A DNA stretch of 54,960 nucleotides from the IMG/VR virus record IMGVR_UViG_3300020172_002489, positions 1 to 54,960 of that record. The stretch is one strand, 5' to 3'. The stretch comes from a virus. Taxonomy: Duplodnaviria; Caudoviricetes. The notes under the pieces were generated by a model. It saw only the letters and a program-made list of their open reading frames with translations, had not been told where the DNA came from and made no database searches. Shown in pieces: positions 1 through 54,960 of this stretch; position 1 is the first letter of the stretch, and every line of letters begins with the position of its first letter. A program made the position numbers and the translations under genes.

Positions 1-2
1 AG

Positions 3-632
3 AATGTCCAAACTATCTACGCTAACGATGATGCATTTGAATTCTTTGGTGGGACGGTATCGGCAAGAAATCTATACGCATTCGCAACCGCAGATGATGA
101 TTTTGATTTTGATTTTGGATATACGGGAACAATCACAAATGGTGTGGCAAAGAGAGACCCACAATTCGTAGATAGTGGTGATGCTGGAAACGGTGTTGAA
201 TGTGATAACGATGGAACGGGTTCACCTGCACAACCATACACACATCCAAAACTTTACAATATGGTTTTAGTTGGTCCGAATGTATCTACTGCATTGGCAA
301 ACCATAATTTAGGTTTGAGATTTAGGAGAGCAACTCAATTCACAATGAAGAATAGTGTAATTTGGGGATGGATGAAAGGTGGATTAAGTTTGGAAAGTAA
401 TGAAACGGCACAATTCGTAAAAGATGGAGTTTCAGTATTTGAAAACAATTCAGTAGGAACATTTAATCCTACCTTAAACTTTATCAGTAAAGCAACTACA
501 ATCCTAACAAATGATCAATTGAAAACATTAGCACTTTCAAAGAGTAATAAAGAAATAACTAATGTACTCGCAGATTTGGATAAACCAATTTGGAGTAATG
601 GATGGACTAGGTTCCCATCTAAAGGTAATTAA
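3..632 (+). CDS. 5'-truncated right-handed beta-helix protein of a bacterial (Bacteroidota-like) lipoprotein family
   Basis: Frame is open from the window edge, upstream of the GTG at 144: NVQTIYANDDAFEFFGGTVSARNLYAFATADDDFDFDFGYTG...GNGVECDND. DDAFEFFGGTV/DDDFD-x-D-x-GY motifs are typical of lipoproteins encoded next to TonB-dependent receptors. Confidence 0.7.
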   Translation, partial: NVQTIYANDDAFEFFGGTVSARNLYAFATADDDFDFDFGYTGTITNGVAKRDPQFVDSGDAGNGVECDNDGTGSPAQPYTHPKLYNMVLVGPNVSTALANHNLGLRFRRATQFTMKNSVIWGWMKGGLSLESNETAQFVKDGVSVFENNSVGTFNPTLNFISKATTILTNDQLKTLALSKSNKEITNVLADLDKPIWSNGWTRFPSKGN

Positions 633-635
633 ATT

Positions 636-662
636 AAAAGGGAGTATTTACTCCCTTTTTTT
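636..662 (+). terminator. Rho-independent terminator
   Basis: Stem GGGAGT-(ATTT)-ACTCCC, flanked by AAAA and T7, directly after the stop at 632. Confidence 0.85.
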
Positions 663-688
663 ATTTACAATACAAAATCCATAAAAGG

Positions 689-700
689 TATATTTATATA
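689..700 (+). promoter_or_regulatory. TATATTTATATA putative phage promoter motif
   Basis: Recurrent intergenic motif; 20 nt upstream of ATG 721. Confidence 0.6.
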
Positions 701-720
701 AAGAATAAAACCGAATAAAA

Positions 721-1356
721 ATGGATAGTAAAAAATTAGCAAAGTTAATTCAAATAATTGTAGAAGCGGAAGTTGCTAAAAAACAAGAACATTTTCTAAC
801 TAAAATTTTTCCAAAGATTTTAGAGGAAGAAGTTAATGCCAAAATGGTAAAACTTTTAAAAGAAACAAAAAGTAAAACTCCGATTCAAACTACAACTAAA
901 ACAAAAGAATTAGACCCTTTTGCTCTTGCAGAATCTGTCTTACAAAAAGAAAGACAACAAACTCAAAATAAACCAACAAAAGAGTTTACAAAAAATCCGG
1001 TATTGAATGAAATACTAAATCAAACACAACCATTTAGTTCTGCTCAAAGAAGTGGGCTTGGTGGTGGTACTTCAATTTTAGATACATACCAACAACCGAT
1101 TCAAGAAGCAGCATCTTATGTTCCTTCTTATATGGATGCAGAACCTGATATTGATGAAACATTTACATTTAATAATCCAGTAACTGCACAAGTAGGCTTG
1201 GGTGCTATGAGAAATCAAATGGCAGAAAAGATGGGTTATGGTGATTTCGGTGGAGGTGCTCAACGAGGTGGTTTAGGTGTTAAAACTGGAAACGAAGCAT
1301 TAGATAAAGCATTAAACCGAGATTATTCTCAATTAGTTAAGAGGTTCAATAAGTAA
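721..1356 (+). CDS. Hypothetical phage protein
   Basis: 211-aa ORF with FTKNPVLNEILNQT and ALNRDYSQLVK motifs; immediately upstream of the gp25-like gene. Confidence 0.7.
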   Translation: MDSKKLAKLIQIIVEAEVAKKQEHFLTKIFPKILEEEVNAKMVKLLKETKSKTPIQTTTKTKELDPFALAESVLQKERQQTQNKPTKEFTKNPVLNEILNQTQPFSSAQRSGLGGGTSILDTYQQPIQEAASYVPSYMDAEPDIDETFTFNNPVTAQVGLGAMRNQMAEKMGYGDFGGGAQRGGLGVKTGNEALDKALNRDYSQLVKRFNK

Positions 1357-1358
1357 TA

Positions 1359-1793
1359 ATGGCATATGTAATTGGAAATAGAATTGTAAAAGATTCGGAT
1401 GAAGAATTTCAATCAAACGCTTATGGTATTAAATTACCAGTAAAAACTGGTATTAATGGATATTTCGAGCAGGCGTTTACATCATACGAACAAGCTAAAT
1501 CCAATTTAAGAAATCTATTGACAACCAAAAAAGGTGAACGAATAATGCAACCTGAATTTGGAAGTGGATTACACACTTTATTATTTGAACCAATGACATC
1601 TGAATTCGAACAAAGTTTACAAGATACTATAACTGATACTGTGAATTTTTGGTTACCTTATATAACAATCGAAGAAATTGATGTTGAGATGACCGATGAA
1701 ATGAAAGATAGAAATTATGCTCAAATGAGTATTACATTTTCGGTTGGTAATCAAATAGAAACCGATACGGTAACTTTTACAATACAAGGATAA
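1359..1793 (+). CDS. Baseplate wedge subunit, T4 gp25/GPW-like
   Basis: NLRNLLTTKKGERIMQPEFGSGLHTLLFEP is the gp25 family signature. Confidence 0.9.
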   Translation: MAYVIGNRIVKDSDEEFQSNAYGIKLPVKTGINGYFEQAFTSYEQAKSNLRNLLTTKKGERIMQPEFGSGLHTLLFEPMTSEFEQSLQDTITDTVNFWLPYITIEEIDVEMTDEMKDRNYAQMSITFSVGNQIETDTVTFTIQG

Positions 1794-1799
1794 TTTAAA

Positions 1800-3818
1800 A
1801 TGGCACTAAATTCTATTATAAAAAAATCAAATAAGGGTAGAGATATAAAATATCTGAATAGAGATTTTACATCTTTTAGAGATAATTTAATTGAATACTC
1901 TAAAACATATTTTCCTCAAACTTATTCTGATTTTAATGAGGCTTCACCTGGTATGCTATTTATTGAAATGGCATCATACATAGGGGATGTACTATCTTAT
2001 TACACAGATGATTCTTTAAAAGAATCATTAATGTTATATGCCGAAGATAGAGAAAATGTTGTTGCCCTTGCCAATTATTTGGGATATAAACCAAAAGTTA
2101 TATCACCTGCAATTGTAAAATTATCAGTTTACCAATTAGTTCCAAGTAGAAGAAAAGTAAATTCGGGTACCGATTACGAACCTCATTCGGATTACTACCT
2201 TCGTATAAAAGAAGGTATGTTATGTGAATCAACAAATGGTATTACATTTAGAACTACCGAACTTTTAGATTTTGCATCCGATTACGAACGAGAAGTTAGT
2301 GTGTATAGTAGAGCAACCGATGGGTCTCCTGAATACTATCTTGTTAAAAAATATGTGAACGCTATTTCTGGTCGTGTTAGAAGTGTAACTGTTAATTTTG
2401 GAAACACTCCACAACAATTTTCAAAAATAAGTATTGCAGATATTGATGTAATTGATGTATACGATGTTCGTGATTCAAATGGTAATAAGTGGTACGAAGT
2501 TCCATATTTGGCTCAGGAAATGGTTTATATAGATTATCCAAACTCCGAACAAACTGATAAAGATTTAGTACAATTTAAAGATTCAGTACCAAATGTTTTA
2601 AAGTTAATAAAAACATCTCGTAGATTTGTCAAACAAGTAAATTCCGATAATACAACTACAATAGTTTTTGGTGGTGGAACTACTACGAGTGATGAAACTT
2701 TAATTCCAAATTTTAAAAATGTGGGATTAGGACTTAACTCATCAATTAATAAGTTGGGTTCATCATTTGACCCTGCAAATTTTCTTAAAACTAACACATA
2801 CGGTCAAGCACCAACTGGTCAACTTACCGTTTCATATTTAGTAGGTGGTGGTATAAATTCAAATGTTGGTGTTGGTACTATTACTAAAATAGAATCAATA
2901 TCATTTGATGATGACATAACTGCTTTTCAAAATAATACAAATATTTACAATGTAGTAAAACAATCAGTGGCAATAGATAATGAATTTACAGCAACAGGCG
3001 GTAGAGGTCCTGAAACTATTGAAGAAATCAGAGAAAATGCTTTAGCAAACTTTGGTTCACAAAACCGAGCCGTAACTCGTAAAGATTATCAAGTACGAGC
3101 ACTATCATTACCTGCAAAATATGGTGGAATCGCAAAAGCATATTGTGCACCCGATGGAGAGTTGGATAATAATTCACCATCTTCTATTCTTGCAAATCCT
3201 GATGTATTAGATGAGTTTACTGGATTAGTTACAGATTTAAAAAATAAAGATTTAACACAAGATGCGATTAAAGAAGAAGTTCAAAAATTCTTAATCGGTA
3301 AGAAAAATAATATACAAGAAAAAAATAACCCATTTGCAATTAATTTATATGTTTTAGGATACGATTCAAACAAAAATTTGGCAACACTTAATAGAGCTGT
3401 TAAAGAAAATCTAAAAACATATATGAACGAATATCGTTTATTAACTGATGGTGTAAATCTATTAGATGGATTTATTATAAACATTGGGGTGGATTTTGAA
3501 ATTAGAGTTTATGGTGGATATAATAAAAGAGAAGTTCTAACTCGTTGTATTTCCGAACTACAGCAATACTTTAATATCGATAATTGGACATTTAATATGC
3601 CAATTAATATTTCCGAAGTTGAATTATTAATTGCAGGTGTAGAAGGAGTTCAATCGGTTCCAAAATGTGAAATTGTAAATAAATGTTTAGGTAATTATTC
3701 TAAAAATTCTTACAATATTCAAGCAGCAACAAAGGGGAAAATGGTGTATCCATCATTAGACCCTTCAATATTTGAAGTTAAGTTTCCAAATCAAGATATA
3801 AAGGGGAGGGCTATTTAA
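1800..3818 (+). CDS. Baseplate wedge protein, T4 gp6/baseplate J-like
   Basis: RDFTSFR...SYIGDVLSYY, GGRGPETIEEIRENA and QNRAVTRKDY motifs; follows the gp25-like gene. Confidence 0.88.
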   Translation: MALNSIIKKSNKGRDIKYLNRDFTSFRDNLIEYSKTYFPQTYSDFNEASPGMLFIEMASYIGDVLSYYTDDSLKESLMLYAEDRENVVALANYLGYKPKVISPAIVKLSVYQLVPSRRKVNSGTDYEPHSDYYLRIKEGMLCESTNGITFRTTELLDFASDYEREVSVYSRATDGSPEYYLVKKYVNAISGRVRSVTVNFGNTPQQFSKISIADIDVIDVYDVRDSNGNKWYEVPYLAQEMVYIDYPNSEQTDKDLVQFKDSVPNVLKLIKTSRRFVKQVNSDNTTTIVFGGGTTTSDETLIPNFKNVGLGLNSSINKLGSSFDPANFLKTNTYGQAPTGQLTVSYLVGGGINSNVGVGTITKIESISFDDDITAFQNNTNIYNVVKQSVAIDNEFTATGGRGPETIEEIRENALANFGSQNRAVTRKDYQVRALSLPAKYGGIAKAYCAPDGELDNNSPSSILANPDVLDEFTGLVTDLKNKDLTQDAIKEEVQKFLIGKKNNIQEKNNPFAINLYVLGYDSNKNLATLNRAVKENLKTYMNEYRLLTDGVNLLDGFIINIGVDFEIRVYGGYNKREVLTRCISELQQYFNIDNWTFNMPINISEVELLIAGVEGVQSVPKCEIVNKCLGNYSKNSYNIQAATKGKMVYPSLDPSIFEVKFPNQDIKGRAI

Positions 3819-4879
3819 TGTATTATTTTTTAACTGCATCAAAAGATGCATCTATATATTTACAACAACCAACCCAGAATACTGGATTAGATGAAATATT
3901 AGAAGTTTCTAAAACTTATTATGGAACTATAAAGGATGTTGCTCGTTCATTTATTCAATTTGATTTAACTAATTTTTCGTCATCAATAGTAAGTGGTCAA
4001 ATAACGATGAGTTCTGCTGAACTTATTTTACACGAAGCGGAATCATCAGAAATTCCATTATCTTATACTATTTTTGCACATCCAGTTTCTCAATCATGGG
4101 AAATGGGTATAGGTACTCGTTTTAATGAAATTTCAGGAGATGGTATAACATGGAATCATAAATCAACTAATACTAATTGGTTATTAGCAGATTCACTTTC
4201 ATTGGATTCTACTAGTTCTTATAATGGTAGAGGTGGCACTTGGTATACTGCATCACAAACAACTCAAGCATTCGATTATGAATCATCTGATTTAGTAATG
4301 AATGTAAAAAATACAATTCAATTGTGGTTGAGTGGTTCACTGCCAAATAATGGTTTTATTATTAAATACGATTCATCGTATGAGAATGATTCAAATGATT
4401 ATGGTCAATTAAAATTCTTCTCTAAAGAAACTAATACAATATATCAACCAAAGTTAAGAATTGGATGGGATGATTCTAGTTTTACAACTGGGTCACTTAT
4501 CGAACTTACATCTGATGATATTCATGTAACATTTAAACGATTAAAGAGCAAATATAAACAAGGTAGTAAACCTGAAATTAGAGTTTTTGGCAGAGAAAAA
4601 TATCCACTAAAAACTTATACTGATTACTACACATATAATGATTTAAAATACTTACCATCAACAACATATTACCAAATCAGAGATGTTGTCACCGATGAAA
4701 TAGTAGTTCCATTTAGCGATTACTCGAAAGTTAGTTGTGATTCTAATGGTAACTTTTTTAAGTTAAATTTACAAAATTGGGAACCGAATAGAGAATATTA
4801 TATAGAAATAAAAATTGATAGAGATGGTGTAATCGAATACTTCTCTGATAAAGATTTAACATTCTTAGTAGAAAAATAA
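3818..4879 (+). CDS. Virion structural protein with DNRLRE-like beta-sandwich domain
   Basis: KDASIY...NTGLDEILE, RSFIQFDL, NNGFIIK and F.SKE....PKL motifs; baseplate context. Confidence 0.55.
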   Translation: MYYFLTASKDASIYLQQPTQNTGLDEILEVSKTYYGTIKDVARSFIQFDLTNFSSSIVSGQITMSSAELILHEAESSEIPLSYTIFAHPVSQSWEMGIGTRFNEISGDGITWNHKSTNTNWLLADSLSLDSTSSYNGRGGTWYTASQTTQAFDYESSDLVMNVKNTIQLWLSGSLPNNGFIIKYDSSYENDSNDYGQLKFFSKETNTIYQPKLRIGWDDSSFTTGSLIELTSDDIHVTFKRLKSKYKQGSKPEIRVFGREKYPLKTYTDYYTYNDLKYLPSTTYYQIRDVVTDEIVVPFSDYSKVSCDSNGNFFKLNLQNWEPNREYYIEIKIDRDGVIEYFSDKDLTFLVEK

Positions 4880-5922
4880 TGGCATTAAGTAACGAATTTA
4901 TATTATCAGAACTTATAAAAAGTGGTTCATCTGCATTAAAGCAAGAAACTACACCAGATGGAACTATCGTTGTTAATACAGCAATAGATACTGATGGTTC
5001 TACGTTCGGTTATGTTGAAAGACCAATTTATAATAACGAACAACTTGTTAAAGCTGTAGATACCGTTGTAGATGAGTTAATAGGTCCTCCTGAAAAAGAA
5101 GCACCTGCAGTAGTGTTAAAAACTATTTACGATGATTTACGAAAATTATATAATCAGGCTTTAAATGATATACAAGATTTACAAGAACAAATAGATCAAT
5201 TACTTGTAGAAAACGAAACACTTAGAACGAATATAGAACAATTACAAATTCAAATAGATTTAGAAAAATTATTAAAATCATCTGCTGAAAATGAAAGGGA
5301 TGCAACAAATCAAGTATTACAATCAGTAACATTAGATTTACAATCTGCACTTTCTAAAGGTGTTAAAGAGGCTATAGAGAGAGTTTCACGAGAAGCATCT
5401 CTACAAGGTTTACTTGCTGAAAAAGAAGCATTTATAGCTTTACAAGAAGAATCAAAAAGTACAATTGATAGAGCAAATAATACCATTGCAACAATTCAAG
5501 ATAATTTAGTTGCTGCTCAAAATAACTTTGCAGATGCTGCTAATGCACTCAATGAAAGAAATAGTGAAGGAAGGGGTACTATCATTTGTACTGAAATGTA
5601 TAATCAAGGATTCATGCCACAATTCATTTATGACATGGATTCGAAATTCGGTGATATTGTACTTCAGAAAAATCCTGAAATTATGTATGGGTATTGGATA
5701 TGGGCACAACCGATTGTTAATAAACTAAAAACATCCAAATCTTTTTCTAAATTTGTTTACAATTATTTTGTTAAAGATTGGTCAGAATACATGGCGTATG
5801 AAATGGGTGTTTTACCAAAACAAAATTACAAAGGAAAATTCTTACACAAATTCGGTGAGAAGTTTTCAATTTTAGTATATAAAGTGTTTGCAAATAAGAA
5901 CAAACAAGTATCATGGCAATAA
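4879..5922 (+). CDS. Coiled-coil virion-associated protein with C-terminal IICTE...GYWIWA domain
   Basis: Long heptad-rich region, then IICTEMYNQG...YGYWIWAQPIV. Confidence 0.6.
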   Translation: MALSNEFILSELIKSGSSALKQETTPDGTIVVNTAIDTDGSTFGYVERPIYNNEQLVKAVDTVVDELIGPPEKEAPAVVLKTIYDDLRKLYNQALNDIQDLQEQIDQLLVENETLRTNIEQLQIQIDLEKLLKSSAENERDATNQVLQSVTLDLQSALSKGVKEAIERVSREASLQGLLAEKEAFIALQEESKSTIDRANNTIATIQDNLVAAQNNFADAANALNERNSEGRGTIICTEMYNQGFMPQFIYDMDSKFGDIVLQKNPEIMYGYWIWAQPIVNKLKTSKSFSKFVYNYFVKDWSEYMAYEMGVLPKQNYKGKFLHKFGEKFSILVYKVFANKNKQVSWQ

Positions 5923-7409
5923 AAGGATTTAAAGAGATAGTAGATAAAAAAGGGTATAAGGTAAATGCCAAAGATAGAGCCATTTTCGAAAGAGAAATTG
6001 GTAAATCATACTTTGGTCTTGGTATATCCGATACGATTGAATTTATTGTGTATGATTCTAACAATAATCAGTTACCACAAGGAGATTCAGGACAGTTAGT
6101 TAGATATATTCCGTTAGATATTGAAAACATTAGAAAATATTTTTTAATCACTCAAAACCCATCAAACATGAAAATGAATGGTGCAAGTGAGTATATTATT
6201 GATATAGAAAAACTTATTACCGAGGCAGGGTATTCTAATGGTATTTTTAAAAGTCAAGTAACTTTATTAAACAGAAGAGTTGGGTCAGAAACAATTGATA
6301 AAGATAAATTATGGATTCATGAAATATCACCATCTCGTACTGAAATTCGTGTATTACCATTAGAGGATGAAAACGAAATGGTTTATGATGATTTGCAAAA
6401 AAGATTGAATATTATGCTAAACGGTAAAGACTTTAGAGATGATACTATCTATTTTGTAAAATCTATGGTAGAATCAATTAAGGTTGAAGATGTATTAAAA
6501 ACATTTTTAACATTAAATGGAAGGGTAACCTCGGGTGAAAATTATGTAAAATTAATTCAATCAGAATTTAAAATACAAAATTGGGAATTATTTGTAAATC
6601 AAATTAAAGAAAAATTAATCGAAGGTGCTCAGTATTTTGTTGAAAACAAAGATTGGAATATCTCATCAAATAATTATGGAAAACCACTTTCTACTCCAAG
6701 GGATTTAGAACTTTCGGTAGCCAAAATAGTAGAAACCTTAAATTCAATTCTAATAAAAGTAATTGATAAATATCTACCAAAAAGAACATATCAGGAAGAA
6801 AATATCTTAACTTTAGATGAGCAAATAACATTAGATGAAGTAAAACAACTTTTAAAAACGGTTACATCAGGAACCAAATATGATACTGATGCGTTTGATA
6901 ATTCTGAATTTGTTGTAAAGGGTTGTACCAATCCTAATGCTAAAAACTACAATCCTCTTGCAAAAGAAGACGATGGTAGTTGTGTATTTGAAACCAACAC
7001 TACAATAATTGCTAACCCAACTCCTACAACCGAACTCGTAACAAAAACTTGGTATGGTTGGAAAGATGGTTCAACTGCTAAATATGTAAATGAATCAGGT
7101 GGACAAATGCAAAAATTTAATGAGTATGATAAATTTACCTTAAAATATTATGAAGGTTCTATTAAATTAACAGAAGGAAGTGATATTAGAGATACTCCAA
7201 AACCTGTGGGTAGTACATCATCATCTACTCCTATCAACGAACAAGGAGGAGATGGTAGTCAATTTGGTCCAACTACAACAACTGGAGGGGCAAGTGGTCC
7301 AACAACTACAACTGGAGATGGTGCTATCGAGATAACACCTGGTGAATTTAGAAATCAAGGAGTCGGATTAGCAAGGGGATCAAGACCTACTGGTGGAGCA
7401 AAACAATAA
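5913..7409 (+). CDS. Putative baseplate/structural protein
   Basis: 498 aa; IHEISPSRTEIRV motif, one GCTNPNAKNYNPLAKEDDGSC unit, and a Gly/Thr-rich tail. Confidence 0.6.
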   Translation: MAIKGFKEIVDKKGYKVNAKDRAIFEREIGKSYFGLGISDTIEFIVYDSNNNQLPQGDSGQLVRYIPLDIENIRKYFLITQNPSNMKMNGASEYIIDIEKLITEAGYSNGIFKSQVTLLNRRVGSETIDKDKLWIHEISPSRTEIRVLPLEDENEMVYDDLQKRLNIMLNGKDFRDDTIYFVKSMVESIKVEDVLKTFLTLNGRVTSGENYVKLIQSEFKIQNWELFVNQIKEKLIEGAQYFVENKDWNISSNNYGKPLSTPRDLELSVAKIVETLNSILIKVIDKYLPKRTYQEENILTLDEQITLDEVKQLLKTVTSGTKYDTDAFDNSEFVVKGCTNPNAKNYNPLAKEDDGSCVFETNTTIIANPTPTTELVTKTWYGWKDGSTAKYVNESGGQMQKFNEYDKFTLKYYEGSIKLTEGSDIRDTPKPVGSTSSSTPINEQGGDGSQFGPTTTTGGASGPTTTTGDGAIEITPGEFRNQGVGLARGSRPTGGAKQ

Positions 7410-7954
7410 AAAAATAATAAAATATTTATATAAAAGAAATTAATATAATGACAGTAGTAGATACCTCAAGATTGAATGAAAGTTTTGAACCAAGTAATAC
7501 CGATGTAGATGGAACCAGCAATTCCGGTGAAACCACTACTACCACCGTTACTAATACGACAGGTGCAGTTACGAATGTACCTACGAGTAGAACAATTTCT
7601 TTTACAATAACATCATCACCAATTGGTGCAAGTATTTTACTTGGTGGGGTTGATACTAAATTTATTACACCTCATGTTATGAAATTCGAAGAAACTGAAT
7701 TACTAACCCCAAAAATTATTACAGTAGTTAATGGTACAAACAATTCACAAGAAACATATATTCTTTCATCTGAAGTAGTAACTAACACAATTGGAAATAA
7801 TACTAGTGTTGGTAGAGGTACTTCGGCGGGTGAAGGAACTACCGGTGGAGGTGGTGCTGGTCCAACTACCACAACAGGAGAAGGGGCAATTGAGATAACA
7901 CCTGGTCAATTTAGAGATCAAGGATTTGGATTAGCGAGAGGTGCTAGACCTACA
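7296..7954 (+). repeat. Diverged ~96-nt duplication (7296-7391 and 7859-7954) encoding near-identical C-terminal peptides in two adjacent genes
   Basis: GPTTTTGDGAIEITPGEFRNQGVGLARGSRPT vs GPTTTTGEGAIEITPGQFRDQGFGLARGARPT (27/32 identical). Confidence 0.9.
7422..7432 (+). promoter_or_regulatory. ATATTTATATA putative phage promoter motif
   Basis: Intergenic; upstream of ATG 7448. Confidence 0.55.
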
Positions 7955-7972
7955 AATAATGCACAACAATAA
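7448..7972 (+). CDS. Small structural protein with PEGA-like domain
   Basis: ITSSPIGASILLGGVDTKFITP resembles the PEGA consensus; Thr/Gly-rich flanks. Confidence 0.55.
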   Translation: MTVVDTSRLNESFEPSNTDVDGTSNSGETTTTTVTNTTGAVTNVPTSRTISFTITSSPIGASILLGGVDTKFITPHVMKFEETELLTPKIITVVNGTNNSQETYILSSEVVTNTIGNNTSVGRGTSAGEGTTGGGGAGPTTTTGEGAIEITPGQFRDQGFGLARGARPTNNAQQ

Positions 7973-7984
7973 ATACGATAATAA

Positions 7985-10900
7985 ATGGCTATAATTACCA
8001 CTTCATATAAAACAACTATCTTTAAAGAAAATGAGGGAGTGGTACGCGTTATTAACCCAACTGATGCTCCTGATGTAACTATCCAATTTACATTTTCATC
8101 TCAACAAGAAAACTCAACACAACCGAGTATCGGAACTGATATTCGTATTGATGCCGATGTGTTTATCGGCACTTCCATAAGATATATTACCGAATTTGAA
8201 ACTGGATTAATTGCAGAATCTATAAATTTTAGAACCGATTCTAAATGGATTAAGTTTGAAAGACAAAATATAGGTACACAATTTAGAAGTGAGATTAAAG
8301 TATTAAAAGGGTCTGCTAATTTAAATGACCCAAGATTTGCTAATCAAACACCATTTGTAGACCAAGATTTACAAATTGATTTGGGAGGTGGTAGTTTATT
8401 AATTGGGGTAACAGCAACTAAAAATAATGTTCCCAATATTAGTGCCCCTATATTAGTTGTATCTCAAAATTCTTTTCAATGGAACATAAATGATTCATCT
8501 CCATTAAGTATTCCTTATGAATTGACTTATGATAATATAGATATCATGAGGTCAACTGCACAAAGTACTGATTATGTCCAAATGTCTTTGGGTAAAATAC
8601 AAAGACAATTACCAAAATCAGGTGAATTAAAATTAACAAAGACCGAATTACAATACATAGGTCAACATACCTTATATCTTCAACCGGTTTCTATTCGAGG
8701 TGGAATTGGACCATTACAAACTGTTTCAATAAATGTAATTAGTAAATCATTCCTACCTGGTCCTGATATTACAAATATCACTTACCCTGAAATGATTAAG
8801 GGTAAAGATTTTGTAGGATTTAATGTAGATTTTGATATTACTTGGCAATCGATAAATACAAACTATGTTGACATTTATGTAAGTAAAAAAGATGCCGAAT
8901 TTGTATTAGGTAGATTTTCATCTAATGGTAAAACAACTTTTAATGTTCAAAAAGTATTACAAAAAGCCAAATCAACTTTTAACGAAGATACTGATAAAAT
9001 ACAATTTAAACTTTTATTAGTACCAACAAATATTGAAAGTGATGAAATAACCGAAGGTGTTGTTGAAGAAATAGAAATACTTTTTGATAAAAGTGATTTA
9101 AAATTACAAAGAGGAAATGTAGTTTCTGATATTAGAGAAGCTTTTAATAGAAACTTTAATACTAATATTTTTAAGGATGAAATTTCTAATTTATTAACTC
9201 ACTATTTACATTTTGGTAAAGGTGATAATAAATTAATTGCAACTTGGGGAGTTGATACTGAAACTTTTGCCGAATACGAAGAAGGATTTGATTCGGAAGG
9301 AAACGCATTTAAACGAAAATTAAACCAACCAAAATCATTAGTATTAAAATTATACGAACCTCTACCAACATCGATACAAGAAAACCAAACCGTTTGGATT
9401 TCTAAAGTTCAGTCAATACCAATGATTGAACAAATATCAATTATTGGTGATATAGCAAATAATTGCACTCCATTAACTCCAAACTTTAATGTAGATTTGG
9501 GTGATGATATTGGATATCAAATTCTCGATGAACTAATATCAAGTGGTTCTACCACATCTACTGATTTAGTAAATCAATTTATTTCATCATCTGATTTTTC
9601 ATTAGATAATTTGGATATTAAGTTTGTATCATCTTCAAAAAACATTAGTGGTTCTGAAGAAGATGGTCAGTATTACTATGATACATCAGTTGATTATTCA
9701 TGGTTAAATTTTGTAAAATACTCATCTGCTGCAGAACGAGTTGATAACTTTTTTTACAAAATCCAACTAATAGAACAATACAATACTAAAAAAGAAATAT
9801 TAGAATCAGCTCCATCATTCAATTCATTAACTGTGGTCAATGAATTAAGTAAATTACAAACTCAAATAAATAATGTTACTCGTGGATTTGATTCATTTGA
9901 AAAATGGTTATACCAATCATCATCCGCGGATGGGTTTACATACCCAAAACAAAACAATACCGGTAGTTTATATAATTCAACTGATTCTAATGTTATAGAG
10001 TGGTATGAATCTATTTATGAATCTGCAACAATTTATGATGATGATAATAAATCATCTTTTGTAAATAATTTACCACAACATATTCAAGATGATGATGAAG
10101 GACAAGATTTTATCTTATTCTTCAACATGATAGGTCAACACTTTGATGTAGTATGGTCACACATAAAAGGATTTCAGGAATCTAAAAAGCTTGAACACAA
10201 ATACGAAATAGGTATTAAAGATGAATTAATTTACCATATGCTGGAATCACTTGGTTGGGATGCAGATATGGGAGTTAAATCTCAATTCTTATGGGAATAC
10301 GCGTTTGGTAAACATTCAGATGGAACACAAGTTTCTACGATGAGTGGTAAAGATAGACAACATGAAATTTGGAGAAGATTACTAAATAACTTACCATATC
10401 TAAATAAACATAAAGGTACTAAAAGAGCATTACATGCTGCAATGGCTTGTTATGGTGTTCCTGCTTCATTATTAACTGTAATGGAATTTGGTGGACCTCA
10501 AGATCCACAATTAAATGGTACAACTAAATTTACATTTGAAGATAGAACCGCTGCATTAAATTTAAATGGTTTATCTCAAATTTCGGCAGATTGGAAAGCG
10601 TTTAATGGTGATTATCCAAATTCAGTAGAATTTAGAATTAATACAACTCAAAAACAAAATCAAGTAATTGCACAAACTGAAGGATGGAAACTTGAAATTG
10701 AAAGTGGTTCAAACTATTTGGGTAGACTTAAATTTAGTATTAGTGGAAGTGGTAATGTTACGAGTAGTTATACTGATTATGTTCCTGTATTCTATGAAGA
10801 CTATTACCATATTGCATTAAATAAAACTACAAATGCTGGTAATGAAATATTTGATGTCTATATCAAAGAAGGGTTTAATGGCAGAATTAGAAACGAAGGT

Positions 10901-12613
10901 TCATCAAGTTTATTATTATCAACTGGGTCAACATCTTGGAAGAGTGGGTCTGAATTAACAATTGGTGGTATTCAACCTTATTTCACTGGTTCGATTGATG
11001 AATTTAGATTATGGAAAACTGCCCTTTCAGAATCACGAATTGATAATCATGCTTTGATTCCTGATGGTATAGATGGAAATCATATTTCTGCATCTACTGT
11101 TGATTTGATTTTTAGAAATGATTTTGAATATCCAAAGAATCGTGGTGTTGAATTAGATATTAAAAATGTTGCTTATATCCAATCTTACCAAACGTCTTCA
11201 GTTGCAAGTGGGTTTACATCTATACCTAGTTATCCATATAATTATATTCCATACGATAGAGATGTAACCGCAACAGTTCCACAAACTGGATTTAACTTTG
11301 GTAATAAGTTTAGATTTGAAACACAATACGATTTTGATGGAACTGAAATAAATTCAGATTCATTGAATGGTGTTAATTTGGATTATAAATCTCGTGCAAC
11401 TAAAAAATCATTTGATACTGCCCCTATTGATTCCGACAGATTAGGATTATTTTTCTCTCCAATAAAAGAGATTAATATGGATATTCTAAAATCGTTGGGT
11501 AATTTTAATATTGATGATTATATTGGAAATCCAGGTGATGAATATAATGATAGATATTCCGATTTGGATAGACTTAGAAATTACTATTTCCAAAGATTTG
11601 ATTTAAACTTTAATGAATATATTCAGTTAGTTCGATATATTGATAAATCTTTATTTGATACTTTGGAATCATTGGTTCCTGCAAGAGCAAAAGTTTCTTC
11701 GGGTTTATTGATAGAACCACATATTTTAGAAAGAAGTAAAGTAAAATGGAGAAAACCAACTTCTGAAAAAGGTGATTATGAAACAACTATTGATACACAA
11801 GAAGATACAATCATAATCGGTACAAATGAAGGAAAAGAAGTTACTTTATCAGTAGTACAAGATGTTTTATTTGATGTAACAAACCCTCAATATGAAGGTA
11901 CAATTACCGATACTGATGTATCATCATTAAGTGGTGAACGAACCGATTATGAAGGTACATATAGAACTACTGATGATTCTGCACAATATGGGTTTATGAC
12001 AGTAAATTCAGGTTCCGATATGGGTGGTATATCAATAACTATTGATGCTGAATTAGGTTCTTCGTTGACGGGTGAATATGATTCAACTGCGTTTACTCAA
12101 GTTGGTATGGATAAAAATTCTATTTCAGTTGCAGGTTTTGGAGTATTTGGTAGTGGTTCACATTCTATTAGAACTTACATAGATGTTTTTGGAAATACTA
12201 TTAAAGAGAGAGTAAAAATATTCCAAATAAAAGAAAGTTACCAAGTTAGTATACCACAAAATATAAATCCAAATGATGAATCATTGGGTAGAGAATTTGT
12301 AACACAAACTCTATTTAGAAATAAAGTAACAATCTTACCATTTACTGGTTCGAATGGATTAGAAACTCCTACACCAAGCGGAGGTAATATTGTATCTGCA
12401 ACTCCATTAAATGGTTACTTCCCATCCCACTATCGAAATGTTGGTGATTTAACAACTGGACTTGAGAATAGTTATTTTAAAGGTTCTAAACAAACACAAT
12501 TGACAACACTTGATGGTGGTTCGCCTGTTGTTACATTTACAACTAACCCTAACACATTGAGAGTAAATGATACAGGTAGAGGTAGTGGAGAACCAATATT
12601 AATTGTTGAATAA
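7985..12613 (+). CDS. Large baseplate wedge protein (gp7/baseplate I-like region plus LamG-like domain)
   Basis: 1542 aa; LPYLNKHKGTKRAL resembles the P2 gpI/gp7 KGT motif; FTGSIDEFRLWKTALS is a LamG motif. Confidence 0.65.
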   Translation: MAIITTSYKTTIFKENEGVVRVINPTDAPDVTIQFTFSSQQENSTQPSIGTDIRIDADVFIGTSIRYITEFETGLIAESINFRTDSKWIKFERQNIGTQFRSEIKVLKGSANLNDPRFANQTPFVDQDLQIDLGGGSLLIGVTATKNNVPNISAPILVVSQNSFQWNINDSSPLSIPYELTYDNIDIMRSTAQSTDYVQMSLGKIQRQLPKSGELKLTKTELQYIGQHTLYLQPVSIRGGIGPLQTVSINVISKSFLPGPDITNITYPEMIKGKDFVGFNVDFDITWQSINTNYVDIYVSKKDAEFVLGRFSSNGKTTFNVQKVLQKAKSTFNEDTDKIQFKLLLVPTNIESDEITEGVVEEIEILFDKSDLKLQRGNVVSDIREAFNRNFNTNIFKDEISNLLTHYLHFGKGDNKLIATWGVDTETFAEYEEGFDSEGNAFKRKLNQPKSLVLKLYEPLPTSIQENQTVWISKVQSIPMIEQISIIGDIANNCTPLTPNFNVDLGDDIGYQILDELISSGSTTSTDLVNQFISSSDFSLDNLDIKFVSSSKNISGSEEDGQYYYDTSVDYSWLNFVKYSSAAERVDNFFYKIQLIEQYNTKKEILESAPSFNSLTVVNELSKLQTQINNVTRGFDSFEKWLYQSSSADGFTYPKQNNTGSLYNSTDSNVIEWYESIYESATIYDDDNKSSFVNNLPQHIQDDDEGQDFILFFNMIGQHFDVVWSHIKGFQESKKLEHKYEIGIKDELIYHMLESLGWDADMGVKSQFLWEYAFGKHSDGTQVSTMSGKDRQHEIWRRLLNNLPYLNKHKGTKRALHAAMACYGVPASLLTVMEFGGPQDPQLNGTTKFTFEDRTAALNLNGLSQISADWKAFNGDYPNSVEFRINTTQKQNQVIAQTEGWKLEIESGSNYLGRLKFSISGSGNVTSSYTDYVPVFYEDYYHIALNKTTNAGNEIFDVYIKEGFNGRIRNEGSSSLLLSTGSTSWKSGSELTIGGIQPYFTGSIDEFRLWKTALSESRIDNHALIPDGIDGNHISASTVDLIFRNDFEYPKNRGVELDIKNVAYIQSYQTSSVASGFTSIPSYPYNYIPYDRDVTATVPQTGFNFGNKFRFETQYDFDGTEINSDSLNGVNLDYKSRATKKSFDTAPIDSDRLGLFFSPIKEINMDILKSLGNFNIDDYIGNPGDEYNDRYSDLDRLRNYYFQRFDLNFNEYIQLVRYIDKSLFDTLESLVPARAKVSSGLLIEPHILERSKVKWRKPTSEKGDYETTIDTQEDTIIIGTNEGKEVTLSVVQDVLFDVTNPQYEGTITDTDVSSLSGERTDYEGTYRTTDDSAQYGFMTVNSGSDMGGISITIDAELGSSLTGEYDSTAFTQVGMDKNSISVAGFGVFGSGSHSIRTYIDVFGNTIKERVKIFQIKESYQVSIPQNINPNDESLGREFVTQTLFRNKVTILPFTGSNGLETPTPSGGNIVSATPLNGYFPSHYRNVGDLTTGLENSYFKGSKQTQLTTLDGGSPVVTFTTNPNTLRVNDTGRGSGEPILIVE

Positions 12614-12642
12614 GAATTATTATTACAAAATTAAAAAATACT

Positions 12643-12654
12643 TATATTTATATA
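12643..12654 (+). promoter_or_regulatory. TATATTTATATA putative phage promoter motif
   Basis: Intergenic; upstream of ATG 12680. Confidence 0.6.
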
Positions 12655-12679
12655 TTGAAAGTAAAAAGGAAATAAAACT

Positions 12680-13309
12680 ATGGCTTATTTAGATAATACC
12701 GAAATCACCGTTGATGCTATCCTAACAAAAAAGGGTAGAGAGAAATTAGCAACCGGAGAAGGATTAAACATTACAAAATTTGCATTAGGTGACGATGAAA
12801 TCGATTACACCCTATATGCACCAGATCATCCACTTGGGTCAGCTTATTATGATTCAGCAATAAAAGCTATTCCTATTACGGAAGCTTCTCCTGATGAAAC
12901 TCAAGTGTTGAGATATAAATTAGTAACCTTACCTAAAGGTACCACTAAAATCCCTAAAGTGGAATTTGGTGTACCATCTATTTCTGTTAATCAGAACTCT
13001 GGTCAGGTTTCCCTTACACCAACTACATCTCCAAGTGGTAATACACAAGCAGGATACACTTTGGTTCTTGCTAACAAAAATGCAGGTTCAATCGTTGGTA
13101 GTGGTTTAGCAGCAGGTAGTGGAACTATTCCAGTATTCTTGGGTGATGAAATTACTACAACTGCAGCAGTAGAAAGGGGATTAGCATTTACTTTCATTCC
13201 AAATCCTAATATTACTGCAACAATTAAGACAACTTTAACCGTATATGGTAACGAAACTGGTGGTTCTCAATCAATTCCAGTAACTGTATCCTATATACAA
13301 CCAAGATAA
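12680..13309 (+). CDS. Baseplate/tail-fibre attachment structural protein
   Basis: ILTKKGREKLA...ITKFALGD resembles the N-terminal half of the tail-collar fibre anchor domain. Confidence 0.6.
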   Translation: MAYLDNTEITVDAILTKKGREKLATGEGLNITKFALGDDEIDYTLYAPDHPLGSAYYDSAIKAIPITEASPDETQVLRYKLVTLPKGTTKIPKVEFGVPSISVNQNSGQVSLTPTTSPSGNTQAGYTLVLANKNAGSIVGSGLAAGSGTIPVFLGDEITTTAAVERGLAFTFIPNPNITATIKTTLTVYGNETGGSQSIPVTVSYIQPR

Positions 13310-13331
13310 TAAAACGAGGAATTAAAAAAAT

Positions 13332-14561
13332 ATGGCACAAATTACAGGACAAGCCGGTGTTAACTTAACTCAAGAATTAGCTGCGTATTTAAACGCACAA
13401 CAAGGTAGTTTAACATCTGAGCAATTATCAACAATTATTAACCAATACTTAACAGGTGGTGATAAATTAGGTGCTCAGGGTGGAAACATCAACACGGGTA
13501 TCTACAAAAGATTTGGTGAATTTGACCAAGTAACTGGTAAAATTGAAATCGTCACTACTGGACTTTGGAGTGGTGATACTGGAAGTTTAAATACTTTTTA
13601 TAGTTCTTCTGCACAGATTCAAGGAGCAAGTGGTAAATACTATGTAAATGTGTATAATGCACCAATATCCTCCGATTCTTCTGCTACTCAATTTGCAGTA
13701 GCTTATGGCCATAAAAATGGTAGTGGTTCAGTTGCATTGGATATTGATAATACATCTACTTTAGCAACCAAAGCTACTTATGCTCAATATCGTTCAATCC
13801 TTTTAGACCAAGATGACCAATTCTTTACATTTGATTCTGCATCGGGTGAGGGCGTACATGATTCATCTGATATTTATGTAATCAATGTAGCAAGAGCTAG
13901 ATATAAAGAAAAAATGGATGCTGGAAACTGGGAATTAACTCTTTCAGGTTCTTCTGGAAATATGAATCTAATTGATGATTCGGGTAAGAAATTTTCTGAT
14001 ACCGTTGGTAAAGCAGGTAGAGTATTCTATGTTGTTAGTGGTTCATTAAATTTAGGACAAGACGCCGAAGCAACTATTGGTGGTAGATATGATTCAAATG
14101 GTAGAGGATTTGGTTTATTCTATCCTGATCAAGGTTTAATTGTTCTTAATCCAACTGCAATTCACAATAAACTTGGAAACTCAGTAAGTAGTTCTGAATT
14201 TGGTAATGCAGGTGCATTATATTCAGGAACCACAAGAGAAGGTAAAAATCATTTATTATTATATCATTTTATTCTAAGTGGATCTGATTTTGAAGCCCGT
14301 AGAACTGAAAATGTTTCAACCTCTCATTACTTTGTAAGAGCAACTAATAGAGAATTTAACTTCTCAAATAACCCAACATTTGCAACTGGTTCAGATGGTT
14401 CATTTACTGAATCAACTTTTGAAAGAGACCCAAAAACTTTCATCACAACTGTTGGTTTATACAATGATGCAAACGAAATGATTGCTGTAGCAAAAACATC
14501 ACAACCAATTCCAAAATCATTTGATAAAGAAGTTCTAATCAAAGTAAAACTTGATTTCTAA
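13332..14561 (+). CDS. Virion structural protein (baseplate/fibre anchor)
   Basis: C-terminal EFNFSNNPT...ITTVGLYNDANEMIAVAKTSQPIPK...KLDF. Confidence 0.6.
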   Translation: MAQITGQAGVNLTQELAAYLNAQQGSLTSEQLSTIINQYLTGGDKLGAQGGNINTGIYKRFGEFDQVTGKIEIVTTGLWSGDTGSLNTFYSSSAQIQGASGKYYVNVYNAPISSDSSATQFAVAYGHKNGSGSVALDIDNTSTLATKATYAQYRSILLDQDDQFFTFDSASGEGVHDSSDIYVINVARARYKEKMDAGNWELTLSGSSGNMNLIDDSGKKFSDTVGKAGRVFYVVSGSLNLGQDAEATIGGRYDSNGRGFGLFYPDQGLIVLNPTAIHNKLGNSVSSSEFGNAGALYSGTTREGKNHLLLYHFILSGSDFEARRTENVSTSHYFVRATNREFNFSNNPTFATGSDGSFTESTFERDPKTFITTVGLYNDANEMIAVAKTSQPIPKSFDKEVLIKVKLDF

Positions 14562-14611
14562 TAACTTACCCTTCCTATGATAGTCTCGTAGGATTGACTC
14601 TAACGAGTTTC

Positions 14612-14637
14612 AACCCCATAGTAATATGGGGTTTTTT
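14612..14637 (+). terminator. Rho-independent terminator
   Basis: AACCCCATA-(GTAA tetraloop)-TATGGGGTT followed by a T run. Confidence 0.88.
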
Positions 14638-14644
14638 CTTTTAG

Positions 14645-14656
14645 TATATTTATATA
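14645..14656 (+). promoter_or_regulatory. TATATTTATATA putative phage promoter motif
   Basis: Just downstream of the terminator; upstream of ATG 14672. Confidence 0.6.
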
Positions 14657-14671
14657 AAGTAGGAATATATT

Positions 14672-15760
14672 ATGTTAAAATCAATACCAAAATCAAATAT
14701 TACTAAACGAAAATTCCAAGTTTACAAACTTTGGAATACTAGTCATTCGGAATACCCTGCTGAATTTGTAAGCGGGAGTGACCCTTTATATCGTTCAGTA
14801 AAATCAAAATATTATAACAATCTTGATGGTAATATTTTTAACACATTTGGTTCTTATAAAAATTTAGCGGATTTAATTAATGAACGAAGTATTTCCGATA
14901 CGATTTATTTAATTGATATTGATAGAAATAAATTTGGTGAACAAATAAAAAAGAAATCAGTTAGATTAACTACTCAAAACGGTACCGAGTTAATTGATGA
15001 TGGATTTGGAAATATAGTAGATCCGATACCAACTTATAATTTTACAGCTTTTGATGCCGAAAATGGTATCTTATCAATCGAACAAGGTGGTACCGAATAC
15101 GATATAGATGTTATTTCATTTGATTTAAACTCTGGTGCAATAGTGTTACTCGATGATGGAATTGGTGAAACTTATTATGTTATTTCAATAGATTTTGAAA
15201 CTGGTGTAATAAAATTTACATATCAACTTGATTTTGAAAGTATTGGTATAGTAACATTAGCGTATGGTAATGTATTTTATTCGGATGGTATAATTGTATT
15301 TAATTCCGGTTCAACAGAGACTTTAGATTCATATCAATTAGAATATCGTTCAACTCAAACTATATACGAAACTGAAGTTCTTGTTTCAGTAAAAGCAGGA
15401 GAATTTAATTATTCTCAAAATCCATCGGCAGTAGATGTAACTTTAAGTGGTTCTTATTATTTTGAAACAACTCCTATTACAAATATTTCTCCTGCAAAAA
15501 ATGTAAAAATAAAAGAAGTTTTGGATATAGAACAAAGAAGATTTTATTCAGGTTCAATTGATTCTACCAAATTAGGTACTTGGGATGATTATTATAATTC
15601 ATCATCAGTAGACCCAACTGGTTCTTATTTGGCACCATATATTACAACAATTGGATTATATGATGATAATGGTGATATGGTTGCAATTGCAAAATTACCA
15701 CAACCAATTAAGAATTTACCTGATTACGATTTGAACTTTTTGATTCGTTTTGACACTTGA
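14672..15760 (+). CDS. Virion structural protein, paralog of 13332..14561
   Basis: Shares EFNYSQNP...ITTIGLYDDNGDMVAIAKLPQPIK...RFDT. Confidence 0.6.
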   Translation: MLKSIPKSNITKRKFQVYKLWNTSHSEYPAEFVSGSDPLYRSVKSKYYNNLDGNIFNTFGSYKNLADLINERSISDTIYLIDIDRNKFGEQIKKKSVRLTTQNGTELIDDGFGNIVDPIPTYNFTAFDAENGILSIEQGGTEYDIDVISFDLNSGAIVLLDDGIGETYYVISIDFETGVIKFTYQLDFESIGIVTLAYGNVFYSDGIIVFNSGSTETLDSYQLEYRSTQTIYETEVLVSVKAGEFNYSQNPSAVDVTLSGSYYFETTPITNISPAKNVKIKEVLDIEQRRFYSGSIDSTKLGTWDDYYNSSSVDPTGSYLAPYITTIGLYDDNGDMVAIAKLPQPIKNLPDYDLNFLIRFDT

Positions 15761-15762
15761 TG

Positions 15763-15773
15763 ATATTTATATA
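15763..15773 (+). promoter_or_regulatory. ATATTTATATA putative phage promoter motif
   Basis: Intergenic; upstream of ATG 15812. Confidence 0.55.
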
Positions 15774-15811
15774 AAAGTTATAATGAATTATACTTTAAAA
15801 AAGGAAATAAA

Positions 15812-16015
15812 ATGAATTACACAATTTTTAATTATAAAGGTGATGTATTGAACGAATCAGTATCACAGGAAGAATTAGATGTACTTATTCAATCAGAAGA
15901 ATTTAATTGTTTTCAATATGGTGAAGGAGTGTATGAAGATTTCTTGAAACACGAACATGATAATGCCGAACAGGCTTTTCATAACTTTAGAGTTTATAAA
16001 CCAATCGTTGAATAA
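15812..16015 (+). CDS. Hypothetical protein
   Basis: 67-aa ORF preceded by AAGGAA; fills the gap on the coding strand. Confidence 0.6.
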   Translation: MNYTIFNYKGDVLNESVSQEELDVLIQSEEFNCFQYGEGVYEDFLKHEHDNAEQAFHNFRVYKPIVE

Positions 16016-16017
16016 TT

Positions 16018-16230
16018 ATGGCATCAATAGAAGAATTATATAAAAAAAGTGAGTTTGCTAAACTTCCATTAAAGAAGGATAGAACTCCGATTAGTGCTGA
16101 TGATTTTGATAGTTCTAAACTTTCTATATCGGCCGAAAATTTAGAAAAAGGTAGAGGTGGTAAGTTAGGAAATCTTACTGGTGGATTTACACCTACAAAA
16201 AAATATTCAGACGTAACTGATAGAAAATAA
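16018..16230 (+). CDS. Hypothetical protein
   Basis: 70-aa ORF tightly packed after the previous gene. Confidence 0.6.
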   Translation: MASIEELYKKSEFAKLPLKKDRTPISADDFDSSKLSISAENLEKGRGGKLGNLTGGFTPTKKYSDVTDRK

Positions 16231-16246
16231 ACTTAATTTGTTATAA

Positions 16247-16819
16247 GTGGGGTTAATTATCAACCGAACCCAAAAGTGGGCGTTTATTCACATACCCAAG
16301 ACAGGGGGGAACACCATATCAAAAATTTTATTAAGTGTACCTGAATCAGAACAAATCATGGTTCATGGTACACTTAATCAACTAATGAATGTTGAGGGTT
16401 ATTTTATTTTTTCATTTGTACGAAATCCCTTTACTCGTCTTGCATCTTGGTACGAACACAAAAAACGAGAGGGAAATATTCAACTATTTTCAAGTTTTAT
16501 AGAATCAATAGAACCATTGGATTTCTTATTTTTTTCACAAGAATACTACTTACACCACGGTCAAAGGCAAAATAAAAAAGTTTCATTTGTAGGTAGATAT
16601 GAAAATTTTAATAACGATTTAAACTACATATCAAATCAAATTGGAATACAATTAACCGAAATTCCACATTTAAATAGAAACACATATTGGGAAAAACACC
16701 CAAATCTAAACACTTATAAATTATACAAACAATACTATAACGAAGAGTGGATAAAAGATTGGGTACGAAACAAATATAAAAATGATTTTAGCATCTTTAA
16801 CTATGAGTTGGACATATAA
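16247..16819 (+). CDS. Sulfotransferase family 2 protein
   Basis: PAPS-binding motifs FIHIPKTGGNTI and FSFVRNPFTRLASWY; GTG start. Confidence 0.85.
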   Translation: MGLIINRTQKWAFIHIPKTGGNTISKILLSVPESEQIMVHGTLNQLMNVEGYFIFSFVRNPFTRLASWYEHKKREGNIQLFSSFIESIEPLDFLFFSQEYYLHHGQRQNKKVSFVGRYENFNNDLNYISNQIGIQLTEIPHLNRNTYWEKHPNLNTYKLYKQYYNEEWIKDWVRNKYKNDFSIFNYELDI

Positions 16820-17240
16820 AGGGAGTTTTATAACCGAACTAAATGATATGCCAGAAGGTACTATTGGTTTTATTTATAAAATTACCAATGGAAAAACTAG
16901 TGAATATTACATTGGAAAGAAAAATGTTTTATCAACTAGAAAACGAAAATTTGGTAAAAAAGAAATTGCTCTATTAACTGATAAGAGGTTAAAGACATAC
17001 GAAATGATTACTAAAGAATCTGATTGGAAACAATATCGTTCTTCCAACAAACAAGTACAAGAATGGTTTAAAGATAAAGAAAATGACCAATTGGAATTAC
17101 GAATACTTCGTTTTTGTTCCAATACTAAATCACTTACCTATTACGAATTACAAGAACAATTTGCACACGATGTCCTTGGTGATAAACGGGCTTTAAATGA
17201 TAATCTACTTGGAAAGTTTTTTCGAAGAGATTTGGAATAG
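16803..17240 (+). CDS. GIY-YIG family nuclease
   Basis: GFIYKITN...YYIGKK, plus conserved E and N (YYELQEQ, LNDN). Likely start is ATG 16803; the ORF track start is 16782. Confidence 0.7.
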   Translation: MSWTYKGSFITELNDMPEGTIGFIYKITNGKTSEYYIGKKNVLSTRKRKFGKKEIALLTDKRLKTYEMITKESDWKQYRSSNKQVQEWFKDKENDQLELRILRFCSNTKSLTYYELQEQFAHDVLGDKRALNDNLLGKFFRRDLE

Positions 17241-17262
17241 TGAAAACTTTTTCGTATATTTG
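17231..17262 (+). promoter_or_regulatory. Bacteroidota-type housekeeping promoter (-33 TTTG, -7 TAnnTTTG)
   Basis: TTTG at 17231-17234, 20-nt spacer, TATATTTG at 17255-17262; 20 nt upstream of the primase ATG. Confidence 0.7.
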
Positions 17263-17282
17263 TGTAGACAAATTGTATAAGC

Positions 17283-18224
17283 ATGCTCTCAATAAGAGAT
17301 AAATCAATCGTAATAAACATACTTGATGAAGTATTAGGTGTTGGAACTTCCATGAAAGGAAATGAACAAGCACACTATTGTCCATTTTGTCATCACCACA
17401 AAAAGAAACTACAAATCAATTTAGAAACTCAACAATGGCATTGTTGGGTATGTGATTCTAAAGGTAAACGAATAACTTCATTACTACGAAAACTTCAAGT
17501 AGATTCTAAAAAATTACAAAAACTTTATGAAATTTATGGTGATGATTATGTAGTATATTCTAACGATTCCGAAGAAGAAAAAATAGAATTACGATTACCA
17601 AACGAATTCAAATCATTATTATACGAACCAAGGGGCATTAATCCTACTTACAAAAAAGCAAAACATTATGCAGATTCTCGTGGAATTACTACTGAAGATA
17701 TTATCAGGTATAACATTGGCTATGTTGATAGTGGTATTTATTCTGGTAGGATTATCATTCCTTCCTATGATGTTGATAATCGACTCAATTACTTTATCGC
17801 CAGGTCAGTATTCGAAGAGGAGAAGTTTAAATACAAAAATCCACCAGTATCCAAAAATGTAATAATGTTCGAAAACCAAATAAATTGGAACGAACCTATT
17901 ACTATTGTGGAAGGAGTTTTTGATGCAATTTCGGTAAAACGAAATGTGATTCCGATTCTTGGTAAATTTATTCCAAAAAAATTAATGGAAAATATATATG
18001 ATAAGGGTGTTAAAAATATTAACATTCTTCTTGATAATGATGCCCAACAACAAGCTCTACATTATGTAGTTCAATTGGGAAACCAAGGTATAAAAGTTAG
18101 AAATATAATTCCATCCGATAAAGATGCAAGTGAAATGGGATTTTCGAAAGTGAATCAAATTTTGAAAGAATCCAAAGAAACTAACTTTGATGATGTGATA
18201 AAACAAAAGTTATTCAATTTATGA
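17283..18224 (+). CDS. DNA primase (DnaG/T4 gp61-like)
   Basis: Zn finger CPFC...CWVC, RIIIP, KYKNP, TOPRIM VEGVFDA and LDND. Confidence 0.9.
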   Translation: MLSIRDKSIVINILDEVLGVGTSMKGNEQAHYCPFCHHHKKKLQINLETQQWHCWVCDSKGKRITSLLRKLQVDSKKLQKLYEIYGDDYVVYSNDSEEEKIELRLPNEFKSLLYEPRGINPTYKKAKHYADSRGITTEDIIRYNIGYVDSGIYSGRIIIPSYDVDNRLNYFIARSVFEEEKFKYKNPPVSKNVIMFENQINWNEPITIVEGVFDAISVKRNVIPILGKFIPKKLMENIYDKGVKNINILLDNDAQQQALHYVVQLGNQGIKVRNIIPSDKDASEMGFSKVNQILKESKETNFDDVIKQKLFNL

Positions 18225-19312
18225 TTCATATAATACCACACCATATAAATAGAGGGTCTTGGCCACCGTGGCATAAACTCATACATTTTAATGAAGATAC
18301 AAATATATTACAAGGATATGATGATCACAATATAGAATGTAATTTAAACCAAGAAAATAACACTATATTTTTAGACCAAATTTTAAATAATTTAAATGTA
18401 AATCATGGAGATTCGGTTTTTCTTGATAAGAAATATTTGGTGACAGATGGTGATTATAATGAATTTATAAATAATATTAACAAACATTGGGAAAAATATG
18501 GATGTAAATTTTTTATAGTTGATGATGATAATCAATATCACTATTCTGATACTGAAAAATTTACTTATTTTTCAAATAGATTCAATATTGAAAATTATAA
18601 TAAAAATTTTAATTATTTTAGATATAGAACACCATATCACACTTGGACAAACAATTTAAATGAGTTATTAAATCCATTTTTATTTAATTTAAGACAAAAG
18701 AAATTTAATTTTATAGTAGGTGTTGATAAAATAGAAAGATTGCTTTCACTAAAACATATCTATAATGTTAATATGAATAATGATGGATATATTGGATATA
18801 GTGGATTTAATAGGTCATATTCTGATAATGAATTATCTGATAAATTATTAGAATTTAAAAATTTGCATATTCCAATCATATTAGATGTCTCATTTGAAAG
18901 AAGTTTAGATGGTGCCGTAAATGTTGAATTCCCACCATTTCCAATTTGTTTAAATTCATATGTTAGTTGTATATGTGAAACTGCTGTAATAGATTGGGAA
19001 GAAACACATTTGAGTGAAAAAAGTTGGAATCCATTTATTTCACATAATATACCACTCATATTGGGTTCAAAATATATTAATGAATATTTAAGAAATCTTG
19101 GATTTTGGTTGGCAGATGATTTATTTGATTTGAGTTTATGTGAAACTAGAACTGATATAATAAATCAGTTCACCTCTAATTTGAATATTATAAACTCAAT
19201 GTCTTATGATGAATTATACAAATATTACACAAGTAATATTGGTGCAATAATGCGAAATTTTGAAATTTTAATGAAACAAAAATTTATATTTGATAGAAAA
19301 AAATACAAATAA
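18221..19312 (+). CDS. Putative glycosyltransferase (GT10-like SEK/TEK family), paralog 1
   Basis: ICET...LSEKSWNPF...PLILG...LRNLGF motif shared with 36815, 40397 and 45162. Confidence 0.5.
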   Translation: MIHIIPHHINRGSWPPWHKLIHFNEDTNILQGYDDHNIECNLNQENNTIFLDQILNNLNVNHGDSVFLDKKYLVTDGDYNEFINNINKHWEKYGCKFFIVDDDNQYHYSDTEKFTYFSNRFNIENYNKNFNYFRYRTPYHTWTNNLNELLNPFLFNLRQKKFNFIVGVDKIERLLSLKHIYNVNMNNDGYIGYSGFNRSYSDNELSDKLLEFKNLHIPIILDVSFERSLDGAVNVEFPPFPICLNSYVSCICETAVIDWEETHLSEKSWNPFISHNIPLILGSKYINEYLRNLGFWLADDLFDLSLCETRTDIINQFTSNLNIINSMSYDELYKYYTSNIGAIMRNFEILMKQKFIFDRKKYK

Positions 19313-22300
19313 TGGTTATAAACAAAATTTATCACTTAGCAGATTTACACATTCGTAATTTGCAAAGACACAAAGAATATCGATTGATATTCAAACAATT
19401 CTTAGAACAAGTTGAAAAGGATAATATCCAAGATTCTGTCATTTATATTGCAGGAGATATTGCCCATGCAAAAACCGAAATGTCTCCCGAACTTATTCAA
19501 GAAATTTCTTGGTTCTTAACCGAGTGTTCTAATTTGAGAGAAACAATTCTAATCACGGGTAACCACGATTGTAACTTAAATAACTCACATAGATTGGATG
19601 TCCTTACTCCAATTGTGGAAAACCTTAATAACCCTCGCATTCATTATCTTCGTGATACTGGAGTGTATAACATCCACAATTTAACCTTTGTGGTGTATTC
19701 AATTCTTGATAATAAATCGAATTGGCCTAAGGGTGATACTATTGAAGGTGAAAACAAAATATGTTTATTTCACGGTCCAGTGAATAAAGCACAAACTGAT
19801 ATTGGTTATACCGTTTCTTCAAACTCATTCCAAGTGGATATGTTTGATGGGTTTGATATGGCCCTACTTGGAGATATTCACAAGAGACAAACTTTTGGTG
19901 AAGGGTATGAGTGGGTTGCCTATGCAGGTTCGATGGTTCAACAAAACCACGGTGAGATGTTGGAAAACCACGGTTATCTCTTATGGGATGTCCCAACTCG
20001 AACTTTTACCGAGCATCATCTCCATAACGATTATGGGTTCTTGACAGTTGATGTTGTTGATGGAAAGATTCCACAATGGGTATATGATGAACTTGATACC
20101 AAGTTACCAAAACAACCTCGTTTAAGATTACGATTTACAAATACCGAACCATCTCAAATGAAAGTTTGTATTGCCGAACTTAAAAAGATGTTTAAGGTGG
20201 ATGAAGTGACAGTAACAAGAACTGATACTATTGGACAACTAAAAACAAATACCAAACTAAATAAAAATATTGTTGGTAATGTTAAAGATGAAACTTTCCA
20301 AAACTCTCTAATCAGAGATTACTTGGAAAGACAATATCTTTTGGAAGATTCCGAGTTAGATAAGATTGCAGAAATCAACAAAGAGTTGAATACTAAAATC
20401 AATTCAGATAACCTACCTGAAAACATTTTATGGACACCTAAGAGTTTAGAGTTCTCAAATATGTTCTCATACGGTGAAGGAAACTTGGTAAGGTTTGATA
20501 GAGCACAAGGTATAATGGGTATCTTTGCACCAAACGCAAGTGGTAAATCATCTCTTTTTGATGCTCTTTCGTTTTGTATCTACGATAAAACATCACGAAC
20601 TTCTTCTGCTAAAAACATTCTAAATAATCAAAAAGATAATTTCTATTGTAAGTTTAACTTTGAAATTGATGGTGTTGATTATTTCATCGAACGAACTGCA
20701 AAGTATGTCCGAAAACAAACTGCAGTTAAAGTAGATGTGAATTTTTGGAGAGAAGATAATGGGATTGCCGAATCCTTAAATGGAGAACAACGAAGAGAAA
20801 CCAACGAAAATATTGAAAAGTATTTGGGTAAGTTTGAGGATTTTGTTCTAACTACTCTTTCTCTGCAAGGAAACAATGCTCTCTTCATTGATAAATCACA
20901 ATCAGAAAGAAAGGAGATTTTATCTCAATTTATTGGTGTGGATATATTTGATAAATTGTATAATTTGGCATCAGATGAGAATAGAGATAATGCAACACTT
21001 ATCAGAAAATTTAAATCAGATGATTTTACTACAAAATTAGCAGAGATTGATACAACTCTTAAAACTGATAAAAATGAGTTCAAATTATTGGAAATTTATC
21101 AAACTTCACTAAAAGATGAAGAAGATAATTTAAACAAACAAATTATTAAGTTAAACGAGAAAATTGTAAAATTAAATTCTGATAGTGGTGTTTCGATTGA
21201 TGAATTAGAAAGTAGATTAAAAATTCTTGAAGATAAAATAGATGAAGTAAAATCATCAAAAGGTGCAATTCAGGAAAGAATTACCCATCGTGAAGAATTA
21301 CAAGTAACTTTAGAAGAAATCATTGATGGATATGATGAGGATGACTTAAAAGATGCAATCAATAAAATTACCGAGACAAAACAAAATATTTCCAAAATTG
21401 AATCGGCAATTGAAAAAATAAACATCAAATTAGAATCATTAAATTCTCAAAAAGAACACTTGGATTCTCATAAATACAATGAAAAATGTGAGGTGTGTAT
21501 AGAAAACTCACAAACCATTTTTGAAGAAATGAAGCGAGTAAATTTTTCTATTGTGGAAGGAAAAATTCAAGTAGAAGATTTTACTACTCAATTAAATGGA
21601 TTGGTTGATATTATCAATCAAACTAAAGGATTGGTTCAAGATTGGGAAAATCTTAAAGAAGCAAAAGAAAAAGAAGATAAGATTGATAGAGAACTTTCTC
21701 AGTTACATAATCAACTTTCCACCAAGGAAACTGAAGAAGTTAAATTGGAATCTCAAATTAATCAACAACAACAACTGATTGATGAGTATTACAAGAATGA
21801 GGAACAAATCAAGAAAAATAGAGAAATTAGAGAAGAAATCACCGATGTTAGAGATAAACTCAAAATCGTTAAAGATAATTTGACTAAACTAAATTCTCAG
21901 ATTCTAAAACTAAATGGTAAGATTTCTGCTCTTCAAAATCAAAAAGAAACAATAGAGACACAAATCAAAGAGGTTAGAGAATTGGAAGACCAATCCAAGT
22001 TATTTGACTATTATTTGAATACACTTGGTAAAGATGGTGTTTCTTATGAATTGATTGAAAAGGCCCTACCAATGATTGAAGGTGAAGTAAATAACATCTT
22101 AGGTCAGATTGTAGAGTTTGGAATGCAGTTAGAGATGGATGGTAAGAATATCAATGCATATCTCGTTTATGGTGACCAAAAGTGGTCTTTGGAGATGTGT
22201 AGTGGTATGGAGAGATTTATTAGTGGACTTGCAATCCGAGTTGCCCTAATCAATGTGTGTAACCTACCTCGTCCAAATTTCTTGGTAATTGATGAAGGGT

Positions 22301-22470
22301 TCGGTACTTTGGATAGTGAGAACCTACAATCGTTATTTATGTTATTTACCTATTTAAAGACACAATTTGATTTTGTGATGATTATTTCTCACATCGATTC
22401 AATGCGAGATGTAGTAGATAATTTAGTAGAGATTAAAAAGATAAATGGATTCTCACAAGTTAAGTTCTAA
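19312..22470 (+). CDS. Fused Mre11/SbcD nuclease - Rad50/SbcC ATPase (gp47-gp46 fusion)
   Basis: DLH, GD, GNHD and GDIH phosphoesterase motifs; Walker A APNASGKSS; coiled coil with CEVC hook; CSGME signature; VIDEGFGTLD Walker B/D-loop. Confidence 0.92.
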   Translation: MVINKIYHLADLHIRNLQRHKEYRLIFKQFLEQVEKDNIQDSVIYIAGDIAHAKTEMSPELIQEISWFLTECSNLRETILITGNHDCNLNNSHRLDVLTPIVENLNNPRIHYLRDTGVYNIHNLTFVVYSILDNKSNWPKGDTIEGENKICLFHGPVNKAQTDIGYTVSSNSFQVDMFDGFDMALLGDIHKRQTFGEGYEWVAYAGSMVQQNHGEMLENHGYLLWDVPTRTFTEHHLHNDYGFLTVDVVDGKIPQWVYDELDTKLPKQPRLRLRFTNTEPSQMKVCIAELKKMFKVDEVTVTRTDTIGQLKTNTKLNKNIVGNVKDETFQNSLIRDYLERQYLLEDSELDKIAEINKELNTKINSDNLPENILWTPKSLEFSNMFSYGEGNLVRFDRAQGIMGIFAPNASGKSSLFDALSFCIYDKTSRTSSAKNILNNQKDNFYCKFNFEIDGVDYFIERTAKYVRKQTAVKVDVNFWREDNGIAESLNGEQRRETNENIEKYLGKFEDFVLTTLSLQGNNALFIDKSQSERKEILSQFIGVDIFDKLYNLASDENRDNATLIRKFKSDDFTTKLAEIDTTLKTDKNEFKLLEIYQTSLKDEEDNLNKQIIKLNEKIVKLNSDSGVSIDELESRLKILEDKIDEVKSSKGAIQERITHREELQVTLEEIIDGYDEDDLKDAINKITETKQNISKIESAIEKINIKLESLNSQKEHLDSHKYNEKCEVCIENSQTIFEEMKRVNFSIVEGKIQVEDFTTQLNGLVDIINQTKGLVQDWENLKEAKEKEDKIDRELSQLHNQLSTKETEEVKLESQINQQQQLIDEYYKNEEQIKKNREIREEITDVRDKLKIVKDNLTKLNSQILKLNGKISALQNQKETIETQIKEVRELEDQSKLFDYYLNTLGKDGVSYELIEKALPMIEGEVNNILGQIVEFGMQLEMDGKNINAYLVYGDQKWSLEMCSGMERFISGLAIRVALINVCNLPRPNFLVIDEGFGTLDSENLQSLFMLFTYLKTQFDFVMIISHIDSMRDVVDNLVEIKKINGFSQVKF

Positions 22471-22627
22471 CCTTTAACACATTTTGAGGTTTAGGATGTA
22501 ACACTCTTTGTTTAATAAGAGATTCAACCAATCCACTTAATTTAAACCCATGTTCCTTGCAGTATTCTTGTAAGAGTTCATGGGTTTCTTTTTTTATCTG
22601 AATTGTGGTATATTTTGTTTTTTCCAT
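22460..22627 (-). CDS. Small ribbon-helix-helix DNA-binding protein (55 aa; below ORF-track cutoff)
   Basis: Manual translation MEKTKYTTIQIKKETHELLQEYCKEHGFKLSGLVESLIKQRVLHPKPQNVLKVRT shows a beta strand-helix-G-helix RHH pattern; fills the intergenic gap. Confidence 0.75.
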   Translation of the reverse strand: MEKTKYTTIQIKKETHELLQEYCKEHGFKLSGLVESLIKQRVLHPKPQNVLKVRT

Positions 22628-22633
22628 AGATTA

Positions 22634-22697
22634 CTATAACTTTCTATATACTTCTATATATTTTAATAATAAGTATTAAAAAACTCCATATTTATTA
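22634..22697. promoter_or_regulatory. Divergent promoter-motif pair with 10-bp-phased CTATA repeats
   Basis: CTATA at 22634, 22644 and 22654; ATACTTATTA on the - strand (22667-22676); ATATTTATTA on the + strand (22688-22697). Confidence 0.5.
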
Positions 22698-22714
22698 TGG
22701 TATCGGAGTTGTAT

Positions 22715-25700
22715 ATGGCAATAATAAAATCATTTTCACCTTTTCAAAATCTTTCTAACTTTTCAACTTTTATAGTTGATAGAAATCCCAATTCGGATTT
22801 TTTTAGAATCACAGAATTCAAAGAAACTTTTAGTGGAGGTAAGAATGGGTTCTTAATTGAGGGTTCTGAATTTTTAAAAGAGACAACCGAGGTTAAAATC
22901 GAAATCTTGGATGTTGAGGGAAATCCAGTATATTTCGAACCCGGCAAAGGTATTCCTGATTATTATGAAGGTGTATCATCTCTTGTCTCTGTCCATGTTT
23001 ATCCCGATACTCCGATAGGAATTGGAAAGATTACCGTACTTGGTGAATTAAAAGAGTATATAAACGAAAATGGAACCCTCCTACCGATTCCAAATGAATG
23101 GAAGGGTGTTTATAACGTCAAGTGGGAAAGAACCTTTAAAATCAACAGAAACATCTCTAATGAGGATACTGTTCGTTTTTATAGAAGACCATTGGTTTCT
23201 ATTTCAGAACTTGTAAAACCTATATTTTCAAAGACAATACCAAGTGTGACACAAAGTGGTTCATTGGAAGGTATTGCATTACAACCAACAGCAGGTTCAA
23301 ATCTTTCAACTTGGACGGCCGGAACTATTTACAAACTTAAAATTACCGATGGTGGTAGTTGGACAGGTTCAGTTGATGAAAATATTATAAACTTACCATC
23401 ACTTCCATATTCACCAACGGTTCGTGAAGTTTTAAATTCTAAAGAAATCTTAGTTGATGTTCCATATTCGATTGGAAATATTGTAACTAATTTTTCAGCA
23501 ACCCCATATACAACATCATTTGAATTTCTTGAAAATCAAACCATAGATAGTTCTGCATTAACTGGTTCATTTGCAAAAATAAACATATCAAATCTTAAAA
23601 CTTTTGTTGGTGATGTAGCAAGGGTAAAGGTATTTCGAAAATCAAGAAATGAGGTTACTGATTTTCAATTCGTACAAGAATCAAAATTAGAATCAACTGA
23701 ATTACTAAGAGATATAACTTTACCAAACGATACTGAAATTTCGTATGGTAACTTTACTCAAACTAATTTATCAAACTATTGGGTAACTTCATCAAACTCA
23801 CATCCTGTCAGTATAAATGTAGATGTATTGCAATCAGCAGTTAAAACCGATTACAATTTTTCTGCAGGAGGAATACAACAATTAATCACCTCTGAATCTT
23901 TTTCTATTACGAAAGATGTGGAATATACCCTAACATTCAAAACACTCATTAGCGGATCGCTAAATGGGTCAGAATACCTACGTGGATACCTCTCAGCATC
24001 AGATGGTTACCAACAAACATTTTTGAATATAAGTGGCTCTGATATTTACAAAACTCGTCAGATAGTTTCTCAAAATATTATTGCAAACCCAATCTCAGCT
24101 TCCAATGCAAAGTTGGTATTTGATATTAGTGGGTCAGACTGGTACATATCAAATATATCTTTAAAGAACGCACAAGAAACATCATTTTCACCTGATGAAT
24201 TTGTTTTAATTCAGGATATACCAAGAAAACTTGAATCCGAAACTTTTGATTTCCGATTTGAGTTTTATGATATAAATAACAACTATGTACCAGTAGATGT
24301 TGTAGCATCTGCAACTTTTGATGGTGGTAATGACTTTCCAACATCAGCAAAAATTTTAACTCTTCAATCAGATAGAAATGCATTTAGATTTTTTACTGGT
24401 TCTATAGCAAATCCACCATTTCAACAAATTGGATTTACAACTACTCGCCAAAACATTGCAGGAGATATAACATATGACCGTTCGGTGTTTGATATAACAG
24501 GAAGTTACATAAGTGAAGCTCAGTATTTATCTTTGGGTGGAACTGAATATCCTGGCCGATTACATACTTCATCATCTGCTGGATTCGTAGTTCAACTTGA
24601 TGAATTTAGTGGTTCGTTAGATACTTCAACCACAAGTTTATTTAGAGTTGGTTTCATTACCTATACTGCATCTGCAGATGGTTTAGAAGATTATGAAACC
24701 ATTTATAGATTAGAAGATGGTGATAATGCACCTGGTCTTTTTGCTTCATCAACTGCAAATCAATTCATTTACAAGGCAACTGATTTATCATTAAATCCAA
24801 CTGGCCAAGTAATTGTTTTTGATGTAAGAAGAAAAAATTTAAGTTCCGTTGGTTCGCCTATTATTATAAATTCAGGTAGTCAAGTTGGTACTGGTCCTGC
24901 ATTGAATTTGTTATTTGATGACCCAACAACTGGGGTGGCAACTTACTTCTTATCGGGGTCAACCTATAACTTTTTAAGTGGAAGTACAACTTATGTATTT
25001 ACATCATCCGATAGTTTTGGTATTGATTACCATGACCAAATAAAAATAACTCCCGTAAAAATATTAGATGGATTATCGGTAAATCTCACAAATGAAAATG
25101 CATCCTTACCAGCTCTTTCAACTGGATTTGTATCTAGTGGTTCGTTCGTGGCAACAAGTGGTTCGGTAAGTGTAAAGGTGGGTGCTGAAGATATTAGTAG
25201 GCAAGAGGGATTAACAACAAACAATAGATTTGATATAATTTCTGCATCAGGTGTAAATTGTACTCCTAATGATGATACTCCTGATGATTCTACTTATGGC
25301 ATTACTACTTTAACTGCCGATAGTGGTTCTTTAACTTTATTAGTAAGATACAAAGACGGGGCAGGTGATACAACTGATGTAACAAAGGTTGTAACCTATT
25401 CAAAAAGTAAAAGAGGAGTACCAAATGTGGAAGTTGCAGTAACTCCAACTGCTCAATCAATCCAATCAAATTCTCGTGGTAGTGGTTCTGCTACACCACA
25501 AACTTTAACCGTAACTGCATTAGAAGGTGGAATTGATAGATTTACTGGATTCGGTTCAATTACACCAACAAATGGATTGACAATAAATAGTTCTAGTCCA
25601 CCTACAATAACTTTCACAAGTAATGCTAGTTCAATGACTTCCGATAGTGGAACGGTAACAATTCCTGTCAATTTCACCGATAGTGAAAATGTATCGGGTA

Positions 25701-28435
25701 CAAAGAATGTTGTTGCCACAATATCACGAGTAAGAAGTTCCGCGCCAGTTGTAAACATTTCGGCAAACCCACAATCCCAAACTGTAACAAGTGGTTCTTT
25801 AGTTGGTATAGGAACACCGACTAATGTAACCGTTGTGGTAAATGAAGGTGGTTCAAATTATACATATAATACAAGTGGAGCAAATACTTTTAATATAACT
25901 GGTGTTACAAATGCTACAAATAATGGTAATGGTACAATCACGCCCAACACCCCAAGTAGTATTAGTGGTACGAGTGGTGTAATAACCATTTCTTACAGAA
26001 ACTCCGAAGGTACTTCGTTTACTGGTAAAACTATTGATTTTGTAGTTGGAGTAAATGGTATCGGTAGTCCAGGTGCAACTGGAGCAACTGGTGCTGCAGG
26101 AGCAAATGGTGCGAATGGTGCTGCAGGTTCAAATGGAGTTGTAATAAATGTGTCACCACCATCACAAACCATAAGTAGAAGTACAAGTGGTGTATTTGAT
26201 ACACCTGCAATTTTTACAGTAACAGTTTCTGAAAATGGAACTTTACTTACACATCAGGCCGGTACTGGTACACCATCTACTTCTTATTTTACAATTACAT
26301 CTTTAAGTAATGGTACATTAACGGCTGGAAGCGGTACTACTACTCCTGATATAACTCCATCAACACCATCATCAACGGCAGGATTAACAACTACATTCAA
26401 TGTAACTTATACCGATTCCAAAGGTACCACATCTTCTGCAATTGCTCAATCTCATGTGGTTAGTGTTGCATTAGATGGTTCAACTGGGCCAGGCGTGGTT
26501 CATACTGGAATTTGGGCATCGGGTAGGGCATATCAGTACTCGGATGGTCTGACAGATTCAACAGGTAGAAGAGATACCGTATTGTGGAGTTCGACTGGGT
26601 CTCCCCCATACGATACTTATTACGCAACAAATACTTCACATACATCAACAAATAATAGTAGTACATCAACTGGTAGACCTGATTTAGGTGGACCGTGGAC
26701 ATCTCTTGGTACTCAAGATTTCTTTGTTGCTGCAAAGATTGGTATATTTGAAGAATCGTATGTCCAAAACACATTAAACATTGGTACAAATAATAATGGT
26801 GGAGTTTCTTCTGCTAATATAACTTTGGCTGGGAGTACATCGAATCCATATATTTCAATAGGACAAAGTGGAACTGTTGGTTCACAAGGATATAATATAA
26901 CTGGTATATTCTTAGGTCAAGATAGTGGAACTTCAAAACTTTCTTTAAAATCTGCAACAAATTCTTTAACTTGGGATGGAACAAATCTAAACATAGTTGG
27001 TAATTTAAGTGTTGGTAGTACAGTTCCAAATACAGTAGTAACTGGATTGGGAGCATTGGCAACTCAAAGTAGTGTATCAACTGGCCAAGTTACTGGTCTT
27101 GGAACATTGGCAACTCAAAATACAGTATCAACGGGACAAGTTACAGGATTAGGAGCATTAGCAACTTTAAGTACCGTAACAAATACAGAATTAGCGGCCA
27201 ACGCGGTAACGGAAGGTAAAATAGCAACAGATGCAGTTACTTCTGGTAAAATATCAGCGAACGCAATAGTTGCCGATAAAATTGCTGCAAATGCAATAGT
27301 TGCCGATAAAATTGCTACAAATGCTATAACTGCAGGTAAGATTGCTGCTGGTTCAGTAACGGCTGATAAAATAACAGTAAGTGAATTATCGGCGTTAGGT
27401 GCTACAATTGGAGGTTGGTCGATATCAAATACAGCTATATCAAAAACTACTGGTGGACAAGGTACTATTACTTTAGATTCTAGTAATAACAAAATTGTAT
27501 TAAGTGATACATCGGCTACTAGGTTTGAAGTTAATACTTCTACTAGTTTAACAATCCCAACTACATCAACGGATAGAAAAACATTAATTAGTAATGCCGG
27601 ATTTTTAGTGGCAAGAGATGATGAAAGATATTTTAGACATATTACTGATGGTGCTGCACCTATAGGCGGAAAATCATTCGTTTTTAATGATACTAAAGGT
27701 GGGTTTAGAACCGATATACTCACATTTCATACTCCTGTATTATCTGAAGATTATTTAAAATTTCCAACTTCAAGTGCCAATCTTGATAATGATTCGTTAT
27801 TACCATATCAAATAGTTAGTGGAACACCTAACCTATCATTTCCAATTTGGATGCCTAGAACATCGGAAGTAATAATGTACGATAGACCAGGTGACCCAGG
27901 CGGTGGTTACCAAGCAGGAAGTCAACCGTATAATGCAGGTGGATTACAAACTGATGGTGGAACTACTATTGGTGGAACTACATTTAGAATACATACTGGA
28001 GTACCGGAAAATGATAGTACATTTGGTGGTGTTACATTACCTCTTCGTTTTAGAATAGACCGATATGGTAGTGTTCAAATTCCAATATTAGCAAATGGTA
28101 CAATTACTACAATTAATAATATTGGCCAACTATCAACCTCATCTGATAAAAATTTAAAAATAGATGCTGGATTTATTGAAAACGGGCTTGATAAAGTATT
28201 AGCACTAAAACCACGATACTTTTATTGGAAAAATGATACATCAGCACCAAAAAAACAATTAGGATTTTATGCACAAGAAGTAAATGAAGTTTCCGAAGAA
28301 ACTGCCAATACACCTGCCGAAGGAGGTGGATGGGGAATTTACGATAGAGGTTTAATTGCTATTTTAACAAAAGCTATACAAGAATTATCTGAAAAAGTAG
28401 AAAAATTAGAAGCAAAAATAAGTGGGTCTATATGA
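22715..28435 (+). CDS. Long tail fibre/receptor-binding protein with C-terminal peptidase S74 intramolecular chaperone
   Basis: S/T/G-rich beta repeats, collagen-like segment, LGALATQ and AIVADKIA repeats, and SDKNLK...LKPRYFYWK...LGFYAQEV. The start could also be 22697. Confidence 0.85.
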   Translation: MAIIKSFSPFQNLSNFSTFIVDRNPNSDFFRITEFKETFSGGKNGFLIEGSEFLKETTEVKIEILDVEGNPVYFEPGKGIPDYYEGVSSLVSVHVYPDTPIGIGKITVLGELKEYINENGTLLPIPNEWKGVYNVKWERTFKINRNISNEDTVRFYRRPLVSISELVKPIFSKTIPSVTQSGSLEGIALQPTAGSNLSTWTAGTIYKLKITDGGSWTGSVDENIINLPSLPYSPTVREVLNSKEILVDVPYSIGNIVTNFSATPYTTSFEFLENQTIDSSALTGSFAKINISNLKTFVGDVARVKVFRKSRNEVTDFQFVQESKLESTELLRDITLPNDTEISYGNFTQTNLSNYWVTSSNSHPVSINVDVLQSAVKTDYNFSAGGIQQLITSESFSITKDVEYTLTFKTLISGSLNGSEYLRGYLSASDGYQQTFLNISGSDIYKTRQIVSQNIIANPISASNAKLVFDISGSDWYISNISLKNAQETSFSPDEFVLIQDIPRKLESETFDFRFEFYDINNNYVPVDVVASATFDGGNDFPTSAKILTLQSDRNAFRFFTGSIANPPFQQIGFTTTRQNIAGDITYDRSVFDITGSYISEAQYLSLGGTEYPGRLHTSSSAGFVVQLDEFSGSLDTSTTSLFRVGFITYTASADGLEDYETIYRLEDGDNAPGLFASSTANQFIYKATDLSLNPTGQVIVFDVRRKNLSSVGSPIIINSGSQVGTGPALNLLFDDPTTGVATYFLSGSTYNFLSGSTTYVFTSSDSFGIDYHDQIKITPVKILDGLSVNLTNENASLPALSTGFVSSGSFVATSGSVSVKVGAEDISRQEGLTTNNRFDIISASGVNCTPNDDTPDDSTYGITTLTADSGSLTLLVRYKDGAGDTTDVTKVVTYSKSKRGVPNVEVAVTPTAQSIQSNSRGSGSATPQTLTVTALEGGIDRFTGFGSITPTNGLTINSSSPPTITFTSNASSMTSDSGTVTIPVNFTDSENVSGTKNVVATISRVRSSAPVVNISANPQSQTVTSGSLVGIGTPTNVTVVVNEGGSNYTYNTSGANTFNITGVTNATNNGNGTITPNTPSSISGTSGVITISYRNSEGTSFTGKTIDFVVGVNGIGSPGATGATGAAGANGANGAAGSNGVVINVSPPSQTISRSTSGVFDTPAIFTVTVSENGTLLTHQAGTGTPSTSYFTITSLSNGTLTAGSGTTTPDITPSTPSSTAGLTTTFNVTYTDSKGTTSSAIAQSHVVSVALDGSTGPGVVHTGIWASGRAYQYSDGLTDSTGRRDTVLWSSTGSPPYDTYYATNTSHTSTNNSSTSTGRPDLGGPWTSLGTQDFFVAAKIGIFEESYVQNTLNIGTNNNGGVSSANITLAGSTSNPYISIGQSGTVGSQGYNITGIFLGQDSGTSKLSLKSATNSLTWDGTNLNIVGNLSVGSTVPNTVVTGLGALATQSSVSTGQVTGLGTLATQNTVSTGQVTGLGALATLSTVTNTELAANAVTEGKIATDAVTSGKISANAIVADKIAANAIVADKIATNAITAGKIAAGSVTADKITVSELSALGATIGGWSISNTAISKTTGGQGTITLDSSNNKIVLSDTSATRFEVNTSTSLTIPTTSTDRKTLISNAGFLVARDDERYFRHITDGAAPIGGKSFVFNDTKGGFRTDILTFHTPVLSEDYLKFPTSSANLDNDSLLPYQIVSGTPNLSFPIWMPRTSEVIMYDRPGDPGGGYQAGSQPYNAGGLQTDGGTTIGGTTFRIHTGVPENDSTFGGVTLPLRFRIDRYGSVQIPILANGTITTINNIGQLSTSSDKNLKIDAGFIENGLDKVLALKPRYFYWKNDTSAPKKQLGFYAQEVNEVSEETANTPAEGGGWGIYDRGLIAILTKAIQELSEKVEKLEAKISGSI
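26063..26137 (+). repeat. Collagen-like (Gly-X-Y)8 segment in the tail fibre
   Basis: GSP GAT GAT GAA GAN GAN GAA GSN G. Confidence 0.85.
27034..27380 (+). repeat. Fibre shaft repeats (VTGLGALATQ x3; 10-aa AI/VxxxKIA repeats)
   Basis: Includes an exact 24-nt repeat GCAATAGTTGCCGATAAAATTGCT at 27263 and 27293. Confidence 0.85.
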
Positions 28436-28514
28436 TAGTTTATATCCAGATTTGTCTAGCATAAGTGGTGAAAATTGGATTTGTATAGTTTGGGTTTGGA
28501 AAAATAAATTTTAA
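28431..28514 (+). pseudogene. Decayed C-terminal fragment of a prolyl-4-hydroxylase-type 2OG-Fe(II) oxygenase
   Basis: Translates YDSLYPDLSSISGENWICIVWVWKNKF*, matching the SLH(A)GxPV.xGEKW...W.R pattern with degenerate substitutions. Confidence 0.55.
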
Positions 28515-28541
28515 ATACTTAGATAAAAGTTATATTAGAAT

Positions 28542-29573
28542 ATGAAGGTTTTAATTTCAACAGGTGGAGGTAATACGATAGTAGGTGGCTCTGATATGTG
28601 GGTAAACGATTTTCTTAAATACGTCTGGCCTACTCTTCCTTTGAAAAAAAGTTGGAAATTATTATTTGATTCAAAAAGACCTGCTAGTTTTAATCCAGTC
28701 TCCCTACCAAAAGGTCTTGCATATCATTTTCATGGAGATAACCCCGATGTAACGGAACAATGGTTAAAAAATTGTGAAGAAATTCATGTTTTACATCCAC
28801 ATTATCATAAGAGACCTCATATATGGCAGCATGAGGATAAATTTGAAACAATATTTGTTCATGCTTATGCTAAAGAAATTTTAAATGTTTTGGATAATAT
28901 GCCTGAATTAAATCAAATTCAAACTCAAACAAATGTTGATGTAAAATTTTATGAGGAGTATCTTTCAACATTTAGAAAACGAGTATGGATTGGTAATAAT
29001 CATTCAACATTATTAGATGATTTTCCAAATTATACATATGAAATTCCAAATTTTTATAAATTTAAACATAACTTACCACTCACTTCTCATATTGATAATG
29101 GAAAAATAGGATTTGCTTCGAGGACAGAAACTAGAAAATGTTTGCATTGGTTAAATGGTCATCAAGGATTCGCATTGACATCTCAACATGATGTAAAGAA
29201 TCTAAGAGATACTACAACTTATACATTAAAAGATATTGATATTTATCAATGGGACCCTGATATTTATCATTTTTTCATGTTAAAAAATTGGGGTATTTTT
29301 CATGGGGCATATTTTAAAGAACCATTTGGTTATTCTATTTTTCAATCGGTTGATTATGGAAAACTACCAATTTTAAATCACGATTGGGCACCCGAAGTAG
29401 AATACAAATACAGAGTTGGAAATAAGATGGAATTTGATAAAATGGTAAAAATTATTTTAAAAGATTCGTATGAAACTCGTTTAGAAAATTTTACAAATTT
29501 AAAATCTTATATGCTGAAGTTTGATAATGTGGAAAAATGGGTAGATGATGTTCGAAACGTCTTACTCAGATAA
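28542..29573 (+). CDS. Glycosyltransferase, GT-B/GT4-like
   Basis: N-terminal GGSDMW; C-terminal KEPFGYSIFQSVDYGKLPI. Confidence 0.7.
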   Translation: MKVLISTGGGNTIVGGSDMWVNDFLKYVWPTLPLKKSWKLLFDSKRPASFNPVSLPKGLAYHFHGDNPDVTEQWLKNCEEIHVLHPHYHKRPHIWQHEDKFETIFVHAYAKEILNVLDNMPELNQIQTQTNVDVKFYEEYLSTFRKRVWIGNNHSTLLDDFPNYTYEIPNFYKFKHNLPLTSHIDNGKIGFASRTETRKCLHWLNGHQGFALTSQHDVKNLRDTTTYTLKDIDIYQWDPDIYHFFMLKNWGIFHGAYFKEPFGYSIFQSVDYGKLPILNHDWAPEVEYKYRVGNKMEFDKMVKIILKDSYETRLENFTNLKSYMLKFDNVEKWVDDVRNVLLR

Positions 29574-29725
29574 TTTTTTATATATTTTTATATAAATATA
29601 TATCGTTTGAGAGAATCTCTCATACTTATACTAAGAAGGGGGGTAGGGGGGTAGTTAAAATAGTTATTAAACTATTAGTTTAAATAAGTATAAAAAAATA
29701 GTATATACTATAAGTTATTAATACT
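29574..29725. other. Palindrome-rich intergenic element with G6-TA-G6 tract
   Basis: TGAGAGA-A-TCTCTCA (29608-29622), GGGGGGTAGGGGGGTAG (29638-29654), TTAAACTA-T-TAGTTTAA (29667-29683), ATAGTATATACTAT (29698-29711). Confidence 0.7.
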
Positions 29726-30508
29726 ATGGGTAGCATTATTAATCTTAATATCGTAAAAGATTTTTTCACAAACAACCAAACTCAACAAAAGGATGTCGAT
29801 GGTGAGTCTTATGTCGAATTAAATCCTATTAAGTATCGTTGGACACATGGTGCAACTGATTTACATTTAGGTGATGGGTTATTAATTTATTCTACGATTC
29901 AATACATGAGGGCAAAGACTTGTGTTTGTTTGGGAAGTGGGGGTGGTTTCATTCCAAGAGTCATGTCTCAAGCAAGAATGGAATTACACGAACAAGAAAT
30001 TTTTACTGGTGATAAATTAATGGAATGGGGTGATATTGGAACAACCATTCTTGTAGATGCATCAAATGGAGTTGGTGGTCAAACTGATTGGGTAGATGAA
30101 GAATCATTTTTTAGACAACATTTTCCTTGTAGAATTATTTTAGATACAACTGAAAATGCATTTTACAATTATTTTGTAAAAGAAGATGTTAAAATTGATT
30201 ATTTACACATAGATGCTGGACATTCCTACGAAAATGTAAAACAAGATTTTGAACTATATTCACAACTTTTAAATCCGTGGGGTATAATTTCAATTCATGA
30301 TACTGATTTATCTTACGAGAAAGAGCATATTATTACTAATGATGTAAAATCAGAAAATCATCAAGAATATGCACATGGACCATCTCGGTTTGTTAAAGAA
30401 CTAAAACAAAATTCAGAGTGGGAGGTTTTTAATTTTTTTAATAATGGTATTTTAAGAACTAAACCAGCATCAACTGGTTTAACTTTTATTCAAAGATGCA
30501 AAAACTAA
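29726..30508 (+). CDS. Class I SAM-dependent methyltransferase (Methyltransf_24-like)
   Basis: CLGSGGGF, IDYLHIDAGHSYENVKQD and GIISIHDT. Confidence 0.85.
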   Translation: MGSIINLNIVKDFFTNNQTQQKDVDGESYVELNPIKYRWTHGATDLHLGDGLLIYSTIQYMRAKTCVCLGSGGGFIPRVMSQARMELHEQEIFTGDKLMEWGDIGTTILVDASNGVGGQTDWVDEESFFRQHFPCRIILDTTENAFYNYFVKEDVKIDYLHIDAGHSYENVKQDFELYSQLLNPWGIISIHDTDLSYEKEHIITNDVKSENHQEYAHGPSRFVKELKQNSEWEVFNFFNNGILRTKPASTGLTFIQRCKN

Positions 30509-31347
30509 ATTTGGTTAATGTTGTAGGCCATAATACTACAATGTTAAAACATATGTTAAATCACTATAACGATATGGTAGATGAAATATATGTAGTAGTT
30601 TATAGACAACACGAACTTGATGGTATTTTAGAAGAAATAGTTAATCTTGGCATAAAACCATATAAAGTTGTAACCGAACCAAAATTTAATTGGGAAAGGG
30701 TAACTGAACTATATAATGAAGTAAAACAAACAAAACCTAACGAATGGTGGGTAGTTTCCGATGATGATGAATTTCATATTTACCCCAAGCCAATCAGAGA
30801 AATGATTTCTGAATGTGAAGAAAATGGATGGGATTTTATTACTGGTGGATTTCTCGATAGGATAGGAGAGAATGGTAATTTTCCATTAGTTACACAACAA
30901 ACTGATATTTGGAATGAGTTTCCACTTGCCGGATTTTTTAGATTTCCAATGAGTGGGGCTTGTCCAAATAAAGTTTGTGTGATGAAAGGTTCGGTAAATG
31001 TAACACCTGGTCAACATTATGTAGATTTTGGGAATGGTAAAAACTCTTGGGGAAAAGAAAATATCAAACACCCAAAAAGATACCCAATTGGAAGAGGAGA
31101 GGGATTGATTCAGGTCCATCACTTTAAATGGGATTCTACCGTATTGGAACGATTAAAAGAAGTTTCTGAAACAAAAAAGGATTATACTTACTGGCAAGAA
31201 TACTTAAAAATGTTTAAATCAATCGAACTATTTGATTGGAAAATTGATATAAATAATCCCGAATTTATGTTTGAACGGATGAATTCAAAAAATCATTGGG
31301 GATATTCAAGGTGGGATAAGCTCACTAAAAAAATTGTACTAATTTAA
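30496..31347 (+). CDS. GT-A fold glycosyltransferase (GT2/GT92-like)
   Basis: WWVVSDDDEF DxD motif; GQH and VHHFKW. Confidence 0.75.
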   Translation: MQKLNLVNVVGHNTTMLKHMLNHYNDMVDEIYVVVYRQHELDGILEEIVNLGIKPYKVVTEPKFNWERVTELYNEVKQTKPNEWWVVSDDDEFHIYPKPIREMISECEENGWDFITGGFLDRIGENGNFPLVTQQTDIWNEFPLAGFFRFPMSGACPNKVCVMKGSVNVTPGQHYVDFGNGKNSWGKENIKHPKRYPIGRGEGLIQVHHFKWDSTVLERLKEVSETKKDYTYWQEYLKMFKSIELFDWKIDINNPEFMFERMNSKNHWGYSRWDKLTKKIVLI

Positions 31348-31354
31348 AAAATAA

Positions 31355-31366
31355 TATATTTATATA
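31355..31366 (+). promoter_or_regulatory. TATATTTATATA putative phage promoter motif
   Basis: Intergenic; upstream of ATG 31389. Confidence 0.6.
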
Positions 31367-31388
31367 TACGAATAAAAATAAAAAAGTT

Positions 31389-31592
31389 ATGGCTGTTACG
31401 AAAAAAATTGGTGATGAAAACCAACAAATTTTAGAAGAGAGAAAAGTTAAAGCATTAGAAAAAATTGCTAATTCTCTTGATGCATTAACCATTTGGTTTG
31501 AAGAAATTGATAAAGATACTTGGGGTCCAAGAATCGAATGGTATTTATCGTTGTGGAAAGATAAATATATCGATGGTGATTCTAAAAAATAA
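31389..31592 (+). CDS. Hypothetical protein
   Basis: 67-aa ORF downstream of the promoter motif. Confidence 0.65.
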   Translation: MAVTKKIGDENQQILEERKVKALEKIANSLDALTIWFEEIDKDTWGPRIEWYLSLWKDKYIDGDSKK

Positions 31593-31596
31593 TTAA

Positions 31597-33021
31597 ATGC
31601 ATAAATTAGGAATAATAGTTCCTTACCGAAATCGATTTGGTCACCTTCAAGAATTTAAAAAATCAATAGTTGAATATCTCGATTCAAATTCATATCAAAA
31701 TTATGTAATCATTATTGTAGAACAAGATGATGCAAAATTATTCAATCGTGGAATGCTACTAAATATCGGTTTCAAAGAAGCAAAGAAACAAGATTGTGGT
31801 TATGTAGCATTCCACGATGTGGATATGATACCTAAAAATGTAGATTATTCATATTCAGATAACCCACTTCATCTTTCTACTGATTTTATTTTGGAGGATG
31901 ACGAAAAACCAAGAACTATTTTTGATGAATATTTTGGTGGAGTAACCATGTTTCCAATCGATAAATTCGAAGAAATCGATGGATATTCAAACAAGTATTG
32001 GGGGTGGGGATATGAGGATGATGATTTAAGATTAAGATGTTCGGAAAAAGGAATTCCATTACAAACACTTAAAATTAAAAACTATAAATCAAACGGAAAA
32101 TCTTTAAAATTAAATGGTGTAAATGCTTTTGTTAAAGTAAAAAACACAATTGATTTCAGACAAAGTTTTTCAATTTTTATTTCTTTTTATCCTGATAAAT
32201 TATATCTCAATCATGAGAAATCTTCAGATGAATTTACGGTATTTAGTATTCCTGGTTATGATTTTGGTATAAGTTATACATCTTTTAATCGATATAATTT
32301 TTGTTGTTTTGATTCGAAATTAACACCATTATATGTAAATTCAAATATCAAACCAAACTACAAAACCAATATGGTAGTCAGTTTTGATTCTTTATCAAAT
32401 TTGATTAAAATTTATCAAGATGGTTCAGAAATTGGTCAACTAGAAAATTTTAAAAAACTTTACAAATATAACACAAAAGAATATTATTACTTGGGTGTAG
32501 GTGACCCAAATAGAGAAATCATACCAAACTTTTTTAAAGGATATATTGATGGTTTTGCACAATGGGATAAAGTTTTAACTGATACTGAAATTTTAGATAT
32601 ATCAAAAAACGAAACTAATTTATTAAATAAAAATTTTGGTAATTATAACTCAGCAAATTCGTTAAATACTTATTATGATTCTAATCACATAAAGTATTAC
32701 AAACTAACTGATTTATCAGGAAACGAAAATGATGGTGAAATTGTAAATTGTGAAATTGTAGATTTAGATATACCGAAATATACTGAAGTAAAAATCCCAT
32801 ATAGAAGAAATGGATTATTTAAATCTTTAAAACATGATGAAAATGGATTTGACGGGCAACGATGGAAAGACAAACACACTCGTTATAATCAATTAAGATT
32901 TGTAAACGAAGTATCGAATCACATATCGTTAATTAATAGAGATGGGTTATCTACTTTAAAATATCTTCTTTACGGTAAAACGGAATCTGATAATATAATA
33001 CACTTAAATGTGGGAATATAA
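31597..33021 (+). CDS. GT7 (beta-1,4-galactosyltransferase family) protein with inserted LamG/ConA-like domain
   Basis: IIVPYRNR, FNRGMLLNIGF, FHDVD, YFGGV, GYSNKYWGWGYEDDDL; LamG motif FKGYIDGFAQWDKVL; C-terminal DGLSTLKY. Confidence 0.88.
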   Translation: MHKLGIIVPYRNRFGHLQEFKKSIVEYLDSNSYQNYVIIIVEQDDAKLFNRGMLLNIGFKEAKKQDCGYVAFHDVDMIPKNVDYSYSDNPLHLSTDFILEDDEKPRTIFDEYFGGVTMFPIDKFEEIDGYSNKYWGWGYEDDDLRLRCSEKGIPLQTLKIKNYKSNGKSLKLNGVNAFVKVKNTIDFRQSFSIFISFYPDKLYLNHEKSSDEFTVFSIPGYDFGISYTSFNRYNFCCFDSKLTPLYVNSNIKPNYKTNMVVSFDSLSNLIKIYQDGSEIGQLENFKKLYKYNTKEYYYLGVGDPNREIIPNFFKGYIDGFAQWDKVLTDTEILDISKNETNLLNKNFGNYNSANSLNTYYDSNHIKYYKLTDLSGNENDGEIVNCEIVDLDIPKYTEVKIPYRRNGLFKSLKHDENGFDGQRWKDKHTRYNQLRFVNEVSNHISLINRDGLSTLKYLLYGKTESDNIIHLNVGI

Positions 33022-33035
33022 AAACATTTTATTAT

Positions 33036-33158
33036 ATGATATCATTTACAACAGAAGAATGTAAAAAAATAATTAAATTATCCTTACCACAAAGTTTAGA
33101 ACTTACACATATATGTATTTCAAAAACTACCATATCTAACACTAAAAGTTTACTATGA
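33036..33158 (+). pseudogene. 40-aa ORF, probable internally deleted 2OG-Fe(II) oxygenase remnant
   Basis: MISFTTEECKKIIKL...TKSLL*; its stop overlaps the next start (ATGA). FxxEECxxII is a typical N-terminal motif of these oxygenases. Confidence 0.4.
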
Positions 33159-34621
33159 AATTAGGAGTTTGTGTTCCGTATAGAAACCGAGAATCACACT
33201 TAAAAGAATTTATTCCACAAGTTGGTAAATATCTCGAAGAACAAGGAATTGATTATCAAATATATTTTGGTCACCAAGTTGATGACAAATTGTTTAATAG
33301 AGGTGCAATGAAAAACATTGCAGCAAAACAAGCATTCGAAGATGGATGTGATTATATAGTTTGGCATGACATTGATATGATACCCGAAGAAGGGTGTGAT
33401 TACTCGTTTCCTGATAAGAATCCAATTCATATTGCAACCAATATCTCACAAATGAATTATGAGTTAAAGTATGAAGAATACTTTGGTGGTGCAGTTATCT
33501 TTTCTAAAGAACAAGTGGAAAAAACCAATGGTTATTCAAATGATTATTGGGATTGGGGGATGGAAGATGATGACCTTTTTTGGAGATGTAATTTAGAAGG
33601 TTATGCAAATAATTCTTATATGGATTATACATCAGAACCACAATCTTTTTTACATTTTGATGGTTTTAATTCTCACATTAAAATTGATAAACATTCAACA
33701 CTTCGTAATGTAACATCTCGTTCCCATACTATTTCAGTTTTGGTTCGTGCAAATCAACAAGAAGAAAAAGTTCCTATTTGGTTAGTAGGTGATACTGAAA
33801 GGAGATTTTGTGAATATCCAATTATAAGAAGACCTGGATACGATTATGGAATCTCCTACAATAATTCTCGTGCATATACTGCACAACTTTGGGATAACGA
33901 GCAAAATCATTTATATCAATGGATGAAACGATACGAGAATCAATGGAGTTGGGTAACACTTTCAGTTGATACTTCAAATCAAAATATTCACTTTTATTTG
34001 AATGGAAAGGAATCCGATTCTCGTTGGGGAACTGGAACTCCGTCACCACTTCATTACGATAACAGATTAAAGAGTTATGGGTTAGATGATTGGTATATTG
34101 GTACAACTACTTCAGTAGGTAAGAAGGAGGTTAATAGATGGTTTAAGGGGGATATTGCAAAAGTAATGATTTGGAATAGAAACTTATCATCGGATGAAAT
34201 CCAAAATTTACATACAAATCCAACTCAAAATGGATTAGTTCTTCATTATGATTTCAATGATGAAAAACAAAAAAATTCTCCTTTTGTAGCAATTGATTTA
34301 AGTGGAAATGAAACACATGGTTCTATTAATAGATGTGAGGAAAAAAGTGAAGAAATCAAAATTCCATACACAATTATTCCACATAGAAAACCGGGTAAAT
34401 TGAGATGTTTACCACATAAAGATGAGGGGTTAATAAAAATAGATGGAGTTGATAAATGGGCAAAGGGTGAACCCACTGCAAGAAACGAAAGAAGATATGT
34501 TTTACAAATGCAACAAGGTGATTGGGATTACAAATCGGATGGGATTAATTCATTAAAATATGAACTAATTAGTATCGATGAATTGACACCTAAAGCAAAA
34601 ATGATAAATGTAAAATTGTAA
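33155..34621 (+). CDS. GT7 family protein with inserted LamG/ConA-like domain (paralog 2)
   Basis: VPYRNR, FNRG, WHDID, YFGG, GYSNDYWDWGMEDDDL; LamG motif FKGDIAKVMIWNRNLS; DGINSLKY. Confidence 0.88.
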   Translation: MKLGVCVPYRNRESHLKEFIPQVGKYLEEQGIDYQIYFGHQVDDKLFNRGAMKNIAAKQAFEDGCDYIVWHDIDMIPEEGCDYSFPDKNPIHIATNISQMNYELKYEEYFGGAVIFSKEQVEKTNGYSNDYWDWGMEDDDLFWRCNLEGYANNSYMDYTSEPQSFLHFDGFNSHIKIDKHSTLRNVTSRSHTISVLVRANQQEEKVPIWLVGDTERRFCEYPIIRRPGYDYGISYNNSRAYTAQLWDNEQNHLYQWMKRYENQWSWVTLSVDTSNQNIHFYLNGKESDSRWGTGTPSPLHYDNRLKSYGLDDWYIGTTTSVGKKEVNRWFKGDIAKVMIWNRNLSSDEIQNLHTNPTQNGLVLHYDFNDEKQKNSPFVAIDLSGNETHGSINRCEEKSEEIKIPYTIIPHRKPGKLRCLPHKDEGLIKIDGVDKWAKGEPTARNERRYVLQMQQGDWDYKSDGINSLKYELISIDELTPKAKMINVKL

Positions 34622-34644
34622 TATATATTAATAAATAAGAAGTT

Positions 34645-36102
34645 ATGGCTGAAGAAAATATAGAATTTCAGAAAGAAGAAAATAAAAAACTTAAAAAAAC
34701 ATTTGCGGGTGATAATCCATTTTATCTCGGTGTACGAGATGATTTAAATAAAATAGGACCAGGTATGTGTCTAGCAAAATGGACACAAGTAACTATGCAC
34801 TTACAACTCGGTCATACTCACTCATGTCACCACCCAAAAACTCATCCAATTTCACCATCGGAAATTAAAAGAAACCCATCTGCATTACATAACACTGCGT
34901 ATAAAAAACGAAGAAGAAAGGAAATGTTAGAAGGTAGTAGACCTGAAGAGTGTGATTATTGCTGGAATGTAGAAGATAATTCAGACAGATTTTCAGACAG
35001 AACATTCAAATCTTCTGAATCATGGTCTTTACCACATTATAAAGAAATTACCGAATTAAATTGGAGAGCCGATTACAATCCAAAATATGTAGAGGTTGCA
35101 TTCTCAAATGCTTGTAATTTTAAATGTTCTTATTGTGGCCCTGCTTTTTCTACTAAATGGATGGAAGAGATAGAAAAACATGGTGCATATCCTACAACTG
35201 ATCGATTTAATGATACTCGATATTTAGAAGAGGAAAATAAAAAACCATTTAAACAAACTGAATATAATCCTTATGTTGAGGCCTTTTGGAAATGGTGGCC
35301 TGATTTATATAAAGATTTACACACTTTTAGAATTACTGGTGGAGAACCTCTAATGTCAAAAGATACTTGGGATGTATTGGATTATATTATTGATAATCCT
35401 AATCCTAATAGAGGATTGAATTTAGCAATTAATTCAAATCTCGGTGTTCCTGATAAACTAATTGATAAGTTTATTGAAAAGATAAAAAGAATAACTGAAG
35501 AAAATCGAGTAAATGAATTTATAGTGTTTACATCATGTGATACATGGGGAGACCAAGCAGAATACATTAGAAATGGGTTAGTGTTTAATCAATTTTGGGA
35601 CAATGTAAACAAATTAATGAGCAATTGTCCAAGAGTTAATTTAACTTTTATGTCTACATATAATGCATTGTCAGTTCCAAACTACGATAAACTTATAGAA
35701 GGAGTATATCAACTTAAAAAAGATTACGGGTCAACTGATAGATATTGGGCATCTGCTGTATTTTTAGATACATCTTATTTGAGATATCCAACCCATCAGA
35801 CGGTACAAGTATTACCACAATCTTGGACAGAAAATATATTTAAACAAGCCCAACTTGCAGATTTTCTTTCTGTGCCTCTTTTTGAAAACAAATACATTGG
35901 GTATTCTGATATAGAAATTCAAAAAATCAAAAGAACATACGATTGGATGAAATCGGTAAAACAAGATGAAGAACTACTTAGAAAACAATATAATTTTGGT
36001 AAGTATTTCCAAGCACACGATGATAGACGAGGAACTAATTTTAAAAAAGTATTTCCTGAATTAGCAGAATTTTTTGAATGGACAAAAACAATTAATATAT
36101 GA
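34645..36102 (+). CDS. Radical SAM protein with N-terminal Twitch/SPASM-like domain
   Basis: CNFKCSYC and ITGGEP; N-terminal CLAKW...SCHH...CDYCW. Confidence 0.88.
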   Translation: MAEENIEFQKEENKKLKKTFAGDNPFYLGVRDDLNKIGPGMCLAKWTQVTMHLQLGHTHSCHHPKTHPISPSEIKRNPSALHNTAYKKRRRKEMLEGSRPEECDYCWNVEDNSDRFSDRTFKSSESWSLPHYKEITELNWRADYNPKYVEVAFSNACNFKCSYCGPAFSTKWMEEIEKHGAYPTTDRFNDTRYLEEENKKPFKQTEYNPYVEAFWKWWPDLYKDLHTFRITGGEPLMSKDTWDVLDYIIDNPNPNRGLNLAINSNLGVPDKLIDKFIEKIKRITEENRVNEFIVFTSCDTWGDQAEYIRNGLVFNQFWDNVNKLMSNCPRVNLTFMSTYNALSVPNYDKLIEGVYQLKKDYGSTDRYWASAVFLDTSYLRYPTHQTVQVLPQSWTENIFKQAQLADFLSVPLFENKYIGYSDIEIQKIKRTYDWMKSVKQDEELLRKQYNFGKYFQAHDDRRGTNFKKVFPELAEFFEWTKTINI

Positions 36103-36833
36103 GTAGTTTAAAATTTGAAGGTAATAATGCTTGGTTTGTAACTCCCGATAACAAATACGGATTAAGTAAATTTCCAATGAAAAACATAACCGAAAATGAT
36201 TTTTCTTTTTTAACATCTATACGAGTAAATTGGGATAAAATGAATCCAAATAATAATACACGAGAAGGTGGAGTTATTATAAAAAATGGATTACATTTAG
36301 GTTTGAGTGTAATTAAACCAGATAACGAGCATGTGTATATTAAAGGAACTATATGGACAATGGATGCGAGTTTAGGTTCAAATGCAATGAAAAATTATGA
36401 TATACTTGTAAAAGTTAATTGGGAAGATGGTGATTTGGATAAAGAATATAAAGTAGGATTTTCTTTTAAAAGAAAAGAAAAAGAATTTTCTGTATATTGT
36501 AATGGAACGTGGTTGACTGAAAAGTTTGAGGGGTCTTTAATTGATTATTCAAACGCTTGGTTATGGGTAGGAGCATCAAATCCATTAGAGAGTTGTCCAG
36601 AAGATTTTAGACAATTTTTTAATGGAGAAATGTATTATGCAGCTATTTTTTCAAAATTTTTAGATAGAAGTGAAATTGAAGAAATTTATAACGAACCCGA
36701 TGATGTATCTAAAAGATTGAAACCAACTTGTATTTTTAATTTTAAAAGACAAACTCCTTATAAAATATTAGATATATCGGAAGTAGGAAATAATTTAATT
36801 AGATTTGATAAAGAATGGATGGATTCGATTTAA
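36099..36833 (+). CDS. Stand-alone LamG/ConA-like domain protein
   Basis: SLKFEG, LWVGA, FNGEMYYAAIFSKFL and DISEVGN, resembling the inserts in the GT7 genes. Confidence 0.65.
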   Translation: MSSLKFEGNNAWFVTPDNKYGLSKFPMKNITENDFSFLTSIRVNWDKMNPNNNTREGGVIIKNGLHLGLSVIKPDNEHVYIKGTIWTMDASLGSNAMKNYDILVKVNWEDGDLDKEYKVGFSFKRKEKEFSVYCNGTWLTEKFEGSLIDYSNAWLWVGASNPLESCPEDFRQFFNGEMYYAAIFSKFLDRSEIEEIYNEPDDVSKRLKPTCIFNFKRQTPYKILDISEVGNNLIRFDKEWMDSI

Positions 36834-38251
36834 ATAAAATTCCAAAAACTTATTTTGTTTTAGAATTTAAAGGACCAGGTGGATATATTCCATTGGGGTA
36901 TACAAAATATACCTTACCTATTATGATGCAATATAAATTTAAAAATACAAAAGATGCAGATTTTACAGCATATCACGCATCTACATCAGAACCTGTAAAA
37001 TATTATTACAATAGGACTGCTGAATTTTCAAATCATGTGGTAAACCATACAAAAAATACTCAATTTGTGTTGACAAAGGATATTAAAAATAATATAAAAT
37101 CGCATAGTTTATATTTGGTAGTTCTTGAAAGTTTAAATGTTAATAATATGTTTGAATATTATTCATCGGATAAATTTAAAATGGAAGATTTTTTTTCGCC
37201 CGATTTATTGAATTTGATAAAAAATAATGTTAATTTTAAAATAGTTTTTATTGATGCAGGTGAAGGAGCTTACATGCATACTATGAGTTTGTTAGAAAAA
37301 ATACATTCCTTTTTAAAGAGAAATAATATAAATCATAAAAATAAAGTTTTCATATCTACCAATAATAACAATATAGTAGATTTAAAAAAAACAAATAGAT
37401 TTTTAAAATTTGAAAATCAAATTGATGTATTCCCAAATAATCATCTAATTACTGTTGCAGGAAAATTTATGAGTGATTTACGAGCAGGTATAAAAGTAGT
37501 CCAAGATGATGACGGTTATGATTATTCAATTCAAGATAAATTAAAATTTAATAAAAAAGAAAAAAAATTTTTAATGTATAATCGAAATTCCGAAAGAATA
37601 CACAGAGCATATTTTGTGAATTTGTTATACAAAAATAATTTATTAAATAAGGGATATGTATCTTTTTTAGAAAATCCAGATTTTGTAGATTTTTTATATA
37701 AAGACAAAGATTATCCCGAATTATTTTTAAGTGAATTGGATATTTTAGATATTCGTAATAACTACAAAAATTATTACCCATTAGTAATTGATGATTCTAA
37801 TGCTGATAGAGTATCTATATATCATAATTTTTTGAGTAGAAGAGACGAATATGAGAATTCATATTTTACAATAATATCAGAAACAAACGCTCAAACTTCT
37901 TATTCATTCCTAACAGAAAAAACAATAAAACCAATAATGAATCTACATCCATTTGTAGTATTAGGTAATCCAAACACATTGGATGTATTAAAATCATTTG
38001 GATTTAAAACTTTTGATAGATGGTGGGATGAATCGTATGATAGTGTTAAAAATTTTAAAGATAGAGCAAATAAATTATTAGATTTAGTAAATTTTTTATG
38101 TGAAAAAAGTGATGATGAGTGGATTTTAATGTTACAAGAAATGGAAGATATATTAATACATAATCAAAAATTACTACATAAATTATCTACTAATAAAATA
38201 GAAATTAAAAAATTTTTTAAAAAAATGTTAGAACAAACTCCATTAATATGA
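36815..38251 (+). CDS. Putative glycosyltransferase (GT10-like TEK family), paralog 2
   Basis: FLMYNR...HR, IISET, FLTEKTIKPI, PFVVLG and GFKTFDRWWDESYD. Confidence 0.55.
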   Translation: MDGFDLNKIPKTYFVLEFKGPGGYIPLGYTKYTLPIMMQYKFKNTKDADFTAYHASTSEPVKYYYNRTAEFSNHVVNHTKNTQFVLTKDIKNNIKSHSLYLVVLESLNVNNMFEYYSSDKFKMEDFFSPDLLNLIKNNVNFKIVFIDAGEGAYMHTMSLLEKIHSFLKRNNINHKNKVFISTNNNNIVDLKKTNRFLKFENQIDVFPNNHLITVAGKFMSDLRAGIKVVQDDDGYDYSIQDKLKFNKKEKKFLMYNRNSERIHRAYFVNLLYKNNLLNKGYVSFLENPDFVDFLYKDKDYPELFLSELDILDIRNNYKNYYPLVIDDSNADRVSIYHNFLSRRDEYENSYFTIISETNAQTSYSFLTEKTIKPIMNLHPFVVLGNPNTLDVLKSFGFKTFDRWWDESYDSVKNFKDRANKLLDLVNFLCEKSDDEWILMLQEMEDILIHNQKLLHKLSTNKIEIKKFFKKMLEQTPLI

Positions 38252-39216
38252 AACAAATTTTAATTACCGGAGGTGCAGGATACCTTGGTTCGGTTTTGGT
38301 AGATAGATTATTAAGTAGTGGTTATGAAGTAACTGTATTAGATAATTTGATGTATAATCAGACATCACTAATTCATTATTCTTATAATAAGAATTTCCAT
38401 TTTATTTATGGGGATGTCAGAGATACTACTTTACTAAAAAAACTTGTACCACTATTCAACATGGTTATTCCACTTGCAGCAATTGTAGGATTTCCTGCTT
38501 GTGATAGAGATAAAGTTCTTGCAACTGCAGTAAATTATCAACACGTTAAAGAAATATGTGATTTAGTTCGTGGTACAAATATAAAAGTAGTATATCCAAA
38601 CACAAATAGTGGGTACGGGATAGGAGAGAATGGTGAGTGTACTGAAGAAAGTCCACTTAACCCAATTTCCCACTATGGGGTAACCAAAGTACTTGCCGAG
38701 AGAGAGATATTGGCAGTAGGTGGCATTTCGGTAAGACTTGCCACCGTCTTTGGTTCATCTCCAAGAATGAGAATGGATTTATTAGTAAATGAATTTGTTT
38801 ACAAAGCATTAACTGATAAATACATTACTATTTTCGAGAAAAATTTTAAAAGAAATTATATTCACATTCGAGATGTTGCAAAAACTTTCCAATATATGTT
38901 GGAAAATTATCAAAAATTCTCGGGTGAAGTATTTAATGTAGGGCTAACATCTGCAAATTTAACAAAAGCTCAATTAGTAGAAAAAATCAAAGAATATGTT
39001 CCCGATTTTGCAATCACATATTCTGATTTTTATCAAGACCCCGATAAGAGAGATTACTTGGTTTCAAATGCCAAAATCGAATCTACTGGTTGGTCACCTG
39101 ATTGGAGTTTGGATGATGGTATCGAAGAACTTATCAAAACTTATACAATTTTAATACAAGATTTATCATCAAAATATAGGAATGGATTTCCTTTAGGTTA
39201 TGGGATTAGGACGTAG
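38248..39216 (+). CDS. NAD-dependent epimerase/dehydratase (extended SDR)
   Basis: ITGGAGYLG, YGVTK and RNYIHIRDVA. Confidence 0.9.
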   Translation: MKQILITGGAGYLGSVLVDRLLSSGYEVTVLDNLMYNQTSLIHYSYNKNFHFIYGDVRDTTLLKKLVPLFNMVIPLAAIVGFPACDRDKVLATAVNYQHVKEICDLVRGTNIKVVYPNTNSGYGIGENGECTEESPLNPISHYGVTKVLAEREILAVGGISVRLATVFGSSPRMRMDLLVNEFVYKALTDKYITIFEKNFKRNYIHIRDVAKTFQYMLENYQKFSGEVFNVGLTSANLTKAQLVEKIKEYVPDFAITYSDFYQDPDKRDYLVSNAKIESTGWSPDWSLDDGIEELIKTYTILIQDLSSKYRNGFPLGYGIRT

Positions 39217-39784
39217 TTTATTTTATAAAGAAAGAAGTTGGAATGATTTCCACTTTTATAATGGTTCGGTTTTACCACAAGTAAAAATCGTACAACCATC
39301 GATTTATCACGAAATTCGTGGTTCAATATCAACAACTTATCATTCAGATTATTACGATAGATTGTTGCCTGCTGCAGAAAGAAACGAAGGTCTTTCATTT
39401 AAACATGATAGATACTCCAAATCTAAAAAAGGTGTTCTTCGAGGATTACATTGGGATGAAAAAACTTGGAAAATGGTTTCGTGTCCACATGGTAGAATTT
39501 ATTTAGTAGTTTTGGATGTAAGAGAAAAAACTCCTGATTTTGGTAAATGGGAAACATTTATTCTCTCACCTGAAACTGGGACTCAAGTTTTAGTTCCACC
39601 TTATTTTGCCAATGGTCATTTTGTAATGGAAGATGATTCTATTTTTTCATATAAAATGGCGTATGAAGGTGAATATAATGATGAAAATAAACAACATACT
39701 ATTGTGTGGAACGATTCAAGATTTAATATAGATTGGCCAACTGATAATCCAATCTTATCTAAACGAGACAAATATGGAAATTAA
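39200..39784 (+). CDS. rmlC: dTDP-4-dehydrorhamnose 3,5-epimerase family
   Basis: SKKGVLRGLH, KMVSCPHGRIY..LDVR, PPYFANGH and IDWP...S.RD. Confidence 0.85.
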   Translation: MGLGRSLFYKERSWNDFHFYNGSVLPQVKIVQPSIYHEIRGSISTTYHSDYYDRLLPAAERNEGLSFKHDRYSKSKKGVLRGLHWDEKTWKMVSCPHGRIYLVVLDVREKTPDFGKWETFILSPETGTQVLVPPYFANGHFVMEDDSIFSYKMAYEGEYNDENKQHTIVWNDSRFNIDWPTDNPILSKRDKYGN

Positions 39785-40412
39785 AAATTTAGAGTATCAC
39801 GAGACTCGTTGGTTGGGAAGTAATTGGAATAAGGAAGAACTTATTCATTTTGAAGATGATATTATTTCTCATTGGGAAAAGGGAGAAATAAAAGGACCTA
39901 TTCATTTATCAAATGGAAATGAAGAACAACTCATTGAAGTATTCAAAAAAATATCACCAACTGATTGGGTATTTTCAACTTGGAGGTCACACTATCATGC
40001 ACTTCTTCATGGAGTTAAACCACGAAAATTAAAAGAAAAAATTCTTGATGGTAAATCAATAACAATTATTGATAAAGAATCTAATTTCTATTCATCTGCT
40101 ATTGTCACTGGAACTTTACCTATTGCATTAGGAGTTGCAAAATCATTAAAAATGAAAGGAAGTGACGAGAAGGTTTGGTGTTTTATTGGTGATATGAGTT
40201 TTGAAACTGGTTTCTTTTATGAAGTACATAAATATGCCAGAAACTTTGATTTACCTTTATATTTTGTAGTTGAAGATAATGAAGTATCGACAAATACCCC
40301 AACATTGGATACATGGGGTGGTATTCAACGAGAAATACCAAATGATGTAATCTATTATAAGTATAAATCTAAATACCCACATTATGGGACAGGAAAATGG
40401 GTAGTGTTTTAA
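39774..40412 (+). CDS. TPP-dependent E1-alpha-like subunit (short)
   Basis: HLSNGNE, STWRSH, and TPP motif GDMSFETG...VVEDN. Confidence 0.85.
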   Translation: MEIKNLEYHETRWLGSNWNKEELIHFEDDIISHWEKGEIKGPIHLSNGNEEQLIEVFKKISPTDWVFSTWRSHYHALLHGVKPRKLKEKILDGKSITIIDKESNFYSSAIVTGTLPIALGVAKSLKMKGSDEKVWCFIGDMSFETGFFYEVHKYARNFDLPLYFVVEDNEVSTNTPTLDTWGGIQREIPNDVIYYKYKSKYPHYGTGKWVVF

Positions 40413-41518
40413 ACTTTATAATACAAGATGAAAATAGTTATGGAAACTGGTCTTTTCAGGGTCCAATAATTCAAAAAGTTATGAATGAATATTCATACAC
40501 TATTTTTCCAGAAGTTAAAAAAGATTGTAAAAATTATTTATTAATTGAACCAACTGAATCTTATTTCGGTTTAGTAAAAAGAATTGATGCTATTTTAAGA
40601 AAAATAGATATTAAAAAATTCATAGAAAAAAATAATGTAAAAATATTATTATCTTCTATGGCTGACCCCCCAACTTTTTCGAATTATAAACAATTATCTA
40701 TAAAATTAAAAAAACATAAAATTTTAGATAGATGTTTATTTTTAACTAGTAATATTAATTTACAAGGAAATAATATTAAATCATATCATTTTTTTATTGA
40801 ACAGGCAATTAAATCCAAAGATTCATTTTTTGGAGTAGATACTTGTTTAGGATATAAAAGTGAAGAAATACAAATCAATGAATTAGATAATTTTAGAAAC
40901 AAAAAGTTTTTATCATTTAATAGAACTGTTGATAAAGAACATAGATTTTCATTATTTCATGATTATTTAACAAATAATTTTACTGATTCGTATTTTAGTT
41001 TTTTGACATTAGAAGGAATACATTGTCCACCTTTTCAAGATAATCAACTAACACTTGAACAATATTTAGAAAAAATACCTATTGAATTGGATACTAATAA
41101 AAAATTTAATTTTAGTGTAAGTAATACTATGCGAAAAGATTTATTTTTAGATTCTTGTATTAATTTAGTCACAGAAACTTCTTATAATAATAATGAATTA
41201 TTTTTATCAGAAAAAATTTTAAAGCCTATTTTAAATTATCAACCTTTTATCGTCTTAGGTCCAGTAAATTATCTAAAAGAATTAAAAAAATTAGGATTTA
41301 AAACATTTTCTGATTTTTGGGATGAATCTTATGATAATATAGAAGAAGGAAGAGATAGATATTTTAAAGTTTCTGAACTAATAATAAACTTAAATTCATT
41401 TGATATTAATAAACTAAATAATTTATACCAAGAAACAAAAAAAATTTGTATATATAATAAGAATCATTTTAATGAACTTAAAATGGATGGTATAAGTTTA
41501 TTTTTTGACAAATTATAA
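40397..41518 (+). CDS. Putative glycosyltransferase (GT10-like SEK family), paralog 3
   Basis: FLSFNR...HR, LVTET, FLSEKILKPI and GFKTFSDFWDESYD. Confidence 0.55.
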   Translation: MGSVLNFIIQDENSYGNWSFQGPIIQKVMNEYSYTIFPEVKKDCKNYLLIEPTESYFGLVKRIDAILRKIDIKKFIEKNNVKILLSSMADPPTFSNYKQLSIKLKKHKILDRCLFLTSNINLQGNNIKSYHFFIEQAIKSKDSFFGVDTCLGYKSEEIQINELDNFRNKKFLSFNRTVDKEHRFSLFHDYLTNNFTDSYFSFLTLEGIHCPPFQDNQLTLEQYLEKIPIELDTNKKFNFSVSNTMRKDLFLDSCINLVTETSYNNNELFLSEKILKPILNYQPFIVLGPVNYLKELKKLGFKTFSDFWDESYDNIEEGRDRYFKVSELIINLNSFDINKLNNLYQETKKICIYNKNHFNELKMDGISLFFDKL

Positions 41519-41519
41519 T

Positions 41520-42626
41520 ATGAAACATAATGAAGATATACTTAAAAAGTATGTTTGTATTCAACCGTTTAAACACATAGAGTTTTTTGAAGACCATGCA
41601 ACCATGTGTTGTCCAACTTGGTTGGAGACAAAATTGTGGTATGGTAAAAACGAAGATGGTTCACTTAATTATGATGTTTGGAAATCTGAAACTGCAAATA
41701 AAATTAGAGAATCTATTTTAGATGGTTCATATTCACATTGTGATAAAACAGCATGTCCTCATTTAAGTACATTAATACATACTAAACAACCAAGTGGATT
41801 TTTTATAAAAAAAGAAAAATTACCATTTAAAATGTATGATGGTTTTGTTATAGATGATAAAAAAGTAAGTTCTGGTCCTGGGTCTATAAATTTTACATAT
41901 GATGATAGTTGTAATCTAAAATGCCCATCATGTAGATTACACGTTATAATGGCAAAACCTGACCAAATTATAAAAATTGATAATATCACCGATTTTATTA
42001 AAAACAATTATTCAAAAGAGGCTAGAAAACTTGCTATTACTGGCAGTGGAGACCCTTGGGCTTCAAAATCATTTAGAAAATTTTTATTTGAGTTTGACCC
42101 AAAAGTATGGCCAAACTTAGATGATATATACCTAACCACAAACGCAAATTTATTTACTGAAAAAAATTGGAAAAAAATAGAAAAGGCTCATCCGTATGTA
42201 AAATCAGTAGAAATATCAATAGATGCTGCTACAAAAAATACTTACGAAAATAAAACAAGAATAGGTGGGAACTGGGAAGTCTTAATGGAAAATTTAGATT
42301 TTATCAGTACTATACCGACCATACAAAATTTAAGATGCTCATTCGTTACTCAATTGGATAATTATACAGAAATGCGAGAGTTTGCAGAACTTATTTATAA
42401 GAAATTTGAAAAAAGAATTCAAACTCAAGGTTATTCTGAAGCAACACTTGTTTATTTTGGTAAAATTTATCAATGGACACACATGGATTATGAATCATTT
42501 AAACAAAAAGCAATTTGGACTGAAGACCACCCTGAATATAAAAAATTTGTAGATGAAGTAAATAGATTGTATGAATTCGATAAAATTTTCATCCAGTCAA
42601 ACTTTACTGATTTATTAAGAAAATAA
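41520..42626 (+). CDS. Radical SAM protein with N-terminal SPASM/Twitch-like domain
   Basis: CIQPF...MCCP...CDKTACP; CNLKCPSC; GSGDP; SIDAA. ATG 41520 is preferred over TTG 41505. Confidence 0.85.
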   Translation: MKHNEDILKKYVCIQPFKHIEFFEDHATMCCPTWLETKLWYGKNEDGSLNYDVWKSETANKIRESILDGSYSHCDKTACPHLSTLIHTKQPSGFFIKKEKLPFKMYDGFVIDDKKVSSGPGSINFTYDDSCNLKCPSCRLHVIMAKPDQIIKIDNITDFIKNNYSKEARKLAITGSGDPWASKSFRKFLFEFDPKVWPNLDDIYLTTNANLFTEKNWKKIEKAHPYVKSVEISIDAATKNTYENKTRIGGNWEVLMENLDFISTIPTIQNLRCSFVTQLDNYTEMREFAELIYKKFEKRIQTQGYSEATLVYFGKIYQWTHMDYESFKQKAIWTEDHPEYKKFVDEVNRLYEFDKIFIQSNFTDLLRK

Positions 42627-42636
42627 ACTTATTATA

Positions 42637-42648
42637 TATATTTATATA
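42637..42648 (+). promoter_or_regulatory. TATATTTATATA putative phage promoter motif
   Basis: Intergenic; upstream of ATG 42660. Confidence 0.6.
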
Positions 42649-42659
42649 AAACAAACGAC

Positions 42660-43628
42660 ATGCAAAACAAAAAGGTTTTAATAACAGGTGCCAATGGATT
42701 AGTTGGCAACTACATGGTTCAAAAGTGCATTGATAGAGGTGCATTTGTAACAGCGGTTGATATTCATGAACCAAAAAATCAATTAGAAAAATACGCAACA
42801 TCCGGCCAATATCAGTTTATCAAGGCCGATTTAAGAGAATTTTTAAATTGTAAAAAAGTAGTTGAAGGACAAGATATTGTTTTTCATATTGCAGGTGTAA
42901 AGGGTTCTCCAAAAAGAGCAGCAGAACAACCTGCAGATTATTTTGTACCAATGTTACAATTTAATACCAATATGATGGAAGCTGCAAGGTTGGAAGATGT
43001 GGAGTGGTATGTTTATACATCAACGGTTGGCGTTTATCAACCAGCAGAAGTATTCTTTGAGGACGATGTATGGAAGACATTCCCATCGGAAAAAGATAAG
43101 TACGCAGGATGGGCAAAAAGATTAGGTGAACTTCAAGCAGAGGTATATTCAGTATCTTACGATTGGAATAACGCATCAATTGTAAGACCGGCAAACATTT
43201 ATGGTAGACATGACAATTTTGGTCCTGAATCGACTGTCATTGCATCCCTGATTAAAAGATTGTTTGGTGAAAAAGAACACCCACTTGTTTGTTGGGGAGA
43301 TGGTTCTCCAATTAGAGATTTTATCTACGCAGGAGATGTTGCAGATGGAATTATTAAAGCATACGAACAAAAACTAACACACCCAATTAACTTGGGTAGT
43401 GGAACTGGTGTAACTATTAAAGAACTTGCTGAAACTCTTGTAGAAATTTACGAAGAAATGTATGGAGTAAAAGTTCAAATCGAATGGGACCCGTCTAAAC
43501 CGAACGGAGATACAAAGAGATTGATGAGTACTGAAAGAGCAGAATCATTTGGTATTAAACAACAAGTATCGCTCAAAGAAGGATTAAAAGAAACAATAGA
43601 TTATTATTTAAACGAATATAACAAATAA
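42660..43628 (+). CDS. GDP-L-fucose-synthase-like NAD(P)-dependent epimerase/reductase
   Basis: ITGANGLVG, RPANIYG and WGDGSPIRDFIY. Confidence 0.85.
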   Translation: MQNKKVLITGANGLVGNYMVQKCIDRGAFVTAVDIHEPKNQLEKYATSGQYQFIKADLREFLNCKKVVEGQDIVFHIAGVKGSPKRAAEQPADYFVPMLQFNTNMMEAARLEDVEWYVYTSTVGVYQPAEVFFEDDVWKTFPSEKDKYAGWAKRLGELQAEVYSVSYDWNNASIVRPANIYGRHDNFGPESTVIASLIKRLFGEKEHPLVCWGDGSPIRDFIYAGDVADGIIKAYEQKLTHPINLGSGTGVTIKELAETLVEIYEEMYGVKVQIEWDPSKPNGDTKRLMSTERAESFGIKQQVSLKEGLKETIDYYLNEYNK

Positions 43629-43631
43629 GTT

Positions 43632-44624
43632 ATGAAAAAAACAGACAAGATTTTAGTTACGGGTGCAAGTGGATTCATTGGTTCACATTTATTGAGATTA
43701 CTTTGGGAAAAAGGTTATAAAAATCTTCGTGCAACCTCATTCAGTAGAGATTTAAGAGGTGATTTTGAAGGTTGGGAAAATGTACAACATTTCGAAGGTG
43801 ATTTACAAACAAAGTTTTTTTGTGAAAATGTAACAAAGGATGTTGATGTAGTTTTTCATTGTGCAGCGAATACTTCAAATGCATTAGATACGAAAGAAAA
43901 TCCACTTTTGCATGTTACTCCAAATGTTGAAATGAATGTAAATTTGATGGAACAATCTTGGAGAAATGGGGTTAAAAAATTCTTATTTATTTCTTCTAAT
44001 ACAGTTTATCCTGATATGAAGGATGAGTTTTGTACTGAAGATTTAAATATTCATGCAACTCCAACTTTTCCAATCTATGGTGCAGTTGGTAATATGAAAA
44101 GATATGGTGAATTGTTGTGTGATTATTTTTCACACCAAATTCACAATCCAATGCAATGTTTGATTGTTAGACCTTCAAATGCTTTCGGTCCAAACGATAA
44201 ATTTGATTTTGAAAAATGTCATGTTACTCCTGCAAACATTAGAAAAGTAGCAGATGGATTGAATCCAATTCCAGTTTGGGGTGATGGAAGTGAAGTACGA
44301 GATTTACTTTATGTTGAAGATATGGCAGATGGATTTATTTGGGTTGCTGAAAACAACGATACTTACAATATTTTTAATGTTGCTTACGGTGAAGGATTTA
44401 GTGTAAATGAAGTGTTGGGTTGGATTAAAGAAATCGAACAAAATGATAACCCAATCGAATATGTAAACAATAAGGCACCAATGATTCCCGTTCGTTTACT
44501 TTCTTCAAAGAAAATCAATGCAGCAGGTTGGAAACCAAAACGAGATTTGAAACAAGCACTCAAAGAAACTCTTGAGTGGTATAAAGCAAACAAACATCAA
44601 TATAATCCAAATTCAAGACCATAA
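43632..44624 (+). CDS. GDP-L-fucose-synthase-like NAD(P)-dependent epimerase/reductase (second)
   Basis: VTGASGFIG, RPSNAFGPND and WGDGSEVRDLLY. Confidence 0.85.
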   Translation: MKKTDKILVTGASGFIGSHLLRLLWEKGYKNLRATSFSRDLRGDFEGWENVQHFEGDLQTKFFCENVTKDVDVVFHCAANTSNALDTKENPLLHVTPNVEMNVNLMEQSWRNGVKKFLFISSNTVYPDMKDEFCTEDLNIHATPTFPIYGAVGNMKRYGELLCDYFSHQIHNPMQCLIVRPSNAFGPNDKFDFEKCHVTPANIRKVADGLNPIPVWGDGSEVRDLLYVEDMADGFIWVAENNDTYNIFNVAYGEGFSVNEVLGWIKEIEQNDNPIEYVNNKAPMIPVRLLSSKKINAAGWKPKRDLKQALKETLEWYKANKHQYNPNSRP

Positions 44625-45172
44625 TGAGTACACCACAATTTACTCCTTATTTAGATGCATTAACCGAATCAATGAAATTGTGTATGGAAGACCCATCCAC
44701 AATTTTTATTGGCCAACAAATCGTGTATTATGGAAACCCGATGTCAAAAACAATTGAAGGTTTACCAAAAGAACGAATGATTGAAACTCCGGTCATGGAA
44801 GAAACTCAAATGGGAATGAGTATTGGATTAGCAATGACAGGACATAGAGTAGTATCATTTTATCCAAGATGGGATTTTCTTATTTGTGCATCAAATCAAT
44901 TAATAAATCACTTGGATAAACTTGAAGCAATGTCAGATGGGGAATTTATCCCAAATGTAATTATCAGAGTTGGTAAAGGTTCCGATAAACCACTTGACCC
45001 AGGTCATCAACATAAGTCAGATTATTCAGATGAGTTTTCCTCAATGTTAAAACATATACCAATTATAAAATTGGATTCTGCTGATAAAATTCTACCTGCA
45101 TATAAAAAAGCATTATCATCAAATGGACCAATTATTTTAGTGGAATATCCTGAATTGTATTATGAAAATTAA
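44624..45172 (+). CDS. TPP-dependent E1-beta-like subunit (pyrimidine-binding domain only)
   Basis: IETPVMEETQMGMSIGLA, NQLIN and PGHQH; 182 aa. Confidence 0.85.
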   Translation: MSTPQFTPYLDALTESMKLCMEDPSTIFIGQQIVYYGNPMSKTIEGLPKERMIETPVMEETQMGMSIGLAMTGHRVVSFYPRWDFLICASNQLINHLDKLEAMSDGEFIPNVIIRVGKGSDKPLDPGHQHKSDYSDEFSSMLKHIPIIKLDSADKILPAYKKALSSNGPIILVEYPELYYEN

Positions 45173-46628
45173 AAGATTATTTGATGTAGTAGGGCCCTCT
45201 GGTTTTATACCCACTGGTTGGAATTGGAATTTTACTGATGATATTTGGAACAATAATTTTGTTATTGACCATAATTTTATAGAAACTTTTAATTCAAAAT
45301 ATGTTCAAGTACCTGTGTATGAGTGTAATTTAAATTTACCACTTCACTTAAATGATTTACATATTTCGGAAGTAAGATATGATGAAGATGAAAAAATTCT
45401 TGAAAATTCGTTAGAAAAATCATTATTTTTGATGACAGTACATCCTTATGGTAGTATTGATACTTGCACTGGTAAAAATACAAATTACCATGAAAATACA
45501 CATTCATTTGATTTTATATCTGAGATAGCTAAAAATTATTTAAGAAATGCTACTAATTTTTATTTAGTTATGGATTATAGTAGTGAAGGTGATATAAGGA
45601 ATTCTTTATTTGAAAATTTACATAAAAAATGTAAAGAGTTAAATATATCACCAAAGAAAGTTATAGTAATATCAGCATCGATGAATACTCGTGACATTTA
45701 TGAAGAATATTTAAAAAATAATCCAGAATCACAACAATTTTATACAGCTTATTATTGTTGGTCAGTAACTTCCAAGAAAAAAGAAACCGAACATCTTTTA
45801 AGTAGAGATTCTGTTTTTGAATTTAATGGAAATTCAAACGAATGTTCTTTAATGAATTTAGATGAATTAAAAAATTCAAAAAATAAATCAAAAAAATGTT
45901 TAATATACAATAGAAGAGTTGCACCACATAGAGTAATTATTTTAAGTTTATTACATACTGATGGATTAATCAAAAAATGTGATTATTCTATTGATTTAAA
46001 TTTATGGGATTATGGTCTTGATGATATGGGATTGGAATTAGCAAATGGAACTGATTACGATGGTGTTTCATATATTCAAGATAAACAATATAAATCTAAA
46101 ATGATTGGTGGTTATTTTAAATTAAGCAAACATCCAAAAAACACAATTGATTATGATAATATAGATAAAGTTTGGGGATTTGGATTTGAACAAAAAGAAC
46201 CATATTTAAATACATATTTTAGTTTAATAACCGAAACATTATTTTACGAACATGGTCACTATATTTCAGAAAAATCATTTAAAGGTATTGCTCATTTACA
46301 TCCATTTGTAATATTAGGTAAGCCTGGTATAATAAAACAACTACAAAAATGGGGATTTAAAACTTTTTCAGATTTTTGGGATGAATCATATGATACTATA
46401 CAAAATAATTCTGAAAGAATAATTAAAGTGTATGAGATAGTTAAATCATTGATAGAAAAAACAAATGAAGAATGGGATGAAATGTATGAAAAGTTATACC
46501 CAATATTAGAACATAACAGAAACCATTTACTTTCGATGAGTGAAGAATATATTTCAGATACTTATGTTTATAACCTTAATAAATTATTAGAAAATGAACC
46601 CAATCAAGAAAATTATAGCTTATTTTAA
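45162..46628 (+). CDS. Putative glycosyltransferase (GT10-like SEK family), paralog 4
   Basis: LIYNRR...HR, LITET, YISEKSFKGI and GFKTFSDFWDESYD. Confidence 0.55.
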   Translation: MKIKRLFDVVGPSGFIPTGWNWNFTDDIWNNNFVIDHNFIETFNSKYVQVPVYECNLNLPLHLNDLHISEVRYDEDEKILENSLEKSLFLMTVHPYGSIDTCTGKNTNYHENTHSFDFISEIAKNYLRNATNFYLVMDYSSEGDIRNSLFENLHKKCKELNISPKKVIVISASMNTRDIYEEYLKNNPESQQFYTAYYCWSVTSKKKETEHLLSRDSVFEFNGNSNECSLMNLDELKNSKNKSKKCLIYNRRVAPHRVIILSLLHTDGLIKKCDYSIDLNLWDYGLDDMGLELANGTDYDGVSYIQDKQYKSKMIGGYFKLSKHPKNTIDYDNIDKVWGFGFEQKEPYLNTYFSLITETLFYEHGHYISEKSFKGIAHLHPFVILGKPGIIKQLQKWGFKTFSDFWDESYDTIQNNSERIIKVYEIVKSLIEKTNEEWDEMYEKLYPILEHNRNHLLSMSEEYISDTYVYNLNKLLENEPNQENYSLF

Positions 46629-46722
46629 AAATAAGAGAGAAGAAAAGAAAAGACAAGAAATCTACAAGAAAAAATTAGAAGAACTTCGTAAGAGAGACCC
46701 ATTCGTATATAAAAACCACTAA
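46594..46722 (+). CDS. Small basic protein (42 aa; below ORF-track cutoff)
   Basis: MNPIKKIIAYFKNKREEKKRQEIYKKKLEELRKRDPFVYKNH; fills the gap before the next promoter motif. Confidence 0.65.
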   Translation: MNPIKKIIAYFKNKREEKKRQEIYKKKLEELRKRDPFVYKNH

Positions 46723-46735
46723 ACTTTAGTGTAGT

Positions 46736-46747
46736 TATATTTATATA
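46736..46747 (+). promoter_or_regulatory. TATATTTATATA putative phage promoter motif
   Basis: Upstream of ATG 46768; preceded by the inverted repeat CACTAAA-C-TTTAGTG (46717-46731). Confidence 0.6.
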
Positions 46748-46767
46748 CTGATAAGGTGTATCTTTTT

Positions 46768-49700
46768 ATGAATGAACTTTCAAAATATCTAGTAGAACAA
46801 ATATTACTTGAGGAACCTACCCCCATAAAGAAAACTGTTGTAGTTTATGTGGGTAGGTTTCAACCTTTCCATAAAGGTCATTATGGAACTTACTCACACT
46901 TGGTTAAAAAGTTTGGTAAGGATAATGTCTATATTGGTACATCCAATAAAGTAGAAAGACCAAAATCCCCATTTAACTTTAAGGAAAAGAAACAAATCAT
47001 GACCACGATGTTTGATGTACCATCAAACAAAATATTCGAGGTCAAGAATCCTTATGCCCCACTAGAAATTCTAAAAAAGTTTGATGAAAAAACTACTGCC
47101 TTCATAACCGTAGTTGGTGAAAAAGATGCAAGTAGATTGGGTGGTAAATATTTCCAAAAATGGAATGGAGAAGCAACCGAAGGGTATAAAGATAGAGGAT
47201 ATGTTTATGCTTCACCAATGCAAGGTGATTCAGTTTCAGGAACCGAAGTAAGAATTGGTTTAGGTAGTGGAACCGAAGAACAAAAACGAAATTTCTTTTT
47301 AGATAGAGCATATTCAAAGTTTAACAAAACTATATTCAGTTTAATTACCAATAAATTACAAGAATCTTGTATTCGTTTGACAAAAACACAACTTGAAGAT
47401 TTACTCATAGAAGTATCATCTGGTATTGGTCAAGATATGGTTGATGATGGTCCTGTAATTTTCTTACCTGATTATAATTCTTTTAAAGTTATTAATGGTG
47501 AACGTGCTCAGCAAATTGGATGGGAAATAATCAATATGGTTATGGATGATTCAATGGATGATTACATTACATATCCAGAAGGACCTACTGGTAGAGTAAC
47601 ATTCTTTCCTCGTGGTGCAATAGGTAAAAAAGATCCAATGGGTGAATTTGATGTAATGGTAAATGGTGCGTATGATAAATGGTACAAACACGCAACTCGT
47701 ACTGCATCATTAGTTGGTTATTCGGTAGTTGATAAAGCATTGGGGGTTGATGATAAACTTTCAACCGACCTTGCAAAAGGTGCTAGACCACTTGCAAAAG
47801 AATCTGATAAAACAATTCAACGAGAATCAATTACATTACCAGTTGAAATTGGAGATACTCTTTTAATGGGTAAATTCAAAAACAAAAAAGTTGTTGTAAA
47901 AACAATTGGTAAAGATGAGCATGGAATGCCAACAATCAATGGTAAAAAGGTAGTTACTTTTAGATTGATAAAAGAAGGAAAACAAGCAATCTTTGAAGAT
48001 GAAACCGAAGATGCAAAATATACTCATATTGGGTATGGAAAATATAAACAAGTGGGTAAAGAAGAGGATGAAACTGCACCAACTTTTCAAAAAGATGAGA
48101 GTGGAAAATATGTCCAAGTTGCTGATACTACATCAGAACCTCAACAATCTACTCCTCCAAATTCATTAAATTCAAAAACTCAAGCTGGTAAATCTTATCA
48201 ACAACAATTACCAAGTGGAGACCCTGCCAAAAAAGAAAAACCAAAAACACAACCTAAACAAGAACCAAAATCAAATGTAACCACATTTGCTGGGACAAAA
48301 TCCGGTAAAGAAATTCAAACAACCAATCTTGAGGGGGGTGGTAGTGTTTTTGGAACACAACATGGTGATAATAAAATGGTTGATGATATTCTTGATACAG
48401 TAAAATCAACTATACCACAAGAAAGATGGAAAGATGTTGTATTTGTGGGTGAGGGTGGATATGGTAATGAAAATGGAGAATTTGAATTTTCAGGTGAAAT
48501 GGATTACGCCGCCAAAAAATTCCAAAAAATAGGTGCAGGTGTTGATACTTGGGATGGAGATGATACAAATGTATTTGATAATGAATCTCCACTATACAAA
48601 TACCAAGAAGAACAAACTGGATTAAGTAATGAAGAGGTCATGGCTGCAAACTGGGCAAGTATGATAGGACAAGGTGATAGTTTAGAAGATATGTCCCCTG
48701 AAGATTACTTAACCGATAGTGGAAAGGCTTTTTTACAACAATCTGCACAAGAAGCAAATTTACCTTTGTCAGAACAATGGGATTCAAACCCAACTGATGA
48801 AGATATAGATACATTATATAGATTATCATTCGCCGAAGATAATAACGATGTTAAAACCAAAGTAAATGATGCCCAAGAATCGTTTAATAAGTTTAGAGAT
48901 ATAAATTTATTAAGAAAAACACAAGAATTATCCTCTCAAGGTAAAATTCCTATTGTATTAGCCGGAGAATCTCATGTTGGCTTAGTAGATAATATGATGC
49001 AAAACGAGTGGATGGGTTCCGACCCAATTATGATGGAGGCATTGACTCAAGCTCAAAAAGCATCAAGAAGATGGGCGTTTGCAAAAAATAAAAAACTAAT
49101 TAATATCAAAAAACAACGAACACAAATTCGTAAAAAACCATATTCAGTATTATCAAAAAGAGCACATAAACTTGCATATCTTTATGTAAGAAAAGAGTGG
49201 ACTCAAAGATTATTTGGAACCACCCCATACGATGAACTTTCTTTACCACAAAAACAAAGAGTTTCTCAAATGGTCCAAAAGAAAAAAAGAAAAGTTTTGA
49301 AATTGGCTAAGTTTAGATTCTTACCTGCATTGAAACAAAAAGAGGCAGATAGGTTTAAAGGCGTTCATCAGTATCCAAGTAATTTAACTTTTGATACTTC
49401 AACACTAGATGAAGTGAATTCAGGTTTTTACGATGGGGTTAGGGGTTCAATGACTCCCAATGATGCTGCTGGTGCAACTGGATATATGTATAATCATAAT
49501 TGGGAAGAGTATGATACCCAAGAATACTACTTAGCAAACTTACCCGGATTTGAATTAGTTCACGAGATTCCATCTGAATTTGAATTGGAAAGAGCAGTAG
49601 ACCAAGGCATACCATTAATGACACATGGTGATGGAAAAACAACCAAATACAATCGTATACTAAAAGCAGATTTTACAGCACCTGAAGAATTCTCAAAATC

Positions 49701-50193
49701 TAAAAAATCAATTAAGAAAGAATCTAAAATACCTGGTGGATTATCACAAGGTATGAGTTTATCTGATATTGCCAAAAAACACAAAGTTTCTCTTGGAGAT
49801 TTAACTGATGAATTTAAAAAAGGATATAAAGTAGAAAGAGAACACACTACTGATACTGATATTGCAAAAGAAATAGCAATGGACCATCTTTTTGAAGACC
49901 CAAAGTATTATACTAAACTTAAAAAGATAGAAGAAACTATTCAAAAAGTAGATAATAAATGGGTGGTGTATCGTAAGACAGGTGGTGAGAAATTAGGTAC
50001 GCATGAAACTTATGAAGAAGCATTAAAACAACTTCGTGAAATTGAATTGGATAAATTTAAAAACATAAATTCTAAAATTGATGAACTTGCTCCTCATGGT
50101 TATCCTGACCAAGAATGGATGGATAATCACGAAAAGGAAATGAAGAAATTGAGAAAACAATTAGATAAACAACAAAAGGAAACATACAAATGA
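46768..50193 (+). CDS. Large modular protein: N-terminal cytidylyltransferase/NMNAT-like domain plus several small phage modules
   Basis: GRFQPFHKGH (HxGH) and SGTEVR; later modules include a basic helical segment and VEREHT...EIAMDHL.EDPKYY. ATG 46768 is preferred over GTG 46756. Confidence 0.8.
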   Translation: MNELSKYLVEQILLEEPTPIKKTVVVYVGRFQPFHKGHYGTYSHLVKKFGKDNVYIGTSNKVERPKSPFNFKEKKQIMTTMFDVPSNKIFEVKNPYAPLEILKKFDEKTTAFITVVGEKDASRLGGKYFQKWNGEATEGYKDRGYVYASPMQGDSVSGTEVRIGLGSGTEEQKRNFFLDRAYSKFNKTIFSLITNKLQESCIRLTKTQLEDLLIEVSSGIGQDMVDDGPVIFLPDYNSFKVINGERAQQIGWEIINMVMDDSMDDYITYPEGPTGRVTFFPRGAIGKKDPMGEFDVMVNGAYDKWYKHATRTASLVGYSVVDKALGVDDKLSTDLAKGARPLAKESDKTIQRESITLPVEIGDTLLMGKFKNKKVVVKTIGKDEHGMPTINGKKVVTFRLIKEGKQAIFEDETEDAKYTHIGYGKYKQVGKEEDETAPTFQKDESGKYVQVADTTSEPQQSTPPNSLNSKTQAGKSYQQQLPSGDPAKKEKPKTQPKQEPKSNVTTFAGTKSGKEIQTTNLEGGGSVFGTQHGDNKMVDDILDTVKSTIPQERWKDVVFVGEGGYGNENGEFEFSGEMDYAAKKFQKIGAGVDTWDGDDTNVFDNESPLYKYQEEQTGLSNEEVMAANWASMIGQGDSLEDMSPEDYLTDSGKAFLQQSAQEANLPLSEQWDSNPTDEDIDTLYRLSFAEDNNDVKTKVNDAQESFNKFRDINLLRKTQELSSQGKIPIVLAGESHVGLVDNMMQNEWMGSDPIMMEALTQAQKASRRWAFAKNKKLINIKKQRTQIRKKPYSVLSKRAHKLAYLYVRKEWTQRLFGTTPYDELSLPQKQRVSQMVQKKKRKVLKLAKFRFLPALKQKEADRFKGVHQYPSNLTFDTSTLDEVNSGFYDGVRGSMTPNDAAGATGYMYNHNWEEYDTQEYYLANLPGFELVHEIPSEFELERAVDQGIPLMTHGDGKTTKYNRILKADFTAPEEFSKSKKSIKKESKIPGGLSQGMSLSDIAKKHKVSLGDLTDEFKKGYKVEREHTTDTDIAKEIAMDHLFEDPKYYTKLKKIEETIQKVDNKWVVYRKTGGEKLGTHETYEEALKQLREIELDKFKNINSKIDELAPHGYPDQEWMDNHEKEMKKLRKQLDKQQKETYK

Positions 50194-51434
50194 TACGATT
50201 GGGTAAAATATTAAACGAAGTTCTTTTAAAAGAGGGTGGTGCTTATGGACACATGAATCACCCATTTGATACTGAAATCAATTTAACTTTTGGACAATTA
50301 AAAGATATTGTAAATCGTGCATTGGATGGAAATTTAGAACTTGCAAGAGAAAAAACTGATGGACAAGCACTCGCAATTTCTTGGGTAGGTGGACGATTAG
50401 TTGCAGCTCGTAATAAAGGACACTTGAAAAACAAAGGTGCTGGAGCATTAGATATAAAAGGTGTGGCAGATAAGTTTACTGGTAGAGGTGAGTTAGAAAA
50501 AGCATATAATTTTGCTATGAAAGATCTTACCGATGCAATAAAATCACTTTCCGAACCACAAAGAAATAAGATATTCAAGGACGGTGCATGTTTTATGAAC
50601 CTTGAAGTGATTTATCCTACATCAGTCAATGTAATTCCTTACGGTCAACCACTATTAGTGTTTCATGGAACAATGGAATACGATGAGGATGGAACACCAA
50701 TAGGTGAAAATCAGGGTGCAGCAAGAATTTTGGCAGGAATGATTAAACAAGTAAACAAAGATGTCCAAGATAATTATACAATTCAAGGTCCTCCTGTCCT
50801 TTCTTTGCCAAGAAATCAAGATTTATCCTCTAAAAAAGGAAAATATAATGGACAAATCTCCAAATTACAAAAAGAATTTGGTTTAAGTGATACTGATGGT
50901 GTTGCAGAATACCATCAAGCATGGTGGAGTAATTTTGTAGATAAAAAATCACCATCTATGGTAGACAATAAAACCAAAATGGGATTAGTTAAGAGATGGG
51001 CGTTTGGTGATAAAGGGTTTAAAATCGATAAAAAGAACATAACTGATGAAAAGGTGTTAGACTGGGCACTAAAAACTGATAAAGAAGACCAAGCAAAAAT
51101 CACAAAACAAAATTTGATGAGATTTGAAGATATTTTCTTGGGTGTTGGTGCAGAAGTTCTACAATTTACATCATCTGTCATAACAGTCAACCCTGATAAA
51201 GCAATTAGGGATATGAAAAAGAGGTTAGACCAAACAATTAAAGAAGTTGAAAAATCAGGAGACCCTAAAAAGATTGAAAAATTAAAATTAGAGTTAAGAA
51301 GATTAGAAGCAATTGGTGGAACTGATAAAATTGTTCCAAACGAGGGTATAGTTTTCGTATATCAAGGTAAAACATTTAAACTAACCGGAGCATTTGCTTC
51401 ATTAAATCAAATTTTAGGAATTTTTTACGCATAA
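50190..51434 (+). CDS. Ligase-like covalent nucleotidyltransferase-fold protein
   Basis: EKTDG (motif I), NLEVI, LVFH, EGIVF and FKLTG occur in ligase motif order. Confidence 0.6.
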   Translation: MIRLGKILNEVLLKEGGAYGHMNHPFDTEINLTFGQLKDIVNRALDGNLELAREKTDGQALAISWVGGRLVAARNKGHLKNKGAGALDIKGVADKFTGRGELEKAYNFAMKDLTDAIKSLSEPQRNKIFKDGACFMNLEVIYPTSVNVIPYGQPLLVFHGTMEYDEDGTPIGENQGAARILAGMIKQVNKDVQDNYTIQGPPVLSLPRNQDLSSKKGKYNGQISKLQKEFGLSDTDGVAEYHQAWWSNFVDKKSPSMVDNKTKMGLVKRWAFGDKGFKIDKKNITDEKVLDWALKTDKEDQAKITKQNLMRFEDIFLGVGAEVLQFTSSVITVNPDKAIRDMKKRLDQTIKEVEKSGDPKKIEKLKLELRRLEAIGGTDKIVPNEGIVFVYQGKTFKLTGAFASLNQILGIFYA

Positions 51435-51445
51435 TTTATTTTATA

Positions 51446-51457
51446 TATATTTATATA
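51446..51457 (+). promoter_or_regulatory. TATATTTATATA putative phage promoter motif
   Basis: Intergenic; upstream of ATG 51483. Confidence 0.6.
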
Positions 51458-51482
51458 CAATAATATAACCTAATATATAAAA

Positions 51483-52139
51483 ATGAGTAAAGAATTTCAA
51501 AGAAAATATATGCACCCAACTCGTAGAAAGTTGGTTGACATGGTTCAAACTGGTGAGTACGATAAAAATACCACTATTGGATGGACTAAATCTGAAGAAA
51601 ACCATAATGTTGGTGATATTTGGGAAGATGAGTTTTATAAATACGAAAAGAAAGATGGTTATACCATAAAAACTGGTAAAAATCATGAGGCTCTTCAAGA
51701 AATTCGTAATTATTTGAATTTAAAGAAGGAATGTAGTAATCCTAGTTGTAAAAAACACAAAAAAACTAAAAATGATGAAAAGTTGATACAAAAAACAAGT
51801 TATTGTATCAATTGTTTGGCAGAAATAGAACATAATTTCAGAGGTGCTGGAATTTGGAAAGAATATGAAGAATTTAGAATCTATACTCGTATGATTGTAG
51901 AGGGTAAAATCAAATTAGAAGAATTAAAACAATCAATTAATGAAATAAAACCTTATTACGAATTTATCAACGAGGATGGTAGTGTAGAAAAGTGGAGTTT
52001 ACCAAAACCAGTTGATGAAGTGAAGGTAGAGATTCAAGAAATGATTGATAATGGTGAAATTGAATTAAAAGAAATAGTACAAAAACGAAACGATGCTTTC
52101 GAGGTTATAAAAGAACACAAATTAGAACACTATTTATAG
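51483..52139 (+). CDS. Hypothetical protein with putative Zn-binding cysteines
   Basis: CSNPSC...CINC. Confidence 0.7.
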   Translation: MSKEFQRKYMHPTRRKLVDMVQTGEYDKNTTIGWTKSEENHNVGDIWEDEFYKYEKKDGYTIKTGKNHEALQEIRNYLNLKKECSNPSCKKHKKTKNDEKLIQKTSYCINCLAEIEHNFRGAGIWKEYEEFRIYTRMIVEGKIKLEELKQSINEIKPYYEFINEDGSVEKWSLPKPVDEVKVEIQEMIDNGEIELKEIVQKRNDAFEVIKEHKLEHYL

Positions 52140-52154
52140 TAAAGGAGTTTTTTT

Positions 52155-52508
52155 ATGAAAAATGGAAATGTATCGTTTCTATTATTGGTTTTAATATGTT
52201 TATTAGGATACAATATTTATTCTACCAAACAATTAAAAACTGATGTAGAAATGTATAACCAAAAAATCGATAGTATTCAACACAATATCGATTCGGTAGT
52301 ACTTGTAAATAAAAATTTGGATATAAAAATAGATAGTATATATTCAGAGATTGGGTTATTAGATACTGATATTGAATCAGTTCATACAAACATTAAAAAT
52401 ATAAAGGTAAAGACAAATGAAAAAGTTAATTCTGTTAATCAGTTTAATTTTAGTGACCTCACTAAGTTTTTCTCAGACCGTTACGAATCAGAGACCGGTT
52501 CAAACTGA
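52155..52508 (+). CDS. N-terminally anchored coiled-coil protein (i-spanin-like)
   Basis: Hydrophobic FLLLVLICLLGY followed by heptad repeats; AAGGAG upstream. Confidence 0.6.
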   Translation: MKNGNVSFLLLVLICLLGYNIYSTKQLKTDVEMYNQKIDSIQHNIDSVVLVNKNLDIKIDSIYSEIGLLDTDIESVHTNIKNIKVKTNEKVNSVNQFNFSDLTKFFSDRYESETGSN

Positions 52509-52842
52509 TACAATTGTTCCACTTACAATTCCAACTGCTAAGTTAATCATAAAAGATTTAATCAAAGGCGATGGTGCACAAATTGAATTAGTGGAGTTAC
52601 AAAAAGTTCTACAATTAACAAATGAAAAAATGTTATTGAAGGATGAAGTTATTTTTACACTCAATTCCAAAATTTCTAACTTGGATTACATCATTCTTCA
52701 AAAAGATGAGCAATTTAAATTGGAAAGAGAGAAATCTGAATCCTTATTAAAAGAATTAAAATCAGAAAAACAAAAAACTTTTTTATATAAAGTGGGAACT
52801 GTACTTGGTGTTGTTGCAGTTGGATATTTACTTGTAAATTAA
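52417..52842 (+). CDS. Signal-peptide coiled-coil protein with C-terminal TM helix (spanin-like partner)
   Basis: MKKLILLISLILVTSLSFS/Q; C-terminal VGTVLGVVAVGYLLV; overlaps the previous gene by 92 nt. Confidence 0.6.
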   Translation: MKKLILLISLILVTSLSFSQTVTNQRPVQTDTIVPLTIPTAKLIIKDLIKGDGAQIELVELQKVLQLTNEKMLLKDEVIFTLNSKISNLDYIILQKDEQFKLEREKSESLLKELKSEKQKTFLYKVGTVLGVVAVGYLLVN

Positions 52843-52848
52843 AAATTA

Positions 52849-54429
52849 ATGCCAAGTTTAAAAGAGATAATAAAACTCGAGTATCAGAAATGTGCTGGTG
52901 ATCCAATTTACTTCATGAAGAAGTATTGTATGATTCAACATCCGGTTCGTGGTAAAATACCTTTCCATCTATATCCATTTCAGGAAAAAACTCTTACCGA
53001 ATTTAAAGATCATCGATATAACATCGTACTAAAATCAAGACAGACGGGTATATCAACTCTTGTAGCAGGTTTTTCACTTTGGAAGATGTTATTCAACCAA
53101 GATTTTAATGTCCTCGTAATTGCAACCAAACAAGAGGTTGCTAAGAACCTCGTAACGAAGGTTCGAGTTATGAATCAATATCTACCAAGTTGGTTAAAAC
53201 AAACCACGGTAGAAGATAATAAACTATCCCTGCGATATTCTAATGGTTCACAAATCAAAGCAACTTCTGCCGCAGGAGATGCTGGTCGTTCTGAAGCGTT
53301 ATCCCTATTAGTATTTGATGAAGCAGCCTTCATTGATAAGATTGAAGAAATTTGGGTTTCTGCTCAATCAACCCTTTCAACTGGCGGTAATGCAATTATA
53401 CTTTCTACTCCAAATGGTGTGGGTAATTTTTTCCATAAAACGTGGGTAGGTGCCGAAGATGAAACAAATGGATTTAACACAATTCGTTTACACTGGTCTG
53501 TTCACCCTGAAAGAGGTCAAAGTTGGAGAGATGAGCAAGAAAGATTATTAGGACCAAAAGGTGCAGCTCAAGAATGTGATTGCGATTTCGTTTCTTCAGG
53601 TGATACAGTCATAGACCCACAACTACTTACATTCTATAAAGAATCTTTTTGTCAAGACCCAGTTGAAAAAACTTGGATAGACCATAATCTATGGAGATGG
53701 GAATATCCTGATTATAACAAAGGATATATGGTTGTTGCTGACGTTGCCCGAGGAGATGGCGGTGACTATTCTGCATGTCATGTGTTTGATGTAGAAACTG
53801 CAACACAAGTTGCTGAATACAAAGGAAAGATGGATACAAAAGATTTTGGTAATTTCTTGGTATCACTTTCTACTGAATATAATGAAGCATTATTAGTAAT
53901 TGAAAACGCAAACATTGGTTGGGCAGTAATTCAACAAGTAATCGATAGAGGTTATTCAAATCTTTTCTATATGAGTAAGGATTTAAAGTATGTAGATGTC
54001 CAACATCAGTTACATAACAAATTCAGAGCAGAAGAACGAGGTATGGTTGCTGGATTTTCTACTACGATGAAAACTCGTCCACTTATTATTTCTAAATTAG
54101 AACAATACATTAGAGAAAAAGATGTTACGATTCGTTCCACTCGTTTGATTGATGAATTGTTTACTTTTATTTGGGTAGGTAATCGAGCAGAAGCAATGAG
54201 AGGATATAATGATGACTTGGTAATGTCATTGGGTATTGCTCTTTGGGTTAGAGATACTGCACTTCGTTTGAGACAAGAGGGAGTTGATTTAACTAAACGA
54301 ACTCTTGGTGGCATACAACAACATTCATTTACTTTGGATGGGTTTGGTGGTAATTCTTCAGTAGATTCTAATCCTTGGTCTATGAAAATAGGTAACCAAG
54401 ATGAGGATTTGACTTGGTTGATAAAATAA
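52849..54429 (+). CDS. terL: Terminase large subunit (T4 gp17-like)
   Basis: LYPFQ Q-motif, KSRQTGIST Walker A, LVFDEAAF Walker B, STPNG, and nuclease motifs ADVARG and DDLVM. Confidence 0.95.
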   Translation: MPSLKEIIKLEYQKCAGDPIYFMKKYCMIQHPVRGKIPFHLYPFQEKTLTEFKDHRYNIVLKSRQTGISTLVAGFSLWKMLFNQDFNVLVIATKQEVAKNLVTKVRVMNQYLPSWLKQTTVEDNKLSLRYSNGSQIKATSAAGDAGRSEALSLLVFDEAAFIDKIEEIWVSAQSTLSTGGNAIILSTPNGVGNFFHKTWVGAEDETNGFNTIRLHWSVHPERGQSWRDEQERLLGPKGAAQECDCDFVSSGDTVIDPQLLTFYKESFCQDPVEKTWIDHNLWRWEYPDYNKGYMVVADVARGDGGDYSACHVFDVETATQVAEYKGKMDTKDFGNFLVSLSTEYNEALLVIENANIGWAVIQQVIDRGYSNLFYMSKDLKYVDVQHQLHNKFRAEERGMVAGFSTTMKTRPLIISKLEQYIREKDVTIRSTRLIDELFTFIWVGNRAEAMRGYNDDLVMSLGIALWVRDTALRLRQEGVDLTKRTLGGIQQHSFTLDGFGGNSSVDSNPWSMKIGNQDEDLTWLIK

Positions 54430-54448
54430 TGGGTTATTTTTATTAGTA

Positions 54449-54458
54449 TATATTTATA
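54449..54458 (+). promoter_or_regulatory. TATATTTATA putative phage promoter motif
   Basis: Intergenic; upstream of ATG 54477. Confidence 0.55.
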
Positions 54459-54476
54459 GTGTAAGGAGACCTTATT

Positions 54477-54926
54477 ATGATAAAGTTAAAAAATATATTA
54501 AAAGAATCTGACCAAACACAAAAACCAAGTGGGATGGTTCAAGATTATCCATTCGATGCAGCAGAACATAATTTTTTAGATTATGATGAATTGGATGTTG
54601 AAGAAGAAGATGAAGAAGATTTTTTCAATTTCTTAAAATCATATACGGTTGAATTACAAGAAGCAAATTGTAATTGTGTGTTTGAGGCAGAATACCAAGG
54701 TAGAGAAGTAAAACTTGGTAAACCGATGCAAGGTGATGTTAAGAAATTTAAAGTATATGTAAAGAATCCTAAGACAGGTAAAGTTATTAAGGTAAACTTT
54801 GGCCAAAAGGGAATGAAAATTAGAAAATCCAATCCAGCAGCTAGAAAATCATTTAGAGCAAGAATGAATTGTGATAATCCAGGCCCAAGAACCAAAGCAA
54901 ATTACTGGTCTTGTAGAAAATGGTAA
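54477..54926 (+). CDS. Small phage protein with acidic leader and basic C-terminal domain
   Basis: MIKLKNILKE leader; KVNFG...RKSFRARMNC...KANYWSCRKW. Confidence 0.75.
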   Translation: MIKLKNILKESDQTQKPSGMVQDYPFDAAEHNFLDYDELDVEEEDEEDFFNFLKSYTVELQEANCNCVFEAEYQGREVKLGKPMQGDVKKFKVYVKNPKTGKVIKVNFGQKGMKIRKSNPAARKSFRARMNCDNPGPRTKANYWSCRKW

Positions 54927-54960
54927 AACAAACAAATAAAGGTTATAATTAAAAAAATAA

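Follow-up and report, generated by a model that had tools for sequence, protein, structure and literature searches.

Introduction

The GT7 family is among the best-understood families of animal glycosyltransferases, and its specificity is switched by a separate protein, alpha-lactalbumin. Both alpha-lactalbumin and the lectin domain of the polypeptide GalNAc-transferases (GT27) are modules that tune the acceptor choice of a GT-A enzyme; they resemble the proteins described here by analogy only. The binding of alpha-lactalbumin to beta4GalT1 is described in PMC7565966. Type II membrane topology with a stem is a trait of the animal Golgi members and is not required for membership of the GT7 sequence family.

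The window analyzed here is a stretch of 54,960 nucleotides (IMG/VR record IMGVR_UViG_3300020172_002489) from an uncultured aquatic T4-like phage. It contains two neighbouring GT7-type genes on the plus strand, par1 (31597-33021, 474 aa) and par2 (33155-34621, 488 aa), each split by a LamG-like domain. Both reading frames and their GT7 and LamG content, first pointed out in an earlier note made from the nucleotide sequence, are borne out by the ORF list and by Pfam matches above thresholds.

Domain organization of par1 and par2

The N-terminal GT7 part of par1 (31597..32079, residues 1-161) carries the motifs PYRNR, FNRG, HDVDM (containing the DxD) and YWGWGYEDDD. It matches Glyco_transf_7N with 67.8 bits (Pfam cut-off 27; residues 2-86) and Glyco_transf_7C with 63.7 bits (cut-off 23; residues 104-161, profile positions 11-70 of 78). 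A LamG/pentraxin-like beta-sandwich follows (32080..32793, residues about 162-399), with a Laminin_G_3 (PF13385) match of 36.1 bits (cut-off 27.6; residues 188-332). The C-terminal GT7 segment (32794..33021, residues 400-474) contains the metal-site His413 and the DG..LKY end. In par2 the corresponding parts are the N-terminal GT7 part with HDIDM and YWDWGMEDDD (33155..33622, residues 1-156), a LamG-like insert at the same site and homologous to that of par1 (33623..34360, residues about 157-402), and a C-terminal GT7 segment with an invariant His421 (34361..34621). Its Pfam scores are 67.6 bits for Glyco_transf_7C, 63.1 bits for Glyco_transf_7N and 48.8 bits for Laminin_G_3 (residues 172-350). 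The GT7 matches are partial in both proteins, Glyco_transf_7N starting at profile position 47-48 and Glyco_transf_7C extending to 64-70 of 78. Over their full length, par1 and par2 are 32% identical (E 4e-62).

The N-terminal GT7 part of par1 finds beta4GalT7 and beta4GalT1 at E about 1e-25 (phmmer). In contrast to these animal enzymes (CAZy GT7; PDB 1tvy, 4irq, 3lw6), the phage proteins have no membrane anchor and no stem. Hydropathy and sequence comparison gave no sign of type II topology in par1 or par2: the maximum over 19 residues is 0.71 and 0.32, respectively, both proteins begin at the first Rossmann strand, and the first 50-60 or so residues of the crystallized animal beta4GalT domain are absent. 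On these sequence grounds, par1 and par2 are soluble enzymes with the GT7 (beta4GalT-like) version of the GT-A glycosyltransferase fold, catalytically intact as judged by their residues.

The description "eukaryote-like" in the earlier note is right in that identity to beta4GalT1 is high (33-37%), but many prokaryotic and viral proteins carry an uninserted mini-GT7 domain (5214 representatives at E<=0.001). This large population means that the GT7 domain is not uniquely eukaryotic. The mini-GT7 proteins come from bacteria, phages and giant viruses and measure about 215-320 aa. With the GT7 parts of par1 they have 38-43% identity, and they share its truncated N-terminus and C-terminal segment; among giant viruses in BFVD, identities are 37% (Mimivirus LCMiAC01) and 31% (Megaviridae). 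They differ in bearing a short hairpin where par1 and par2 bear LamG, and in occurring in cellular genomes (about 26 bacterial loci).

The inserted LamG domain

The limits of the insert were set from an alignment with 13 uninserted relatives (A1), the pairwise alignment of par1 and par2, and the fold ranges. The inserts proposed earlier at about 32100-32760 and 33650-34340 were thereby upheld and refined to 32080-32793 and 33623-34360. The uninserted GT7-like proteins, about 215-235 aa long, align straight across the break, and a profile of the uninserted mini family matches beta4GalT1 without interruption (E 2.5e-59; profile 4-221 to chain 65-283). The C-terminal motif given in the earlier note, IP.R..G...L.H...N..R...DG...LKY, is present except that its spacing differs by one residue, and it aligns at the C-terminus with beta4GalT1 as well as with the uninserted proteins. 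The concern that this segment might not complete the GT7 fold is answered by structural alignment, which reaches residue 474 of the par1 model and residue 398 of bovine beta4GalT1 and takes in the whole catalytic fold, up to and with the C-terminal strands that follow the lid loop.

The insert, of about 240 residues, is located in a surface hairpin between bovine beta4GalT1 residues ~333 and 334, roughly 10 residues ahead of the metal-binding His with which the long flexible lid loop begins. It has a two-sheet jelly-roll fold with PAPP-A and pentraxins as top structural matches; its most conserved element, PGYD.GISY, is common to both paralogs. The AlphaFold2 model of an inserted GT7 protein has a pLDDT of 94.3 and a pTM of 0.88, and it is from this high pTM only that the predicted placement of LamG relative to the active site is taken. 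By sequence and fold comparison, the LamG-like module is a true insertion within a complete, apparently active GT7 domain. Since 80 independent contigs show this architecture, an artefact, chimera or misassembly was rejected as the source of the insert. In a tree of the GT7 core a branch without support (SH-aLRT 0) separates the inserted proteins from the rest, so the tree fails to establish a single origin of the inserted form; the shared site and the homologous inserts nevertheless argue for a single insertion event.

In GT27 enzymes the lectin is C-terminal and of ricin-type fold, whereas the module of par1 and par2 lies within the catalytic fold. Alpha-lactalbumin is a separate protein, whereas this module is built into the enzyme. 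The inserts are 11-15% identical to known Laminin_G_3/pentraxin jelly rolls (PAPP-A LG, BACOVA_03559 4dqa, PTX3, CRP); proteins of the PAPP-A, PTX3 and CRP type are secreted, whereas the phage inserts are cytoplasmic and embedded in an enzyme.

A free LamG-like protein of 244 aa is encoded at 36099..36833 (plus strand), as the earlier note had stated, and is homologous to the whole insert of par1 and par2. It matched no Pfam family above threshold; in an alignment of this protein with 26 relatives (A3), 11 of the 27 sequences have a Laminin_G_3 match. In the tree of the LamG modules, those of par1, those of par2 and the free ones are each set apart by a branch of their own (SH-aLRT 86, 98 and 100, respectively).

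Active site

Conservation was assessed in 54 par1 and 54 par2 sequences (the window plus 53 loci each). D74, D76, W137, E140 and D141 of par1 are invariant, with conservation of at least 90% for D143 and H413. Invariant in par2 are D72, D74, W134, E137, D138-D140 and His421. The DxD and EDDD residues of both align to bovine D252/D254 and E317-D320. The replacement of WGWG (par1) by WDWG (par2) reported in the earlier note was confirmed; its Asp, D133, has a conservation of at least 90% across the par2 sequences, so that WDWG marks the par2 orthogroup and not this window alone. The Tyr before FGG (par1 Y112, par2 Y109) is invariant, and the equivalent Tyr position in beta4GalT1 is the one that limits the donor to Gal rather than GalNAc. 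A pseudo-enzyme reading was rejected for both paralogs, the catalytic and metal residues being conserved.

The metal-loop His is present (par1 H413, par2 H421), but in the HMMER alignment it falls on bovine position 344, not on His347. Position 344 is Met in wild-type bovine beta4GalT1 and His in the M344H crystal 1tvy. The His347-equivalent position is variable in this family, and the loop alignment may be off by a few residues. Positions 344 and 347 are both ligands of Mn2+ site I according to PMC7565966, and roles of the conserved catalytic and metal residues of beta4GalT1 are given in PMC4202792 and PMC7565966. Compared with animal beta4GalT, then, par1 and par2 are phage-encoded and cytoplasmic, carry the 240-residue LamG insert and, by this alignment, do not keep His347.

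Distribution and pairing

The inserted architecture was found in 1757 clusters at 90% identity and in 503 IMG/VR stretches. All 80 IMG/VR loci examined have par1 followed by par2. The stop of par1 overlaps the start of par2 in 67 of 79 loci, the two are separated by about 400-550 nt in six, and a third copy occurs in 12 of the 80. The gap of the one such separated locus that was read (L070) holds a small ORF resembling a cytidylyltransferase. Among 54 loci from cellular genomes, three have the inserted form (on genome contigs), two of them with the same cassette. Every listed match from the 30 nearest ESM-Atlas clusters is assigned 100% to Viruses. The inserted architecture is thus widespread but essentially viral, and par1 and par2 are, from the sequence comparisons, an old, always-paired duplication within a phage cassette. 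The earlier note had allowed that the architecture might be already widespread and characterized: it is widespread in phage metagenomes, but no published characterization of it was found in the literature covered, to which Pyle et al. 2024 (Cell Rep, DNA-modifying viral glycosyltransferases) did not belong.

INPHARED, from which records near the window's own genome were possibly left out, gave no match to 31597-36833 (megablast) or to par1 and par2 (tblastn), and for TerL only distant relatives of at most 55% identity. The best 50 hits of a BFVD fold search were viral proteins with either LamG or GT7 alone (TMq at most 0.40), with no two-domain match listed. In PHROGs nothing matched par1, and par2 hit only a family that carries no name; NCBIfam gave none for par1, par2 or ORF 36099.

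Cassette and genomic neighbourhood

Across the 80 IMG/VR loci the cassette order is methyltransferase, GT2-like protein, par1, par2 and one or more twitch radical-SAM proteins. In the window, all on the plus strand, the first gene encodes a SAM-dependent methyltransferase (29726..30508; Methyltransf_24, Pfam E 2.5e-10; same position in 74/80 loci). The second encodes a GT2-like GT-A protein (30496..31347; 77/80 loci) with Glyco_tranf_2_4 at 23.8 bits, below the cut-off of 27.5, and no PDB sequence match at E<=1. The last core gene encodes a radical SAM protein with an N-terminal twitch domain (34645..36102; NCBIfam NF033640, 355.5 bits, cut-off 170); its homologues lie directly downstream in 78/80 loci, often in 2-5 copies. 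ORF 36815 found viral hypothetical proteins only in the ESM Atlas, and a GT10-like lead at 0.78-0.79 is under the useful range. A promoter and terminator scan of 28300-38400 gave no excess over shuffled sequences (56 vs 69.9 and 4 vs 3.0).

In these large uncultured aquatic myoviruses the cassette is found directly downstream of the tail-fibre/receptor-binding module, and in the window it is part of a 23-kb sugar-nucleotide island. The fibre upstream of the island (1912 aa, 25% Ser+Thr, with a Peptidase_S74 chaperone) ends 106 nt away from it, and a fibre homologue is found upstream in 26 of the 80 loci. The upstream ORFs of seven sampled loci include four collagen-repeat proteins and 12 Laminin_G_3 proteins. 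In the proteins encoded at 28.5-51.4 kb, a mean Kyte-Doolittle value of at least 1.8 over 19 residues is reached only once, by a stretch (1.96) of the Rossmann-type epimerase at 38248 that is, in our view, not a membrane helix. The island was also found to lack a flippase, a polymerase, an initiating phosphoglycosyltransferase and any other predicted membrane protein. A glycosaminoglycan-like reading, raised by a Sulfotransfer_2 ORF at 16247, was dropped as a general one; this family was found in none of five related large records, a weak result since the control also came up empty.

Proposed function

Each enzyme would be an inverting hexosyltransferase with a UDP-sugar as donor, a DxD/His metal site and an EDDD base. 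Both would work in succession on the same growing glycan, with different donors and/or acceptors, which the conserved difference between WGWG and WDWG in the small loop would fit. The LamG domain, rigidly packed beside the lid, would be a built-in acceptor-recognition module, acting by analogy like the lectin domain of ppGalNAc-transferases or like alpha-lactalbumin, in trans, on beta4GalT1. In an island without membrane proteins the acceptor is probably cytoplasmic; the favoured target would be a virion protein of the phage itself, such as its Ser/Thr-rich fibre, to which adjacency alone points. As a whole, this proposal of paired phage GT7 enzymes with a LamG acceptor module, acting sequentially on a target in their own virion, stands evenly balanced between right and wrong.

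The same enzymes might instead remodel a host envelope glycan (O-antigen, capsule or lipid-linked precursors) and so block superinfection or re-adsorption, the insert and phage LamG receptor-binding proteins recognizing the same glycan. The cassette does sit in the host-recognition region, where PMC7029224 proposes host O-chain modification as the role of glycosyltransferases in pelagimyophages. LamG proteins are also close by: the 12 Laminin_G_3 proteins, which are small, lie just upstream in four of the seven sampled loci, and a baseplate-region protein of 1542 aa in the window contains a LamG_3 domain. However, the upstream LamG proteins of related loci have no match to the free LamG protein at E<=1e-5 and thus belong to a different LamG lineage, and with no flippase, polymerase, initiating enzyme or membrane protein in the island, host machinery would have to be borrowed. 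We regard a host target as possible but rather unlikely.

The strict pairing and order of the genes, their stop/start overlap, which suggests coupled translation, and two active sites that are both conserved yet consistently different would also be expected if par1 and par2 formed, along the lines of the heteromeric polymerase suggested in the earlier note, an obligate heteromer, an alternating co-polymerase whose LamG domains hold the growing chain for processivity. Two consecutive single additions fit these genetics equally well, and the third copies, the separated pairs and the cytidylyltransferase-like ORF between one of them speak against a heteromer, which we consider improbable. A complex prediction for par1 and par2 (alignments A4 and A5) scored 0.00 against a mark of 0.32, run without controls, and counts neither for nor against binding. 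A bolder version of the favoured proposal is somewhat more improbable still: the insert would be a built-in specifier at the place of alpha-lactalbumin, the free LamG protein a trans specifier that reprograms one enzyme, and the obligate pair, with the GT2-like, methyltransferase and twitch radical-SAM proteins, would build a repeating modified glycan on the phage's own tail fibres.

It is improbable that the insert has no role in substrate choice and serves as a scaffold, for oligomerization or for docking to a cassette protein or the assembling virion; LamG/pentraxin folds, here with PAPP-A and pentraxins as top matches, often mediate protein-protein contacts, and the free LamG homologue could compete or partner. 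Glycosylation of hypermodified phage DNA in the manner of T4-type glucosyltransferases is very improbable: the phage is T4-like and thymidylate-synthase-family genes (possible hydroxymethylases) occur in three of four related large records, but a cassette-bearing record that CheckV rates 100% complete has no such gene, the LamG domain, sugar-type O-methyltransferase fold and fibre-adjacent position do not fit, and the T4 DNA glucosyltransferases are not known to be GT7.

Implications

A phage-only GT7 branch with a binding-type domain near the lid loop is a natural experiment in engineering the acceptor specificity of GT-A enzymes, and one that is easy to test since par1 and par2 are small and soluble. 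It also points towards a glycan pathway that is so far unstudied and turns up very often in metagenomes of aquatic phages. Were the target the host envelope, the enzymes would form a new receptor-masking class. With the virion as target, as we favour, self-glycosylation by phages would reach beyond mycobacteriophages and take in the abundant myoviruses of sea and fresh water; and should the specifier reading be true, large aquatic myoviruses would, by means of a phage-only branch of the animal galactosyltransferase family, bear a self-made glycan coat on their host-recognition organelles.

Domain architecture

The adjacent paralogous proteins par1 (31597-33021, 474 aa) and par2 (33155-34621, 488 aa) each carry a LamG domain inserted in the GT7 fold, adjoining the metal site and the lid hinge (residues ~162-399 of par1 and ~157-402 of par2). 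Both exceed the Pfam thresholds for Glyco_transf_7N, Glyco_transf_7C and Laminin_G_3, and they share 32% identity over their full length, inserts counted. The Glyco_transf_7C match ends at profile position 64-70 of 78, exactly where the LamG match starts. Against PDB sequences, the similarity of par1 to beta4GalT7 and beta4GalT1 (E about 1e-25) extends over residues 1-165 and no further. When 1.84 billion representatives were searched exhaustively with HMMER, proteins of ~215-235 aa matched par1 in two stretches. Thirteen of these uninserted relatives were aligned with the pair; all were continuous across the break, with the LamG block of ~240 residues as a gap. The C-terminal part is common to all 15 aligned sequences, including an invariant His (H413 in par1), Asn431 and Gly450. 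A profile of the 15 sequences, with the insert columns treated as insert states, matched human and bovine beta4GalT1 at E 2.5e-59 (profile positions 3/4-221, chain positions 63/65-283), and the junction was ungapped. This confirms the statement of the earlier note that the two GT7 segments are contiguous in beta4GalT; the split that it described is real, and its insert boundaries were correct to within ~30 nt each. That the inserts are homologous and sit at the same site speaks for a single insertion event; a tree of the GT7 core speaks neither for nor against it.

Predicted fold and active site

The AlphaFold2 model, based on a 52-sequence alignment, has a mean pLDDT of 94.3 and a pTM of 0.88; the high pTM suggests that the LamG and GT7 domains are held in a fixed mutual orientation. 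In local Foldseek alignments, GT7 structures cover only the N-terminal ~160 residues, and LamG-like structures cover ~250 columns. Beyond the N-terminal block a further ~50 aligned residues belong to the C-terminal segment, which thus completes the GT7 fold; the opposite outcome, named in the earlier note as a refutation, does not apply.

The profile alignment puts bovine ~333 before and ~334 after the insert, which lies ~10 residues ahead of position 344. The flexible loop of beta4GalT1 comprises residues 345-365. The His conserved in the phage family corresponds to bovine 344, a Met in the wild-type enzyme that is replaced by His in the M344H crystal, and not to His347, whose equivalent varies. 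Mn2+ site I of beta4GalT1 consists of Asp254, Met344 and His347, according to PMC7565966; the donor pocket is lined by Asp252, Glu317 and Asp318, and D318 and D320 are essential, according to PMC4202792.

Orthologue alignments were made for par1 and par2, each from 53 related loci. In par1 orthologues D74, D76, W137, E140, D141 and Y112 are invariant, and D143 and H413 are conserved at ≥90%. The equivalents in par2 (D72, D74, W134, E137-D140, Y109 and H421) are all invariant. The Asp of the par2 WDWG motif is conserved at ≥90%, so that the two orthogroups consistently differ in the small loop with the Trp314 equivalent. The GT7 fold of both proteins is complete and, judged by these residues, apparently catalytically active. 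No hydrophobic segment was detected in par1 or par2 (maximum 19-residue hydropathy 0.71 and 0.32). Both start at the first Rossmann strand and are therefore soluble, without the stem and anchor of the animal GT7 enzymes.

Gene pairing and cassette

Gene context was compared by BLASTP of the island proteins of the window against six-frame ORFs of the best 80 of at least 503 IMG/VR stretches that encode relatives; contigs of up to 335 kb are among these 80. A par1-type gene is directly followed by a par2-type gene in 80 of 80 loci. Two copies are present in 68 loci, and a third, par2-like copy lies upstream in 12. The order of the cassette genes is near-constant, with a Methyltransf_24 gene in at least 74, a GT2-like gene in at least 77 and a radical SAM gene, often as 2-5 tandem paralogues, in at least 78 of the 80; these counts are lower bounds because loci were truncated at 8 kb or where the contig stopped. 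With 355.5 bits, the radical SAM protein of the cassette belongs to NF033640 ('twitch domain-containing radical SAM protein'). The par1 stop and par2 start overlap in 67 of 79 loci, by 4 nt in 57 of them; locus L076, in which one ORF is shorter than 430 aa, was left out of this count. The gap is 133 nt in the window and 397-548 nt in six loci (L070, L071, L072, L073, L077 and L079). In L070 an ORF of 137 aa (9413-9826) occupies the gap; its HxGH-type motif is that of nucleotidyltransferases, and it probably encodes a small cytidylyltransferase. par1 and par2 represent an ancient, obligately paired duplication in a conserved five-gene cassette beside a host-recognition module.

Four to five tandem twitch radical SAM paralogues lie downstream of par2 in L004, L035, L042, L056/L057, L059 and L082. 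'Radical SAM cassettes' are mentioned for the hypervariable regions of pelagimyophages in PMC7029224. DUF6071 proteins are encoded downstream of the cassette in three of seven sampled loci (L012, 14433-15161; L029, 14343-15134; L065, 13017-14045), in L012 together with a UDP-glucose dehydrogenase-like gene and a carbamoyltransferase gene.

Free LamG gene and LamG lineages

The free LamG protein of the window (36099-36833, 244 aa) has itself no Pfam match. Among its 58 close homologues four have a precomputed PF13385 match, and Laminin_G_3 is matched by 11 of the 27 sequences of the family alignment (the unmatched window protein and 26 relatives). A profile of the family matches the GT7-LamG family over 206 columns (99.2% probability, E 2.1e-19) and maps to par1 residues 169-383, which span the insert completely, with its trailing 'YYD...DLSGN' strand. 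A tree of 135 LamG modules separates the par1 inserts, the par2 inserts and the free proteins, each set lying on its own side of a branch (SH-aLRT 86, 98 and 100). The free gene is therefore an old third lineage and not recently excised from par1 or par2.

Further Laminin_G_3 proteins, one to four per locus, are found in L009 (1603-6136), L012 (1-5786), L029 (3-3927) and L057 (3337-4125). These arrays directly precede the cassette, beside collagen-repeat fibres. Their proteins are mostly 224-263 aa long, up to 650 aa in L012; the first in L012 and in L029 is truncated by the locus boundary. These proteins probably function in receptor binding and belong to another LamG lineage, with no match to the free LamG at E≤1e-5.

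Distribution

A word-indexed search gave 1757 clusters at E≤0.001. The best 120 of these are 464-482 aa long with 100% query coverage, all unnamed or 'hypothetical', and 116 of the 120 contain all three Pfam domains. At E≤0.001 the exhaustive HMMER search yielded 5214 representatives, of which 131 reached E≤1e-30; by manual count, 48 among the top 150 match in a single stretch over at least 400 query residues. The nearest 30 ESM-Atlas clusters are viral (Uroviricota) wherever taxa are given, and 26 have the three domains. Among prokaryotic genomes, one per species, the inserted form occurs in three of 54 loci. Two of these, one binned into a Pelagibacterales and one into a Flavobacteriaceae MAG, carry the phage cassette; the third belongs to a Spirochaetales MAG, where two divergent copies adjoin radical SAM genes. 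About 26 other prokaryotic loci encode uninserted proteins matching only residues ~1-150/197. No INPHARED phage matched par1 or par2, and a two-domain match was absent from the top 50 of a BFVD fold search. The inserted architecture is therefore common and essentially viral, seen only in uncultured material.

L076 is a contig of 7.5 kb with the label of a giant-virus MAG. Its genes for par1, par2, the radical SAM protein and the free LamG follow the phage order, and it is probably a phage contig binned with that MAG. Its tblastn match covers 2.1 kb for the 474-aa query, so the gene may be interrupted.

Features of the phage

The window, an entire IMG/VR virus record of 54,960 nt, is 27% complete according to CheckV, with a G+C content of ~30% and almost all ORFs on the plus strand. 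T4-type baseplate wedge proteins, a gp25-like protein, a primase, a gp46/SbcC-like nuclease and a large terminase are encoded. The large terminase shares no more than 55% identity with that of any INPHARED phage, with the best matches in Microcystis phage Mel-JY01 and the Flavobacterium 'immuto' phages. The window is therefore a fragment of a large uncultured myovirus, distantly T4-like.

A baseplate-region protein of 1542 aa (7985-12613, plus strand) contains Laminin_G_3 at residues 881-1019 (E 8.7e-8); LamG folds thus serve presumed structural proteins as well as enzymes in the same phage. A 190-aa ORF (16247-16819, plus strand) matches Sulfotransfer_2 (PF03567, E 6e-14), a mostly eukaryotic family of carbohydrate sulfotransferases. 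It is overlapped by a gene for a SegE-like GIY-YIG homing endonuclease (16782-17240, plus strand, E 8e-23). A search of five related large phage records revealed no member of the sulfotransferase family, but its control was equally empty.

Sugar island and proposed function

The cassette is the start of an island of ~23 kb. Three SDR epimerase/dehydratases and an RmlC-like 3,5-epimerase are encoded within 38248-46628, along with two pieces of a split TPP enzyme 4 kb apart, one E1-alpha-like (39774-40412) and one transketolase-pyrimidine-like (44624-45172), and a second radical SAM protein (41505-42626), all on the plus strand. The sugar-nucleotide genes of this segment hint at an unusual branched or C-modified deoxysugar. 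They are followed by the gene for a protein of 1145 aa (46756-50193, plus strand), cytidylyltransferase-like at its N-terminus and with DUF5661 at its C-terminus. The end of the free LamG gene is overlapped by the start of a 478-aa ORF (36815-38251, plus strand). Homologues of this ORF occur in 38 of the 80 best loci; its clusters are virus-only and without a Pfam family, and its resemblance to GT10 (fucosyltransferase) in the ESM Atlas, at 0.78-0.79, is below the useful range.

Directly upstream of the island lies a gene for a tail-fibre-like protein of 1912 aa (22697-28435, plus strand). Ser and Thr make up 25% of its residues; it also has a short collagen-like Gly-X-Y run and, at its C-terminus, the intramolecular chaperone Peptidase_S74. 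In seven sampled relatives, where 48 of 55 unassigned ORFs were scanned, the upstream genes encode four collagen-repeat proteins, one with Peptidase_S74, and 12 Laminin_G_3 proteins. The fibre of the window is a candidate glycosylation target. No membrane protein was predicted in the ~23-kb island. Since the island is without export or lipid-carrier machinery, the acceptor would be cytoplasmic, and the phage's own fibre or virion proteins are favoured. The main rival explanation is that the cassette remodels the envelope glycans of the host, as proposed for glycosyltransferases in such regions of pelagimyophages in PMC7029224. The heteromeric polymerase of par1 and par2 suggested in the earlier note agrees with the genetics of the pair, but has no specific support.

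Full-text searches returned no literature on the GT7-LamG architecture, and the five papers naming PF13733 or PF02709 apparently all concern eukaryotes. Of the possibility that the architecture is already widespread and characterised, the first half holds, in viral metagenomes, but no published characterisation was found. It is a variant of a known enzyme family, widespread, automatically annotated by domain and uncharacterised. As hypotheses on its function, par1 and par2 would perform consecutive inverting hexosyl transfers from UDP-sugars, with the LamG insert of each acting as an in-cis module for recognition of the acceptor.

Follow-up and report, generated by a model that had tools for sequence, protein, structure and literature searches.

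Two small genes in a sugar-modifying operon of an uncultured freshwater T4-like phage encode the separated halves of a ThDP enzyme, and on a modest balance of likelihood this pair, here called alpha and beta, acts as a minimal ThDP carboligase on a GDP-4-keto-heptose or hexose. If this is true, a stripped-down thiamine enzyme adds carbon to an activated keto-sugar in a phage sugar operon. The window analysed is the whole 54,960-base record of IMGVR_UViG_3300020172_002489, which represents about 27% of the phage genome. As the initial annotation had noted, the operon (38248..45172) interleaves the two genes with three SDRs and an RmlC-fold epimerase (Table 1); it also contains two genes that this annotation left out, a GT-B glycosyltransferase-like gene (40397-41518) and a radical-SAM gene (41505-42626).

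Table 1. Features of the glycan region, with positions counted from the first base of the window.
Feature	Coordinates	Strand	Evidence
Methyltransferase (Methyltransf_24)	29726..30508	+	Pfam PF13578, E 2.5e-10; homolog in 18/80 related viral loci
GT2-like / nucleotidyltransferase-like protein, weak	30496..31347	+	Glyco_tranf_2_4 23.8 bits, NTP_transf_3 18.8 bits, both below cut-off
Two paralogous GT7-type (galactosyltransferase-like) glycosyltransferases	31597-33021, 33155-34621	+	Glyco_transf_7N, 7C, Laminin_G_3, E 1e-17 to 1e-19
rSAM1, Twitch-domain radical SAM enzyme	34645..36102	+	NCBIfam NF033640 N_Twi_rSAM, 355.5 bits vs cut-off 170
244-aa protein, family unassigned	36099..36833	+	No match in Pfam, NCBIfam or PHROG
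GT-B glycosyltransferase-like paralog a (GT10 fucosyltransferase-like)	36815..38251	+	Cluster and C-terminal motif in common with 40397-41518
SDR1, NDP-heptose C4-dehydrogenase homolog, 322 aa	38248..39216	+	PDB 6VO6/6VO8
RmlC-fold 3,5- (or 3-) epimerase, GDP-4-keto-heptose type, 194 aa	39200..39784	+	PDB matches
Alpha, E1-alpha-like, ThDP diphosphate-binding (PP) half, 212 aa	39774..40412	+	Pfam E1_dh, AF2 model
GT-B glycosyltransferase-like paralog b (GT10 fucosyltransferase-like)	40397..41518	+	AF2 model and Foldseek
rSAM2, second radical SAM enzyme	41505..42626	+	Radical_SAM 30.5 bits; N_Twi_rSAM 50 bits, below cut-off
Promoter-like word TATTTATA	42639..42646	+	14 nt upstream of SDR2 start
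SDR2, GDP-fucose-synthase-like reductase or epimerase-reductase, 322 aa	42660..43628	+	NF047922, PDB
SDR3, GDP-fucose-synthase / GDP-mannose-3,5-epimerase-like, 330 aa	43632..44624	+	PDB
Beta, E1-beta-like, ThDP pyrimidine-binding (Pyr) half, 182 aa	44624..45172	+	PRK09212, PDB
GT-B glycosyltransferase-like paralog c	45162..46628	+	Cluster and motif in common with 40397-41518
1145-aa protein, cytidylyltransferase-like N-terminus, DUF5661 C-terminus	46756..50193	+	Pfam, PHROG

The proposed pathway would open with oxidation at C4 by SDR1, followed by epimerisation beside the keto group by the RmlC-fold enzyme. The resulting 4-keto sugar would be the electrophile for an acyl-anion equivalent that the ThDP enzyme supplies through decarboxylation of a 2-oxo acid. 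The donor and product of this step are guesses: pyruvate by default for the former and, for the latter, a C4-branched sugar with a tertiary alcohol. SDR2 and SDR3, both GDP-fucose-synthase-like, could then reduce the branch carbonyl and/or yield an unbranched epimer, and three GT10-like and two GT7-like transferases would assemble the glycan. In this scheme alpha and beta would derive, as the PP and Pyr halves of one minimal enzyme, from a heterotetrameric 2-oxoacid dehydrogenase E1, with its cofactor-binding and proton-relay residues retained.

What is observed directly is how the pair is built, what it resembles, how far it is conserved and which genes it is linked to. The 212-aa E1-alpha and the 182-aa E1-beta without a C-terminal domain that were originally annotated are both present as open reading frames with partial profile matches. 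More specifically, alpha residues 24-176 match positions 7-168 of the 300 in Pfam E1_dh (57.6 bits), and alpha scores 87.8 bits on TIGR03182 against a cut-off of 393.85. Beta covers positions 7-177 of the 327 in PRK09212 (54.6 bits, cut-off 321), reaches 21.9 bits on Transket_pyr, below the cut-off of 27, and matches residues 18-177 of T. thermophilus E1-beta in the PDB. Because profile coverage is partial and the scores lie far under the cut-offs, the two proteins are, as judged from sequence, truncated E1-type halves, with alpha lacking the C-terminal third of E1-alpha and beta the whole C-terminal domain. The AF2 model of alpha (pLDDT 91.9) aligns over residues 7-212 with residues 20-270 of human PDH E1-alpha (Z 19.5, rmsd 2.5) and also spans BCKDH E1-alpha residues 32-298. 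Across 39 alpha-family sequences H44, D64, R71, D140 and H203 are invariant and G139 and N169 nearly so, and the invariants of 20 beta-family sequences include E59, R82 and H130; of these, alpha D140, N169 and H203 and beta E59 and H130 are the catalytic ones. By range arithmetic rather than residue-level superposition, alpha H203 falls near BCKDH His291-alpha, to which the titles of 1OLS and 1OLX refer.

The ThDP motif of the window alpha is G-D-M, not G-D-G, and this, like the Pfam score of beta below its cut-off, could mark the two proteins as decayed, non-catalytic E1 remnants kept as scaffolds or pseudo-enzymes. Such decay is very improbable given that even divergent members keep alpha D140, N169 and H203 and beta E59 and H130 with little or no variation, and that alpha and the GT-like proteins have confident folds. 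The short alpha/beta enzyme type is moreover widespread: one collection yielded 5,606 relatives at E <= 0.001, and a second yielded 2,646 cluster representatives. The alpha of one representative (P0159) is interrupted by an intein; inteins usually occur at functionally important sites.

Alpha resembles the N-half of the 402-aa protein SSM2_198 of S-SM2 (45% identity, E 1e-60) and beta its C-half (31% identity, E 1e-26), and phrog_34187 divides between the two in the same order. Natural alpha-beta fusions of about 400 aa, each with E1_dh plus Transket_pyr, are found in three representatives (P0130, P0182, P0252), suggesting that alpha and beta assemble. The two genes are neighbours in all nine SAR11-order loci. 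Among 401 SAR11-order genomes the short alpha type is present in 11 (E <= 1.5e-53, open frames of 150-243 aa), and in a further 26 the only E1-alpha-like genes measure about 300-355 aa (E 1e-19 to 1e-11); the branch dividing these two types has 100% SH-aLRT support.

The pair had earlier been likened to AviB1/AviB2. As a mechanistic analogy this is reasonable, but membership of that group is rejected: its subunits, as excerpts of PMC4425429 give them, are full length (Pau11 325 aa, Pau12 345 aa) as opposed to 212 and 182 aa here, and in a quick tree the branch dividing the short family from full-length E1-like proteins of sugar clusters has 100% SH-aLRT support. On these sequence comparisons, the short family and the full-length E1-like pairs found in sugar clusters are distinct, and a literature search found no description of the former. 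The full-length analogues have roles that are only hypothesised or genetically implicated, as far as the excerpted text of two reports goes (PMC10338323, PMC4425429).

The top sequence and fold matches of the pair are the E1 components of PDH and BCKDH, and JGI labels relatives "pyruvate dehydrogenase E1 component alpha subunit". A true pyruvate/2-oxoacid or acetoin dehydrogenase E1, carried as an AMG for host central metabolism and working with host E2 and E3, is nevertheless so improbable as to be nearly negligible; the pair is not PDH, in agreement with the initial annotation. Because the C-terminal third of alpha and the whole C-terminal domain of beta have been lost, the enzyme cannot work as PDH; the C-terminal domain of E1-beta is the E2-binding part. 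Neither Transketolase_C nor 2-oxoacid_dh (E2) nor a lipoyl domain was found in the whole record, and no E3-type match among its 42 ORFs of at least 100 aa scanned against Pfam, as had been annotated, although in a record of about 27% of the genome the absence of E2 says little. Three complete relatives were therefore also searched, and E2 was found in none of five related phage records, of which these three are 100% complete. NCBIfam E1 equivalog cut-offs are missed by a large margin, and the alpha and beta genes lie within a sugar operon at 80 of 80 loci. At one cellular locus (L126) an E2 gene lies about 8 kb from the pair, at the island edge. The related loci support the view that the pair belongs to a nucleotide-sugar pathway as one of its integral and conserved components.

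The identity of the sugar is suggested by SDR1 and the epimerase. Residues 2-302 of SDR1 match PDB 6VO6/6VO8 (E 4e-111, 374.5 bits); we take 6VO6 to be C. jejuni Cj1427, a GDP-heptose C4-dehydrogenase whose product keeps the 6-hydroxyl. By this homology SDR1 would be an NDP-heptose C4-dehydrogenase homolog and the 4-keto-forming step. The Cj1427 reaction and the C. jejuni scheme follow the portions of PMC10680097 that treat them. The best PDB matches of the epimerase (8DB5, 8DCO, 7M14 and 8DAK, E 1e-43 to 1e-46) are titled GDP-D-glycero-4-keto-D-lyxo-heptose 3,5- or 3-epimerases. The original name "RmlC" holds for the fold and fails for the dTDP enzyme, since dTDP RmlC entries match more weakly (E 1e-24 to 1e-25) than the GDP-4-keto-heptose 3,5-epimerases (E 1e-46). 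Because of these two resemblances, and because no 4,6-dehydratase was found in the window, the substrate is likely GDP-heptose, or possibly GDP-mannose, with its 6-hydroxyl kept. On the same grounds the deoxysugar route through an NDP-4-keto-6-deoxyhexose, as first proposed, is rejected.

In the window the 3' end of the epimerase gene shares 11 nt with the start of alpha. Among 80 related viral loci the epimerase is present in 69, its end lying -60 to +100 nt from the alpha start in 47, and homologs of beta, SDR2 and SDR3 are found in 69, 73 and 76, respectively. An SDR1 type occurs in 57 of these loci and a GDP-mannose-4,6-dehydratase-like SDR, which shares 57-62% identity with its SAR11 counterpart, in seven; none has both, a count that reflects ORF best-hit classing alone, and by a looser tblastn a dehydratase-like stretch is also seen in an SDR1-bearing locus (L051). 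The other 16 have neither type, several of them with alpha near the locus end; both SDR1 and the epimerase are absent from one locus with full flanks (L047). At L071, L069 and the truncated L080 the module is a compact SDR1-epimerase-alpha-beta, and no other SDR lies close by. Of the nine SAR11-order loci, four have the SDR1 type and three the dehydratase type. This linkage to 4-keto-forming enzymes points to a 4-keto sugar as the acceptor.

The same linkage would also accommodate ThDP addition at the C4 carbonyl that, with no simple branch as product, cleaves a C-C bond, contracts the ring or rearranges the sugar skeleton in acyloin fashion, and the presence in these islands of 2OG oxygenases, carbamoyltransferases and several radical-SAM enzymes implies heavy, unusual tailoring. 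Rearrangement is distinctly improbable, as the retained E1 residues suit decarboxylation of a 2-oxo acid followed by transfer to an acceptor and no datum prefers it to branching; we know of no precedent among E1-type enzymes.

The 4-keto link is not valid for the whole family, because the fused forms of cyanophages, which lie among GmhA, carbohydrate-kinase and nucleotidyltransferase genes beside a Zn-alcohol dehydrogenase, have no Cj1427-type or RmlC-type homolog in their neighbourhoods. These surroundings would fit a small transketolase/DXS-like carboligase that acts early, on sugar phosphates instead of a nucleotide 4-keto sugar, and delivers sedoheptulose-7-P or a longer ketose phosphate into the GmhA/kinase heptose route. 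So would the SAR11-order gene order GmhA, alpha, beta, GHMP kinase (L125), the GHMP kinase of all nine cellular loci and the fusion of an APH-type kinase domain to alpha in one representative (P0197). An early role of this kind is nonetheless unlikely. SAR11-type GmhA, GHMP kinase and GmhB occur in none of the 80 viral loci, a SIS_2 or GHMP-kinase gene in none of the three complete phage relatives genome-wide, and phages without GmhA and GHMP kinase still keep alpha and beta beside the C4-dehydrogenase and epimerase. In fold, alpha is closer to E1-alpha (Z 19.5) than to split transketolase (14.3) or DXS (14.4), a Pfam scan of the window ORFs gave no Transketolase_N match, and the epimerase and alpha genes overlap. 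In L125 and L126, where alpha-beta lies between GmhA and GHMP kinase, the locus also encodes a DegT aminotransferase, which could itself consume the 4-keto group. For the preferred carboligase on a nucleotide-bound 4-keto sugar, the absence of GmhA and GHMP kinase from the phage relatives means that the true substrate could be a nucleotide-linked hexose.

The word TATTTATA has 13 + strand copies in the window, 10 of them within its 2,023 nt of intergenic DNA and eight of these no more than 60 nt upstream of a + strand start codon. The copy before SDR2 may start a second transcription unit containing beta; no conservation of the word was found before the SDR, alpha or beta genes of relatives. 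RNA-library contigs from two runs of one study, 90-99% alike, cover SDR1, the epimerase, the 5' part of alpha, SDR2, SDR3 and beta, a weak hint of expression, as RNA libraries may include DNA and the presence of a contig is not proof of transcription.

SDR2 scores 131.6 bits on NF047922, below its cut-off, and matches GDP-L-fucose synthases in the PDB (E 5e-26); SDR3 matches 8RDG (E 7e-30), GDP-mannose 3,5-epimerase (8e-26) and GFS (5e-25). The AF2 model of GT paralog b (pLDDT 91.3) has as best Foldseek PDB matches H. pylori alpha1,3-fucosyltransferase 2NZW/2NZX (prob 1.00, TM 0.39-0.43) and human FUT9, and an Atlas lead to Glyco_transf_10 reaches only 0.79-0.80. Because its fold is nearest to GT10 fucosyltransferases, paralog b is probably a GDP-sugar user, as the modelled fold would suggest for the other GT10-like paralogs, whose cluster is represented in 78 of 86 loci clustered (including the window and five GTDB contigs). 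No 19-residue window with a mean Kyte-Doolittle value of at least 1.6 was found in 19 of 20 island proteins, the sole exception being a buried strand of SDR1 (1.96). Because the island is without a membrane protein, a soluble phage-made target (virion or fibre proteins) is favoured over a lipid-linked O-antigen, with about an even chance of being correct.

In relatives the conserved glycan island begins with the methyltransferase gene. The protein that follows it gave nothing at E<=0.1 in a PDB sequence search, and both GT7-type paralogs carry a fused concanavalin/LamG lectin-like domain. The 1145-aa protein, with CTP_transf_like at residues 30-166 (E 4e-6), DUF5661 (E 1.5e-14) and matches to PHROG cytidyltransferase families, is a possible candidate for a sugar-activating or structural protein. 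A PDB sequence search with rSAM1 was without match; its homologs occur in 53 of 80 related loci, and rSAM2 is variable, with a homolog in only four of 80.

The short E1-like pair of the window phage, alpha (212 aa) and beta (182 aa), is a real, conserved feature and is not a pyruvate dehydrogenase (PDH). The open reading frames that the initial annotation had assembled into a branched-deoxysugar pathway, namely the pair, an RmlC-fold protein (here the epimerase) and three SDR genes, were each recovered at their coordinates, together with two genes of the span absent from its list, a 373-aa protein and a radical-SAM enzyme. Between 34645 and 46628 neighbouring genes overlap or sit no more than 33 nt apart. 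Alpha corresponds to positions 7-168 of 300 in the Pfam E1_dh profile and to residues 60-206 of human PDH E1-alpha, and beta to positions 7-177 of 327 in the E1-beta model and to residues 18-177 of T. thermophilus E1-beta. Both score below the NCBIfam equivalog cut-offs (alpha 87.8 against 393.85; beta 54.6 against 321). Profile searches of the window record revealed no Transketolase_C domain (PF02780), the part of E1-beta on which E2 docks, and no E2 catalytic (PF00198) or lipoyl (PF00364) domain. Because the window record is a fragment, five related phage records were searched as well. CheckV rates three of them as 100% complete, and one carries terminal repeats; E2 (PF00198) was found in none of the five. 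The earlier statement that the window lacks E2 is thus borne out in the record and in its relatives, and the exclusion of a PDH stands on the missing beta C-terminal domain, the missing E2 and the low equivalog scores.

Features of the window, with the number of viral loci (of 80) that hold a homolog
Feature	Position (nt)	Strand	Viral loci
TATTTATA, intergenic copies	691, 7423, 12645, 14647, 15764, 31357, 42639, 46738, 51448, 54451	+	
Structural protein, 1542 aa	7985-12613		
Sulfotransfer_2 protein, 190 aa	within 16247-17240		
SegE-type GIY-YIG homing endonuclease	16782-17240		
Glycan island	~29.7-46.6 kb		
GT2-like protein	30496-31347		
GT7-type glycosyltransferases (two)	31597-34621		
rSAM1 (radical SAM)	34645-36102		53
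GT-B paralog	36815-38251		
SDR1	38248-39216		61
Epimerase (RmlC fold)	39200-39784		70
Alpha	39774-40412		80
GT-B paralog (373-aa protein)	40397-41518		
SDR2	42660-43628		73
SDR3	43632-44624		76
Beta	44624-45172		69
GT-B paralog	45162-46628		

Judged from their sequences, alpha and beta are the two halves of one enzyme. In Synechococcus phage S-SM2, a single protein of 402 aa, with the annotation "transketolase central region-containing protein", aligns through its N-terminal half to alpha and through its C-terminal half to beta, and Prochlorococcus phage P-TIM68 has a comparable protein. Alpha and beta likewise align to the halves of phrog_34187, the PHROG family of this fused cyanophage form (function unannotated). 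A library of 1.84 billion proteins has 2,646 cluster representatives that match alpha at E <= 0.001, of which 121 reach E <= 1e-30; the majority have a length near 200 aa, and three of about 400 aa contain both halves. The family is abundant, with 5,606 relatives in one collection, and is encoded on 155 viral contig stretches. Several alpha homologs carry additional features: an intein (Intein_splicing/Hint after approximately residue 122) in library representative P0159, an N-terminal LAGLIDADG domain in P0162 and a fused APH-type phosphotransferase domain in P0197. A further homolog, with 47% identity over residues 17-212, is found in the 735,411-bp uncultured phage records LR756501.1 and LR756503.1.

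The ThDP-Mg motif of alpha reads G139-D140-M ... E167-D-N169 in the window. Across 39 divergent alphas D140 is invariant, as are H44, D64, R71 and H203, and G139 and N169 are nearly so. Invariant residues across 20 betas include E59, R82 and H130; E59 and H130 align with E1-beta motifs, at the positions that we take to be the cofactor-activating glutamate and the active-site histidine. The AlphaFold2 model of alpha (pLDDT 91.9) superimposes on human PDH E1-alpha (1NI4_A) with Z 19.5 and rmsd 2.5 over 197 residues, its residues 7-212 lying on chain positions 20-270, and it stops at approximately residue 270 of 362. The match to BCKDH E1-alpha has Z 18.1 (model residues 1-212 on chain 32-298), and those to DXS and to the split transketolase 6YAK have Z 14.4 and 14.3. 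The fold ranges to BCKDH imply that the short alpha ends just past the loop carrying His291-alpha, a residue that the titles of 1OLS and 1OLX link, together with His146-beta', to reductive acylation. By arithmetic on these aligned ranges, the invariant H203 may fall at BCKDH His291-alpha; an hhalign comparison of the short alphas with 18 E1-alpha-like proteins of ~320 aa aligned residues 22-188 and stopped before the C-terminal YPHxGxG motif, so that the placement of H203 rests on the fold ranges. The enzyme retains the decarboxylation and transfer core and has dropped the C-terminal third of alpha and the C-terminal domain of beta. It therefore resembles the E1 of PDH/BCKDH in its alpha fold, ThDP-Mg motif and beta glutamate and histidine, but differs in its shortened alpha, in a beta without the C-terminal domain and in that no E2, E3 or lipoyl partner was found.

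The linkage of the pair was followed in 80 viral loci, retained out of 155 matching viral stretches. The epimerase gene ends between -60 and +100 nt from the alpha start in 47 of the 80. In the phage clade alpha and beta are usually separated, by a median distance of 4.8 kb in the 69 loci with beta, and every one of the 11 loci without beta ends no more than ~10.6 kb downstream of alpha. When SDR open reading frames were classed by best match, 57 of the 80 loci held the SDR1 type and seven instead held a GDP-mannose-4,6-dehydratase-like gene; 16 held neither, several of these having alpha near the locus end. No locus held both, which is a statement about best-hit classing, as a looser tblastn search also flags a dehydratase-like stretch in locus L051.

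Cellular copies are found in the SAR11 order. Of 401 genomes sampled, 11 possess a short alpha and 26 others only E1-alpha-like genes of ~300-355 aa. Alpha and beta are adjacent in all nine cellular loci. A GHMP kinase accompanies them in each, GmhA and GmhB in most; three of these loci contain a dehydratase-like enzyme, four the SDR1 type, and in two the contig is too short to show which. Contig G001 C6, which bears a short alpha, is clearly cellular: it has YidC, SecA, RF-1, GcpE and histidinol dehydrogenase genes and, after them, a surface-glycan island that includes NeuB, DegT and a PseB-like gene. The common denominator in this clade is thus an enzyme that introduces a 4-keto group into a GDP-heptose-type sugar, and this is the main basis for proposing that keto sugar as the co-substrate.

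Two other roles were considered and rejected. Recycling of the bound NADH of a Cj1427-type dehydrogenase through a 2-oxo acid does not fit, since another companion of the pair is a 4,6-dehydratase, an enzyme that regenerates its own cofactor. Phosphonopyruvate and sulfopyruvate decarboxylases are of the acetolactate-synthase type, and no PEP-mutase match appeared in the Pfam scans.

Alternatively, the pair could act early in the pathway, as a transketolase- or DXS-like enzyme on sugar phosphates. The gene neighbourhoods of some relatives agree with such a role and count against the 4-keto reading. In cyanophages, the fused forms have GmhA, kinase and nucleotidyltransferase genes as neighbours and adjoin a Zn-alcohol dehydrogenase, with no Cj1427-type or RmlC-type genes. 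Two of the SAR11-order loci (L125 and L126) show the order GmhA, alpha, beta, kinase, and the DegT aminotransferase there could itself use a 4-keto group; the viral locus L047 has full flanks, yet neither SDR1 nor the epimerase. However, neither GmhA nor a GHMP kinase is found in any of the 80 viral loci or in the three complete phage relatives, and phages without them still keep alpha and beta together with keto-forming and epimerising enzymes. Transketolase features are also lacking, since alpha has no Transketolase_N match (PF00456; only NF004559, E 1.7e-4), the C-terminal domain is absent, and the alpha fold is nearer to E1 than to transketolase or DXS. An early-step role consequently appears improbable to us.

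The enzymes encoded around the pair point to a GDP-heptose-type sugar. SDR1 matches PDB entries 6VO6 and 6VO8, presumably C. jejuni Cj1427, at E 4e-111 over residues 2-302. The best matches of the epimerase (8DB5, 8DCO, 7M14 and 8DAK, E 1e-43 to 1e-46) are titled GDP-D-glycero-4-keto-D-lyxo-heptose 3,5- or 3-epimerase, and dTDP RmlC entries match more weakly (E 1e-24 to 1e-25). SDR2 and SDR3 are GDP-fucose-synthase/GDP-mannose-epimerase-like and match the C. jejuni-type entries 7M13, 7ANC and 7ANH only in part. As no 4,6-dehydratase is found in the window, the sugar probably keeps its 6-OH, and the term deoxysugar used in the initial annotation does not fit. Genes for GDP-heptose supply (GmhA, heptose kinase, phosphatase and guanylyltransferase) were not found in the window by Pfam scans, SAR11-type supply-gene homologs occur in none of the 80 viral loci, and SIS_2 and GHMP-kinase genes are absent from the whole genomes of the three complete relatives, two of which have an NTP_transferase distant from the island. 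The phage must then take its precursor from the host, and the substrate could consequently be GDP-mannose and not a heptose.

We lean modestly towards the short pair being a new minimal variant of the ThDP sugar-tailoring carboligases, acting on a GDP-4-keto-heptose or hexose. Among the closest known systems are the E1-like pairs AviB1/B2, Pau11/12 and EvdU5/S3 of actinomycete antibiotic clusters. They are proposed to attach the C4 acetyl branch in eurekanate or paulomycose through addition of a ThDP acyl-anion to a keto group, a link made by genetics or proposal only (PMC4425429, PMC4753412, PMC10338323). These pairs and that of the window share E1 alpha/beta ancestry, the absence of E2/E3 and a sugar pathway with a 4-keto-forming enzyme. 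They differ in that the AviB-type subunits are full length (Pau11 325 aa and Pau12 345 aa in PMC4425429, against 212 and 182 aa here) and belong to dTDP/UDP-sugar or oligosaccharide pathways of Gram-positive secondary metabolism, whereas the short pair belongs to a GDP-heptose-type context in phages and SAR11.

In reaction type, the process proposed for the window pair is the same as that of YerE, ErwE and MyGE. According to PMC9306805 (section 3), these enzymes add a decarboxylated 2-oxo acid to a 4-keto sugar or ketone analogue in vitro, with a reductase acting next, and branch CDP-4-keto-3,6-dideoxyglucose on the way to yersiniose and erwiniose. The YerE type, however, is a single acetolactate-synthase-type chain (TPP_enzyme_N/M/C), YerE being a flavoprotein, whereas the window pair matches E1_dh and Transket_pyr; in Pfam, alpha has a weak match to TPP_enzyme_C (23 bits) and no TPP_enzyme_N or M domain. 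A YerE-like protein of 554 aa adjoins the short pair in the SAR11 locus L086. In this locus (1794-5120) and in L121 (12010-15355) the YerE-like acetolactate-synthase-type enzyme also adjoins a split transketolase (N and C subunits), giving three ThDP enzyme types per sugar locus in these SAR11 glycan islands.

The capsular GDP-heptose pathway of C. jejuni, as given in PMC10680097, employs Cj1427 as C4-dehydrogenase, Cj1430 for epimerisation at C3/C5 and Cj1428 for C4 reduction. The window resembles it in SDR1 (6VO6) and in the epimerase, and SDR2 and SDR3 are candidates for the C4-reductase, which is likewise GDP-fucose-synthase-like; unlike C. jejuni-type pathways, the window and its three complete relatives have no GDP-heptose supply genes. 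The main text of PMC10680097 makes no mention of 'thiamine' (0 occurrences). No description of the short alpha/beta pair was found in the literature searched, which lay mainly outside subscription journals.

In a quick tree, all 51 short-family rows fall on one side of a branch with 100% SH-aLRT that splits them from nine full-length sugar-cluster E1-alpha-like proteins of SAR11-order genomes, an outgroup that was cut to ~215 residues and does not include AviB1 or Pau11. Within the short family, the 17 rows of the IMG/VR phage clade (the window plus 16 loci) cluster by themselves (100%), separately from both the cellular SAR11 copies and the fused cyanophage clade. The E1-alpha-like genes of ~320 aa in the SAR11 order are not obviously PDH either and look like AviB1/AviB2-like pairs in glycan islands. 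Among 10 such loci examined (from L102-L120), the neighbouring open reading frames scanned include a full-length E1-beta in nine and DegT in five; methyltransferases, GT4 or SDR are among the neighbours of others.

The island that houses the pair is of the 'host recognition cluster' type, which Zaragoza-Solas et al. (2020, PMC7029224) describe for pelagimyophages and cyanomyophages as hypervariable and rich in LPS-type genes. In both cases an aquatic T4-like phage combines glycosyltransferases and sugar-nucleotide enzymes with radical-SAM cassettes next to its tail-fibre genes; 'pyruvate dehydrogenase' and 'transketolase' each occur 0 times in the main text of PMC7029224. In relatives (L029-L079) the core is fixed and the tailoring genes are highly variable, the islands adding carbamoyltransferases (12 loci), 2OG-Fe(II) oxygenases (19), B12-binding radical SAM enzymes (8), HAD phosphatases (13), PfkB kinases (8) and DegT fragments (7).

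Three paralogs of the island have a GT-B fold (pLDDT 91.3) and are nearest to H. pylori alpha1,3-fucosyltransferase and human FUT9, with a probability of 1.00 and a TM of only 0.39-0.44; we take both of these to be GT10 enzymes that use GDP-fucose. Sequence searches of the PDB gave no match for rSAM1 or the GT2-like protein. Concanavalin/LamG lectin-like domains are present in both GT7-type glycosyltransferases and in the 1542-aa structural protein (residues 881-1019). No segment resembling a membrane span is present in any of the 20 island proteins, the one stretch with a mean Kyte-Doolittle hydropathy above 1.6 being a core strand of SDR1, and no flippase, polymerase or lipid-carrier transferase is found in the island. 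Cellular loci, in contrast, contain a Glycos_transf_4 enzyme and a transporter. The gene content therefore tentatively favours a soluble, probably phage-made target for the glycan.

A more far-reaching interpretation, possible in our view but rather doubtful, is that the pairs constitute a separate class of minimal two-piece (or fused, ~400 aa) ThDP carboligases that make C-branched or chain-extended GDP-heptoses of at least nine carbons. With their own soluble GT10-like and GT7-lectin transferases, large aquatic phages would then decorate their fibres or capsid with a hitherto unreported glycan that varies from strain to strain, and SAR11-type hosts would use the same enzyme for surface glycans.

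If the carboligase reading holds, the pair would be the smallest known E1-type ThDP enzyme, with ~400 residues in total and no multienzyme-complex domains, and would provide a new carbon-carbon bond-forming step for GDP-heptose chemistry. A compact ketone-accepting carboligase would also be of interest to biocatalysis. The family is common to large aquatic phages and to the hypervariable surface-glycan islands of SAR11-order bacteria, and bears on which unusual sugars plankton contain and on how phages and hosts vary their surfaces. The database label "pyruvate dehydrogenase E1" would miscount such genes as central-carbon AMGs.

The window phage is a T4-like myovirus. Its record has an estimated completeness of ~27% and a GC content of ~30%, and all of its large genes are on the + strand. 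Marker genes include gp25, baseplate-J proteins, a fused Mre11/Rad50-type protein, a SegE endonuclease, a T4-type large terminase and a 1912-aa fibre with an S74 chaperone domain. The closest terminases, at 55% identity, are from Microcystis phage Mel-JY01 and Flavobacterium phage immuto; identity to Methylophilales and Prochlorococcus myophages, and to pelagimyophage-like phages, is 32%. A DNA-level search of the region against cultured phages gave no match. Near-identical DNA is present in sequencing runs labelled freshwater, lake and estuary and in one marine-plankton study. At least half of the sampled words are present in 7-8 runs from five studies, the best holder of which may be the source sample. 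Two matching SAR11 SAG contigs carry cellular copies and not the window phage.

Contigs from RNA libraries (two runs of one estuary study), 90-99% alike, map to SDR1, the epimerase, SDR2, SDR3, beta and the 5' part of alpha. These contigs come from relatives, and as RNA libraries can hold DNA and contigs cannot show transcripts, they give a weak hint of expression only. The T4-type late promoter TATAAATA is not enriched in the window (19 matches on both strands against 13.75 +/- 4.14 expected, with 14 of 100 shuffles reaching 19); the enrichment is carried by the reverse word TATTTATA on the coding strand. Ten of its 13 + strand copies fall within the window's 2,023 nt of intergenic DNA, often inside TATATTTATATA, and eight of these ten lie within 60 nt upstream of a + strand start codon (~10-28 nt away), so that the word looks like a phage promoter or leader motif. 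The 80 related loci contain 164 copies in all, with 62 + strand open reading frames having one within 60 nt upstream; no gene for alpha, beta or the epimerase is among these 62.

Phage-type gene order (epimerase, alpha and a GT-like gene, or the whole island) also occurs on short contigs in GTDB bins labelled Saccharibacteria and Pelagibacterales (L083 and L084), which are probably phage contigs binned into cellular MAGs. Elsewhere in the window, the Sulfotransfer_2 protein has profile positions 3-252 squeezed into 185 residues, and the 3' end of its gene overlaps the gene for the SegE-type homing endonuclease.
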